From NCBI RefSeq assembly GCF_002113885.1, contig NW_018408838.1, positions 477,108 to 541,107 on the forward strand: DNA of 64,000 bases. Direction: 5' to 3'. A model generated the notes under the pieces. It was given only the letters and a program-made list of their open reading frames with translations. It did not search any database and had not been told where the DNA came from. Shown one piece after another: positions 1-64,000 of this stretch. The number at the start of each line of letters is the position of its first letter. Positions within the stretch are counted from its first letter, which is position 1. The stretch is from Mizuhopecten yessoensis. Its lineage: Eukaryota. The translations under genes and the position numbers were made by a program.

Positions 1-1965
1 ACAACATTGAGTCCTACGTCAGTATACCCTTACGTGGTCCTCAAACAACATTGAGTCCTACGTCAGTATACCCTTACGTGGTCCTCAAACAACATTGAGT
101 CCTACGTCAGTATACCCTTACCTGGTCCTCTAACAACAATGAGTCCTACGTCAGTATACTCTTAGGTGGTCCTCAAACAACTTTGAGTCCTACGTTAGTA
201 AACCCTTACGTGGTCCTCAAACAACATTGTGCCCTACGTCAGTATACCCTTACCTGGTCCTCAAACAACATTGAGTCCTATGTCAGTATACTCTTACGTG
301 GTCCTCAAACAACATTGAGTCCTACGTTAGTATACCCTTACGTGGTCCTCACACAACATTGTGTCCTACAACAATGCACCCTTACGTGGTCCTCAAACAA
401 CACTGTGTCCTACGCCAGTATACCCTTACGTGGTCCTCAAACAACATTGAGTCCTACGTCAATATACTCTTACGTGGTCCTCAAACAACATTCAGTCCTA
501 CGTCAGTATACCCTTACCTGGTCCTCAAACAACCTTGTGTCCCACGTCCATGTACGCTTACGTGGTCCTCACACAACATTGTGTCCTACAACAATGCACC
601 CTTACGTGGTCCTCAAACAACACTGTGTCCTACAACAATGCACCCTTACATGGTCCTGAAACAACACTGTGTCCTACGTCAGTATACCCTGACCTGGTCC
701 TCAAACATCATTGTGTCCCACGTCCATGTACACTTACGTGGTCCTCAAACAACTCTGTGTCCTACGTCAGTATATCCTTACCTGGTCCTCAAACAACATT
801 GTGTCCCACGTCCATGTACACTTACGTGGTCCTCAAACAACTCTGTGTCCTACGTCAGTATATCCTTACCTGGTCCTCAAACAACATTGTGTCCCACGTC
901 CATGTATCCTTACGTGGTCCTCAAACAACATTGAGTCCTACGTCAGTATACCCTTACGTGGTCCTCAAACAACATTGTGTCCCTCGTCCATGTACACTTA
1001 CGTGGTCCTCACACAACATTATGTCCCACGTCCATGTATCCTTACGTGGTCCTCAAACAACATTAAGTCCTACGTCAGTATACCCTTAAGTGGTCCTCAC
1101 ACAACATTGTGTCCTACAACAATGCACCCTTATGTGGTCCTCAAACAACATTATGTCCTTCAATAATGTAACCTTACGTGGTCCTCAATTAATGTTGTGT
1201 TCTACGTCTGGGTACCCTAACGTGGTTTTAAACAACATTGTGTCTTACGTCAGTATACCCTTTCATGGTCCTCAAATATCACTTTGTCCTACTTCAGTGT
1301 ACCCCTAAGTGGTCCTCAAACATCATTTTGTCCTACGTCAGTGTACCCCTACGTGGTCCTCAAACAACATTGAGTCCTACGTCAGTATACCCTTACGTGG
1401 TCCTCAAACAACATTATGTCCTTCAATAATGTAACCTTACGTGGTCCTTAATTAACGTTGTGTTCTACGTCAGTATATCCTTACGTGGTCCACAAACAAC
1501 ATTGAGTCCTACGTCAGTATACCCTTACGTGGTCCTCACACAACATTGTGTCCTACAACAATGCACCCTTATGTGGTCCTCAAACAGCATTATGTCCTTC
1601 AATAATGTAACCTTACGTGGTCCTCAATTAATGTTGTGTTCTACGTCTGGGTACCCTAACGTGGTTTTAAACAACATTGTGTCTTACGTCAGTATACCCT
1701 TTCATGGTCCTCAAATATCACTTTGTCCTACTTCAGTGTACCCCTAAGTGGTCCTCAAACATCATTTTGTCCTACGTCAGTGTACCCCTACGTGGTCCTC
1801 AAACATCATTTTGTCCTACGTCAGTGTACCCCTACGTGGTCCTCAAACATCATTTTGTCCTACGTCAGTGTACCCCTACGTGGTCCTCAAACATCATTTT
1901 GTCCTACCTCAGTGTACCCCTACGTGGTCCTCAAACATCATTGTGTCCTACGTCAGTGTACCCTT
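1..1965. repeat. 44-bp minisatellite/satellite array (~44 copies, runs off the window start)
   Basis: Unit ACAACATTGAGTCCTACGTCAGTATACCCTTACGTGGTCCTCAA. Variant units recur in higher-order blocks, e.g. ~1090-1335 is repeated ~439 bp later at ~1530-1775. Confidence 0.97.
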
Positions 1966-1974
1966 ATTTGACCC

Positions 1975-2102
1975 ATAAATAGCAGTGTCGAATCAATTAG
2001 CTTCTTCCTTGGTCAATTCAACCCAACAACAAATTACTTCTGAGGCGAGTTCACGTCGGATCACAGGAGGAGGACACTTCGCGCACGATTGACGACGTAA
2101 GT
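1975..2102 (+). promoter_or_regulatory. Putative core promoter and non-coding first exon, probably of the carboxylesterase gene
   Basis: TATA-like CATAAATA at 1975-1982 and a canonical donor GTAAGT at 2097-2102. The esterase coding exon starts with a splice acceptor, so a 5' UTR exon must lie upstream. The linkage is inferred. Confidence 0.35.
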
Positions 2103-5100
2103 TTGTTTGCATCCATGTACGGACACGTGTATGTCAGTTTCATATACCTTATCAGTCAGTACAGCTGAATATGAATGAAAAACTTGCTGTAACGATACGT
2201 CACACAAGAATTGACTCACATGAACAATCTGTCGAATCGGGTTTTGTTCATATCCCTTATCAAGATGTTTCACCGTAAATTATAAAGGTAGGGTAAACGC
2301 ATATGGAGAAAACACATCATCGTCGGTCCCCGTTTTGAATTTCAAAACAAGACAAATACAAAAAGGTATGGGTATAGTAAGCTTGAATCAGAATTCATTT
2401 TATGACAAATGGGACCTTATTGACTTACACCTGTTTGGATATTAAAGGTGTGATAATACAAGTCCTCCTAGAGTATTTTAATGACACAATTACTATAAGA
2501 ATTATATCATTACTGTGTGCAACGTATATTCCGACTATTATTTTGATACAAAAAGTACGCTATTTTAAGAAGAATTGTTCTTTTAATGAAGATTTAAGCA
2601 GGAAAGTATGTGAAATTACATTAAACTTGTACTAATGATAGAATGACCATTTTGACACGTTAATTTACGTAGTTCTAAAACGAGTCTTTTTTTCTTGCTT
2701 GCTTAAAAGTTGGCTACCAATAATACCAGGAATTTCCAAAATAATGACAACCGGTAATTTTTATCATGAAAATTTGTAAAGCCTTTGATTTTAAAAAACC
2801 CCAGAAAAACACCTTGTTTTCCACTTTTTATTTAGATTGTGTTTCTTGTTAATAAGGAGTCCCTTTGTCTTGATATTTGGCAAGTGGGTTGTTTACATTG
2901 GTGACCTTGACCTTCGCTTATTGAAAAAAAGGTTAATATGTTAGTAAATATGTGGTTGTTAAGTGCATATCTGCTACACTTATACTTCATTATTGCTATA
3001 TCTCTATCTGTATTATTTGGTGCTTAACACCGAGCCATTTCATCATCGTACATCTGCATTTTGTTCGTTCGTTTTCTTGTTTTTAATAAATATTTACTTG
3101 ATTTTGTTTTAACATCAATCATCCACACTCCACTCGAACATACATATAATGGTACCACATTCTTACATTCTATCTGGACATCTTCTTTTCATTTCCTTTA
3201 CCCTTACTATAGTGATGATAAGTACAAACTTTAGGAATGTTAATATATTAGAATACGTACAGGTATGACTAGAGTGGGTCTGAGTGGTTGGGCCAATCCC
3301 TACCGACAAAGACTTCTTCCAGCCATATTTATAAGCTGCGTATCAAACTGAGCTAATATTTTTGCTTTGTTGATATTACATGTATACTTGTTATCTCTAT
3401 ATAATACATATATTGTTAAGTTTAAGGGAAATTGTAAACATTGTATCAATTCTTAAATATGAATTTCAACATGTTATTGCTTAAGTTTACAACGCAAGCC
3501 GTCGAACCTATTCAAAGCATTTCTTTGTAATATGTAAACGAAGTATCAATCGTTATTTACTTTAACTAACTGAAGCAGTTGTTGTACAAATTGATTTTGG
3601 AATATCGTAGAACTTAAACAAAGGGTGATAGACAACTACCGGTAATGCATATGGCTAGAGGGAGTCTCAGTCGTCGGGACTGGCCCAACCACGCGGGCTT
3701 TATCTATTTATGAAATGGTAAGACTGTTCATTTATGACAAAATGTTGAAGAAGATAATTAGTTGAAACAATTATTACATTAGCTTATTTTCTTTGTCTGA
3801 ATCATTGGTTATAATTAAAACAAAAGGTTAAGGAAGAAAGTGTAAGCTAATATATATGGCTGGAGGAATATATTTTTTTATAACTTTTGTAAGGAGAGTC
3901 TGACAAGGATATCTATTCTCGCTTTACTTGTTTACAGTTAAAGGTATAAAGTAATGCAATATTCCTTCATATTTTGTTGCATAAATGGGCAAAAGACAAA
4001 TTAAATAATAATCCATTGCAAGTGGATATTAGTTTTATAATTAAGATTATTTCATTGTCTAATATATTTGCATACCTTTTCTATAACACAATCTCAACCT
4101 TAGGTAGATCTCCGTAGGAAAGATTACTTTTGCAGAATACACAATTATGAGTTATCACTGCTGCACATAGCTTTAAACATGCATAAAATAATGAAGTGTT
4201 TTGGTATGATACAAAATAAAAAATGTATCGGTATTTACCATTATAAGCAATAATAATAACATCTTCCTGATTATGTGAAATTGTGCATTGGCCATGTTCG
4301 TCATGCTAAACAATATTTTACCGGTTTTGATATTACATAAAAATGATTCTGTATATATAAGGAAAGCTTTTAAAGAAGTATACAATATAGACTATTGTAG
4401 CTATACGTAGGCAAGTTGACAATGGTAAATAGATTTCAAACTTTGTGACCATTTTGCATGTTTTTCTCATTTAAAGTATCACTTTGCTTACTTCATGTAT
4501 ATCAATATGACATATTTTGTATCAAGATAACAGTAATCTTATACACTATACACAATCATCATTCGTTTTCAAAATTACATTCGCCTGTGACATTTATCTG
4601 CCTTTTTGTTAGAATACCCCCGTCACTCAACCTGGTGTTATACAAGGAGGTCCACCACGGTTATCAGTAGTACATGTAATAATGAATAGTCGTATATGCA
4701 GTTATTGTTCATTTTTTATGCTTCTTCAAATGGCGAAAAAATAGAAGAAGTTAAAACCCTTATATACCAAAACGGATTTACTACACATATGAACAGACAC
4801 CGTTTTACATTAGAAGTGCAATTCATAAATTGTCAATGTTTCATACAATAAATAAAATGATATTGCCCCAATGTATGTGAACAGTCATAATGTCACCAAC
4901 TATTGGAACACGTTTACATACATTCTATTGATTTAAAGGATGCACACCAATTAAGAATACCTTATTATCAATATATTGCAAAGTATGCGAAACATTTTCC
5001 ATCAACTATATAATCATAGAATGATTTCGACGAAAATATAAAATCATCCGAAACATTTACATTTTCTTAATTACCTAATACAGAATGAATTTCGGTTTAA

Positions 5101-5987
5101 TTGACCTGATAAATTCGCAGTTAATTTGCGACGATAATGTATAAAAAGAAAGATTAAAAATACATAAATCCTGGACCGTTTTCCATCAGCTGTACAAGGA
5201 GTTATGGCTCTAGCACTAAGATAAGTTGCACAGTTCAGCATTAATAATGCTATTGCTAATTCTAGAGTATATTTGTATGATTCGTCAGCCAAATGTTTAC
5301 CATTTACTCCTATTATTAGAATTGAACCTCTTCTCTCATTAAGAAAGGACCATGGGGAACCCTTATCAGTGTCCTATAAATTCAAACCAAAATAGTGCTT
5401 TAGTGGCGGAATTGATATTTCTGCAAATTCTCATAATGCACATAAAATTACCTAATTTATTTATATTAATAAAATGTTTTAATGCTTTATTTTGGAACAA
5501 ATTCAGCATTTGATATTCATTTACTATAAACAGAAGGCATGCATTAATTATTCAATCAAAATGACATCCAGTAATCACATGGTTAAGTAAGATAAACGCA
5601 TTGTATTCACCCACAACAATTAACTGATATACAATTGTAATCCATTCAAGGTTTTATGAAAAGTTACCAACTTATGATTGTTGCTATCGTCAGATATTGA
5701 TTTTTGTTAACTGTAATAATGTACCACATTTAGAATAAACATGTTCATGAAGTTATAAAGTGCAACTATCACTAAATAAGTATTTATTTAGTAAGAAAGT
5801 AACTTAGTTCACAAAGTAAGCATTTACTGCCCTATATACATGTATTCGTTGCGTCTACATTGTTTTTAAGTACAAATGGTCAACAGTGTAAAAATTCCAA
5901 TATAATAATGTATCGTTATCTAACCTGTACTTTAGCAATTATTACTATTCTTTTTTTTTTCTTTTGATCAGGATCACCCCCGGGATT

Positions 5988-8767
5988 ATGTCTCCGACTT
6001 TACCACATCTTCTGATTCTTATATCATTAGTTGCTCCATTTTTTTGTCAGAATGCTACACACGTGGTTACCCTGCCGGCGGGCAAGGTTCGCGGTATATT
6101 GGTCCCCGTTCCGGCCTTCAATTCCTCTGTGTATCAATATAGAAAAATACCCTACGCCAAACCTCCTGTAGGAGACTTACGATTCAAGAAACCAATCGGT
6201 CGTATTCCTTGGGCTGGTGTACTAGACGGTACCGAGTTTGGACCAATATGTATGCAGGACAACCCTAAAAATGTCAGCATGTCGGAAGACTGTCTATTTC
6301 TCAACGTGTATGTCCCGCTTAACACGTCGGCATCGGATAATAAACCGGTAATGGTGTTTATACATGGTGGTGCTTATATATCCGGAAGTGGTCAGATCTA
6401 CGATGGATCATACCTTGCTATTTTTGGTGACGCTATAGTGGTGACCATGAACTACCGATTAGGTTTTATGGGATTCATGAGCACGCAAGACGGTTCGTCG
6501 CCAGGAAATTACGGTCTCTGGGACCAACGAATGGCCCTCGTATGGGTAAAAATAAATATTCGCATGTTTGGCGGTGATCCCCAACGTTTCACCATCTTTG
6601 GAGAGTCCGCCGGGGGGTTCAGTGTCGCCCTACAGTGTCTGTATGCTCCAAACAAGGGCGTGTTTAACCAGGCAATGGCACACAGCGGAGTGGCTAATTC
6701 CGTCTTTGCCACCTCACCGTTTGCTAAACAAGCCGCGAGAGTCATCGGAGCAGCTATCGGATGTACAGCTAAAACTTCTGCTGGACTTGTCGACTGCTTA
6801 AGGACAAAACCTGCAGAAGTGATACAAAATGCAATCCATACTAGCACTACAAATGACAACAAAACGCATTATATTTTGCTTCTTGCTCCTGTAGTAGACG
6901 GTGACTTTTTAATAGATACACCCTCAAATCTACTCGGTAACAAATCTTCACTAGCATATAAATTCTTCCGGTCGTTAAATGTGGTTGTCGGCAACGTACA
7001 GTCCGAGGGATCATTAATACTAGACGAAAATCTTAAAGCACTGCAGAGTTTTTATAACTACAATCTTACACTTGGAATTCCCTCTCGAATTTTGTGCGAT
7101 TTGATCATCCCCGGAATAGTTGGTGACTGGCTAGGAAACCACTCTGATGTCATTTCCGCTGTGTGCAGCATGTATAGCATTAATGGCGGGAATACGACAA
7201 CAATGGCGGAACAGGGAAACAAGGCGGTTGAAATGTATGGTGACTTTTTCTTTTTTGTCCCCGCCATATACACGCTGAATGTCCATGCCCAGGGAAACAC
7301 ACAGTCGAAAACATTTCAGTTCTTGTTGACCAGAAATGCCGGATGGGGAGCCGGCGAGCCCTATCCTTCTTGGCTGGAAGGTCCAGGGCATTTTTCAGAA
7401 ATCCCATACTTATTTGGAGCCCAAATTAGACCCGGTGTACAACAACAAGATTTGAAATTATCACTGGATATGCTTACTTATTGGACTAACTTCGCCAGCA
7501 GCGGGTGAGTCGAATATCGGGGTGTAACAAGTGTCTTTATTTGTAATCATAACCTATCGATCTAGTAAACAAAAATTGAGTAGAAAGTCTCAATTACATA
7601 TATCTATGTTGAAAGCTAAACCAATCTTCAATATATCATATGCTTACTTGGGAATTTCTTTTTTGTGTCTTTTCATATTTGAGATCACTATTAATAACTG
7701 TTACTATATAGCTATTACAATACCTTTTAGGCGAATTTGGTATTAAAGATAGATGTTCGGTGATATACGACATTATTTCATTATTTCAAACAAAATACTG
7801 TTATATCTTATGCAACAAAAAGTTCTAAACATTCCATAAGGACTTACATTGTGTGTTTGTCCGTCTGTGTAAGTATATGCGCGCGTGTGTGCATGTGCGT
7901 AAGTGCGTGTGGTTACACGTAGCATATCGAGACACGTGCATGCCCCTTCCCTATGTTGAAGGATACTCGTCGAGTTATCATTCTGTTACACGTAAAGAAA
8001 CATTAATAAAATTCCTAAATATAGATATTCAATTCATGACCGTACTATATACTGAAATTCATTTCGAACCTTTTCTATTGCAGACCAATTGAGGTGGGGG
8101 AAACTAAAATTTGTTTCGAAACTTTTATTGTGCAGACAAAAAAAAGTGTTAGATGGTAATTAAATTTAGTTGGACCATTCGTGTAATAGACAAACAGAGG
8201 TACGGTAATACTGAATTTCGGTCTAAACCTTTTGTTCAGTAAAAAGCAGAGTTTGCATGATACTGAAATTCAGTTGAAACCCTTTGAATTTCCTTTGATT
8301 CACGTAAATAAAAGTAAGATAATTCTTAAATTTATTTGGGAACCCATTGTTCAGAAGAAAATATAGTTTATATCATACTGAAATTTAGTCGGAGCTCTTC
8401 GTTCAGAAAATACATTGTATTTAACAGGCCTAGTGATTGAAATACCATTGCTTGACACCCAAGTCGGTAATATAATTTCTTACGGTGTTGCAGGGACCCA
8501 AATGTCGGGTGGCCGACGGATGTCAATTGGCCGGCCTACACTCCTTCAGCTGGTGCCTACATCGACCTGGACACGCCATGCACGCGTAAAACCAAAATGT
8601 TTGAAAAGCGTGTTAACTTTTGGAGGAAAACCGTTCCAACCATGATTATAATTGACAACGCTTTGTCGCGTGCAGGAAGTGTGTCCACGAGTCTGTCAGT
8701 GTATACTGTCACCTTTGTCCTCATCAGTGTAATAATGAAATCGTTTCAGCAACAAGTGATCATATAG
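5988..8767 (+). CDS. Type-B carboxylesterase/cholinesterase-family alpha/beta hydrolase, ~596 aa; join(5988..7504,8494..8767)
   Basis: Acceptor poly-T...CAG at 5970-5971, then signal peptide MSPTLPHLLILISLVAPFFC. Family motifs: IPYAKPPVGDLRF, SEDCLFLNVY, oxyanion hole HGGAY, NYRLG, GNYGLWDQ, nucleophile FGESAG, acid residue GNVQSEG, catalytic His GHFSEIPYLFG. The phase-2 donor GG|GTGAGT (7505) joins acceptor TTGCAG (8493) to give the conserved WTNFASSGDPN...NWPAY, and the frame ends in a hydrophobic tail and TAG at 8765-8767. Confidence 0.95.
8045..8412. repeat. Degenerate ~52-bp intronic tandem repeat (~7 copies)
   Basis: Recurrent ATACTGAAATT(C/T)A..GAACCTTT..(G/T)CAGA near 8050, 8101, 8208, 8260, 8322 and 8375. 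Confidence 0.6.
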
Positions 8768-9074
8768 GGACAACCTTTGTGTCAGATACCCCACCTTCTG
8801 CCAAATAACCACACCGGCTGTAAAGATGATAAACTGCAGTCAAGAGGGCTTGTGTAGGACTTAAGCTGTATAGAGCGCTGTTAAAGGGGAGAGCTTTAAA
8901 AGTTTCATGTACAGGGCATTGTGAAGGGGGAGCTCAGGTACGTTTTTGTCAATATGGGGCACTGTTGAGGGACAAATATGATTTATACATAATTTTGTAA
9001 GATTAAGTATGTAAAAGGGCATTGCAGATTAAGCGGGTTTAAAGGCTTTAAATCTCTCTTAAATTGTACTAATT

Positions 9075-11545
9075 GGAAAGGTTCATAGACAGGGCTTTTA
9101 TTGGTATTTACCTGTATAGAGCACAGCTGATAGGCAGGGCTTGTATTGGTATTAGCTTGTATAGGACACTGCTGTTAGACAGGGCTTGTATTTGTATTTG
9201 CCTGTATAGGGCAATGCTGATAGACAGTATTGACATAAGCCTGTATAGAATAATGTTGATAGAAAGGGCTTGTATTGGTATTAGCCTGAATAGAACAATG
9301 CTGATAGACAGGGCTTGTATTGACATTAGCCTGAATAGAACAATGCTGATAGTCAGGGCTTGTATTGGTAAAAGCTTGTATAGGGCACTGCTGATAGAAA
9401 GGGCTTGTGTTGATATTATTCTGTATAAGGCACTGCTGATAGACAGGGCTTGTATTGGTATTAGTCTGTATACGGCACTGCTGATAGACAGGGCTTGTAC
9501 TGATATTAGTCTGTATAAGGGACTGCTGATAGACAGGGTTTGTATTGATATTAGTCTGTATACGGCACTGCTGATAGACAGGGCTTGTATTGATATTAGT
9601 CTGTATAAGGCACTGCTGATAGACAGGGCTTGTATTGGTAAAAGCTTGTATAAGGCACTGCTGATATTCAGGGCTTGTATTTGTATTAGCTTGTATAAGG
9701 CACTGCTGATAGACAGGGCTTGTATTGGTATTAGTCTATATTAGGCGCTGCTGATAGACAAGGCTTGTATTGATATTAGTCTGTATAAGGCACTGCTGAT
9801 AGACAGGGCTTGTATTGGTATTAGTCTGTATAAGGCACTGCTGATAGAAAGGGCTTGTATTGGTATTAGCTTGTATAAGGCACTGCTGATAGACAGGGCT
9901 TGTATTGGTATTAGTCTGTATACGGCACTGATGATAGACAGGGCTTGTATTGATATTAGTCTGTATAAGGCACTGCTGATAGACAGGGCTTGTATTGGTA
10001 TTAGCTTGCATAAAGCACTGCTGATAGACAGGGTTTGTACTGATATAAGTATGCATACGGCACTGCTGATACACAGGGCTTGTATTGATATTAGTATGTA
10101 TACGGCACTGCTGATAGACAGGGCTTGTATTGGTATTAGTCTGTATACGGCACTGATGATAGACAGGGCTTGTATTGGTATTAGTCTGTATACGGCACTG
10201 ATGATAGACAGGGCTTGTATTGGTATTAGTCTGTATACGGCACTGATGATAGACAGGGCTTGTATTGGTATTAGTCTGTATAAGGCGCTGCTGATAGACA
10301 GGGCTTGTATTGATATTAGTTTGCATACGGCACTGCTGATAGACAGGGATTGTATTGGTATTAGTCTGTATAAGGCGCTGCTGATAGACAGGGCTTGTAC
10401 TTATATTAGTCTGTATAAGGCACTGCTGATAGACAGGGCTTGTATTGATATTAGTCTGTATAAGACACTGCTGATAGACAGGGCTTGTACTGATATTAGT
10501 TTGCATACGGCACTGCTGATAGACAGGGCTTGTATTGGTATTAGTCTGTATACGGCACTGATGATAGACAGGGCTTGTATTGTTATTAGTCTGTATAAGG
10601 CACCGATGATAGACAGGGCTTGTATTGGTATTAGTGTGTATACGGCACTGATGATAGACAGGGCTTGTATTGGTATTAGTCTGTAAATGGCACTGATGAT
10701 AGACAGGGCTTGTATTGATATTAGTATGTATACGGCACTGATGATAGACAGGGCTTGTATTGGTATTAGTGTTTATACGGCACTGATTATAGACAGGGCT
10801 TGTATTGGTATTAGTCTGTATAAGGCACTGCTGATAGACAGGGCTTGTATTGGTATTAGTTTGTATAAGGCACTGCTGATTGACAGGGCTTGTACTGATA
10901 TTAGTCTGTATAAGGCACTGCTGATAGACAGGGTTTGTACTGATATTAGTCTGTATAAGGCACTGCTGATAGACAGGGGTTGTACTGATATTAGTCTGTA
11001 TAAGGCACTGCTGATCGACAGGGTTTGTACTGATATTAGTCTGTATAAGGCACTGCTGATAGATAGGGCTTGTATTGGTATTAGTCTGTATACGGCACTG
11101 CTGATAGACAGTGCTTGTACTGATATCAGTCTGTATAAGGCACTGCTGATAGACAGGGTTTGTACTGATATTAGTCTGTATAAGGCACTGCTGATAGACA
11201 GGGCTTGTATTGATATTAGTCTGTATACGGCCCCGCCGATAGACAGGCCTTGTACTGATATTAGTCTGTATAAGGCACTGCCGATAGACAGGGCTTGTAT
11301 TGGTATTAGTCTGTATACGGCACTGCTGATAGACAGTGCTTGTACTGGTATCAGTCTGTATAAGGCACTGCTGATAGACAGGGATTGCACTGATATTAGT
11401 CTGTATAAGGCACTGCTGATAGACAGGGTTTGTATTGGTATAAGTCTGTATACGGCACTGCTGATAGACAGGGTTTGTACTGATATTAGTCTGTATAAGG
11501 CACTGCTGATAGACAGGGCTTGTGCTGTATAAGACACTGCTGCTA
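9075..11545. repeat. 45-bp minisatellite (~54 copies)
   Basis: Unit CTGTATAAGGCACTGCTGATAGACAGGGCTTGTATTGGTATTAGT, with degenerate copies extending back to ~8845. Confidence 0.97.
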
Positions 11546-11874
11546 AAGAAGGCCTTTATAGGATAAACCTTTGTAGCTTATTGTTGATGAAGAAGACTTA
11601 GACTCGGCTTGAAAATGGTGTCTGATTTCATTTGGTGTCTTATTAATAGAACATTTTGTTTGCTAAGGGAGATCACTACGCTTAAAGATACAAACAAATA
11701 TTTCGAGGAAATTAAGACATTCAAAATAACAATTACCGATAAAAACTACAAAAAGATCGAAATAAATGAATGAATAAATAAATAAATGAAATCAAATCGT
11801 CTGTTTGTCTTGGCTACTTGTGAGAGTCGAAAGTCCTGCAGATGCATACGCGTCGAAATGTTATTATAATGAAA

Positions 11875-12030
11875 CCTGATCATAGAGCGTCGACAAGTTA
11901 CTATAAAAGCCTGATCATAGAGCGTCGAAAAGTTACTATAAAAACCTGATCATAGAGCGTCGAAAAGTTACTATAAAAGCCTGATCATAGAGCGTCGAAA
12001 AGTAACTATAATGACCCGTTTATAGAGCGC
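11875..12030. repeat. 35-bp tandem repeat (~4.5 copies)
   Basis: Unit CCTGATCATAGAGCGTCGAAAAGTTACTATAAAA(G/A). Confidence 0.9.
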
Positions 12031-12669
12031 CTAGTCGCCTCAGTTTTCCACTTACAAGTACATGCACTAGACGTTGGCAATACCTCGTTGGTCAACTTCT
12101 ATAAATAATATAAGGTGCCAGGAACAACGGATCCAGAGGCCTTTGAGAAACACATTTCATGTGTTCATAGCCTTCTCCTGTAATGAAGGCGGAGTTGGAA
12201 GCGTTGAAATACCAAGTGATCTAGGTGTCGCACAAGTTCCCTACTGATTCATTCTCCACGTTGTGTTTATTTCGAATTGGTCGGTATTTACTTCCGGCCT
12301 AATGTTATCGTCGCGTTCGGCATCTACCAGAGGAAAGTCCTTTCTGTGCATAATCCTTTCCTCATGGAAGAGAACTTTCTTTCAGATAGAATACATTATG
12401 ACGTGTTTAACACAAATACAAGTTAAATGAAAAATCTGCTGAGTATAAAACGTTCGAATTTGTAATAACATTTATTTGCCGTTTACTCCTCTACTGTATT
12501 TCTATATATCAGAACACATTGAAAATTGGTTTCACTCTTTTCAATTTGCAATGTGATATGAACTTGATAAATGCAATTTGGACTGAATTTTATTTTATTG
12601 CAGGTAGAGACATATACAATGTAATGTAAAAACAACACCAATGGAACAATATTGCGTGTAAATTAAACG

Positions 12670-13095
12670 CTGAGAGAAATAAGCAATATTGAAATAATAT
12701 TACATTGTAGTTAAAAAATAAGTTAACAATATTAACTTGGAATCAAAGAAATAGTAAACAATCTCACATTGTAGTCAATGAAAAAGTAAACAAAATACCG
12801 TTATAATTAAAGAAAAAATAAACAATAATACATGGTAGTAAAAGAACAGACTAAAAATAATATATATTGTAGTCAAAGAGAAATAAACAATAAAAAACCA
12901 CAATATTACACTTTAGTAAACAAAATATTATAATGTTATCAAAGAGTAAGTTAACAATAGTGTATCGTTGTCAAAGAGAAATAAACAATATTACAATGTA
13001 CATTGTTGTCAAACAAAATATACCATGAATAAGCATGAAATAAACATTATTAAATTGTAGTCAACCCAAAAAAAATAAACAATATCATATTTTGT
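12670..13095. repeat. Degenerate A-rich ~31-bp tandem repeat
   Basis: Recurrent AAACAATATTACATTGTAGTCAAAGAGAAAT-like units. Confidence 0.7.
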
Positions 13096-13595
13096 ACAAT
13101 GTATAAGGAAACAAATTTAACAAACAAAACAAATTACCTTATTGCAAGTAAGAAAAGAGTAGATAGAAAAATAGTATAGGAAGAGGGAAATAGTTGGGAC
13201 AAAGGAAGCAGGCCAGAGATTACAGCGTTGCTATGAGATTGTGGAATTTCCTCAATGTGCATGTATTGCCACAACAACGGGTTGTTTTCTTTGTTACAAA
13301 TCTACCCAAAACTTTAAAAAGGTGTACCCCGTGATATGGCCGTCAGAGCAGTCGGAGATAACCACATATCTCAGCGTTATCTCGTCACATTCTGGGTTGC
13401 ATGAGCTGGGAGAGACTGCCATACTCGGGTGCGTAAACCTTTCACTATTATTTTAAATATTATATTTCATGTTGTAAATATTGGATAAATAAACAATTTA
13501 ATTTTGTTTAATATCCATATCGTTGTAATAAGTGTTTTATCTCAACATGTAGAAACATTGTAATAGTGACAAAACAACGAACAAAATGATAATGA

Positions 13596-13828
13596 CTTAA
13601 CAGATATTGTGGTAATCACTTAACAACAGATATTGTGGTAATCACTTAACAACAGATATTGTGGTAATCAATTAACAACAGAAATTTTGGTAATCAATTA
13701 ACAACTGATATTGTGGTAATCACTTAACAACAGATATTGTGGTAACCACTGAACAACAGATATTTTAATAATCAATTATCAACAGATATTTTGGCAATCA
13801 ATTAACAACAGATATTTTGGTAATTACT
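13596..13828. repeat. 26-bp tandem repeat (~9 copies)
   Basis: Unit AACAGATATTGTGGTAATCACTTAAC. Confidence 0.93.
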
Positions 13829-13959
13829 AGTTTATATACATTAGATGCCTTGATATTTAATACAAAGCAAAGGCCCCCATTACTTGGTCGACAACTTCCT
13901 GGTTGTAACAATACTATTTGGTTCTCCCATGATCGTCATCTGGTTACATAAAATATAAG

Positions 13960-14550
13960 TTAATATCTACCATGAACCAGTTTCTTTTATACTATGTAAC
14001 AGTTTATATCCACAATGTAATAGTTCGTATATACCATGTAAACAGTGTATATCTACTGTGCAACAGCTTAAATCTTCTATGTAACAAGTAGTATATTCTA
14101 TGTATACGTGATAGGTTGTTTATACCATGTATACAGTTTATATCTACTGCGTGACAGTTTATATCGACCACGTATTCTGATATATCTACTTTGTAACAGT
14201 TTTTATATTCTATGTAACAGTTAATATATACTCTGTAACAGTACATATATGTAATATAACAGTTAATATATACTCTGTAACAGTACATACATGTAATATA
14301 ACAGTTAATATATACTCTGTAACAGTAAATACATGTAATATAACAGTTAATATATACTCTGTAACAGTACATATATGTAATATAACAGTTAATATATACT
14401 CTATAACAGTACATATATGTAATATAACACTTAATATATACTCTGTAACAGTACATATATGTAATATAACAGTTAATATATACTCTGTAACCTAAATATA
14501 TGTAATATAACAGTTAATATATACTCTGTAACAATAAATACATGTAATAT
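13960..14550. repeat. 42-bp repeat (dimer of 21-bp units), degenerate at the left and homogeneous from ~14215
   Basis: Unit AACAGTTAATATATACTCTGTAACAGTACATATATGTAATAT. Confidence 0.92.
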
Positions 14551-15387
14551 TGTTTTATTCTATGCTGCAAAAAAAACGGTTTATAATAAAATGAGCATTG
14601 GGCTCTGTTGCGTAGGATAGGAAATTGATGTTTGGCGTGTATGTGGTACACAAAATGCGTTTCAAAGCGTGTGAATTATCTAACCAATACTTGTTGTATG
14701 TGTTAATAAATCATATATGTAAGGAAACTGAGCGGGAATATGTTAATATTTAGAAAAAAGAGTTTAAATAGGAATAAATAATGTTGGATATTGCACATAC
14801 TTTTCTATCTGATGTAAATGCTATTTTTAGAAACAATACACGCCCTTTACTTGACATCATAGTTTGCGATTAACTTTGGGACATGTGTCCCGTGCAGCTT
14901 AACACACCATCTGAGGAAATATTTTCATTAACAATTTCATGAATTTCTAGACATACCAAAAGTTTAAACGCATTGTAAAAATCACCACAAACGTTCATTC
15001 TAGCATCTACAAAAGACGTTAATATATGATAATGAAGGAATTCAGAAGAAAAAAAGTTCAAGTCTGGTTCCAAGCATACTGTAAAAAGACATTTTTAAAA
15101 GCGATCGATCTGTTGACCGCCACACTTCCGGCTGTTCTTTATCTGTCGTTGCTCCAACGTGGGTCTCTGTATCAGGTGTGCCTTCACCACAACATACGAT
15201 ACAAAGTCAGTAGGGATCGCAACCGTATGTAAATGTACACGTTTCGGTAGCAATAGGACTATGAACATATTGTCCCTTGTAATGCTTCTGTTGGAAGCTT
15301 TATCGAATGTAATTGATAATTTGACAGCACGACATATTGTCGAGCTTTGTTACTCTGATCACCTAATACCCAACCTTAATTATTCAC

Positions 15388-15920
15388 TCATCCAGTCAGC
15401 ACTAATCCGTCACTAATCCAGTCAGCACTAATCCATCACTAATCCAGTCAGCACTAATCCATCGCTAATCCGATCAGCACTAATCCGTCACTAAACCAGT
15501 CAGCACTAATCCATCACTAATCTAGTCAGCACTAATCCGTCGCTAATCCAGTCAGCACTAATCCGTTACTAATCCAGTCAGCACTAATCCATCACTAATC
15601 TAGTCAGCACTAATCCATCACTAATCCGATCAGCTCTAAACCGTCACTAATCCAGTCAGCACTAATCCATCACTATCCGATCAGCACTAATCCGTCACTA
15701 ATCCAGTCGGCACTAATCCATCACTAATCCAGTCAGCACTAATCCATCACTATTCCATTCAGCACTAATCCATCACTAATCCAATCAGCACTAATCCATC
15801 ACTAATCCAGTCAGCACTAATCCATCACTAATCCGATCAGCACTAATCCGTCACTAATCCAGTCAGCACTAATCCATCACTAATCCAGTCTGCATTAATC
15901 CATCACTAATCCAGTCAGCA
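15388..15920. repeat. 26-bp minisatellite (15+11 dimer, ~20 copies)
   Basis: Unit ATCCAGTCAGCACTAATCCATCACTA. Confidence 0.95.
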
Positions 15921-16094
15921 GTTATCAAAACCTATTTACTTAGCACTAAATCACCTCTGATCCAGCCAACTTAATTCAGCACTAAATCAGTCACGATCAA
16001 TCCACTAACAATCTAGTAACAGCTAATCCGGTTGTCCCGCTTTCCAATCATCACTTAAGAGGTTGTTCCAATACCCAGCCTAGTTCATGAGTTT

Positions 16095-17746
16095 TACACT
16101 TATCTGGTTTTCCAACTATCCATATATCACTTATCCTGTTGTTCAACTATTCAGATATTAATACTAGGCCAGGTACATTATCTCACTTTTCAGATACCAT
16201 TAATCATATTGTCCCACTATCCAGCTATAAATAGTCAAGTTGTCAAACTATCCTAATATCAATCAACCTGTTGTCTCACTATCCAGATATCAATAACCCA
16301 GTTGCCTCACTATCCAGATGGCATTAATCAAGTCGTCACACTATCAAGCTTTTACTACTATTACTAATCCAATTGTCCAACTTTCGAGATAGCACTTACC
16401 TAGTTGTCTCACTATCCAGATATCATAAACCCAGTTGTACAACTGTTAAAATATTTCTAATCCACTGGTCCAACTATCGATATATCACTATTCTAGTCAC
16501 TATCCAGATATCACTAATCCAGTGGTCCTACTATCGCGATGACACTTACCCAGTGGTCCTACTATTGCGATAGCACTAATACAATGGTCCCACTTTCCAT
16601 ATATCACTTATCCAGTGGTCCCACTATCCAGATATCACTTATCCAATGGTCCCACTATCCAGATATCACTTATCTAGGGGTCCCACTATCCAGAAATCAC
16701 TTATCCAGTGGTGCCACTATCCAGATATCACTTATCCAATGCTCCCACTATCCAGATATCACTTATCCAGTGGTCCCTCTATCCAGATATCACTTATCCA
16801 GTGGTCCCTCTATCCAGATATCACTTATCCAGTGGTCCCACTACCCAGATATCACTTATCCAATGGTCCCACTATCCAGAAATCACTTATCCAGTGGTGC
16901 CACTATCCAGATATCACTTATCCAATGCTCCCACTATCCAGATATCTCTTATTCAGTGGTCCCACTATCCAGATATCACTTATCAAGTGGTCCCACTATC
17001 CAGATATCACTTATCAAGTGGTCCCACTATCCAGATATCACTTATCAAGTGGTCCCACTATCCAGATATCACTTATCAAGGGGTCCCACTATCCAGATAT
17101 CACTTATCCAATGCTCCCACTATCCAGATATCACTTATCCAGTGGTCCCCCTATCCAGATAGCACTTATCCAGTGGCCCCACTATCCAGATATCACTTAT
17201 CCAGTGGTCCCACTACCCAGATATCACTTATCCAATGGTCCCACTATCCAGACATCACTTATCCAGTGGTCTCACTATCCAGATATCACTTATCCAGTGG
17301 TCTCACTATCCAGATATCACTTATCCAGTGGTCTCACTATCCAGATATCACTTATCCAGTGGTCCCCCTATCCAGATAGCACTTATCCAGTGGCCCCACT
17401 ATCCAGATATCACTTATCCAGTGGTCCCGCTATCCAGAGAGCACTTATCCAGTGGTCCCACTATCCAGATATTACTTATCCAGTGCTCCCACTATCCAGA
17501 AATCACTTATCCAGTGGTCCCACTATCCAGATATCACTTATCAAGGGGTCCCACTATCCAGATATCACTTATCCAGTGCTCCCACTATCCAGATATCACT
17601 TATCCAATGGTTCCACTATCCAGATATCACTTATCCAGTGGTCTCACTATCCAGATATCACTTATCCAGTGGTCCCGCTATCCAGAGAGCACTTATCCAG
17701 TGGTCCCACTATCCAGATATCACCTATCCAGTGGCCCCACTATCCA
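16095..17746. repeat. 31-bp minisatellite (15+16 dimer), homogeneous 16590-17746 with a degenerate left flank
   Basis: Unit TATCCAGATATCACTTATCCAGTGGTCCCAC. Confidence 0.96.
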
Positions 17747-18180
17747 CAACTATGGGCATATAGGGTCAAAATAATCTTTAAGTATAGAACAAGCATTTGT
17801 AGAATCAGAATTATAATAATATTTAGCATCGTCTATCTTATAAAATCAGCAGCAGGCTAGTCTTTGAAAGTCAGAATAGTGCAAGGTTGTAAAATATGAA
17901 CTAAAATATCGTGTAGAGATTGAAACGCTGAACAGTTAATAACATGTCCGATCGTGTCCAAAACACAGCTAACGGTGTTTACCTTAGTTAGCGTCGATTG
18001 GAAGCTATGCTCACTTGCAAAGTAACCATGACACTTTATATTTTGTATTAATGTTATTCATTCATCGCCAAATAACGTAGGGAACCCATCTCCTATTATA
18101 TTCAAAAGTAAAATTTAGAATATGATTTTACGAAATACATTGTTTTCATTACGTTGCAGATATAGTTATATAGATCAAAC

Positions 18181-18925
18181 ATGACCACGGGAATGTTTTA
18201 TCCGGTTGTCGTCCTGGTCCTTCTATGTAGCCAGACATTTGATAGGTAAGTACATTTTCCAAGCTGACCTCTTGTAACAATTTTACAAATATGTAAGTGT
18301 GTTTTCACGTATACATGCTATGAATTTATACTAGAGTGTCGAAGAATGATACAGACAAAACAATAAACTTGCTTCTTCAGATGCAATTCATACTTATGAA
18401 ACAAAACACATCAGTACGTGACGTTCCGAATAAAAAAATGCAATAAAGTTTATGAAACTTTATATTATTAGAGTCATTCTCGGATCCGTATATTATTATT
18501 TTACTATAATTAAAGAGTGTGGTTTTAATAGAAATAATAATAACAGTTATGAAAATAATAATTCATTTTGTGCATTATTCGTTTTATATTTCTGTCCGGA
18601 TTTGTTTTGAAGCACATTGGCTGCAACAGATTCAGTTACAATGAGTACTATGACAACTGCCTCGGTGAACCCGACCACTACCTCGCTGAACCTGACAACC
18701 ATGGAAACATCAGAAGCCGCCACAAATGGGACGACACCAACAGCTGTTACCGGATCCCACCCAACTATTGTTACTAGAACAAACCCTACTAATGTTGCTG
18801 TAACCCACTCGACGCCCCCCAATACCACCATTCCATCTAGTGCCGGGCTTACTTCCGTATCGCCAGCATTATTCCTTATGTCCATTGTCCTATCTCTCGC
18901 TGTAAACAAAGCACGCCAATGGTAG
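18181..18925 (+). CDS. Small secreted Thr/Ser-rich mucin-like protein with a probable GPI signal, 125 aa; join(18181..18245,18613..18925)
   Basis: Acceptor TTGCAG at 18158-18159. The exon MTTGMFYPVVVLVLLCSQTFD is signal-peptide-like and ends AG|GTAAGT (phase 2). Acceptor TTTTGAAG|C at 18612 restores the frame of the 18617 ORF. The body is Thr-rich with N-glycosylation sequons (NLT, NGT, NTT), and the C-terminus is SSAG-spacer-ALFLMSIVLSLAV. Confidence 0.85.
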
Positions 18926-20039
18926 CTTACTTTCGTGACACTTTTATATTATAATGTTGTTTAAACATGTTCTTTCTCTGATTAACTGAAACTTATTTTT
19001 CGTTTGTAATGTGTTTTTTATGTTTGTAATATGAGTCATCGATCAATTCTATATTATCATAAATACCGGTATTGTATACAACGCGCGATAACCTGTATCA
19101 GACTCTGTGTTTAGTGGGCACTATCTGATAACGGAAGGGAGTCATGTCATGTCTCGTGCAGCGTTCTCTGTACTTATGTACGTTATCTGTACTGAAGTAA
19201 AGACAGTACACTAACCTTCGACACTACCGGTTAGATACTGCCAGATAGCGGTTATAGTATGTATACATTATAGGATATATAGAACAGTAAATGATATAAT
19301 CCTGCAAGCCGTAATTCTGGACTGAGGGATGGAGCTGTGATGTTTAAATGTGTACCTTTGCAGTTTAAGCTGACCATGGTTTATCAATCAGGTTATCAAT
19401 AGCGAAATTAGTCATATGTCATCCGAGCAATATCTATATTTAATTGTTATCTGGGTATCAATTTGATATCGCCTCACTAGATTGTCCCTTCGTTTAACAT
19501 TGTGATACTATTCGTATTTATCGATTTCACACTCTGTCTTTGGTATTCATTTGTTGTATTGTTTGGATCTAGAACAGTACACACCTTAACCACGAAGTAT
19601 CTTTCATTCTTGCTTCATTACCATGTTTGTCCCTCCGAACTTGATCTTTAAAACTTAAACTGTTCCACCTTCTACCAACCGTTATTCGATCACAAGTCAT
19701 TCATTAAGGCTAATCTTTGAGTTTTGAGTTGAAGAACCATGACGAATTGTGTATATGTGACGCATAATACAAACTATCTTCGAAAATATTGCACGATTCC
19801 CGAGTCTTCCCATGTATTTTCTAAACAGGCTACAATCCGCCAGAAAGGTCATGTTCGTGACCTTGTTAATACGTAAGAGTGTACTCGTCTACGTAGTAGT
19901 TATACAAAGTCATGGTAAAGGCATGGGTTTCTCTGTTAAGTTTAATCATAGTTTCCCTGTTGTCGTGAATAAGAAACGGTTCTAGTTAAAACATGAATTA
20001 TAATAGAACATTGCATTTTGATCGGATTGAAACATTCCA

Positions 20040-20127
20040 TCTCGATGAGTTGAATGATATCTCGATGCATTGAATGATATCTCGATGCGTTGAATGATAT
20101 CTCGATGCGTTGAATGATATCTCGATG
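20040..20127. repeat. 20-bp tandem repeat (~4 copies)
   Basis: Unit TCTCGATGC(G/A)TTGAATGATA. Confidence 0.88.
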
Positions 20128-20344
20128 GCGTTCTGTTTCTATATCTGATACAAGAATTTGGTACGCTTCTATACAATATATATGAGGTTGCGTTAGCCGT
20201 GCCTTACGATTCACTATATACAAGTGGCGTTTCACTAAAGGGCGAAATTTAAGTATTTATTTTTAAGGTGACCTTATTGATATAATAAAGCATTCAAAGT
20301 TGAAAATTTTGATACAGAACAATAAAAAAAAATATTATACATAT

Positions 20345-21040
20345 TACATATTTTCTATGTCTTTTCTTCGTATAAAGTGACATTTAATTAAATATTTTTG
20401 TTTTCTTGGTGCAAAGTGACTTTTAATCAAATATTTTTGTTTTCTTGGTACAAGGTGACATCTAATACGTGTAAATCTTTTTTTTTCTTAGTACAATATG
20501 ACATTTAATACATATAAATCATTTTGTTTCTCGGTTCAAGGTGATGACATTTAAAAAAAAAATGTGTGTTTTCTTTGTAAAAAGTGACATTTAATAAAAT
20601 GTTTTTGTTTTTCTTGGTACAAACTGGTATTAAATTACACATTCTGTTTTCCTTGATACAAAATTTCATTTATCAAAACATTTTGTTTTCTTGGTACAAA
20701 CTGGCATTAAATTAAACATTGTTTCTTCTTGGTACAAAATGTAATTTACGAAAACTTTTTGTTTTCTTTGTACAAAGTGACTTTTAATTAAACATTGGTA
20801 CAAAATGACATTTACTAAAGTATTTTGTGGTTCGTAGGCGACTATTAATTAAACATTTTTGTATTCTTGGTTTCAATTTTCAATCAAATAAACATTTTGT
20901 TTTCTTGGTACAAAGGGACAATTAATTAAAATATTATGTTTTCCAGGTACAAAGTGATATTTAATCAAATAATTTGTATTTTCTTGGTATAAAGTGACAA
21001 TTAATCAAACATTTTTGTTTTCCTGTTACAAAGTGCCATG
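20345..21040. repeat. Degenerate ~40-bp AT-rich tandem repeat (~17 copies)
   Basis: Recurrent TTTTGTTTTCTTGGTACAAAGTGACATTTAATCAAA. Confidence 0.85.
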
Positions 21041-23840
21041 CTTGTATAATTAATACGAAGTAACATTTACTTTTCTAGATGTTTAATTACTAATAAAAAT
21101 AGGACAATTTAATTCTACATGTTTTGTTGTGTTATTAGAAAGTAAAGTTTGATAGAAAACGTGTATTATGTGCATAGTTCCTGTTCATTAAGAATGATTT
21201 ATAAAATGAACAGAACGAGTTATTTCGATGGACATTCCCAATTAGATTTGGTGTGGATATATTTGTCGAAAAAGTCTGATTTATTTTACCCTGCTGTCAA
21301 ATCTCAACGATGAGTGGGTAGTTCTACCAGATTACAGTTTTCACTCCATCAGTAAAACAAGGTGTAGGATGCTATATCCTTATAGTATATTGAATAACCA
21401 TCTATACACATCTAGTGCAGCTGAAATGGATGCAATTTTGTCTTTTCGATATTTAATCCTTATAACTTCACAGACAAGGCTTTATAACATGCTTATCTAC
21501 CAATTCAACTAAATCAATTTTAAACCATTGTTAACCTTACTGTTCTCAGTAAAACGCGGAGTTCAAACAATAAGGTAATGATATACTGTCATAGTGGCAT
21601 AGATAACTAATGGTAAAAATAATCAAACAAGAAAAACGTGAAAGTTATTACATTGTTGAAATCTCCTTCCAAGTTCCATTCTTTACATTAAGTCACATTC
21701 GTAGATACCCTAAGGAAGAAGTTTTGTTATAAACTTAAACTTGGTAATGCAACAAGGGAGATAAACTATAAAACTATTGGGTGATTATTTCCCTTTATTT
21801 GTTATTTATATTCATGCTACACGAAACCCAGATGTGATGAAGGGAATATTTATTGTTCAAGATTATCTCTACATTTTTTTGGTTTACTTCTGGTATGTGT
21901 TTTGTTTCGGTGTCCACTCATTTCCTTTGTGTCTCCACAGTTCCTATGATTTAAAGTCTTCGCAATTCATGTTGTCTCCTCAGTTCTTGCAAGTTCGTGG
22001 CTCCTTAGGTTTTTGCAACTCTGCGTCCTTTAGTTCCAGTTAGTTCGTGTCCGTTTACTTCCTTGTAGTTCCGTGTCTGTTCAGTCCGAGTTAGTTCCGT
22101 GTTGTACGATAAATGTATCCTGTCCGAGTATTGGTAATACAAGTTATCGTCAGTTTGATAAAGATTTACGGTTACTTTAACTAGATTTTGTAAGTTTAAT
22201 AATTTCGAGAATATATGACAAGAAATAAAAATCTTTAGAAGGAAGTTTTATGATTTATGAAATATTATATTTGTAGTAGATTTAATCCCATTCAGGTGAA
22301 AAAGGAAATAAGAAATTGAATAATAAGTATGACAACTAAAAAGCATTCAAAGATGTTGATAAACGAAAAAGAAAAAAAAACATTTCCCGTCGATGATGGT
22401 TGTGTTTTATTGTATTCGGTGTCGTTGCACATGTTTCTTTTCTTGACCAACCTAGATTTTGTTAAATATGCCCATATTTAGTGTAACGCAGATTAGCTTG
22501 AAAAGGAACATTTACACATTGTATCAGGGTTATAGCTCAAACATCGTGTGGCCTGTTTTAGAGTGGCAGGTTTTAAACCTTACATGTAACGCCTCCAGTA
22601 ACAGTCTAGAATATACACATGAATGCTTATATATTCATATCTTATTGTCCCATCTGCACGCTAATGTCCTAAGGTCAATGAGAAACTTGGACAAATACTT
22701 GAGGTTTTACATATAATAAACTAAGTCAAACTATGTGGTTTACGTTTCAGTTCGTTGACGTTGTTAACTACTTGTCTATACTACTTTGAGCCATTCATAT
22801 GAGGAAGACCATGCAGGTGATGATTATGTATCAACGAACATGCAGGCTTAAGCAGTGATCAAAGAATGATTATCAACCTAAAGTTGATCAGAAAGACATT
22901 ATCTATTGTTATCATATACTTACACGTATATGTATTTACATCAATGTATATAGACATAAAATTAATTTCTCATTATGCATACACAAATTAAACTGGATTT
23001 GAAATTCGTACGAACTAGAACACATTCCCACACAGACAAGTACGCCACACACTAGTGTCAAGGATAAACAACTGATAAATTGAATAGCATTGCACTATTT
23101 CGTCCTGAACGCCATTTTAATTGAAATGACAATAAATCCATGATGTTTTCTCTGAGCTTGGCCTCTCCTTTGTTCAAAATTGACAAAATTATCATTTAAA
23201 ATTACATAAATTGTCGACAAATTGATATTGTCAAACATTAATGGAACTCTAAATCGATAAAACTAAGACAAACTACAAGGAAAGGGAATATTTAAATGGA
23301 GTCAAATGAAAAAGAACCAGTAGAAAAAGTCCAGGAGTTATATCACTGCTTGAGACTGTATGTTCGTAGATCACAACCACATCAGGAATACTAAGGAAAC
23401 GTACTTATTGATCTACGTATAAGTACTCGTGACAGGTTAGATCATATGTAAAAGCGAGTCCTTTCAGCAATGAATATATCAATTGTAACCTAGAGCTTTT
23501 CGTTGCCAAAAGTGGTTCAATAATTTGAATAACACGGGTGTTGTTGTTTTTTTGTCTTGAAAGTAATAAAATATTTCAAAGTTAAAAAACCTTGTTTGAA
23601 TGTACATTTAAAAGGTAAACGTTATAAAATAAAAGACATGTCCATCCTATATGTATGCCTTTATTGCAAGAGATGACACGATTTCACAGAAACAAGGCAG
23701 TTTCAAATGAAAAAAGAATGCATTTGTGACGGTAAAAAAATATTAATATCCAATGATCTTATTTACATTTCATCCAAATATGGACAACGGCCAACTTAAC
23801 GAGATTCAGTTGTCAGACAATGATCAGCACAATCGTGTAG

Positions 23841-25524
23841 TTATTTAGACTCCCTTCCATATCTGCGTCTTACTGCACCACGTCTGACAATGACACTTTC
23901 AGTGCTCTCATCACTCCGTCGTGATCCGGAATCTTGTTCTCCGTTTCGGTCACCATTTAGACAAGACATGCTATCAACTTCACAAGGGTGAAGGTATGTA
24001 GGATCCTCTTCGCCACTGATAGACTCGACGCAATTGTAATACATAGCGTTATCCCAGGAAAGACTGCGCGTGTATCGTTCTTCATTACCATTCTTATCCT
24101 TAGAATTAGAGGACTCGTTAACTTCACATTGGTCTTTCAACGTGTCGTTTTCGTAAAGTGGCTCTTTGAAGTCGATTCCAATATCTCTTACATTACAATA
24201 AATTGGCGCTTCTAAACATTCACTACCATCAACACATTTTTCATATGTATGTTCGCTCGTGTCTGTCAACGCACTGAGGTCGCGTGGCATGGACATGTAT
24301 GGATTGTCTATGACATTGTAAGGTCCAGATGCAGTCCTACTAATGGGCAATAGTGATTGCTGTTTGTTGTCTTTTTCACTCCTCATAGCTTTTCTACAGT
24401 TGCATTTGATGTATTCTGTTTCAGTTCGGACCGCCTCTGCTAGTTCTGGGTATTTAGATTTCAAACATTCCCATAGAACGCTTAATCCGTTACTTTTAGC
24501 ATCTTTTGTGCATTTGAATATAACAATCCACGACTCCCGGCAACTTTGCCTTTGAAGGACATACTGAACATCCTCCCGTAGAAGCACTCCCGAACTGTAC
24601 AATCTATCCACAACATCACCGATGTCCACGTCGCGGGCAATTTTACAAGCCAGACACTCTCTGGTGGTAAACATGCTTTTATCCTTAGATTCAGTTTTAA
24701 CAAGTTTCTCGAAGAGATGCGAATGAGAGAGGCGTAGAGCCTGTTTGAATTTTTCGAACTTTTTTGGGCCGTATACGGCCAATTGTGTAAGAAGTGTCCT
24801 AGTCTTTTTCCTTCTGTTACGTATCCGCCGGAGCGACTCCACATCGGCCGTACACATGACTTCCTCCTCCAACAGTTGGTCCAGTAATTGTGTTGAATCC
24901 AACTGCAAGTCGTTCATCAAATGCAAGTGATTTTCTCTCAAGACCGTCTGGTACGGCTCCTCTTGTTGACAGGGGGACTCTGATGGACATGATAGTAAAC
25001 ATGGAATTACATGTTCACATATGTATGCTGAACTCTTATTTGTATGTACACAAATCGATATTGTTAATGGAAACGGGTGCATTATACATATTTATATAGT
25101 ATAACATTGTTATAAGACACTGGGAAACATTTGACACCCATACATTTTGATACCGTTTTAGCGCCAACGACGTAAAAATATTGTAATATTACTATATAAT
25201 TTATTCTAAGAGCAAATAAAAGACAAGTGACAAACCTCTATCACACGGTTTAACTTGAAGGTTATATGTGGAGCCGTCACTACAGTTGTCCTGGCTGTGA
25301 GTAGGCACCACTGGGGTGTGTCTCTTTCTCTTAGCGGCGGGTAGGTATGCCGGGCGTGAGATGTGGTCGCGCGTGCTTGCACACCCCAGGATTTTCTCCA
25401 TTTGGTTCACTGCCGACTGTATCTTCATGGCTGCAAGCTCTGTCCCGAGACGTTCCAATTCAGCAGCAGATAGGTTATTTAAATCACATAATATGAATTT
25501 TATTTGATCCTTTGAATAATCCAT
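23841..25524 (-). CDS. Gene A: tandem CARD/death-fold protein with a Tyr-motif-rich acidic tail, ~475 aa; complement(join(23841..24979,25236..25524))
   Basis: The exon begins TTTCAG|ATG at 25524. Phase-1 donor G|GTTTGT (25236) joins acceptor CATCAG| (24979) in frame. CARD-like segment YQTVLRENHLHLMNDLQLDSTQLLDQLLEEEVM...RRKKTRTLLTQLAVYGPKKFEKFKQALRLSHSHLFEKL, then a second death-fold-like segment RDVDIGDVVDRLYSSGVL...SKYPELAEAV. Clearly homologous to gene B. A short upstream coding exon cannot be excluded. Confidence 0.85.
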
Positions 25525-26037
25525 CTGAAAAAGAAAACAAAGGTACAACATTTTAAAGACAATAAATGTAACCATGATCAATCGGGAACCGTCCGATCCG
25601 TGTTCATATTAAAGCGAAGTTAAGCAGCAGTGACTTATAAACCCAAACGTTAGCTTTTACCTATTTAAAATACCTACATGATTGGAAAGGGAGTAATTGA
25701 ACGTTCCTTTTTGAACTTTCAGTTCTGAGTTCATATCAACTCTATATTTTATAAACTATTATCTTTGAAGTTTGAAATATCACCACCCACTCATAGAACC
25801 ACGTTTTCCCCATGGATTTTGTTCTTTGTCACGAACAGGCTCGACAGGATGTGGCAAGCATAATTTCTATAGCTACATACAGTATATTATGCTTTCGGTG
25901 TTATTTCAGCACGCCCATATCTCGTAACCCATAGCTAACCTAGTCAATAGAGATATGTATGCATATCTAGTTTATAAAATGTACAATAAAGGGCCGGAGA
26001 AACATTCACCTTCCAAGAAGTAAATATAGTCAGAACC

Positions 26038-26235
26038 AGGGTATCGTTTCACGAGGCGTACGTAAATTTACGGGTACACATACACCGTACGTAAGTTTTT
26101 TTGGTCCGTTTCACGACGCACGCGTAAGTTACGAGTGCACGTAAATAAAGTTACGGGTACCCGTAAATTACGGCCAAAACCGCACGTAACTTACGCCAAC
26201 AAATACCTGCCGTAAATCACACGTAAGTTTACTTT
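26038..26235. repeat. Cluster of short palindromes (TTACG...CGTAA), possibly a DNA-transposon terminus
   Basis: CGTTTCACGA occurs twice (~26046 and ~26107). Palindromes include TTACGAGTGCACGTAA and TTACGGGTACCCGTAA. Confidence 0.5.
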
Positions 26236-26424
26236 TAGAAGTCATAAAAGGAAACAAATGGCTGCCGCGTTGTGTTTATTTGATATAAATAAATTCGAGT
26301 GGGCCTTACGTAGGGGAAGATTGTGTCTAAACCAACAAAACACAAGTAGGGGCCAAAAGTATAGTATTTTCCCAATATTTTTCTTGGATGGTAACAGCGA
26401 CGGCCTTTTTATTGCTATATAAAT

Positions 26425-26740
26425 GGGCGGATTGGTCGAGTGGTTAACACTCTGGCCTTCCAAGCAGGCGGCCGGGGTTCGATCCCCGAAGTCGCCGTAC
26501 GCATGGAATATTAGAGAAAGCGTTATTCTCCTGCCCACACAACTCTAACAACCCAGGTGGAGTATAAAATGGTCTGGGGTGGGTGTTACGGTATCTGTGC
26601 TGTAGCATTCAAGTGAGGTGGCACTATAAATGATACCGTTGGAAGCACTACAAACAGAACACATTACATCTCCAGCACACACACAGGCATACACACATAG
26701 GGAGATATTAGCCAGGTGGCTAAAAAAATCAAAAAAATCT
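26425..26740 (+). mobile_element. tRNA-derived SINE
   Basis: Pol III box A TGGTCGAGTGG (26433) and box B GGTTCGATCCC (26476), followed by a non-tRNA body and an A-rich tail. The head shares GGCGGCCGGGGTTCGAT(C/T)CCC with the copy at 58062. Confidence 0.85.
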
Positions 26741-28059
26741 GCATTTGCTATTCATTTTGAGAAAAAGAATAAAAGTAATATCAAATAAAAATGTATGAAA
26801 TTCTATTTCACATTATATCAAGTTTTGTTTTTATAACATTTCCGATTGACTTTTAATCAGAGAAATATTCCATTTTCTTTGTAAAGAATTATAATGACAC
26901 GTGGTAGTAGATGAATGTGAATATTAAAATGAAATAAAATATTTTTAAAAATGTATTAAACCTGAAAATAATAACGATTTTACATATATTATAACAGGTA
27001 CAGTACTAGCCGCCTACGTGTTATTAAAATCTTAAATTGTTGTTGATCAAGTAAAGATTCATTAACTAATCTTAATATCAAAGATTGTTTAAAATTCTGT
27101 AATGCATTGTCTATAAATTACAACTGATACAATAACAGTTGACTGAATGTTGTTTTCATATTTCCTTTATTTTATAGTTATGTCTGCAAAATATCAATCT
27201 CAAGCTGATTTTATGTAGACATACACTGTGGATAGGAAAAATAATTATAATTTTCACTTATCATAATATCACAAATGTCAATATTGTCAACATTTATTCA
27301 AAGCTTGGGCTATTAGCCCTCATATGTGGTACATGGTGTACAAAAAACGATATATAGAGATGATGTACATAATACACAATATAATCAACTAAGAGGTTCT
27401 GATAGCTTCAAAGACAAACTTCCTTACATTGTAATATACATAGCTGTCTACTATTTTTGACACTTATCAACTGAATAGTCGGAAAACCGCACTCTGAGAT
27501 TTTGAAATTTACTACAAATGAACAGAAGCGAAATTCATCTTTCATGTCTGTGGAGGTACATTCCTTACAATGTCTTTGTTCTGAAGGAACATTTCTTTTT
27601 CTACCAGGTTCAATGAATGCAAAGAAGTATTTAATCTACTGAGACATACATGTATTCTATACTTTACAGGAAATACTTCGTAAAATAAAGTTGAAGAAAA
27701 CAATTCATACCATATACCGTCATAAAGTTTTGGTTAATAGCACCGTAGGCATGCAGTATAGACGGAATAATAATAGTTTAATGAAAACTACTTTGAACAT
27801 GTGTTTACCATCATACTGCATAAATAATGGAGTAATGTGTACAGTATGATGTACAGTTAACGTGAAAAACCCTTCGTTGTCATTTCAAATGATTACATTA
27901 TATTAATGAAATACTAGTTACTCGGGCTGAACTTATATATTTGTGTAACATTCATTGAAAATAAGCTTACATGACCAATGTATTCAAAAATGGTATAAGG
28001 ATGTTACAATCTTGACCAGATAATTAATAAACCGGAAGAAATGCGACCAATGTCGCCAC

Positions 28060-28790
28060 AAATGGCGATCTTGGTTGGAGTTCCTGTGACGTGGAACAGA
28101 AAGTGGAGGTTTGTAGGCTCTGGTTAAGGATCAATGGAACCGCTCACGATATACTAGTCTATAAAATACATTAGTGGTCAAAATGAAAACGGAGAAGTTG
28201 GGAATGTCGTGTTAACAAACTACTCCATCAACGATCATTGAACGACTTCTACGCTCTGAAATCCAATGTTAAACAGTGCCTCCGTAAAGCCAGACGTGTG
28301 TTTTCTCAGGAGGATGTAAATGACTGGTATCGACGCCTGTGGAATGACAATGGCCATATTAATGGGAACAAACCAAGAACATATCGTACATATAAGAATG
28401 AATTGAGCACTGAACCCTATATTAGTAATATTATGCATGTTGGCCATAGACAAACATTAACAAAGTTCCGTTGTGGTTTTTCTGAAGTTAAAAGTCGAAA
28501 CCTGACGGTATTCTACACCTTTACAAGATCGACTTTAGACGCTGCTTTATATCATACGTATCACAAGCGCCTATGTTTTAACTTTATATAAGTATGTATA
28601 CAGTGTTAGTGATTTTACTTATTTAAGGTGTGATAATGACTGTTAGTGTCTCATAAGCCAGATTTGGATGAATGTCGATAACTGATCGATTTAAATTTTA
28701 AAATAGCTTTTACCTTTTGTAAAATCTGTTGTAGTTTTAATGTATATCGATATGTGACACTTAAATAAAAGAAATTGTATTGTATTGTAA
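28060..28790 (+). mobile_element. Degraded non-LTR retrotransposon (LINE) 3' fragment
   Basis: Translation NKPRTYRTYKNELSTEPYISNIMHVGHRQTLTKFRCG matches the post-RT C-terminal region of L2/Crack/RTE-X-type ORF2. Ends in AATAAA followed by an (ATTGT)n tail. Confidence 0.65.
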
Positions 28791-29046
28791 TAATATGTAA
28801 AGTAAGGACATTTAATCTGATATTCCCTATTATTATGATGAAGACTTTAATAGATGAAGTGGAAACAATTTTATAAATAAATAAAATTTTACACCAAACA
28901 TCAATCCTATGTATACGTTCATATTCACATTGTCAGACACTTTACAGTACAGACTATAGTTTGACATTAGAAATCTGGGCAAATTTTTAATACAAGCAAA
29001 CAAAAGGAGATCTGAGCTGATTGCTGGTTAGTGTTCACTCTCCACG

Positions 29047-29068
29047 GTGTGTGTGTGTGTGTGTGTGT
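29047..29068. repeat. (GT)n microsatellite
   Basis: About 11 GT units. Confidence 0.9.
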
Positions 29069-32000
29069 ATCATATTGTATATTGTCTCTGTATTGTTTTG
29101 TATATATGTTATAACTGATAAGTCAACCGACTTAAAGTAATAAAGAACTTGAACTTGAACCTGTAATTAACTCTTATTGTTCTCTAACTGACACCAAATC
29201 TCACCTAGCATACACCCAACACCTTACCTGTATATAGGAAAATACCAAATGTATGGTACGTGAGACGACACCATCTAAGACACGCTATCTACTAATGATT
29301 AAGTTATCAAGGTACATGTAACACACACAGGTAAGTCTTATCTCTTTTTAAACATCGCAGTGCGGACAATGAAAATTGTGCATTATAAAATTCTTTAGGT
29401 AGTCAAGGCATAAACGTGTTATAATTACACAACACAAAATACGAGACAATGAACAATTATATTGTTACTAATGAACTGAAATCCTAATGTTGATGTGCAT
29501 ATCATGATCATATATCACATCATATATTCGTACTTATCCATTCAGAGAGCTCTATCGCCTCGATTTCAGGTTTGCGTGTCCTACGATATTGTCTATCTGT
29601 TATTACTGTCATAGACAACTAAGATTCCATTTTAAAATCATAATTGAGTAACTGTACATGTTTATCTAATATATTTCGTCTTATTCTTATTCTTAGGTAG
29701 AAATTGTACTTTTCCATTGAATAAGTGAAAACAAAGTTCTATAAATATATTTAAGTTGTAGGTATAACAGAATAGCTGAAGCATGAATATCTTTTGGAGT
29801 TATTCGACTATGAATAACTAATAACTTAATTCATTCATTTATAATTACATTTCCTTATTTTTACCGATTTTGATTGAAAATACTTACTTTCGGTTACATT
29901 ATAACTATCATACCACAGCATTGTCTGGGTCAATGGCTCTGGTGTTTTTTTCATCGTATGATACTTTCATCAAAAAGAAAACTTCCTGACAGTCAATAGT
30001 CCTAATAGTACTGTTGTGATTATGAGAGATGTCAGTGCGTATCAATGATATCTATAACAATAAAACGTTTACCTACAAAGTATATACAAACTTGGACGTA
30101 TCTGTATTGCCGTTGGTATTTACTATCATTGCCTATACAGAATAAGGCCTGTGAAGTTGTCGGCTAGACACAGATTATATTAAAACTTGCGGGATTCACA
30201 GTGACAGGCTTAGTCATACATGTAGCCATAAAAACAAAAAATATCGCCGGTTATAAATTACAATAAGTTCTGGATCTTGTAGATTATGCATAACATATTA
30301 CACATTAAATTTCTAAATAGAAGTGTATGTTGTGTTAAAATATTCCGCAAGGTTCATTAATAATTCCGTTGGAATATTTTCCATTTTCCATTTGCTAAGT
30401 TTAACACTGCGCGATGTTAGATATACAATGCATATATGCGATTTTATTTAACTAAATACAGATTATATTTCGAACCTTAATTATTAACTTAAATGTCCGC
30501 CCATTTTAGACAATTCGTATGCAACGCAATGTAAGGCATGTTATATCTCTTCGTTCGACAACATCTGTAGTGCTACAACTGGCACACTAAGGATATAAGC
30601 TAAAATAAGATTGAAAATTCATTTTTGTATCTATGAAGGATTCTGTGTCTTTAGCATACCTTGCAAACGTATCCATTTTACGTCGCTTTCACTTTTGTTC
30701 CGTTTAATAGACCTCTTGCAAAATATAATATATTTTGCTTTTCTCTCAGAATAATGTACATATTGTCGAAATTTAAATACATATCATATGAATTATTTCA
30801 CTTTGAGACCGTTTTTTACAATGTACTATTTTAATTACGGTTTTCAATTTTAAATGCTTGCTTGTTATTTCTTGTGTATTTTTAGAAAGAATATCTGAAA
30901 ATATATTCTATACACTGGATAAAAAAACCAAAAACATAACGTTAGAAACGCTTCAAATTCTAACCACTAATTGTATCATTGTAGGAGAGAGAAAAGGTAC
31001 CGTTTGACACCAAGTCATACTAACAATCGTGTAGAATCTTATAACATAGACGGAATACATCTGATAGAGAAACTTATTTAACGCATAAATTTGTGATTTA
31101 TAAAAACACTTGTCAGCCAATTCGTTACTCCTGAGTGATCGTGAAATGAAACCTGTCGCATTAACCATACAGTTACGTCATCATATGGCCATAGTTGTAT
31201 TACAACATGGGATCTAGATATGCATAATTAATACAGATACTTTTTTTAAACAACCAGCTAGATATGTACATATACATTTTTAATTAATGCAGGTTATCAA
31301 AGATATAGTAAATCTATGGTTTATTTAACTTTGCCATAAAAATACACATGTAAGCAGACAATCGTTTCAGCATAAAAAGATCATATTCACATGAGTATAC
31401 AATGGAAGACTTTGCATAGTAACAGAATATGTGGCGACCCCTTTGTAAACACAATTACAGTTGTAAATTATATAACATCGTATCCTACAGGACACTTGAG
31501 TACCACTCTATATTGACACCTCCATATAAAACAGGGCGTGGTACAGCCTGACAGATTTTTTATCACCATGACGGTTATATTTCTTTCGTTCAAACTTCCT
31601 ATTTTCAAATATGAACGTGACGAGGACCCAAAAATATTATATCCCTGCGGAAGGGCTTTGCCCGACATCTTGGATCAAGATTGACTGCTGATATTTATCA
31701 TACATGTGGATATATCTTATGTAAACGGAATAGTACCAACAGTTTGATGGGTAGAGACCAACTAATATACTAAACCGTGGTACTGCCCAACTGACAGGTA
31801 AACATAAAGTAGGGTAATGGTAATTGTACCAACCACCTCACAGGTAGACATCTATATCGGCTGCCGGGTACATAACATTTAATAGTATCAGTAATGGTAC
31901 CGCTCCACAGATATCTACGTATATAAGTATCACGTATTACATGCATAATGAAGCAGTGGTACAAATAACTTTCCTTTCGTTTTATTACACTGCATATTTA

Positions 32001-34882
32001 TGACGTTTCCTTCCAAAAAGATAAACGAAGTGAAATAGTGCATGGTAATTATTAAAATATAAAATTCAATAGAAATTGAAAGTGAATAAGACAATTTGCA
32101 TCAGCTAAAGTAAGCATTGTTATAACTATGGACAATAACAGTACTGAATTGTGCACAAAACTCTAGGTTGAACTCAAATCGATGAAACTAGGACATAACA
32201 TGAACAAGGGGAAATTAGAATGTAGAATCATGTCAGGCCCTTAATGCTAGACATGACACGTCTTTGTTGTGCTTTCACTCTTGACAAAAGACTTCACACT
32301 ATACATGCATACCTCATGTCACCTACGGAGCAAACTAAAACGACCTAAAACAGCACATACTGAAAACACTAATGACTTCCTCGATCAGGTAAACAAATTA
32401 TTCAAACAAAATATATCTACTTACCGTGGACTACCTTCAGATCGCTGCTCCACACACCAATGTTAATAGACGACTATGGAATTGTATTGGTTGTACACAG
32501 GCAGCGGTGACGTATGCCTGCATTCACCTGGAATCAGGTGTCATGTTTATGCATGAACTAGTATAAGCATAATGAGTCTGGGTTTTCCAGAACCGTATTT
32601 GTGAGGAAGTGATAGGTCAAGCATGTCTCTAAGCTTTGTGTGATATGTGTACGCCTTTTATCGTTTACGTGCATTCGCATACTTGTTTCTGAATTTCACC
32701 ATTCAGATATGTATGTGGCAGTGTTAAACAAGCACAGTGTATTCACATTTTGTTTGCGAGACAATTGAACCATGTTTGTGCTTACTAAAGATATATTTAG
32801 TGTCAGGCTAGAACTTTCCCTATAGTTTGAATTCATTTTCTTTTTCTTATTTTTCTCTAGCTCTCCAATTTTACTTGTCGTTACTGCTGTGGAATAAGTT
32901 AACAGTGTTCACTGAAGACTTCAGATTATCATTATTTCATAATCACATATCACAATCAAATATTAGATATATGTGTTGTTTTCTTTTTCAAATGTGCAAC
33001 TCGAAATCCGTTTTGTCTTGTTTTTCTCTCGGCGGAGTATATTTCCAATTTAATATACATGTAGCTACATTTTGTATATAATACAAATCTGAATTACATC
33101 GTATTTCTTTAAGATTAAATTGTGTGATAAGATATTGCAATTTATTAGTGAAATAGTACTCGGTACAAGCTTTATATCTTTTTAAAATTAAACCTGCCAC
33201 ACCGTTCCTGGGAGCAATTTTCAGTTTGAATTTCATCACTTTGTAGAGTGTGGTAGGGAAGGGGACCATGGTGTTTTTCCTTCTGTTTGATGTCTCCTCA
33301 GATCCCTCGTTTGTTTTTCTATTCCCTTTCAGTTGAGATTTTTGTCCTCATGTATCGAATCTTTTGTGATTCTCGTGTAATGATAATCCCAATGGAAAAG
33401 TACACACTTAACATTTGAAATTAAATTTCTAATTGAAATAGTAAACACTCAACTACTTCGTCAATAAATAGCCAAACTTGGATGACTCCTTATTACATGT
33501 ATCTAGCTAAATATCCTTTCAGTTAATTGCTGTTTCCATTTAACAATATATCCTTAAAAAGTGCTTAGATTCCTGCTAATGCTCCATAAATTTATGATAT
33601 CGTACACAATTCGAGACCTGGAAAAGTCACTACATTGATCGTGTAAGCGACCAAATGTTAAAAGCAACAGAAAGCACGGTATGTCATCCATTGGTGATTG
33701 TTTTTAGATTGTCTCTTTCCCCTTATACATGATCCGATTATACTCAAGCTTTGAATTGTACAATGTTATATTTTGCATTAAACAGTAAACCACGATAACA
33801 AATTCTGTATTTATAAACTAGTGCTAAGCATTTTCCATCAAACTTTCGCCCTGCCCTATTCCTTTGCTTTGTGGTAAAGGTTCTGAAGTCGCTTTTAAAC
33901 ATTTGTGAGAATACGTTTAATTTCTTTACATAATATCTGTATCATCAACTTTAGAAGCTAGACTTGTTTCAATATTTTAATGACTTTAATGAAATACGTA
34001 TAGACTTATTTCTTAATTTCAGTGAAACAAACTGTTTGTGGTATTCTCTACTTTTTGTTGTTTTTTCTCCCTTTTGAGGTTTGATAATTCGATATATGTA
34101 ATGAAGGAGAGCATGTTGATAATATTCATACTGTACAATGTTTAATTTGGAGTAAAGAACTATGTTTAAATTGGATCCATGTGGAAAAATAGTACGTTTT
34201 GCTTTTATGCATATTGAGTGTACAATTAATAAAAATACATTATATATGAAAATCATTCTCAATTATTTTTCGTTCGGATATATAAAGGACAACATGTGTT
34301 TAATATATAACGGTAAATGGAAAATGATAAATGTATGAGGAAAACACAATTACCAGTGTTAACAATACGTGTGTAGTCTCCTGAGTAACGGCTCACTACC
34401 ACGGTCAATTTGATCGCTTTGGTGTGTCATGGCTACGGATCGAGCTGTGTTTTATGTCAGTTTGGCGATATTAACCTGATTGATAGATTGACAGTTTAAT
34501 TGACTATATGCTGGTGATTTTAGTACAGTGGTCGAATATAGCTGGTTAGTGTGGTATGCCGGACACCGCTGTCCACAAAGGTCATGCAAAATCGCGTGGT
34601 GGCCAGCTAGCTAACGTGGCGCTGCAGGTAAACGAGAAATATATTAACAATATTCTTAACATGGCAGGTACGCAATCTCACTCTACAATATTGTCGGGCT
34701 TCATCACACTGCCCAGGAATTTACAAGCTATTTATTCTTATAAAAAACATCCACTTTTATTTGATCGGCAATAATCAAATAAGTACATTATTTCTTTTAA
34801 TAAAACACCTCGACATTTAACATACAATATCTCTCTTACGACTGTTTGAGAAGTGTTGATATTGATACGATTAATGCACGTT

Positions 34883-35779
34883 TCATTTTCGTTTAAACGC
34901 TTTGCGACAGAAGGAATCGCGGGATAGCAAGCTACACTGCTGTAACCTTTCAACATCAGACCCGTATTGGTCAGACGAGGATACGCGATCTTCGTTACAA
35001 GCCACATTTTCAGTTTCAAACTCAATCTCAACATAGTCACTGTCATCATCTTGAACAATTATTTTTTGTCCACAGGATGTACAGGATTCTGGTCCAGCCA
35101 GTGGACAGTAAGGGACACACACTGGACAATGTACCGAGGAGCAGACCACACTATTGAACGTTTTGCATACATCTGCCTTCAAGAGGGTAGAAGGCGAGTG
35201 GGAAGACATTGTTTTAGGCGGGTGTGGCGAAATTATGCTATTGTCATCTTCCCAAATTAATTCATACACATCTGTATTTTGCTTATCAGACATGCATTTC
35301 CGAGTTGAAACTGTTAATTGTTGAGTGGTCGGTGCTTCTACAGGTTGAATCGTCTCGTAATCGTCAGTGTCCGAATACTGTTCAGCAGTATCAATATCGA
35401 CAGCTCTTCTCCCTAGGTATGATCCAGTAGAGGATTCTACAGGTACACTGTGTTCCTGGTACTTATTACTCTTTAAACAACTATTCCCCAGGGCCTTTTG
35501 CTCGCCATGATATCTACAATAAATTCTTTGACCATCGTGCACTTTCATAGAGTCGTAAATGTGGAACTCCGGCTGGTTATCCCCCCTTAATGTTTCATAT
35601 AAATGTTCACCCTGCACTAACTGTAGCTTAGTGTACATATTGGATCTCGTACAGTCATCTGCTGCGTCTTTCTGCCATTGCCTCTGCTTTCCTCGAACAC
35701 ATTGACCTCGGATAAGCTGTTTGTTTACCATGGTGCTGTCGTTATTTCTGATTTCAGTTTCCTTAGTTCCAGCAGCCAT
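34883..35779 (-). CDS. Gene C: 298-aa predicted-disordered cytosolic protein with multiple Tyr-based motifs (ITAM-like) and a Cys cluster
   Basis: Non-repetitive 897-bp ORF in AT-rich surroundings. Preceded by acceptor TTTTTCCAG| at 35857, with upstream donors at 37161 and 37152. Motifs YTKL-x8-YETL, YDSM, DDYETI, VYELI, SDYVEI and CSSVHCPVCVPYCPLAGPESCTSC. No recognisable globular family. Confidence 0.7.
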   Translation of the reverse strand: MAAGTKETEIRNNDSTMVNKQLIRGQCVRGKQRQWQKDAADDCTRSNMYTKLQLVQGEHLYETLRGDNQPEFHIYDSMKVHDGQRIYCRYHGEQKALGNSCLKSNKYQEHSVPVESSTGSYLGRRAVDIDTAEQYSDTDDYETIQPVEAPTTQQLTVSTRKCMSDKQNTDVYELIWEDDNSIISPHPPKTMSSHSPSTLLKADVCKTFNSVVCSSVHCPVCVPYCPLAGPESCTSCGQKIIVQDDDSDYVEIEFETENVACNEDRVSSSDQYGSDVERLQQCSLLSRDSFCRKAFKRK

Positions 35780-38040
35780 GCTTTTTTCATGTCAATACAG
35801 TTCTTTTTTTGGAGATGCTAAACATTGTGCTTTTCTCTTTTTGTAATTGACCGGCACTGGAAAAACAAATCACACCGTATGATATAGTACTGAAACCATC
35901 AACTACAATTCAAACGTATCACTTGATAGTTTTTTACTACTGTAAAGAGCGGTACGAAAGAATAAAATCAGAATAGAATTCACGTTAACGAATGTATGTT
36001 AGTGTATATATTTGGGTTTTCGAAAATGCGAATATGGGATAGAAATTCACAAAATGCAATAACAATTTAAACGATACTGAACCTAAGCTAAATATGAATA
36101 TCGCCAAAATATTTGAAGATATGCTGACATAACCTGAATAGGAATAAACATGTTAAAGTGTGCACAAGGCAAAAATATGGTATCTACATTAGTAAATTAC
36201 ATTGTCCTGTAAAAGAGAACTTTGAAAATGTGGTATATATTTCCAATGGAAACTTATTACAATGTTAACACGAATAAACAACAAATGCCTAAAACGTACG
36301 TACGGTCATCGAGTGTAGATCATAAGCCAGCATCTGCATCTTCAACTGACGAAGAATAGAGTTATGGTAGTTAGTTAATTAGTCATACAGACAGAGAAAA
36401 AAACGTATACATGTTAATACAGACGTATTTACAGTGTAAATGAGTGTTCAGCTGATAGCGATATTTCAGGTCGTGGCCCTTTCTGTATTCACAATGACTC
36501 AGTCGGTGATATATAGATAGGTGGCGATACAGTTTATCTTGATATCTCAGCATCTGTATTATCCTGGTATCGTAGTATATACATGTATGTTTAAAAACAG
36601 ATAACTAAAAGTGACAGTGTGGAAAAAGAGAATTTGTCCAAGTTTCGAGGCAATCCGCCCCTTTATCAAGACAAAACACGAACAAACACAACATATAACA
36701 CAAAGAAAACGCCTAAGGAGTTCTTTGAATAATTTATAAGCAAGAGTTATTTCATTCGAAATACTTCTGACTATGCTGATGTGTGTGTTAAGCTGAAGCC
36801 GTAACAAATAATATCCAACCAACTGACTGGGGCCCACCAAGGGTGGATACATCTTTTTTTAAATAGGATAAATCACTCATTTGGTGTTGGATAACCCTGC
36901 GAAAGCACTCTTTATCTGACCTGTGGTCCTGGACAGGAGGTCGTTTCACTGGCTTATCTAAAAGCAATACACAAAAGTGTCCTTTACTTCCTTCAATTAG
37001 ACATCATTCTTTAATAGCAAAAGTAAACAAACATGTCAACATCTTATTTGGAGGGTAGATGTATGGTACAAGAGGTGTTTACCCACATGAGTCGGTTACT
37101 TCTACATCGGACAAGAAATGATAAAATAATCACGTTATACGTGTACACTTACCTTACTCACAGTCATCCATGAACTCCTTACAGTGTACAAGGGTGAAAT
37201 GGCTGTTCGTGTTATCAAGTCTGGCCTTTAAACTGGTCATCCTAGCCCTCGGCATTATATATGGATGGATGAATTTTACAACGGTGAAAACTAAACATTT
37301 GCTTGAAATGCTTCATCATGTCCGAAGTACAACAATAGATTCGTAAATGATAGCAGTAGAATTTCATCAGAAATACTGTCCTAAATCTGATTAATCGCGC
37401 TACATCGTGGCTATGTAATTGTATTTAACCACACACACACAGTCACATAAATTCAAAAGCAAATCATGCTAAAAATCTCAAAAGGATCATTACCTGTTAC
37501 ATAAAACGTAATGGTATGTAAATATATATGGATTTTTTACAAACACAAATGTGACATCAACTCACTTATCCAATTCATAGCAATCAATAGTTAATGCTGA
37601 AATTACACGTTAAAAAAAAAAGACAAAACTTTGTGTTGCTTATTTAAGTCTTCCCTTCAAGCATACCCTAAAAGTCTGTTTTTTTCACAATTTCATTGCT
37701 AAACATTGAAAGATATAGCAGTGGACTCAATGTATCCTGTGACCTCAGTATGGTTATTGTGTAGTCACAAAAAAGATGATGCATCTATTTCGTGTTATAT
37801 TGTAGGTGTACCTCAAAATTAACAATATGCATTAACCACAAGATCGGATGAAGCAAAATCTTCTATAAGAATAATTATATTATAAGAAAATAACAAAACG
37901 TGTATTATCTTTATCAAAGGACGTTTAAAGCTGACGAGGACAATGTTTCAAAATGATTATGTCTTACATTTTGTCCTCACATCATTAAAATGACTTAAAA
38001 CTTTCCGGTCGTCTAGATCTTAAAATATATATATGAAAAT

Positions 38041-38074
38041 GGGTTTTTCCAAGGAACCCGGATGTCTATAAATA
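38041..38074 (+). promoter_or_regulatory. Putative promoter module of gene B, in the region between divergent genes C and B
   Basis: GGGTTTTTCC (Rel/kappaB-like, 38041-38050), overlapping TTCCAAGGAA (TTC-N4-GAA, STAT-like, 38047-38056), CCGGATGT (ETS, 38058-38065) and TATAAATA (38067-38074). Donors follow at 38220 and 38457. Motif-only evidence. Confidence 0.45.
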
Positions 38075-38892
38075 GAGTTCATATATATACCAATCGAGTG
38101 CTAACTTTTCAAAAAGTCTACACGGGATGGTGTCGGGCGTAGGCGTATGATAACGGCATGGCCGGATTCAGACAATAATCGCCATATGAGATCAGTATTC
38201 AACAAAGATAATGTTGGAGGTAGGTAGAATAAGCATGATACTCGCAAACCCGCATCAATTTGAATTTCTCTCCCATAATTGCCTTAACACCTGTTTATTT
38301 CATGTAAAAATAAGATTGACATTTTACTTTACCTGCATTACTACATGTGTATCTGTATATTGAAATCCATTTCGAATAAAAATAAATAAAAAAAAGTTAT
38401 TATTTGTACATTAAAGTTCCGTGAAACTTATTATAATGTTATATGACCAGATTCAGGTAAGATTGATAAGGTATTGTAAAATTAACACGTGAGTTTTGTA
38501 ATAACAACACCGGACAAAATGGCCGCCATAATACACACACATACGTCAATAATAGGTCACGATGAAAACCGACAGCCCTGTCGTTGAAGATGATTGTATG
38601 AATAATGTACTAATTTCCACTTGTTACTTAAGGGAATGTTTTCTGTAGATTTGATAATGTAAGGGTATTTAACCTGTTAAGTTGATAAAATGAATATCCA
38701 ATGTATCTTTAACAAAGTAGGTCACCCTAAACAACCATCAGCACAGGTGGAATTGTATGTTCTAGATCTCCTGTCCTTGTGATATTGTGTAACAGTTTCA
38801 TAACATGTATTTTCCATATTTGACTTTAATATTTTCTGTGTTTTCAGGTACATACATAGAAGGCATAATGTAGTGTGCGATTACAACAAACA

Positions 38893-41800
38893 ATGGCAGA
38901 TACCACGTCATACCTTCAGGTATGTAGAATTAATTTTAGACCAGGAAGTCAGCAGTGCAAAGTACCTTACTGCTATTTGTTATATCTAAAAACTTCAGCG
39001 AACGAGATGGCTTGTCATTATAACCGATATAATGAAACGTACAGATTTCAAGCGGAACAACTGCTTTGAATGTGCGTGGCAATGTATCTTACCTGTATAA
39101 CTACACATACACATACGTGTAAAACTCTGACTAGTTATGACAAGTGACGGAACAGCCAAGTTATACATTTATATACAGACTGGGGATTTCCTTTCTATAA
39201 TTTGTTGATTGTCGATGACAATTCCCATTACAGGGAGTATATAAGTATGTGTTTGGGTATTTCAACTATAACCTAAGTACTTATATACGTACGGCTCTTT
39301 ATCAAATTTGAAATATTTGCGATGTTTTTGCTAAAACAATATTTCCAAAAGCCTTTTAGTCTTCAATCGGGTGTACAATGTGTGCCATTCTGTTTTTAAA
39401 TATATAATAGATATATCTGAATTTGCACCAGAGTTAGAATAATTAGAATGACCAGTCCGTTACCTTCACATTCCGATACATTGATGGTGCTTTGTCAGAG
39501 ACTGATTAGAATTAAGAATGTATTCTCCACAAATGTAATCAAGATATCATTTACAATGAACTACTTTTAATATCTCAAATTCATCAAAAGCTTACTGAAA
39601 TAACCACTAACTTCAAAAGTTTATATTAATGACGACGATCCAAATATCAGGATCGTTAAATCTCCTCTCGTCATTACAAGCGCAGTATGGAAGGAGCCGT
39701 TCTTTCGGAGTTTACAGTTCACATTTTATTCGCTAATTTTCAACTACCTTAACTTAACATTTAAAAGAACAGGCAAACAACCTGTGTCATGTTTCAGCTG
39801 TTGTAACATGTTCAGGGGAGAGGAATTAGGATAAGCCCTTAGCTTGTTTTCCCATCCTCCTTATTCTATGTTTTGAAGTTTGTTAATGTGCAAAAATAGG
39901 AAATAAAAAACTGTTTAAACTAACATGTTCACTTAATGTTAGATTACTAGTGCCCAGCATACTTTGCTAATTTTATGGAAGACACGACGACAGGTTTCGT
40001 ATTTGATTGGGTATTGGGGGTTCATAATTTAATGTCCTCCCTTCCATTTTGGTGTCTTCTCGATTGTTCGTGTTGTCTTCTACTGAGTATTATTGTAGTC
40101 ATTCCTTTTGTGTTAGTCTCACTTTCATTCTTTGTGTCGTCTTCTCTTTTTGATACACAATGCATTGCTTAATATGTTACTATATACATGTACATTAATC
40201 AACGTTTGCAATGTTTTTTTTGTTTTGCTAGAATTATAAAACTATGGATGGTCTATTAAAATTTCAGACTATTTTGGAGACTCAAAAACAACTTCAAGAA
40301 GCTACAAGAAGTAACAGTGTGAACATAGCGAGAATGCATGGCGAGCTTACAGCCAGCATGGGCAGCATTAAGGCTCTTCTCCATGTACTAAATCATCGCA
40401 TCGAAAACAATGTCTTTTCCCCGTCGGTGTCGCGACATTACGAGTCGCAACTAAGGTCACCTCCAGGTCACACACGTACAGGTACAGCCAGAAATCTATC
40501 TTTTATGCTACCAACATTTACTCTAAATATATCGCAGAAAAAAAGTGTAAGCCACATTTAACACAATTGAACATGAAACGTCTAATTATTTTGTCGAACA
40601 ATTTCTGTATAGCTTTGAATTGTATCAGTATGTTTTTAATATTTTCTGCAGGGCTATCAATACAGCCGACTAGAGGGCGAAAGAAGAAAATCAACAATGT
40701 TTTGCTTTAGAAAGTAGAAAAAACACATATAATTATAATTATTATTAAGATCAACATCATTCTTTTGAGTCCGTTTTATAGTACTATTGTTCACAATCTT
40801 TTCTTTTGTATCTTTTTTTACGTATTTATTTATTTTTTGAAAATATAACGAGTTTTCTTTTGATGAAAAGAGGAAAGACTTGTTAATTGTAACTAGGTAA
40901 TATACATATATCTTAAATATTTGATTGGGTTAAATATTTGATTATAACATTGATTTACTTATTGATTAAGCTGCCAGGTCTCTCTTTGTTGCCATGTTTA
41001 AGAGACTTCAGTACGACATAACTTAATTGATAAGCTGTGTAAATAGTAAACCAAGCATGACATAGTTCCTTTTTGCACTAACAGTATATCAAAACGATTA
41101 ATAAGTTTTCTTGATCTTTTCAAAAAGTATACAAAAGTTTATGTTATAGTCTCATAGTCATATATCATCTTCCTTACACCTTACACCTTACATGAACTTA
41201 CCAACATTCCAAACCTTCTTTTTTCCCTCTATTTCCACATGTTCTAGCGATAAAAATTTGGAAAATGGTGTTGAAAACTTTATCTAAACATCTTTTTTCT
41301 CATGGCAATACTAGTAAAAAGTACAGCTGTAATAAGCAAATCAAATGACCATATCCTTTAAATGAACGACTTGTAGGCGGCACGCACTTTGTTTTAATTT
41401 ACAGGCGAAGAAGGTGACATAAGCGGGACGGAGGGTGTACACAGAGAGTGTTTACAGGAACATTTTGAGTACATCGTCAAGGAACTAATGATAGACGGTA
41501 CTACATTCATCGATGAACTTCAAGAGGATAGCTGTTTGACGGAGGGCGAGGTGTCCGATATACGTTACCAAAGGGATAACAAAACAAAGATACGGAAGCT
41601 CATATATGCCATTTACACCAGGGACAAAGCAACGTTTGGTAAATTTATGAAGATGCTTCAACGTGACAATAATCATGTTCATGAAAAAATCCAGCAGGCT
41701 TATTCCACCAAACTGCAAGAAGGCCCTAGGTCTTCAGAATGTTTGATATGTGTAATCAAACGGGATGTTGATCTTCGCCGTGTGGCTGACAAGCTATGTA

Positions 41801-43182
41801 GTCATTTTATCATAGACATGGACTACCTAAATACATTACTGTCGTTTTCAGATCATAGTCTACCAAGAGTTCGTAAAGAATTCTGGGGATATGTTTTCGC
41901 ACAAATAGACAAATCTTCTGAAAGGGCAGAAAAACTTTCAAAATTACGCGATGCATTGCATGAGAGTAAATACAAAGGGCTTGCTGAGAAACTGGGATAT
42001 TGGAAGCGTCCACAAATGGCATGTAATTGCAATCGCGTTTCGAGTCTAGGTTTTCAGGCGAACTTTTCAGATTCATTTAGTACTAGTACTAGCATTGGTG
42101 ACTTGAGCACCACGTCCAACATTAGATCAAAGAGTCAGGTGAGTTTGCAGTCAGTGTCTTCTCTAGAAGAGGATGACGGTATTGGCAGTCAGACATTTGG
42201 CGGAAACATTCCGTACACTGTGGCATGGCTAAACAGTTCGCCGGCGACCAGCCATGAAAGCGAACCCTGGTCATACCCCGAATCCGAGAAAAATCTGTCA
42301 TCTTCAACTCAAGCAGTCCTCACATCAGTAAACTCCGCGAATGTCATTACTGATAACAAAGAAAACGCGATCTCGCTTTCGCTTACATCCATTGTCAATA
42401 AATTAAACGAAGATAATGGTGAAGGTGATAGACATCATGCCTCTAGCAGATCTTTCCCGACACGACTCAACACTGTGAAAACAGACATAATGCATACTCC
42501 GGATGTATCTACAGATGAAGTTAGTTCTCTATTGGAACCGCAGCGACTTGAACTGAACATAGAAGCTGCAAACAAACTAAAAACAGAACTGGAAATGATG
42601 CCCACACCTTTGCCAGTTGTAGATGCCTACACTGGACGAAAGAAAGTTTACACAAAGAAACGGCACACAAGAACCAGGTCTGATGATAGTTCAAAGATCA
42701 GGCTGGAATACGACCTGCTTCGTAGTGGAGAACAGGACCGACTTCGGCTGATAAACGGGTTGGTAGATACGCCCGAAAGAGGCATATCTGAAATATTTTA
42801 CAGCAACATCAACCGGATTCCACAGAGGGACACAACAGACAAAAGTATTAAAAGTGAAACATGCGATGAAACATGTCACGTATCAAATACAGATAACGGA
42901 ATACCAGTGACAACTCCTTATCATTCCCAAGCACTCGAGCAAACATCTACCGACAAGACTAAGTCTCCAATATATTCCCAAACATTATGCAGGTCGGATA
43001 GAAACAACAATCCCCAGTATGCGACAGGTCTGATAATGCTGACTCCGTCAAGACACCTCGACCCCCTCTCGTCAGGGCTAGGGTCCCGTAATGACAACAC
43101 AGCCTGTACGAAAAAACGGAGCAAGAAAGAAAAGAACCGAATGCGAAACCAACCAGGTCGCCTTAGATTTGATACTTATTAA
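38893..43182 (+). CDS. Gene B: tandem CARD/death-fold protein with an N-terminal helical segment and a long Ser/Thr-rich tail, ~684 aa; join(38893..38919,40232..40481,41405..43182)
   Basis: MADTTSYLQ|GTATGT (phase 0) joins TTTTGCTAG|AATTATAAAACTATG in frame. Phase-1 donor G|GTACAG (40481) joins TTTACAG|GC (41405) in frame with the 564-aa ORF. CARD-like HRECLQEHFEYIVKELMIDGTTFIDELQEDSCLTEGEVSDIR...KIRKLIYAI...TFGKFMKML, followed by ECLIC.IKRDVD...SKYKGLAEKL...CNC as in gene A. Confidence 0.85.
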
Positions 43183-43974
43183 ATATCAACCCGGTCGCCT
43201 TAGATTGGATACTTACTTAATTGCATGATTCAAATTAACTATACTAACTGCTTAAAATAATGTATATGAACGTGTGAAGATTTATTAATTACAAAAATTG
43301 ATTAACAAATTGGAATGTCGAATTGTTTACTCTTGATTAAATAACCTCTTTTGAGATAACAGTATTTAGAAAGCTTAAACAATTTATTGCGATGACTACA
43401 TTAACTAAGCAGTTAACTAACTCGAAAGATCTTCAATGAGGCCAATAAACCGTATTGAGGATGGTATACACAATAATGGCGATGTCAACATTTACTAAGC
43501 AATTAAGGTTATGAAATAATCATAAGATCATGGACTTCAGTGAATGGTCAAACTATCGAAGTATGTTACCGGGGCCAAGTGTTATTAGTCAACTCTAATC
43601 CATCTCCCGAAGACGCATATCAAAATAAATGAAAGGCAACGCCCCCACATGTGTCTCCTAATGTTATGGAATGTTTGATGGTGTAGCATGGGTAGCAGTA
43701 ACATGTATTGTGTACGACTTATACATAAGACAACACGGCAAAACATGTTCAACGATTTAATAGTACCTTTGTCAGTACTTTATAGCATATAGCATGGCCT
43801 GTCTAGGTTGTCCAGATTAACCTTGTTATTTTCTTAAGCATTAGGAATAATCATAGAAACATATTTATTTTATATCTAAAATGTATTTTGTGTCAAATTT
43901 ATCAGAGAAATGTTCATGTTTAACATATAAAAACGTGTGAAGCATTATTAATTTCGTGAAATGAATTGAATAAA

Positions 43975-44640
43975 AGAAAAAAGGGATAAAAGAAAAGTTT
44001 CTTTTTAACTTGCTAATCATTCCTATTGTGATATCGCCACCTGCTTCAAATATTTATCCTGCTGCTTTTATTATCCTTTATATTGAAACATTGGTAAATC
44101 TCAATGTTAACATCCATGGCATATCAGTACATAAGTATTTCACATTGTGACGATGATACGCAATTTCCGTTACAGCCCTCAGTGAAAGTGAAGAATCTAT
44201 TGTTTAAATAAAAGCTGATTTTGTTTTAAATAAACGATCTGATGTTATATTTTTAGTTTTAAATGAACTTGTCCGCAGATTTCAAGCTCAAACTGGGATA
44301 ATAGTACAGGGGATGAAAGAGAAAAAGTTGCATAAAAAATATAACCTTGCTCATCATTCCTGTGGTGATACATGTGCATGTATCAGCACCTGCTTCAAGC
44401 AAATATGAATCCTGATATTTCAACAAATTATGTATATTTACTTTACCCGCAGAATTGAAACGTTGTAAATATCAAATGCGCATAATAATAGCTCATGCCA
44501 TTACAAGCATTCAACCGTTTGTACCAGCCTTAAAGTTAAAGTGAAGATTCTATAGCTTGAATGAAACGGTAATATTTAAAATTAACTACTTTAACGTACA
44601 TGTACTATGTTTAATTTTAAATAAACCGTTCCTCATTATG
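43975..44640. repeat. Diverged ~340-bp direct tandem duplication
   Basis: Shared blocks CTTGCT(A/C)ATCATTCCT, CACCTGCTTCAA, ATTGAAAC, AAAGTGAAGA(A/T)TCTAT and TTTTAAAT(G/A)AAC occur in the same order in ~43980-44290 and ~44315-44640. Confidence 0.75.
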
Positions 44641-45379
44641 CAACTTCAATCGCTGAATCCCTGAGACGATACGTGTCAACGCTACAAAACAAACAAATAT
44701 AGCGAACATATTATATCAACTTACTTCATTTAATAAATGACAGCAGGTCGATTCCAGCTCTGTTGTTTGAGTCATAACAAAACCTGGTGGTCATCAACAG
44801 ATTATACTCAAACTACAATGTACAACACATTTACAGGTAGGCTTTCATAAATATCTAAAATTCAAAACAAAAAACATAAACTGAAAAATATAATTTTTAT
44901 TCATAAAAATTTGTTAAACTTCGTTGAGAAATGAAGATCACGCAAAATGTACTTCGTTGTAAATTGAAGATCTCGTAAAGTTGATCAATAGCCATTTCTC
45001 ATTGCGAAATCATAAGCAATGACTTAGACATGACAATTTCCTAATCAAATCATACATCATGTTACATTTTTTTTAATCCTCACATAAACAGAATTGAATT
45101 TAGGGATTTTCATGAAAAAAGAAATATTATTCAACATCCTCGTCGATATCGAGCTATATATAAATGGAACAACGTTTATGGAACCTACCGACACTAGCAT
45201 ATAGGAGACTTCCAGGGGACATGATCGAAATGTACATTGGAAACAGAATTTACGATAGAGAGGCATGTACTTTTGTTAAGCTTTGGAGTGAATTACTTGG
45301 TTTGGTTTGCTTGTGTTTTACTTCCTATTTACAGTGCTAGCGGCAGCAGAATGTCTGAAGCCTTAACCAATCTGCCACC

Positions 45380-45690
45380 GCTGCCCCTCCTTCTGAATCA
45401 GTCAGAAACAGTTCAAGAGAAAAACAAATATTCCCATATCAGTCAAAAACATCCCTGAGGAGACACTTTTTCACATTTCGTACAGTCAAAACCTGGAACG
45501 ATCTTCCGGAGGACGTTGTGTCCGCTCCAAATATCAATAAATAGATCAACTTTGGCAGAATGAAGAACTTTATTATAATTATAGGGCAAGTGTAATCAAC
45601 AATGACCTTTAACTTTATTTTATACAATTGTTTAATTTTGAGTCTATCGGCTCCTGTATTGGAAACTAACTTGAACTTGAACTTGAACTT
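45380..45690 (+). mobile_element. CR1/L2-type LINE 3' end fragment
   Basis: Translation LRRHFFTFRTVKTWNDLPEDVVSAPNIN matches the CR1/L2 ORF2 end motif. Terminal (AACTTG)n tail at ~45668-45690, also seen at ~29146-29160. Confidence 0.7.
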
Positions 45691-45915
45691 TATATATATC
45701 AACTCAACAAATGCAGAAAACGAAGAAAAACACTTTGAGAATGTTAGCCGTGGTTTTAGTACTGAAAGATGTTAACTGGTGTTTTGGTGTTTACAGTGGT
45801 TTTCTAGGTTACCTGTCACTGAGTGTGATACCAGTGGCTTTGGTGTTGAGGGGTAATAACCGTGGTATTCGTGTTGAAGATGTTAGCCTGGTTTTTCTTT
45901 TATTCTTTTTTTTTT

Positions 45916-46045
45916 GGGGGGGGGGGGGGGGGGGGCGGATATCATCTGTGGTTTTGTTGTGAAAAGCTGTTTGCCCTGGGTTTGTTGTGAAAAGCTGTTT
46001 GCCCTGGTTTTGTTGTGAAAAGCTGTTTGCCCTGGTTTTGTTGTT
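45916..46045. repeat. Poly-G run plus a ~29-bp tandem repeat (~3 copies)
   Basis: A run of about 20 G, then GGTTTTGTTGTGAAAAGCTGTTTGCCCT units. Confidence 0.8.
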
Positions 46046-46652
46046 GAGGGATGTCAGTTGTAGTTGTATGGAGGAGGTATACGAAGTGGGTTTTTTTATC
46101 ATTTACGTGCACTTGATCAAATGTTTGCAGCCAAACTGAAAAGCAAACATCTATAGACACATAAGTCAATCACGCAATGCAATAAAAGTACCTTCAGAAC
46201 ACATGTGCAAGACGCATGGAATAATAAATTACACACACTGACATTCTCATTATCAACGCACACGTAGTGAAAGACATTTGGCGACATAAATATTCATGTA
46301 CAAAAACAAAAAATCTTTATACATTATTAATTTTTTTCATCAGGCAAAAGCATATTAACTCGTTTAGCTCGAGAATTAAGAGAGTAAGATAATATTAACA
46401 AATATTAGACTTCAAAGTGTTCACGATTCCTGTCTTGCTCTCCGTGCATATATCAGTAACTACATGTTCATACTGAAATTAAACGACTGGTGTTTCCTAC
46501 AGTTACTCTCATTTTAATGACCTGGAAATTTATTCGCTAAAATCATGAAACATCTATTGCCAATTAAATAATATAATTGAAACCTGAAAAAGAATTCCTT
46601 GTGCCACAATAAATAATATAACCTAGTTATAAATAAACGTATTTTAGATATC

Positions 46653-48015
46653 AAACAAGAGACCCATGGTCCTTATAGGTCACGTGAGTTGTAAAACAAT
46701 TGTTATGTATGCTTTTGTGGTGTGACAAAGAAAGAGAGTACATATAAAGCAAAGATGTCTTTTAAGCTGTGGATTTGTGGACAAAATGGTTTTGGAGAGT
46801 TACATACAAACATATATAGTAAGACAATATCTTCTCCACTTTTCAACATACCAGTTAAACAATGTTGATTACTTTAGAAACACAATAGCCCTAAGCCTTA
46901 AGCTCCCTTGTCTTTGTTCAACCTATTTCCTCTCTTTTTGTTGGAAATCTTAATTTTCATACCTTCAAACTGCCATCCCATGACAATAATTTGAATAAAG
47001 TTTGAATTATTCCCTACTTACAATAGGCAAAAATATAAATTTCAGTTAACTTTACCCCTTCTGCGGTAGAATAAATGACCCCGGGGTAATCAAATCGACC
47101 TTTACCGTATATAACACACCTTAGGATATTTCCATTCCTGGAGCTTATTTGAGTCTTGCATATCTTAGTCTGAAAAACATGGTTGTTGGTTTTGGACCCA
47201 ATTTGACTCATTTGAGCCCTCTCTCTCCGCCCCGGGAGAATCAGGGTCTTAATGTTTATGCTATAACTGCAGTTATATGGATGATTATAATTAAAAGCAA
47301 AACTAAATTACTTCTACTGAAAATTTAAAATAGGTCATTTCGAAATATTAACTTCATTGTATAGTAAAGTTTACCCACTCTCCTGGTGTAAATGATGTAC
47401 ACATGGGGGAAAATATTCACAATATGGATAAAGCAATTGAGGACAATTTTGTTTTATAAGGAGCGTTAGATTCTGGTGAATCTGTGTCAGAAGAAGACTC
47501 TTGAAATTTTAACCAATATGACCTGTTTTAGCCCGATCCCCAATTCCTTTGGGTCAGAGTCTTAATTGTCATACCATGATACTGAAATGACATGATAATC
47601 CTCCAACCAAGTTTGAATCATTTCCCACTGAAAATGAACAAAGTTGACCTTTAAATGTTATTTCTCTGTCTAAGTTCACGTAGCATTAAAACCACCCTAG
47701 GGGGAAATGGATGATTCTTGGGTAATGAAATCTACTACATTGTATTGTGATTCTGGCAAATTAGGGTCTTAATTAAGTCTAAGATTGATGTAATTTTAAT
47801 CCAGTTTGACACTTTTCTCTGCTAGCCCCTGAGAGATGGGATCCATATAATCTAAAATATTGGTTTATCATTGGCCATAAAAATTTCCTGAATTTTTTAT
47901 TGAAATCTGAAATCAGTTTTTTGAGGAGAAGTCGAAAAAGTGAGTTGTTTACTAATGGACGACGACAGACAAAGGGTGATCCCAATTGGTCACAAGAGAC
48001 TTTGTCTCAGGTCAT
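46653..48015 (+). mobile_element. Non-autonomous Helentron/HINE (DINE-1/pearl-like) element
   Basis: 5' end AAACAAGAGACCCATGG...GGTCACGTGAG, degenerate internal repeats, and a 3' end with GGACGACGACAGAC, GGTCACAAGAG and a GAGAC...GTCTC stem. This layout is typical of bivalve HINEs. Confidence 0.7.
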
Positions 48016-49304
48016 CGGAGATGATTTATCAACATACACATCAACACTTTATTAGTAATACCGTACATCAGATTAAGAAATGCAATTTAAAATCGATGGC
48101 TATCAGTTTTATGAAAATATACGTATCAAAATACGAGAAAAAACGATTTCATACTCAGCTTACAAGTGTAAAAACAGAAAATAGAGAAGAAAATGAGAAT
48201 ATTAGACGTTTATCTAAAAGTCATGAAAAATCTAAATTAATATAACTACTTATTGTAACCAACAAATGGAAGGTAGCAAGGCAGTCCTGCAGCTTTTTAT
48301 CATATTTAGACTTGCAAACAATTAATGATATTGTTTAAGGGTACAACGTTTTGATCTGTATTTGTTTTGTTTATAAAATGGAAGAAACAAAATTAACATA
48401 TATAACAAATTGTATCACTATAGACTAGAGCAAATTACAATATCTAAATGAGGAAATAAAACCTGTAAACAAACCATGAGATCTATAGGCACACTTCATA
48501 CTATTAGGCGTAAAATATCTATCCAATGTTTGATCAATTAAATGTCATTGATAAATTAGTTGAATGTTTCATCTATTCAATATTTGACTAGTTAAATGTT
48601 AGTGATAAATTAGTCGAATGGTTTATCTATCCCATGTTGGACCATTTAAATGCATTACCATCACAACTTTCATGGAATGTATATTTTCATATTTAGACAA
48701 TCAATAAGAACTAGATGTAATATGTTCATTCACGTATAAATGTATTTTGAACTGTAATTTTAATACTCATACTGAGATCAGTATTATATATTGCTAGAAT
48801 ATTGGTTAGGATTATGTAAATTGTAAACAACAAGTACATATTAAAATATTTGTTTAGAAAAAATCTCAACAATTTAACAGATCCAATAAACAATTCAAAT
48901 GTTTCGAGATTGAGTTAAAATTAAAACAAACATGGCTGTAACCTGGTGGGAGAAAGCTTTGTCACTGCTTAAAATATTGCAGCTTTTACAGGACTTCCCC
49001 TCTGGACCTCACTTTCAATTTGCCCTCTTTCTCAGACCTTGGAAGAATCAGTGTCTTAATTTTCATACTATAACAGTAGATATATGGATGATAAAAATTT
49101 AAAGCAAACGCCCAGGCTATGGCCATGAAAAAAAGTGAATACATTGTAATAGTTTAAACAGCATTCTCTAAGTGTTCCATGTAAAGATGACATCATGTAT
49201 CATCCACAGTTCAGTACTTACCAAATCTGTAAATACATGAACATGTAGATGAGAATATAAACTCATTGTTAATTAAGCATTTTAGGTTGGGGGGAAAAAA
49301 CAGG

Positions 49305-52300
49305 TCACACAGTAGGGTGGGTGAAGTTGAAGTAGTAGTGTTCCTTGAAACGTTGGTCCCTGGAGAAGTGAGGGTGGTAGTTGCTGATGACAGTGGATAA
49401 CTGAGTGTTAATGTCAGGGAATTGGTGGTCACTCTTCCTACCTATATGGGGAAAAAATGACCGACTCAGAAAGTGAAGCTAGCCATTTATAGACATATAT
49501 GCTCATATACACCAGTTTTACAAAAGAGGAGAAATGCATGGTCTGACTGGGATTCAAACCTAGGACCCTCCAAACTCTAGACATTTTTAAGTTTGAACCA
49601 ATATATGGTGATCAACCCAGTCCAGTTTCACTATACAAGCACAAGGCATTCATGGTAGGTCAAGACAAATAAAAGTTTGTATTTATTAAAGTCAGAACTA
49701 ATTTAAGGATTGAAATGCATATTTTACACATTCAACATGTTATGCAACACAGTTCCACAGTTCCATTCGAATGTATTCCATGACGCTGCTGGTAGCTCAT
49801 CTTGGACAGTGCGTAGATATTCATATGTATGAGCAGAATTGTGTTGCACATGTACAATCATAAATGGTAAAAAGATGCATTTTAATCTTATACGAGGTAG
49901 TTATGTTCAAAACCAAACAGAAAATGTATTTTATCTTTTTTGTGGTTTCTTCAGTTCGTGATACAATTTTACTAGATGGTGGATCATGCTATTTTGTGGA
50001 AACAAGTATTCTGTCATCTCTAGCTGGTTACTGGTTTGTCAGGCAAAAAACTGTCAGAGACCATTTCAGAATTTGACATCATGCCCTGATTGGTCACTAT
50101 TTACTCTAACAATAATGTGGAATGTCAACAAACAGTTTCTCATTGGAAAATACTGATATACATTAGTGATTGCAGTTGTTGGTGTATAACAATGCTTTTG
50201 GTTGGTAGATTTAACTAATAAAATGGCTATAGCATTGGGTGAGCAGTTTCTGAGCTCTCGGGCATAATTGCCAAATATACAAATTCAAGCAAAATTAAAC
50301 AATGTTCAGTGGTTGCTGTAGGTATGCTTCAAGTTCCAAGATATCCGAATGAATAAAAAGTTAATACCCGGCCAAACGTTATTTGAAAAAGAACCTGAGG
50401 AAACAGAACCAGAAAGAGAAGATAATTTAAAGAGAAAACATTAAAATGAAAATTAAAAGACCCATAATCATGCTGCATTATTTTGGAGAAAAATATAACA
50501 ACTTTATTAAGAGTTATAAATAGGTTACCCTACAATCATAGGAGTGTGTAATTAATATTAAACAAATGATCAAATGTCAACTTACATTCTTCAACAAAGA
50601 AGTCAGCAAAATATTGTGTGACTTTCACACCTCTCTTGGTATGGGACAGTGCATCATTTAGATCCCAGTCATAGGGGACCTTCTCTGGGTGCCACTGGAC
50701 TCCATAGATAGGATATTTTATGGCTGAAATATAACACAGAAATGTCCTTACTACAAGTTTCGTTATATAATAAAATCATACAGTAAGTATATTAAGGTAA
50801 AGCTTAAAATCTGATGTGTTACTATACATGTATATACCATTTGGTTCGGTTTGTTTGGGTTTTACATCTTATTAACAGCTAGGGTCATTTAAGGAGGTGC
50901 CAGGTTTTGGTGGTGGAGGAAAGCCAGAATCCTGGAGAAAACCCCCTAACTATGGCCAGTACTGCCCCAGGCCCCGGTGGTGGAGGGCTAGTGGTGGCAG
51001 AATGTCAGCTAATGCCGTAACTACTTGGTCACCACGGTCCCTTGTATTAACCAGTATTAGCTGAATAATCTTAAAATTAGTTCAAAATATGTGACACCAT
51101 ATAAATTACATATTCAAATACTTCAGCATAATATAAAATATATACATTTATTTTGATTGTATTCTACCAACAAGGTAAATGTAGTGAAATACATTTTGCT
51201 TGAACATTAAAACCGACTTTTGGAGTGGATTTTGGAACAGCATTACAAATGCATGTAATATTAGGTAGTGTGTGTGGACTGCTGTCCCACAATTCTTCGT
51301 TAATGTTCCTACATAAATGTACTGTAGCCGATGTGGTAGACAGTAGCATGACAACCTACCTTCAAATGTGGATATGAAGTCCTTGCCATTATCAGCCACA
51401 TTGGTCGACAAGGCTCTATAAAAGGACTGCAGGGCTTGGTTCTGGCTGAAAGTCTGCAATGTTATGCAAAGATTGAAATATTAAGCTTTTGTTTTTTTCT
51501 TTCTGGAGAGAAAATTTTAGGCAATGTACAGGAGGGATGTAGGTTATTTACATATATTCAACTGATCTGTTGTGTTAATTAAGAAATTAAACCATACTTT
51601 GTAATTATCGCTAGTAATAAGAATAACCATGAATAATTACATATATACATAAACAAAAATTCCACGGAAGTGGATGTGTCACCTGCGCAGGAAGCTGGGA
51701 GATTACGAAGAAATAGATACACTTTTCATTTCAAGAAATAATGTTAAAAGTAAGTAATAATCATAGATTATGTTTTTGGATGGCATCATTTTGTTATATA
51801 ATCTGTTATTCTGGGAAGAATACTCTGAGTTTTAAGGAACTTGCTATGGATACTCATTGTCTCAATTCCAAGTTTAATTTGTATGATTTGTCGGATGGTT
51901 TCCCATAAATAAATGAATAAACTTGTGAAATATGATGTTAAACAGCTAGTGTTGTCAATAACATTTGGAGTAAGACGTCATTTTAGAGGTATACACGGTG
52001 GGTCAAGTGGTAGATCGAAGCCGTTCAGTATACAGTTTTAGTGAAGTTTCTATTTATAGTAACAGTGACCTTGACCTTTGACCTTCGGACCTGAAAAGCA
52101 ATCCCAAGCAAGCACTTTTGGTAAGGAAACACTGCATGAAGTTTGAGTTTGATCGGCCCAAGAAAACTCAAGTTATCGCACGAAAACCACTATTCGGAAG
52201 ACGCCACCGACAACGCCAACGCCGCCGACGCCGACATAGCAATACCTATGTGTCACCAGCTTTTCGCAGGCCACACAAAAATGACCTGCAGACACTCAGA

Positions 52301-55300
52301 GTGGCTGTTCTCAAGTATACTCTGTATACCAGTAATATGATTCCTGTGTGTAGAATTACTACACACAACATACGTATGACATTGAAGTCAGAATGTTCTT
52401 ACCTTGGGAGACAGTCCCCAGTTATGGTGATTGGCTGTTACATTAAACAAGGTCAGGGAAGTCAGTATGTCTGTTGGTAAGTCTGCAAACAAACGACTTT
52501 GTCCAAAACCTACAAACAAATCAGCAATAACTGACACAGTCTGACTTAATTTATCCGATGTGAAAGCTAATCCATGTGCTCGAAGTATTGTAGGACACAT
52601 TGACACAGAGAGATAATGTTATACCTGTTAAGAGAATGCCTGAATATAAAAAAAATTGATAGACATACCTTCTGTGATGACATATGAACAATGATGGACA
52701 TACCTGATGTAGACCTATCAACAGATGGGCATAACTGATATAGACCTATCAAGAGATGGGCATACCTGATGTAGACCTATCAACAGATGGGCATACCTGA
52801 TGTAGACCTATCAACAGATGGGCATACCTGATGTAGACCTATCAACAGATGGGCATACCTGCTGTTAGGAAACTTGAACAGTGTTGGACTTACATTGTAC
52901 AAGTTGTTAGGACACATGGACAGTTTAAATGTTACGGTTGTGGTCAGATGTACATACATTGTATATGGTCAGATGTACATATACATTGTATATGGTCATA
53001 TGTACAAACATTGTATATGGTCAGATGTACATACATTGTATATGGTCAGATGTACATACATTGTATATAGACAGTTGTACATACATTGTATATGGTCAGA
53101 TGTACATATACATTGTATATGGTCATATGAACATACATTGTATATGGTCAGATGTACATACATTGTATATGGTCATATGTACATACATTGTATATGGTCA
53201 GATGTACATACATTGTATATGGTCATATGTACATACATTGTATATGGTCAGATGTACATACATTGTATATGGTCATATGTACATACATTGTATATGGTCA
53301 GATGTACATACATTGTATATGGTCAGATGTACATACATTGTATATGGTCAGATGTACATACATTGTATATGGTCAGATGTACATACATTGTATATGGTCA
53401 GATGTACATACATTGTATATGGTCAGATGTACATACATTGTATATGGTCAGATGTACATACATTGTATATGGACAGATGTACACACATTGTATATGGTCA
53501 GATGTACATACATTGAATATGGTCAGATGTACATACATCGTATATGGTCAGATGTACATACATTGTACATGGACAGATGTACATACATTGTGTACCTGTT
53601 ACAATGTAAGGACATATGGACATGCCTGTTGTTAGGACACATGGACAGTAATGGACATACATTGTATTAACTGTTAGGACGTATGGTCAGATGATAATCA
53701 TATAGACATAATACTGTCAGGACACATGGACAGATGGTTTAAATGTAACTGTTGTGAACATACATATGTAAGGACGCTAGGACAAATGGTCATATTTATG
53801 GTAATGCCATAGATGGTCATAAGTGTTGTCAGGACATGTTCACTTGGACAGATATCATAACTGTTGTGAACATATGGACAGATGGACAGACTTGAAGTAA
53901 GGACAGGTAGACATACCTTCTGTGAGGACACATGGACATATGGACACACCTGCTGGTATGTGGACAGGTGAGAGATATATATATAGACATACCTGATGTG
54001 AGGTTGAGGGGCATCATTCTCTGAGCATGAAGGTGGCTTAGGAGGTCTTGACCTGATGTAAGAACAGTCAGCTGCTGGAATCCCTGACAGGTACCCCACA
54101 AGGGGAAGTAATCTCCTTTGTCATTAGCCTGTATTATGAACATGTTTGAGAATAAAAGGGATTCAAATTTGTTGTAATAAGGCTACATCCTTTAATGATT
54201 TCAAGTGCAACAACAGAGAATATTTTAGTATTTCAAGTGCTTGCAATTATTATGAGATGTGCATAGTCTAAAATCAGCCTTACTCAAGTGCATCTTACAT
54301 TGTACAACATGATCCCTTTTCTAGATGTTGTCATTGATTTTTATGTGTTTTTATATCTAATATTAAAAATTATTCATTTGACACCACTTGAATGCTACAG
54401 CACAAAAAATATACTAAGCCACATTCTGCCTTCTGTAGGATCTGACCTATGACCTTCAACAGGCAGACATACTACCACCTGGCCATTGAGTTCAAACTGT
54501 GAGCTCACAATAAACCAAAAACATTTACAGAAGATACTTTGGTCTGGCTATTACCTTCAGAGCCATATTGTATAGAAGTTTGGCTGCTTTGGCAAAGTAG
54601 GATGTCAGAATGTTGACGCCTCCACCAGGAAACACCACACTGAAAAGAAGTTGAAATAATGTAAACCGCTTTTAAGGAGTCCCCAGATTAAAACCTAAGT
54701 AAAGGGAGATAACTTCATTACTAATACTATTAGCTGTGTACATTATTACTTTCTCTTGTTTCGGAGAATAGCGGGAAATATTTGTCTTGTATAAACAGAG
54801 TATACGAGGGCAGTTGCCTGTCTCGTGCAGAGGTTTTGACCAATCAGATTGAGGCACATGCTAAGGGTAGTTTACGGGTACGTGTATGATCATTCTAGCT
54901 TCGCACCTCGCACGGCGTAGTACAGCTGGAAATAAAATTGTAGCAGAATTTTATGTTTATGTAACAGATGTATGTGTGGGCATCGTCATATTTAGGAAAT
55001 CCCAGCATCAATTTTGTAAAAAACCTTAAGCATTGTCGGGCTGGTACACCTCCTGTCGCGCCTAATAAGGTTTTCAGGTTGGGTGGCGCGCTTGGTTTTA
55101 CGTTAAGAGATGTAGGGCAATGAACCATGCGAGGGTATATGTGGGAGGATTGTTTGTGTGAACGGTAAATGAAGTCAGAGTAATTATTTTGTTAATGCGT
55201 ATTCATTATATTCATATTATATTTATGAATAAATGCTGACTCCGTTCGTGCTATCGGTCGAGCAGCTATTTGCTATTTACAGCTGTAGGTGTTGTGTTGT

Positions 55301-57058
55301 GTTTGCCTAGGTACATATAGAGGACATATAATTGATGTCATGTACTATTTCTTTACACAATTTAGTTTAAATCTGTTTTAATACTGTTTAGTTTTAATCT
55401 TTTATATAAATGTAGATAAAGAAAAAATGCAAACACAAGCATATTTACTTACCCATTAATACTTTTGAAGATAGTCTCATAGTACAGGTCATTCTCCTTT
55501 ACTCTGTAAAAATATTCTACAAGGTAATAACTAGAACATGTATATTGTTAATACTCCTAAACAAAGTGATAATAATCTCATAGAATTTGTCACACTCCGA
55601 AACAAAGTAATGATGATCTCATAGTGTTGGTCACACTCCTAAACACAGTAAAGATAATCTCATAGTATTGGTCACACTCCTAAACACAGTAAAGATAATC
55701 TCATAGTATAGGTCACACTCCGAAACACAGTGAAGATAATCTCATATTTTTGGTCACACTCACAAACACAGTGAAGATAATCTCATAGTATTGGTAACAC
55801 TCCTAAACACAGTGATAATAATCTCATAATATTGGTAACACTCCTAAACACAGTCAAGATAATCTGATGGTATCGGTCACACTCCTTCACACAGTAAAGA
55901 TAAATTCATGGTATATATAGGTCACACTCCGAAACACAGTGAAGATAATCTCATAGTATTGGTCACACTCCGAAACACAGTGAAGATAATCTCATAGTAT
56001 TGGTCACTTCTGAACACATTAAAAATACTTTGCATCTCTCACCTCTGAAAGGTTTGTTTCACTTGGTAATGAAATTTTCCAATGAAGTTCAGAAAAAAAC
56101 CCATTTTTAGTGAATTCTGGTTTAAATCCTTTTCAAAGATCAATTATCCAAAATGTGCAATTTGTTATTTAACTTTTGAGATTTGAGTTTACTTGAGAAA
56201 ACCTAAACATTATACACAGATGCCAAACTGGGCTAAGCTTATATGACTAGTGGTTATATGTACCTAATGGGCACTACCATTGCGCCCCCGGACTCCAGCC
56301 ACTTCACGTAGGTACTAGGGATGTATGTGTCACCATAGTCACGATCAATGGGATCACAGCTTTGAGCCAATACACCTGTTAATTATGCCAGACAAATTTT
56401 GTAAACTTACATTATTCAAACATATGCATACAATGTATGTTTAAAAATTCAATCTCATCTCATAATTTTGATTCTATTTTTTCAGTATTATTAATTATTA
56501 TGCGAATATGTTCCTAAAAGAACAACAACTGCATGTTTGCATAGTTCTCATATTTTTTTAATGTAGGGATCCGAAAAACAACAACAGCTGTATATTTGGT
56601 TCTCTGACCTAAATTCTCTTTATATAATATGACTAGTATTATATGACTAAAACAACAACAACAACAACAACAACTACATGTTTGGTCCTGCTACCTCAAT
56701 CTTTCCATACCGGACACTGTTGAACCTTATTCCAAATACAGTTGGTTTTTATAGTCCTCTAAACGAGGAATGGTCACCAAATTAACATGACACCTTACAC
56801 CCAAAGTCCCCTCAGGGCAAATTAAACAAAGAATGTAGAGTCCGACAACTGGAGAGACAAAACATTTTAAGTGAAAATATTGGTTATGAACTAACTTGCA
56901 AAGCACTCCATGAGTTTCACTACACTCACAGCCCTAAAATGTCCCTACAGTACATGAATCTTACCAATGACTGGTCTTCCGTTGAGCTTGCCATCACAAA
57001 CGGTAGGTCCCACCAGTATAATCAAAGAGATGACCAGAGGATTGACAGGGCTGGACAT
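49305..57058 (-). CDS. GGH: Gamma-glutamyl hydrolase (peptidase C26), 317 aa, 9 coding exons: complement(join(49305..49441,50586..50723,51360..51453,52403..52509,53993..54128,54555..54639,55453..55503,56264..56375,56965..57058))
   Basis: All nine exons have GT-AG boundaries with matching phases (954 nt in total). Signal peptide then NGRPVIGVLAQ, YIPSTYVKWLESGGAMVVPI, KSINGVVFPGG, catalytic Cys in DYFPLWGTCQGFQQL, VTANHHNWGLS, FISTFEA, catalytic His in YPIYGVQWHPEK, and YFADFFVEECRKSDHQF. Confidence 0.97.
50841..51041 (-). mobile_element. tRNA-derived SINE remnant (V/Meta-type core) in a GGH intron
   Basis: Minus strand reads GGGACCGTGGTGACCAAGTAGTTA head ... GGTTTTCTCCAGGATTCTGGCTTTCCTCCACCACC core ... 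GATGTAAAACCCAAACAAACC tail. Confidence 0.7.
51651..52281 (+). mobile_element. Non-autonomous Helentron/HINE element in a GGH intron
   Basis: 5' AAACAAAAAT...ATGTGTCACCTGCG, internal GTGACCTTGACCTTTGACC, an (ACGCC)n microsatellite, and a 3' ATGTGTCACCAGCTTTTCGCAGGCCACACAAAAA hairpin that repeats the 5' motif. Confidence 0.8.
52699..52862. repeat. 31-bp tandem repeat (~5 copies) in GGH intron 5
   Basis: Unit CATACCTGATGTAGACCTATCAACAGATGGG. Confidence 0.92.
52938..53592. repeat. 25-bp minisatellite (~26 copies) in GGH intron 5
   Basis: Unit TGTATATGGTCAGATGTACATACAT. Confidence 0.96.
55545..56010. repeat. 41-bp minisatellite (~11 copies) in GGH intron 2
   Basis: Unit GATAATCTCATAGTATTGGTCACACTCCTAAACACAGT(A/G)AA. 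Confidence 0.93.
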
Positions 57059-58061
57059 CGCTGCATACAAGTGTGTTAACATAGGAAACTGTATGCTCAA
57101 CCAGATACAGCTGCCTTATCCTAATTAAGTAATGTAAAGGAGAAGGCTTTAATTATTCAGCAAACATCATGATAAAATAAAAATAAATGTGATAATCATT
57201 TATATTCAGTTGGTAGAATTAAGAAAAGTGTATTGTATGAATCCAAAAATATGACAATTTCTTCCCCGTAAATCTCAAAAAAAAGTTCCATCACAAAACG
57301 AAAGTAGAATTTTGCTTTTACATTTTGTACATAATCTTCATGCTCAACTCTTGCTTTTGAAATTCACATTTTTATTTTACTTACTGCAGAGAAAAACAGA
57401 ATCCGACAATGGTTTGCTGCTTCACAGACGGGGATTTATGTAATTGTTCCAGTTAGTCTTACTCGCCTAAGACAATATTTTCCGACGTTCTTCCTCGTGA
57501 CATATAATATAATGATATATAGGCCTATATATTGTGTGGAATGAGTGGTCTCCCCGTCGGGCGCCTACTAATTACAGCCCGGTACAGCCCGGTATAGCCC
57601 GGTACAGCCCAGTAGACTTACCAGAAAAAAAACGTTTAGTTGCTGATTTAAAGAGTGATATTTATTTTTTCAACATTTATGAGGTCATAACAACAATGGG
57701 TTTATGGACATATTGAATGAATCGCGTTAGCGATTCATGTGTTTTGTAATTTGTAATCAGCCAAACCATACGCTACATCTGAAATTACGCGTTCTATTTG
57801 TAATATCGGATTGGCCGGGCTTTCACTTGTATACCTTTACCGAATAATTTACTTCGCCATCATGCTNTGTGGTGTTTTGTAATTTGTAATCAGCCAAACC
57901 ATACGCTACATCTGAAATTACGCGTTCTATTTGTAATATCGGATTGGCCGGGCTTTCACTTGTATACCTTTACCGAATAATTTACTTCGCCACCATGCGT
58001 TTCGCTGTATCATATATTATATATATTTACATAACTTTTATAGTTCGAATTTCAAATAAAT

Positions 58062-58255
58062 GGATGGTCGGGTGGCATAGTAGCTAGCACATTTGTCTTT
58101 CACCATGGCGGCCGGGGTTCGATTCCCCGATCGGACATGAAAACGTATGGAGTCACCTGCCCAACGGAGTGGGTTTTCTTCGGGTACTCCGGTTTCCTCT
58201 CACAGTAAGACCATCCGCGCGATAATAAGAGTGATTGGTTGAAGATGTAAAAACT
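58062..58255 (+). mobile_element. tRNA-derived SINE with a V-domain-like core
   Basis: Box A TGGCATAGTAG, box B GGTTCGATTCC (58116), and core GTGGGTTTTCTTCGGGTACTCCGGTTTCCTCTCACA. Confidence 0.85.
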
Positions 58256-58792
58256 TGTTTCATAATTTTTGTAAAATATATAAAGTTTATACATATATTC
58301 AAATAGACTGCACAAAATTTACTTTTCCATTTTTTTAAAAAATCTGTGGTGACGATGTCGTAAATATCCTATTAATTGTCTAGACCGCTCGGAGCCTTCA
58401 GCAAAAACTTCACTTAAAACCGTTTACTAGAGTCATATACTGCATATATGTTACTAATTTGATACACACAGATGTAACATCATTAACCGCGTGCGAAATA
58501 TTAGAACATCTTAACAAATTGGTAATTGATATGGCAGTCAATCTGAACTGTTTTCATGACATTCTGTAAAATATCTTATTCGTGTATCGAAATTAAATGA
58601 GATATTCATTACGCTATACATACAATTTCTGATATCATATATGCATCTCATATACTATATAAGATTCTCTTTTTAATTTTTAGGATCTGTCATATGTCAG
58701 TTACCTCGTATACTATGAAGATTTATTAAGTAGGAACGCGAATTTAACAATGTATCGAAAAAAATGCTCCCTACCCGGAATCTTCAGATATT

Positions 58793-59254
58793 TCATAATC
58801 TTCCCAACTGCAGTATTGAAAATGCTTTTTGAATGAAAGTTAAATTGTCTTGCCAAAGATTGAAATTTATCACAGAAGTACGTTTATTTGTCATGTTGTT
58901 TAGGTGGACCCCGTCATGACTGATGAACTTGTTTTTCATGGATGCGTGGTTCCAGAAAGTGAAGATTCCCTGGTTGCTGGTAATCTTCAAGATGTGGTTT
59001 ATCTTTCTCCTCTTTTTATGGTATTCGCCTTGCGTCATCTGTCTGGGTCTGGGTCTTGGGAACAAAGAGCCAACGATGACATGTTGGACTCCTAACATTC
59101 GGATGTATGTTGCCAAGTCATTGAGTTCTTCTGCCACGCTTTTTGCCGATCTTCTACGGGAAATATCATTGGAGCCGACCTGGAGAAATACGATTTCAGG
59201 GGTAAGACGTCGTATGATGTCGGTGTCCTTAGTCAGTGTGCATCTTATCCTCCT
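58793..59254 (-). pseudogene. SGNH/GDSL hydrolase domain fragment, probably retroelement-derived, truncated by the assembly gap
   Basis: PEIVFLQVGSND (SGNH block III), VIVGSLFPRP and SHDGVHLN (block V, DxxH). Confidence 0.75.
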
Positions 59255-59784
59255 NNNNNNNNNNNNNNNNNNNNNNNNNNNNNNNNNNNNNNNNNNNNNN
59301 NNNNNNNNNNNNNNNNNNNNNNNNNNNNNNNNNNNNNNNNNNNNNNNNNNNNNNNNNNNNNNNNNNNNNNNNNNNNNNNNNNNNNNNNNNNNNNNNNNNN
59401 NNNNNNNNNNNNNNNNNNNNNNNNNNNNNNNNNNNNNNNNNNNNNNNNNNNNNNNNNNNNNNNNNNNNNNNNNNNNNNNNNNNNNNNNNNNNNNNNNNNN
59501 NNNNNNNNNNNNNNNNNNNNNNNNNNNNNNNNNNNNNNNNNNNNNNNNNNNNNNNNNNNNNNNNNNNNNNNNNNNNNNNNNNNNNNNNNNNNNNNNNNNN
59601 NNNNNNNNNNNNNNNNNNNNNNNNNNNNNNNNNNNNNNNNNNNNNNNNNNNNNNNNNNNNNNNNNNNNNNNNNNNNNNNNNNNNNNNNNNNNNNNNNNNN
59701 NNNNNNNNNNNNNNNNNNNNNNNNNNNNNNNNNNNNNNNNNNNNNNNNNNNNNNNNNNNNNNNNNNNNNNNNNNNNNNNNNNNN
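59255..59784. other. Assembly gap (N run)
   Basis: About 530 N. Confidence 1.
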
Positions 59785-59829
59785 TTTTAAGATTATATCA
59801 GATAAGTACTGCTGTCTGTTACGAGAATA

Positions 59830-60445
59830 ATTAACACAAGTAAATAAAAAATGAAAGTTGTCCTCTATCGGAAAGCCACAAACACAACAAGGTGAGTCAG
59901 AAAGGTTTTGTGGAATATAAATGTTGGTTTAATGAGCTACATTGTAGTCGGAGTCTAGCATGGAGTATTTGACCTTTGCGATTACCAGTATAAAAATAGT
60001 TTGGTGCATGTCTGATACTGTTATTATCAAGATGTGTTTTTAGTACCTTAACTGATGAATTTTCTCTGATATTTAGTGGTAGTTCATTCCAGAGGCGAAT
60101 TGAAGAAGGTAAAAAAGATTCATTATATAAGTTCGTTCGTGTTTGTACAGTTTTATGTAAGTCGGATCTTGTATTGTATGTATGGCTGTCAGAAATTCTT
60201 GAAGGGACTAGAGAAGATAGATAGTTCGGCGATATTTTGTTGACCATTTTATGATACTGTATTAATTTGTGTTTTCATTTGGTGTCTCTATATAGAAGTT
60301 CTATATTAGCTAATTTGGTACCCCCTGTAGCAATTCTGGCTGCCTCTAGTTGCATACTTTCTAATTTCTCACTTAGATAATTTGGTATATTGTCCCAGAC
60401 TATGTCAGCGTATTCCAGAATTGGTCTTATAAATGATAAATACAT
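59830..60445 (-). mobile_element. LINE (CR1/L2-like) ORF2 C-terminal fragment, frameshifted
   Basis: MYLSFIRPILEYADIVWDN...LESMQLEAARIATG, then MVNKISPNYL...YNTRS...SFLPSSIRLWNELP...HARLRLQCSSLNQHL and a SPCCVCGFPIEDNFHF zinc-knuckle remnant. Confidence 0.88.
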
Positions 60446-60982
60446 TTTCATTATTATCTCTTCTATTTATAATCAGATCTATGTATACTATTTAAGGGAG
60501 AAGAAATTTAAACGGGAATCTTTCGTGTTGCAATGAGGATAGCCTGAGCGCAATATATTAGACAGACAGACAGACAAACAGACAGTCAGAAATACTGATA
60601 TAAACCCTAACACGGACACAGAGACAGACAGACAACAGAATATGAACCTGGCCATATTATGATAACAAACAAAATTGAAGAAAAACAAGTTGAAAATATG
60701 ATTCATAAATATCTGAGACAGGCCATTGATTGATGTACAAGATAAACAGGAATCGTGCTGCTGTGTCCTACAGTGAGTGCAGTTTACAAAACAGACAGAC
60801 AGACGGACGGACAGAAATCAAACTTTCAACCTTGCTACAATATAACACATCAAAATTGAAAAACACACCTGAATATGTAGATTATTGTTGTTTTAAATAT
60901 TTTAGACATGTATGTGATTGGTGTACTAGATTGACGGGTATCGTGTTGGCGTGTCACTCTTCGCTGAATGCAACATACAAAT

Positions 60983-61064
60983 CCGACCGACAGACCGACA
61001 GACAGGCAGGCCGGCAGGCAGGCAGGGCCGGCAGGCAGGCAGACCGACAGACAGACAGACAGAC
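60983..61064. repeat. (GACA/GGCA)n microsatellite
   Basis: Tetranucleotide runs, with similar (GACA)n runs at ~60560-60635 and ~60790-60813. Confidence 0.85.
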
Positions 61065-62514
61065 ATCAGAATTCGCACCATGCCACATTATATATCCCCC
61101 CAAAAAAGTGAAAATACATCTGAATATATATGAGTTTGTTATGTCGTATATATTTCAGACATATTTGTGGTTAATACAAATGATTCATTTTTCAATTTTA
61201 ATTGATAGTTTAAGGAAAGTGCGAATTCTGATACGGCTCTACATAATGGGAGGCCTCCACGTGGCTAGAGCTGGACAACAATATCTAGTGGTTATGAAGG
61301 CTGATTAAGGCCATTTTTGCTCCTTGTGCTTTGTCCAGATATGACCATTTTCAGCCCCCATAGATAGTTGTTGACTAACGTCCCTAACGTCTACATGTTA
61401 CATTTTGGAATAGCGAGTCGAAATATGAAATCCAAGTGATGAATCTAATGATACTAATTCTATTACTCACTGGAACTTTGTGGTTTTACGTAAAGACTTC
61501 TTACGTAAAGAATGTGTCCTTTTTGTGTCCTTGTTTTCTTTGTCATGCTACACTTTCTGCAGTATTTTACTCTCTGTAAATGTATATGCATGACTACAGA
61601 GCTTCGTTTAGTTTATTTATGCATCCACATCTAAACGGTTAAGACGTTTAACTGAGCTGACGATATAACACGCGCGTTTTCAGCTTTATATAATAGCGTA
61701 TGTTTGAGATGTAACTAATTTAAAAACATCATAACTGTGCCAATTTTTAACAAAATCTCACAATTTCTCAGAAGACTCATTCAACACCAGAAGAGTTTTA
61801 GTTGAGCAAATACTGATACTGGCGAAGGCCCGGGCGAACCCGATGTTACAAATAACACTCATAATTTCAGCTTAATCGTACGGTTGAGAAGTAACTAGTT
61901 TCAAAACAACATAACTATGCCAAAAAATAACGTATTCTCCTATTTTTTCACTGGTGTTATATATACATCAGCAACTGAACGATTATTTTTTTTCTGGTTA
62001 CGTTTAAATCTAGCTAATGGTAAGATTTTTGTCAGCATTGTGTTAGTAACACACACATCTTAACAAATACAGGGTAATTATTGACTTAACGATAAAGATG
62101 AAAGCCCGGGCGGTCCCGATACTGCAAATAACACGCATGATATGAGCTTCAGCGTAATGTAGCGAAGTATCTAAAGTTAGATCAGCATAAATCTTTTTAT
62201 GATGAAGATATTTTCACACTGTCTTTTATGTTTTGTTTCTCATTCATTAAATAACCCGAGTAAAGTACTTAGATTAAATTAACTTTACAGGATAACGCCC
62301 GGGCAGTCCTAATATTGTAAATAACAAGTCCTGCAGTGTTGGTTAATTTCAAATTACAATAACTTGGCTAATTATGAACATATTTTGATATTTCTTTCAG
62401 TTTTGTATTTTTCGTTTCTAAAGATATGAGAATAAGTTACTTCAGTACAGTTTACTACACAGGTGAAAGCCCGGGCGGTGTTTGTATTGCAAATAACAAA
62501 CGTCTGGCGCTACT

Positions 62515-62621
62515 CATAGGTGGTGGGCACGTCTATCAAATAAAATAATAGAATATATAAAACTAGATTCTAGTTTTATATATTCTATTTTTTTTTTTGA
62601 TAGACGTGCCCACCACCTATG
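62515..62621. mobile_element. 107-bp fold-back MITE with CATAGG...CCTATG termini and 7-bp TSD CGCTACT
   Basis: Near-perfect palindrome (CATAGGTGGTGGGCACGTCTATCAAA...TTTGATAGACGTGCCCACCACCTATG). CGCTACT occurs at 62508-62514 and 62622-62628. Confidence 0.9.
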
Positions 62622-62888
62622 CGCTACTCCAGCGGGTTGTTGCGATGTTACAAAGTTCAAATAACCATAACTCGGTCAAATTTAATGATTTTTTCACCAT
62701 TTTTTGATCACTACATTCATACTGTTACAAACAATGCAAAAAAAATACAATCATAATGGTGTATAAGTGGAGACAAACGCCCGGGCGGTCAATATATCAC
62801 TAACGGGCTGTACCGGGCTGTACCGGGCTATACCGGGCTGTACGCCCGTACCGGGCTGTAATTAGTAGAACCGCCCGGGGTGTCGTGT

Positions 62889-62956
62889 ACTTCCGGTACG
62901 ACCCTTCGCAACCTTCGCTGCCTATAGCTATCTATCGTCGAGATTACGGTGTAAGT
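62889..62956 (+). promoter_or_regulatory. Possible promoter/first exon of a plus-strand gene running out of the window
   Basis: ETS-type ACTTCCGGT at 62889, a CpG-rich patch and donor GTAAGT at 62951. No coding evidence. Confidence 0.3.
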
Positions 62957-63182
62957 AATATTACATTTCGACCTTAACAGGGTTAATGACACAATGCCAA
63001 GGATTGCCGATTATTACCAATTGTATGAGAACTCCCTGCTGGCGGGCGCCATGGCTTAACCCAGGTTAGCTTTGCTCGCTGTACTATTCTTTTTTTGAAC
63101 ATTATTTAACTTTTCCTGTCGTAATGCAATGCAATGCATAGTGTGATATTTTGCTTTGTTTGTATTTTTCTATGCATTTTAT

Positions 63183-63326
63183 CATAGGAGCCTGAAGTTC
63201 TGTCAATAATGAATAACAATATTAACACAAAAAAATACCCCTAATATGTTATTTTTAAGCATATTAGGGTTATTGTTTTTGTATTACTATAATTATTCAT
63301 TATTGACAGAACTTCAGGCTCCTATG
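63183..63326. mobile_element. 144-bp fold-back MITE with CATAGG...CCTATG termini and 7-bp TSD ATTTTAT
   Basis: Arms CATAGGAGCCTGAAGTTCTGTCAATAATGAATAA and TTATTCATTATTGACAGAACTTCAGGCTCCTATG. ATTTTAT occurs at 63176-63182 and 63327-63333. Confidence 0.9.
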
Positions 63327-63375
63327 ATTTTATTCATGTTTTGACTTAATAATAGCTCTACAGTATATAGTTTAG

Positions 63376-63700
63376 GGTGCCTCCGTAGCCGTGATCGCTA
63401 ACGCGCACAGTCATTGTGCTACTGCAGCTGTGTGCTTTCAAGCGTGAGCTTCAGACCACTCGCTCTCCCAAGAATTTGGGTTCGATCCCCAGCGGTGGTG
63501 GAAAAAAGAGAGCGATGTCTGATAGGGTTAGTTGTTATCCCTCCGATGTCATGGTGGTTTTCCCCCCGTGGGTTTTCCTCCACCACGAAAACAACAGTTG
63601 TTCCCTTAGCGGCGTAGTAATAAAAGCTCTACTGTACGTACAGAGCTTAGGTTTGTTGTTGACAATTGTACTGGCGGTGACGACGTTAAATAAAAAGATA
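63376..63700 (+). mobile_element. tRNA-derived SINE (Meta/V-like core)
   Basis: Head GCCTCCGTAGCCGTGATCG, box B GGGTTCGATCCC (~63478), core GGTGGTTTTCCC...GGTTTTCCTCCACCAC and 3' GACGTTAAATAAAAA. Confidence 0.75.
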
Positions 63701-64000
63701 ATAGATTATTTTTATTTTACAGAGCTAATGTTTATTGTTCAACATATGTACGACTTGTATCTTGGTAGTATTAATATTAATACCTGGCCTCCTCTGCTCT
63801 GACGACGCAATATATAAAAAAAAAAAAAACTTGTCGTCAGAAAGCTACGTTTGCAGCTCTTAATTGAAGATCGGATGACCGAACGAGCCCCGCCATGGGG
63901 TAGGCATTCGGGTAATTTCGGCCCCCATTGGAATCAGCTTAATTATGATGTCCTATAGCATGCAACGTCAGACTTTTTATGTGTTTCATGGGCCGAACTT

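Follow-up and report, generated by a model that had tools for sequence, protein, structure and literature searches.

The three adjacent genes considered here raise the question of whether two CARD proteins, encoded by A (-) and B (+), and a tyrosine-motif protein encoded by the intervening gene C (-) form one signalling module, as a sequence-only reading of the locus had proposed. The window is a 64,000-nt stretch of the Mizuhopecten yessoensis genome (GCF_002113885.1, contig NW_018408838.1, positions 477,108-541,107 of the forward strand), and the region under study spans window positions 23841-43182. All three genes are real, have the order and orientation first described, and encode proteins with basic C-termini. 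The answer we prefer, with a probability of roughly 0.5, is that A and B are old members of a mollusc-wide set of non-catalytic death-fold adaptors whose second CARD is tied by cysteines, and that C is separate.

A and B are paralogues (28% identity over 199 aa, E 5e-16), and each has a CARD followed by a second CARD, as judged by Pfam, an AlphaFold model, and fold search. A phase-1 intron lies directly upstream of CARD1 in both genes and is kept in their orthologues, as well as in members from ark shell and mussel, and neither protein contains a NACHT, helicase, or caspase domain in a Pfam search. These features had been anticipated, but the helical N-terminal exon thought to be shared shows no detectable homology between the two genes. 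In A, a 96-codon coding exon with a predicted helical start (25236..25524, -; phase-1 donor at 25235) precedes a last exon (23841..24979, -) that encodes CARD1, a Cys-bracketed CARD2, a Tyr-rich tail, and a terminal RRGA[VF]RR. This model is identical to isoform X2 (475 aa) of NCBI LOC110464676, and the exon junction has no coverage in the RNA reads examined; an alternative first coding exon, used in isoform X1 (481 aa), is placed by its NCBI CDS start at 31834..31851 (-), with an approximate 3' boundary. B had been thought to start at ATG 40244, but its true start is ATG 38893, within an exon (38848..38919, +) that contributes nine codons and is spliced to 40268 (RNA junction 38919-40268). 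Upstream of this is a non-coding first exon (38100..38219, +, start approximate; junction 38219-38848 in RNA runs X23 and X2), and downstream are a second coding exon with a phase-1 donor (40268..40481, +), 70-74% identical to its orthologues, and a last exon (41405..43182, +) encoding CARD1 (41443-41697, +), the Cys-bracketed CARD2 (41740-42030, +), and a Ser/Thr-rich tail with conserved basic blocks and no Tyr array.

The AlphaFold model contains two six-helix domains (pLDDT 92), and both domains of A and B model as death folds and find CARDs as their best matches in fold searches. CARD1 of A (24702..24947, -) is canonical, with a Pfam CARD assignment (whole exon E 1e-16) and a fold match to 5wvc_D, a chain of the caspase-9 CARD (Z 15.1, rmsd 2.1, 98 residues aligned). 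CARD2 of A (24396..24656, -) is recognised by itself as a Pfam CARD (E 1.8e-5) and scores Z 8-10.8 against CARD structures. Across the family, Pfam recognises this six-helix domain as a CARD in 46 of 135 sequences (E<=0.1), and natural entries with Z>=8 in the CARD2 fold search are all CARD-containing chains, with DD, PYD, and DED scoring below 7. CARD2 is bracketed by a CxxC (C205 and C208 in A) and a CxC (C289 and C291), a probable zinc site, and all four cysteines are present in 126 of 132 sequences, among members at about 20-25% identity; the segment before the CxC has a confident model (pLDDT about 92). A CxxC paired with a CxC, in a protein that has neither a signal sequence nor a transmembrane segment, usually marks a structural Cys4 zinc site, and here the four cysteines most likely form one, tying together the two ends of CARD2. 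To our knowledge no death-fold domain stapled in this way has been described, and none was found in the literature searched. Both the pattern and the near-total invariance of the cysteines, which fits a structural role, make it quite unlikely that they instead pair as disulfides or act as a redox or heavy-metal switch controlling CARD assembly. There is nonetheless a precedent for metal gating of CARDs, in that zinc on the CARD9 CARD (Cys10, His73) hinders filament formation (PMC6624267). The sequence-only reading was silent on these four cysteines and on the B promoter cassette described below.

A and B are members of an uncharacterised family of non-catalytic tandem-CARD proteins and are not orthologues of any named family. 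The family is mollusc-wide and not scallop-specific, with 135 aligned members in bivalves and gastropods (oysters, mussels, clams, abalone, and limpet). Its CARD-pair unit carries varied fused tails, among them TPR, CRIB motifs (four members), and a degenerate caspase; a scan of the 104 longer members for catalytic-type domains recovered one caspase domain only, in abalone P0159, with altered active-site motifs (judged by the catalytic His and QACxG). The cores of A and B are under purifying selection (dN/dS 0.08-0.16). Monophyly of A plus B is rejected (AU p=8e-6), which rules out a recent local duplicate pair, and on phylogenetic grounds they are ancient paralogues. Searches of atlases with the core returned generic CARDs only, and no paper in the literature covered, where subscription shellfish-immunology journals are thinly represented, names the six member loci tried or describes the architecture.

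How B is controlled is suggested by its core promoter (38041..38075, +), in which a kB-like decamer, an ETS core, and a TATA box are conserved in four scallop genera directly upstream of the first exon. A B-type gene of oyster also has a kB+TATA pair upstream (expected by chance about 0.02 times per 10 kb), and none occurs in the 10 kb upstream of the Mytilus B-type locus. The scallop B promoter looks NF-kB-responsive; B read counts are very low in three raw RNA runs of unstated tissue and treatment. In the mechanism that we propose, the CARD pair would engage other CARD proteins (caspase prodomains, Bcl10, or those of RLR/MAVS type) through homotypic contacts, with the output set by the tail of each family member. 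B would probably be induced by NF-kB/ETS upon immune stimulation, and its most likely role would be to cap or tune CARD assemblies in a feedback loop, in the manner of CARD-only proteins and cFLIP. We favor a regulatory role because B has no enzyme, and the choice of inhibitor over activator is a guess.

The same CARDs could point elsewhere. CARD1 is nearest, by profile and by fold, to the CARDs of caspase-9, Apaf-1, CED-3, and RAIDD, and together with the caspase-domain fusion in abalone and the CRIB motifs this raises the prospect that the family acts in apoptosis or development, with CARD pairs as RAIDD- or ARC-like platforms that recruit or block caspases and with kinase-regulated tails. 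We consider this doubtful, given the conserved kB-like site in the B promoter and the fast-evolving tails and lineage expansions, which appear typical of immune genes; nor can a pathway be assigned by ranking CARD similarities. The proposal does overlap with the adaptor reading that we prefer, because NF-kB also induces anti-apoptotic genes.

The tail of A (23844..24383, -) contains ten tyrosines and ends in a basic-Ala-hydrophobic-basic motif. Eight of the ten are invariant in four scallops (p 0.005), compared with three of ten in B, and this tail is the most Tyr-rich among 102 family tails compared. A Tyr array is ruled out as a family trait, the median tail Tyr content being 2%. The acidic Tyr motifs claimed for both A and C hold for C, where they are enriched over shuffles (p 0.005-0.07), but not for the A tail, where the tyrosines are conserved and dense and motifs with an acidic, SH2-type context are no commoner than in shuffles (p 0.16-0.38). 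Within the adaptor family, A would add a tail on which SH2 proteins dock through phosphotyrosine. Disordered tails often keep tyrosines for reasons other than phosphotyrosine docking. Between A and the 3' end of C is a conserved non-coding element (34398..34586; 70-76% identity in a four-scallop alignment) that may act as promoter or enhancer of A. It has no conserved frame, which excludes a coding exon, and a structured RNA was likewise rejected, with no RNA structure predicted and no Rfam match; no raw RNA reads map to it.

C is a transcribed, spliced gene (RNA contigs), as the sequence-only reading required. Its 298-aa product is encoded by one exon (34883..35779, -), preceded by a 5' UTR exon (36304..36345, -) and a non-coding first exon (37153..37182, -, minimum extent), both placed by a spliced contig from RNA run X2. 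It is head-to-head with B, with the first exons about 0.7-0.9 kb apart (spliced RNA contigs). The protein is predicted to be disordered, with no folded domain and no transmembrane segment (maximum hydropathy 0.2-1.3), and an in-frame stop upstream of the ATG together with non-coding upstream exons rules out C as the terminal exon of a membrane receptor. The ITAM-spaced YxxL-x8-YxxL (Y49 and Y61; 35588..35635, -) is present in all three intact orthologues (Mizuhopecten, Ylistrum, and Pecten; column-shuffle p 3e-4) and is followed by a third conserved tyrosine, Y75. For the Y49-Y61 pair, an acidic residue three positions before the first tyrosine is found in Pecten only; Y61, whose partner Y75 is 10 residues further along, has such a residue in all three.

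An ITIM-like SxYxxI (35024..35041, -) is also kept in the three orthologues, and the C-terminal FCRKAFKRK (34886..34912, -) is near-invariant. Orthologues share 35-37% identity and were recovered by tblastn on syntenic loci; C retrieved nothing but itself in a protein search, because of its divergence and the length window, and atlas searches gave no match.

The dN/dS of C is 0.5-0.6, and the Argopecten copy, which still ends in RKAFKRK, is broken by a stop and an internal duplication and lacks the ITAM pair, while A and B are intact there. C lies on the strand of A and directly upstream of it, and the ark-shell member P0031/P0175 ends, like C, in an acidic Y-x-E-[IL] and then F-x-RRAFKRR. C could therefore be a CARD-less, tail-only remnant of an A-type gene, either decaying or serving as a tail-only decoy. 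We hold this as a tentative possibility: C has no significant profile match to family tails, and its open frame and six tyrosines are kept over three genera at dS about 1. Such an origin concerns C only and is compatible with the adaptor-family reading of A and B, under which C would stand apart as a soluble phosphotyrosine protein, fast-evolving and dispensable, with ITAM-like and ITIM-like motifs, possibly a decoy or adaptor for Syk/SHP.

Do the three genes nonetheless work together? The module as first proposed makes A, B, and C co-regulated parts of one pathway, in which Src-type kinases would phosphorylate the ITAM-like motif of C and the tail of A, Syk or other SH2 proteins would dock, and the CARDs of A and B would nucleate a filament, as an invertebrate analogue of ITAM-Syk-CARD9. 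In its favor are the A-C-B order kept in four scallop genera, the first exons of C and B lying less than 1 kb apart around the kB cassette, the ITAM-spaced pair kept in three species, and the similar basic-Ala ends of A and C, a motif that 7 of 130 family tails contain where 0.3 would be expected. Molluscs possess Syk and the CBM parts CARD-CC and Bcl10 (PMC5978004), and in oyster Syk is bound by an ITAM receptor (PMC6994640); the signalling machinery therefore exists in molluscs. However, the neighboring GGH gene and other unrelated neighbors show synteny equal to that of A-C-B, and oyster, mussel, and ark-shell members have no A- or C-like neighbor within 10-kb flanks, so that the linkage predicted across molluscs holds in scallops without exceeding background synteny and the genes do not qualify as a functional cluster. 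With A and B being ancient paralogues, B lacking a Tyr array and C broken in Argopecten, one RNA contig representing a frameshift allele of C, the one raw RNA run with C reads (X21, 20 reads) having no B reads, and C having neither a membrane anchor nor a folded domain, we regard the module as unlikely. C is probably a neighbor and not a required partner of A and B; its position between the two would mainly reflect scallop microsynteny, and it may use the upstream regulatory region of B as well. Very unlikely, in our estimation, is a circuit running from tyrosine kinase to CARD polymerisation with no receptor-bound ITAM, in which a zinc-switch Cys4 would gate a mollusc-specific CARD filament and A would be co-regulated with NF-kB-induced B and with C as a soluble ITAM/ITIM protein.

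Immune and cell-death signalling in molluscs is annotated mostly through vertebrate homology, and more than 100 diverged members of this family, titled just 'CARD domain-containing', are invisible to homology-based surveys. The CxxC-CARD-CxC arrangement offers both a simple structural test and a family-defining marker, and the fusions to a degenerate caspase, TPR, CRIB, and a phosphotyrosine tail suggest a reusable mollusc signalling head. The conserved kB-ETS-TATA promoter of B lends itself to a direct test, with relevance to shellfish disease.

Several known systems invite comparison. Tandem CARDs as in A and B are found in RIG-I/MDA5 (2CARD) and NOD2, and RIG-I tandem CARDs are the top Foldseek rows for a two-domain model of the A/B type (E 0.007), although the rmsd over both domains is 17 A and the model pTM is 0.57, so the predicted arrangement may differ. 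A and B lack the helicase, CTD, NACHT, and LRR of those proteins, and we know of no Cys4 bracket in RIG-I/MDA5 or NOD2. With CARD9/CARD11-BCL10-MALT1 they share a non-catalytic CARD scaffold, zinc with a CARD (as we infer here), and a pathway present in molluscs (PMC5978004); CARD9, however, has one CARD with a long coiled coil and zinc bound via Cys10/His73 (PMC6624267), whereas A and B have two CARDs, a disordered tail, and four cysteines flanking CARD2. Because the second CARD follows the first, they are not CARD-CC proteins (CARD9/10/11/14). C resembles the ITAM adaptors (DAP12, FcR-gamma, CD79, and oyster CgIgR) and the multi-Tyr proteins LAT, SLP-76, and Dok in its YxxL-x8-YxxL, other conserved Tyr motifs, and disordered chain, and differs in having no transmembrane segment, SH2, PH, or PTB domain and in the loss of the motif in Argopecten. 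Like RAIDD/CRADD and ASC, A and B combine two death folds with no enzyme, and the RAIDD CARD is the best sequence-profile match (E 8e-5), although both of their domains are CARDs and not CARD+DD or PYD+CARD. Finally, ICEBERG/CARD18, ARC/NOL3, and cFLIP are likewise death-fold modules without an active enzyme, with ICEBERG and ARC among the CARD profile matches of A and B, and in the abalone member, as in cFLIP, tandem death folds are joined with a degenerate caspase domain; the A/B family differs from these in having a tandem CARD, in place of a single CARD or tandem DED, and long conserved tails.

The two domains of A (-) and its paralogue B (+), which flank the tyrosine-motif gene C (-), are CARDs as judged by profile matching and modelling. 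Pfam recognises the domain in two stretches of A (1e-16) and in B (8e-7), with no other significant domain in the scan of either; the proteins align at 28% identity over 199 residues, and no relationship is detectable between their N-terminal exons. An AlphaFold model of the A core, built with a 135-sequence alignment, consists of two six-helix domains (pLDDT 92), although a pTM of 0.57 leaves their relative placement open. In a fold search domain 1 matches a caspase-9 CARD chain with Z 15.1 and, across 98 residues, an rmsd of 2.1, and domain 2, folded separately, matches CARDs at Z 8-10.8, higher than DD, PYD or DED, and gives a Pfam CARD match in 46 of 135 family members. The sequence-only reading, which saw a CARD followed by a second death-fold domain, is thus borne out. 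The Pfam scan of C gave no match, no transmembrane segment was found in it, and its model has a pLDDT of 0.37.

Database searches, run per exon rather than on joined gene models, match the second exon of A to LOC110464676 of Mizuhopecten yessoensis at 100%, and the 475-residue isoform of that locus is identical to the two-exon model read from sequence (25524-25236 and 24979-23841, - strand, with a phase-1 intron between). NCBI annotates three genes here: A, a single-exon C (298 residues), and B (672 residues, start 38893). RNA reads and contigs were compared with the stretch 34350-40345, and show B junctions at 38219-38848 and 38919-40268, so that B starts in a 9-codon exon and not at the ATG at 40244. 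Together with two spliced exons in the C 5' UTR, these place C and B head-to-head, as proposed from sequence, with first exons less than 1 kb apart. The phase-1 intron also proposed before CARD1, whose junctions fall outside this stretch, rests on database models and on the recurrence of that phase-1 acceptor in every orthologue and in the members from ark shell and mussel. B and C are both transcribed. Reads on C (20 in RNA run X21, one pair in X24) all lie within its exon; X21 had none from B, and X23 had reads from B and none from C, very low counts that offer a hint at most. A contig from run X2 has a one-base insertion in a T run at 35061 that shifts the C frame at codon 240, either an allele or an error, and it was not found in the X21 reads. 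A tRNA-like sequence in the A upstream intron (26426-26497), below the Rfam threshold, is probably the head of a SINE.

A and B belong to a larger family. A profile search with their core recovers 531 cluster representatives at E<=0.001, and the majority of the 150 highest-ranking ones span both domains. Organism names were available for 12 of 20 representatives looked up, all molluscs (Saccostrea, Mytilus, Tegillarca, Mercenaria, Mya, Dreissena, Sinanodonta, Haliotis and Patella among them), a sample of the 531 that leaves non-mollusc members possible; each named member is labelled uncharacterised, hypothetical or CARD-containing. No paper naming these loci or this architecture was found in the open-access papers searched. 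The double-CARD unit is mostly followed by disordered tails, and also by long TPR-like regions (P0099, P0129, P0146 and P0155, a Dreissena member among those named) or an MLLE domain (P0151); a C-terminal segment is hydrophobic in P0059 and P0150, and four members (P0072, from Mercenaria, P0073, P0108 and P0133) carry an N-terminal Cdc42/Rac-binding CRIB. In a midpoint-rooted tree of 35 rows, the other 100 of the alignment being left out, B clusters with oyster and mussel proteins (support 86/79, an open fork). A single A + B clade is rejected in that tree (AU p 8e-6). On this phylogeny A and B are old paralogues.

The most conserved residues in the family alignment are four cysteines, a CxxC that opens CARD2 and a CxC behind its last helix, all present in 126 of 132 sequences despite only ~20-25% identity. 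Because these motifs occur in a protein without signal or membrane segment, we read them as a Cys4 pattern predicted to bind zinc.

Directly 5' of the first exon of B lies a 35-base cassette (38041..38075, +), kept in all four scallop genera, that combines a kB-like decamer with an ETS core and a TATA box. At the oyster B-type locus a kB+TATA pair lies 2.9 kb 5' of the start (chance ~0.02), and none was found in the 10 kb 5' of the mussel B-type gene. These consensus sites suggest that B may be NF-kB-inducible. At the Pecten locus (L003) the cassette and a YY1-like motif are doubled, at 4350 and 9071, 4.7 kb apart, reflecting a promoter segment duplication or an assembly repeat. The YY1-like motif in the B first intron (38514-38534) is kept in Pecten and Ylistrum and was not found in Argopecten. 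A non-coding element at 34398-34586 is 70-76% conserved in four scallops, above C coding DNA.

The proposed acidic tyrosine motifs hold for C, where SH2-type context exceeds shuffles (p 0.005-0.07), and in part for A. The A tail has the highest tyrosine content among 102 family tails, and eight of its ten tyrosines do not vary among four scallops, compared with 36% of all positions (p 0.005), but their acidic context is not enriched (p 0.16-0.38). The B tail shows no excess conservation (3/10 invariant, p 0.44). The ITAM-spaced YxxL-x8-YxxL of C is kept across Mizuhopecten, Ylistrum and Pecten, whose C sequences are 38-40% identical; only 3 of 10,000 alignment-column shuffles reproduce this. 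The sequence-only reading had picked the motif in advance of this test, but Tyr and Leu show above-average conservation. C also keeps an ITIM-like SxYxxI. The C-termini of A (RRGA[VF]RR) and C (RKAFKRK) share an R-x-A-hydrophobic-basic-basic pattern found in 7 of 130 family tails versus 0.3 in shuffles. Such ends resemble PKC/PKA pseudosubstrate sequences, and could equally be membrane-binding or nuclear signals; we regard this as a lead only.

Whether A, B and C form one CARD and ITAM-like signalling module, as first proposed, is a question on which comparative evidence bears. Molluscs possess Syk, CARD-CC and Bcl10 (PMC5978004), and Syk binding by an ITAM receptor is documented in oyster (PMC6994640), which makes such a module possible. 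Linkage is seen in four scallop genera, with identical A, C, B order in Ylistrum, Pecten and Argopecten, but no family or C-like gene was found within 10 kb of the oyster and mussel B-type genes or the ark-shell member. The gamma-glutamyl hydrolase gene (GGH, Peptidase C26; ~49300-54150, -, with more exons beyond), syntenic in Ylistrum and Pecten, is kept equally well beyond B, and the gene order is therefore background microsynteny. Argopecten C has lost the ITAM pair and carries an internal duplication and an in-frame stop (L006 3917-4978; copies 79-87% identical), with A and B intact there. The dN/dS of C is 0.5-0.6, that of the CARD cores 0.08-0.16 and that of the tails ~0.27. The single module is thus disfavoured, and we consider it unlikely. 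Elsewhere in the window are a Thr-rich ORF with a hydrophobic GPI-anchor-like end (18617-18925, +), similar to one beyond A in Ylistrum and Pecten, and a carboxylesterase-like gene, one exon of which is very long (5964-7508, +).

We favour, at a probability of roughly 0.5, a model in which A and B are independent non-catalytic CARD adaptors with homotypic CARD partners. B would be an inducible feedback regulator, A a scaffold coupled to phosphotyrosine through phosphorylation of its tail, and C a dispensable neighbour. Two known systems offer comparisons. The CARD of CARD9 binds zinc through Cys10 and His73, which slows filament formation (PMC6624267), although this is a different site from the four-Cys bracket of CARD2. 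An abalone member (P0159, Haliotis cracherodii, 598 residues) joins a CARD and a Cys-bracketed CARD to a caspase domain (8e-29) with altered active-site motifs, an architecture like that of cFLIP, but with CARDs where cFLIP has DEDs.

What the first reader, a model, noticed from the sequence alone, without database searches (positions are those of the whole stretch)
24396..24960. Second death-fold domain bracketed by conserved CxxC...CxC: putative zinc-clasped CARD (gene A)
Seen: A has ECLACKIARDVDIGDVVDRLYS...W..IF...LSVLWECL.SKYPELAE...IKCNC and B has ECLICVIKRDVDLRRVADKLCS...W..VF...LSKLRDAL.ESKYKGLAE...MACNC. The four Cys are kept at both ends of the ~90-100 aa helical domain although the rest is highly diverged. 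Known: the N- and C-termini of a six-helix death fold lie close together. Inference: the CxxC and CxC pairs bind one Zn and staple the domain, perhaps as a metal or redox switch. I do not recognise this as a named domain.
Basis: partly seen in the sequence, partly recalled or inferred. Interest (0 to 1): 0.75.

Follow-up and report, generated by a model that had tools for sequence, protein, structure and literature searches.

The report
Cysteine-clasped second CARD in bivalve adaptors
Two neighbouring scallop genes encode adaptor-like proteins whose second CARD (a six-helix signalling domain) is bracketed by four almost invariant cysteines, shared by a large bivalve-only family and most likely holding one zinc ion, a feature not described for CARDs.

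Summary
**Observation: confirmed.**
- Gene A is Mizuhopecten yessoensis LOC110464676. Gene B lies 17 kb away.
- Both encode CARD1, then an 87-97 aa helical domain running from CxxC to CxC, then a long tail with no Pfam domain.

**The second domain is a named domain, a CARD.**
- On its own it passes Pfam's CARD threshold in gene A.
- A confident AlphaFold2 model superposes on the Apaf-1 CARD (Z 10.5, rmsd 2.3 Å over 82 residues).

**The cysteine bracket defines a family.**
- A profile search found 91 cluster representatives. Every named one is a bivalve and none is characterised.
- Across 96 domains at about 25% identity, the four Cys are 95, 95, 89 and 91 of 96. They are among the seven most conserved of 110 columns.
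- Natural variants keep metal ligands: CxxH...CxC, CxxC...HxC and CxxC...CxxC.
- CxxC sits at the N-cap of helix 1. A hydrophobic residue plus CxC follows helix 6 by 8-10 residues.

**What is inferred.**
- The best reading is one structural Zn(Cys)4 site tying the two ends of the CARD together.

**Precedents.** The CD4/CD8-Lck zinc clasp uses the same motif pair between two chains. CARD9's CARD binds zinc at a different site.

The parts
25236..25524 (-). Gene A exon 1 (coding from the ATG at 25524; donor GT at 25235-25234)
   Evidence: Read from the sequence. The database protein P0001 (LOC110464676, 475 aa) reads ...KPCDR|ESPC... across this junction.
23841..24979 (-). Gene A exon 2 (acceptor AG at 24981-24980; stop included): CARD1, Cys-bracketed CARD2 and a 179 aa tail
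   Evidence: ORF; identical to P0001 residues 96-475.
24702..24947 (-). Gene A CARD1
   Evidence: Pfam PF00619, E 1.3e-16, ORF residues 46-127, profile 2-82 of 85.
24396..24656 (-). Gene A second CARD, from the first to the fourth conserved Cys (P0001 C205..C291)
   Evidence: Translation. Pfam CARD on this domain alone: E 1.8e-5, 25.1 bits, above the 23.9 cut-off. AF2 pLDDT 86.9, pTM 0.79. VIA Z 10.5 to the Apaf-1 CARD.
24645..24656 (-). CxxC (C205, C208 of P0001) at the N-cap and first turn of helix 1
   Evidence: 95 of 96 for each Cys. The helix starts at model residue 9, with Cys at residues 8 and 11.
24396..24404 (-). CxC (C289, C291 of P0001), 8-10 residues after helix 6
   Evidence: 89 and 91 of 96. 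The middle residue varies over 17 amino acids, and the residue two before the first Cys is hydrophobic in 82 of 87.
41405..43182 (+). Gene B large exon (acceptor AG at 41403-41404): CARD1, Cys-bracketed CARD2 and a Ser/Thr-rich tail
   Evidence: Sequence. Open frame of 594 aa. Orthologues P0005-P0008 of 582-671 aa.
41740..42030 (+). Gene B second CARD, from the first to the fourth conserved Cys (CxxC 41740-41751; CxC 42022-42030)
   Evidence: Translation. Family profile match E 4.4e-25, positions 3-103.

Best explanation
Genes A and B are members of a bivalve family of tandem-CARD adaptor-like proteins: CARD1, then CARD2, then a long tail with no Pfam domain. CARD2 is a genuine six-helix CARD with an add-on. 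A CxxC forms the N-cap of helix 1. A hydrophobic residue plus CxC sits in an 8-10 residue extension after helix 6. In a death fold, the start of helix 1 and the end of helix 6 lie at the same end of the bundle, so the four thiolates most likely bind one structural Zn2+. That site would tie the entering linker, helix 1 and the exiting tail into one knot. Shown: the fold, the motif, its conservation and the ligand-type substitutions. Inferred: metal binding, zinc as the metal, and intramolecular geometry. By analogy with CARD9, the probable effect is to stabilise the monomeric CARD and set the threshold for CARD-CARD polymerisation.
For: - CARD identity: Pfam CARD above threshold for domain 2 alone; protein-language-model features point to CARD; an AF2 model from a 96-sequence alignment has pLDDT 86.9 and pTM 0.79; VIA Z 10.5, rmsd 2.3 over 82 residues to the Apaf-1 CARD, with nearly all Z>=8 rows being CARDs; ESM Atlas neighbours are CARDs.
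- Family: 91 representatives at E<=1e-3, nearly all covering profile positions 5-107; 89 of 96 have CARD1 directly upstream.
- Cys conservation: 95/95/89/91 of 96, ranks 2, 3, 7 and 5 of 110 columns, with no fifth conserved Cys or His.
- Ligand-type variants: C-x-x-H in all 15 cluster members read of P0083; H-x-C in P0009, P0011 and P0020; CxxC in place of CxC in P0038 and P0090.
- The x of CxC is free, while the residue at -2 is hydrophobic in 82 of 87.
- The loop carrying CxC keeps moderate confidence; pLDDT falls below 50 only from residue 97.
- Precedents: the CxxC plus CxC(P) zinc clasp of Lck with CD4/CD8 (PMC7355011); sub-nanomolar Zn binding by the CARD9 CARD, which hinders filament formation (PMC6624267).
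Against: - No Cys-Cys distance was measured, because structure prediction returns no coordinates.
- The CxC loop is less confident than the helices: the 91-100 block has mean pLDDT 62.
- Four representatives keep only three of the four ligands (P0012, P0031, P0034, P0053).
- A CxxC at a helix N-terminus is also the geometry of thioredoxin-type redox sites.
- All homologues are bivalve proteins without any experimental characterisation.
Confidence: 0.6

Rival explanations
1. The four Cys bind a metal between chains. The CxxC of one molecule and the CxC of another share a Zn, as in the Lck-CD4 clasp or the Rad50 hook. Zinc would then drive dimerisation or filament seeding instead of stapling one domain.
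For: The only solved CxxC plus CxC site I could cite is intermolecular (PMC7355011). CARDs act by oligomerising. The CxC lies on a loop of lower confidence.
Against: Both motifs sit in the same chain, at the two ends of one domain, and those ends are adjacent in the death fold. The C1-C4 span stays within 81-100 residues across the family. A hydrophobic residue two before CxC suggests the tail docks on its own domain.
Confidence: 0.13
2. The Cys pairs are redox-active, forming a CxxC and/or CxC disulfide or cross-disulfides. They would act as an oxidative-burst sensor with no bound metal.
For: A CxxC at a helix N-terminus is the thioredoxin-type arrangement. The proteins look immune-related and would meet oxidative stress. 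This rests on general knowledge; nothing here tests it.
Against: Cys-to-His replacements at two different positions are stable in separate clades, in 15 of 15 cluster members read for one of them. That fits metal ligands and would abolish a disulfide. The proteins have no signal peptide or Pfam secretory domain, and only 2 of 96 have any TM-like segment, so they sit in a reducing compartment.
Confidence: 0.1
3. The Cys serve something other than Zn. One option is a rubredoxin-like Fe or Fe-S centre. Another is S-palmitoylation of the CxC, with an unrelated role for the CxxC.
For: Cys4 sites can hold Fe. CxC or CC next to basic residues is a common acylation context, and R or K often follows the fourth Cys. 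Most members lack a TM segment.
Against: Co-conservation of both pairs across about 25% identity, together with the His substitutions, fits a single shared site. Acylation sites are rarely this invariant or this fixed in register.
Confidence: 0.07

Closest known systems
CARD domain (Pfam PF00619), closest to the Apaf-1 CARD
   Same: Six-helix death fold. Pfam match above threshold for gene A's domain 2. Best structural match is Apaf-1: Z 10.5, rmsd 2.3 over 82 residues. Best PDB sequence match of the family profile is the Apaf-1 CARD, sharing the Y-x-x-[IL]-A motif of helix 6.
   Different: Canonical CARDs have no CxxC at the helix 1 N-cap and no CxC extension after helix 6. The structural matches cover model residues 7/8-88 only. 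The PDB sequence match is weak (E 0.03).
Zinc clasp of Lck with CD4/CD8alpha
   Same: The same ligand pair: CxxC plus CxC, forming one Zn site (PMC7355011; Kim et al. 2003, cited there).
   Different: That site is intermolecular, between two short unstructured peptides. Here both motifs are in one chain and flank a folded CARD. There is no sequence relationship.
Zinc site of the CARD9 CARD (PDB 6e25)
   Same: A CARD that binds Zn2+ tightly. Zn stabilises the monomer and hinders filament formation (PMC6624267). 6e25 is a structural neighbour of the model (Z 9.0).
   Different: CARD9 uses Cys10 and His73, which lie inside the CARD. From the aligned ranges (model 7..86 to chain 15..97), these do not correspond to the four Cys here. 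The family has no conserved Cys or His at the equivalent of His73.
Tandem CARDs of RIG-I/MDA5
   Same: Two consecutive CARDs at the start of an innate-immunity-type protein. Foldseek lists RIG-I and MDA5 2CARD entries for the two-domain model.
   Different: TM is only 0.32-0.37 with rmsd about 16 Å. The model's inter-domain orientation is not reliable (pTM 0.48). There is no helicase, and RIG-I CARD2 has no Cys bracket.

Membership tests
CARD (PF00619) | Sequence match to the Pfam CARD profile above the gathering score | tested here: met
   Gene A domain 2 alone: 25.1 bits against a cut-off of 23.9, E 1.8e-5, profile 10-82 of 85. The best of the 9 scallop-type sequences gives 7.6e-8. Only 4 of the 9 match, probably the A-type, at E<=10; B-type domain 2 does not.
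CARD (PF00619) | Six-helix antiparallel death fold | tested here: met
   The AF2 model has six helices, pLDDT 86.9 and pTM 0.79. VIA Z 10.5 to Apaf-1, and CARDs fill the top rows. This is a predicted structure, not a solved one.
CARD (PF00619) | Homotypic CARD-CARD binding or polymerisation | not testable with these tools
   Needs pull-down, DAmFRET or EM.
Lck-CD4/CD8 type zinc clasp | A CxxC pair plus a CxC pair | tested here: met
   Present in A and B and in 84 of 96 family domains in the strict form.
Lck-CD4/CD8 type zinc clasp | Tetrahedral coordination of one Zn2+ by the four thiolates | not testable with these tools
   No coordinates are returned for models, and there are no metal data.
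Lck-CD4/CD8 type zinc clasp | Ligand pairs supplied by two different proteins | tested here: not met
   Both pairs are in one chain, 81-100 residues apart. Inter-chain use is not excluded.
CARD9-type CARD zinc site | Ligands equivalent to CARD9 Cys10 and His73 | tested here: not met
   Only aligned ranges are available. No conserved Cys or His column exists other than the four bracket positions.
MAVS-like adaptor (CARD plus C-terminal tail anchor) | C-terminal transmembrane anchor | tested here: not met
   A Kyte-Doolittle scan finds none in A, B or 94 of the 96 proteins scanned. Only P0066 (Sinanodonta) has a C-terminal anchor.

The most novel reading that the evidence does not exclude
The Cys4 knot is a regulated latch. 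Zinc loss or thiol oxidation, for example during an oxidative burst or zinc flux in haemocytes, would free helix 1 and the tail of CARD2. That would switch these tandem-CARD adaptors into a polymerising, signalling state. If so, this would be a metal- or redox-gated death-fold switch specific to bivalve immunity.
Probability: 0.15. Interest if true: 0.8.

Novelty: new variant of a known kind. Interest (0 to 1): 0.55.

Why it matters
CARDs transmit apoptotic and innate-immune signals by polymerising, and how that polymerisation is held in check is an active question. CARD9 showed that zinc can tune a CARD filament, but through a two-residue site limited to that protein.

This is a whole family in which a complete four-ligand site has been fixed at the domain's termini since before the major bivalve lineages separated. 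The family has at least 91 clusters at 50% identity.

If the site binds zinc, it gives a natural, mutable handle (Cys to Ser, chelation, oxidation) for testing how terminal rigidity controls CARD assembly. It would also define an uncharacterised adaptor family in animals of aquaculture importance whose death-fold repertoires are greatly expanded. The motif is a simple annotation signature: CxxC, then about 75-95 residues of CARD, then a hydrophobic residue plus x-C-x-C.

Tried and rejected
- **RNA evidence.** Expression of A and B was not checked. Homologues occur as intron-free 1.8-2 kb Logan contigs, which may be transcripts; I did not verify this.
- **PDB sequence searches.** Nothing significant for domain 2 with the 9-sequence profile. 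Only E 0.03 to Apaf-1 with the 96-sequence profile.
- **Word-based search with the full-length alignment A4.** It returned only 6 proteins and added one taxon, Ruditapes.
- **GCK domain (PF07802).** The hit was E 0.02-0.86, below threshold, and was rejected.
- **MAVS-like reading.** Oyster CgMAVS is described as CARD plus Death plus TM (PMC5557890). It was rejected for A and B because neither has a TM segment. Whether CgMAVS carries the Cys bracket was not tested, as I had no sequence reference for it.
- **RIG-I-like rigid 2CARD.** Not supported; inter-domain confidence is low (pTM 0.48).
- **Literature.** Searches found no description of a Cys4-bracketed CARD.
- **Spliced model.** The spliced protein I used is the database entry P0001, which the tools returned.

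Full report
**Where we are.** The window is contig C5511:477108-541107 of a 988 Mb, 82,659-contig assembly. It is Mizuhopecten yessoensis, the Yesso scallop, because the protein encoded here is letter-for-letter NCBI "uncharacterized protein LOC110464676 isoform X2" (P0001, 475 aa).

**Gene models.**
- Gene A lies on the minus strand. Exon 1 is 25524-25236 and exon 2 is 24979-23841. I read the splice sites from the sequence, and they reproduce P0001 across the junction (...KPCDR|ESPC...).
- I built no joined model of my own. P0001 is the database's protein, and all searches used it or single exons by reference.
- Gene B is a large plus-strand exon, 41405-43182. Its orthologues are 582-671 aa.

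**Observation.**
- The stated coordinates 24396-24960 cover both CARD1 and the second domain and are out of frame at 24960.
- The Cys-bracketed domain itself is 24396-24656 on the minus strand: 87 aa, CLAC...CNC.
- In gene B it is 41740-42030 on the plus strand: 97 aa, CLIC...CNC.
- A and B align at 28% identity over 186 aa (E 3e-14), with all four Cys in register.
- In four A-type orthologues, gene B and four B-type relatives, the four Cys are invariant while the x of CxC varies. Three of the four B-type relatives are named scallops; P0008 is an unnamed Logan sequence.

**What the domain is.**
- The first domain is a Pfam CARD (A: E 1.3e-16; B: 2.2e-5).
- The second domain is also a CARD. Scanned alone, gene A's domain 2 scores 25.1 bits against Pfam's cut-off of 23.9 (E 1.8e-5, profile 10-82 of 85). 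The best of the nine scallop-type sequences reaches 7.6e-8. B-type copies are too diverged to pass alone.
- Protein-language-model features point to CARD clusters (0.90, 182 shared features).
- An AF2 model of CARD1 plus domain 2 gives two well-folded helical domains (mean pLDDT 80.5) but an unreliable mutual orientation (pTM 0.48). Foldseek finds CARDs.
- An AF2 model of domain 2 alone, from a 96-sequence alignment, has pLDDT 86.9 and pTM 0.79. Its helices are at 9-16, 23-28, 34-42, 46-59, 64-72 and 77-84.
- VIA-align against 48,161 PDB representatives puts the Apaf-1 CARD first (Z 10.5, rmsd 2.3 Å, 82 residues, model 7-88). Nearly all rows with Z>=8 are CARDs. ESM Atlas neighbours are CARDs too.
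- So "not a named domain" is wrong for the fold. What has no name is the bracket.

**Where the cysteines sit.**
- Cys8 precedes helix 1 and Cys11 is in its first turn.
- Cys92 and Cys94 lie 8-10 residues after helix 6, outside every structural alignment to canonical CARDs.
- pLDDT drops below 50 only at residues 1-3 and 97-100. The two Cys-bearing segments are therefore moderately confident although they are not helical.
- It is established knowledge of the death fold that helices 1, 5 and 6 pack together, and that the start of helix 1 and the end of helix 6 lie at the same end of the bundle. The geometry is therefore plausible.
- I could not measure it. No coordinates are exposed.

**The family.**
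- A profile of domain 2, searched exhaustively against 1.84 billion cluster representatives, found 91 proteins at E<=1e-3 (19 at <=1e-10). Almost all cover profile positions 5-107, that is, both motifs.
- 89 of 96 have a CARD1-like domain directly upstream. Domain 2 starts within the first 40-89 residues of the other seven, which leaves little or no room for a CARD1, so they are probably N-terminally cut.
- Pfam finds only CARD, in 87 of 96, and no tail domain.
- Only one member, P0066 from Sinanodonta, has a C-terminal anchor.
- Every named member is a bivalve, and all are "uncharacterized" or "CARD domain-containing": Mizuhopecten, Pecten, Argopecten, Ylistrum, Saccostrea, Ostrea, Mytilus, Pinctada, Sinanodonta, Mercenaria and Ruditapes. 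Many hits are unnamed, so restriction to bivalves is provisional.
- In the scallop genome only A and B carry the full domain.
- In a maximum-likelihood tree, A groups with a Pinctada protein (98/94) and B falls in the other half. The A/B split is therefore old (few columns and bootstrap not fully settled).

**Conservation and variants.**
- In 96 domains at about 25% identity, the four Cys are present in 95, 95, 89 and 91.
- By column entropy they rank 2, 3, 7 and 5 of 110, alongside W56, V17 and L26. No fifth Cys or His column is conserved.
- The x of CxC takes 17 different residues.
- The residue two before the third Cys is hydrophobic in 82 of 87. The C1-C4 span is 81-100 residues.
- The exceptions are informative:
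  - P0083 has C-x-x-H, as do all 15 cluster members read, which come from many contigs.
  - P0009, P0011 and P0020 have H-x-C.
  - P0038 and P0090 have CxxC instead of CxC.
  - Four representatives keep three ligands.
- Cys-to-His swaps and tolerant spacing are what metal sites show. They are not what disulfides show.

**Mechanism.**
- Shown: a CARD with a conserved four-ligand bracket at its termini.
- Inferred (about 0.6): one structural Zn(Cys)4 site joins the linker and helix 1 N-cap to the post-helix-6 tail.
- Two precedents support this:
  - The Lck CxxC plus CD4/CD8 CxC(P) zinc clasp shows that this motif pair makes one Zn site (PMC7355011).
  - The CARD9 CARD binds Zn with sub-nanomolar affinity via Cys10 and His73. 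That slows domain swapping and hinders filament formation (PMC6624267).
- By analogy, the clasp would stabilise the monomeric CARD2 and set the threshold for CARD assembly. A true switch role is speculative.
- Rivals:
  - an inter-chain Zn bridge (0.13);
  - a redox disulfide site (0.10), disfavoured by the His variants and the apparently intracellular location;
  - Fe, Fe-S or acylation (0.07).

**Novelty.** Literature searches found no Cys4-bracketed CARD. I class it as a new variant of a known kind.

**Limits.**
- The N run near 59.2-59.7 kb was left untouched.

Noticed in passing
L012, L013/L014, L015, L016 (G000 contigs C4483, C3502/C5552, C4628): Other scallop tandem-CARD open frames (281-879 aa) have a different cysteine pattern. 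A CxxC (C-x-K/E-C-x-P) lies about 20 residues before CARD2, a CC pair lies in its first helix, and there is no CxC after helix 6. Their helix 6 shares the KY-x-[YF]-I motif with the family studied here. This may be a second, related metal-site layout.
   Followed up: partly
P0066 (Sinanodonta woodiana, 750 aa): This is the only family representative with a C-terminal tail anchor (hydrophobic window 729-747), a MAVS-like topology. Oyster CgMAVS is described as CARD plus Death plus TM (PMC5557890). Whether it carries the Cys bracket was not tested.
   Followed up: partly
window 23841-24395 (-), tail of gene A: Short motifs in the otherwise variable tail are conserved among the four scallop A orthologues. 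Examples are SGPY-x-x-IDN-x-YMS-x-P, SWDN-x-x-Y, EDPTY-x-HPC and the C-terminal IVRRGA-x-RR-x-x-GR-x-SK.
   Followed up: no
window 5964-7508 (+): A 514 aa open frame is a carboxylesterase-family protein (Pfam COesterase, E 7.8e-123).
   Followed up: partly
window 34883-35779 (-): The 298 aa open frame between A and B has no Pfam match.
   Followed up: partly
window 183-1166, 9073-11537, 14004-14456, 16539-17860, 52874-53670: Long open frames on both strands are made of short repeated peptide units. These look like minisatellite-type tandem repeats, not genes.
   Followed up: no
The A-B linkage may therefore predate the scallop radiation.
   Followed up: no
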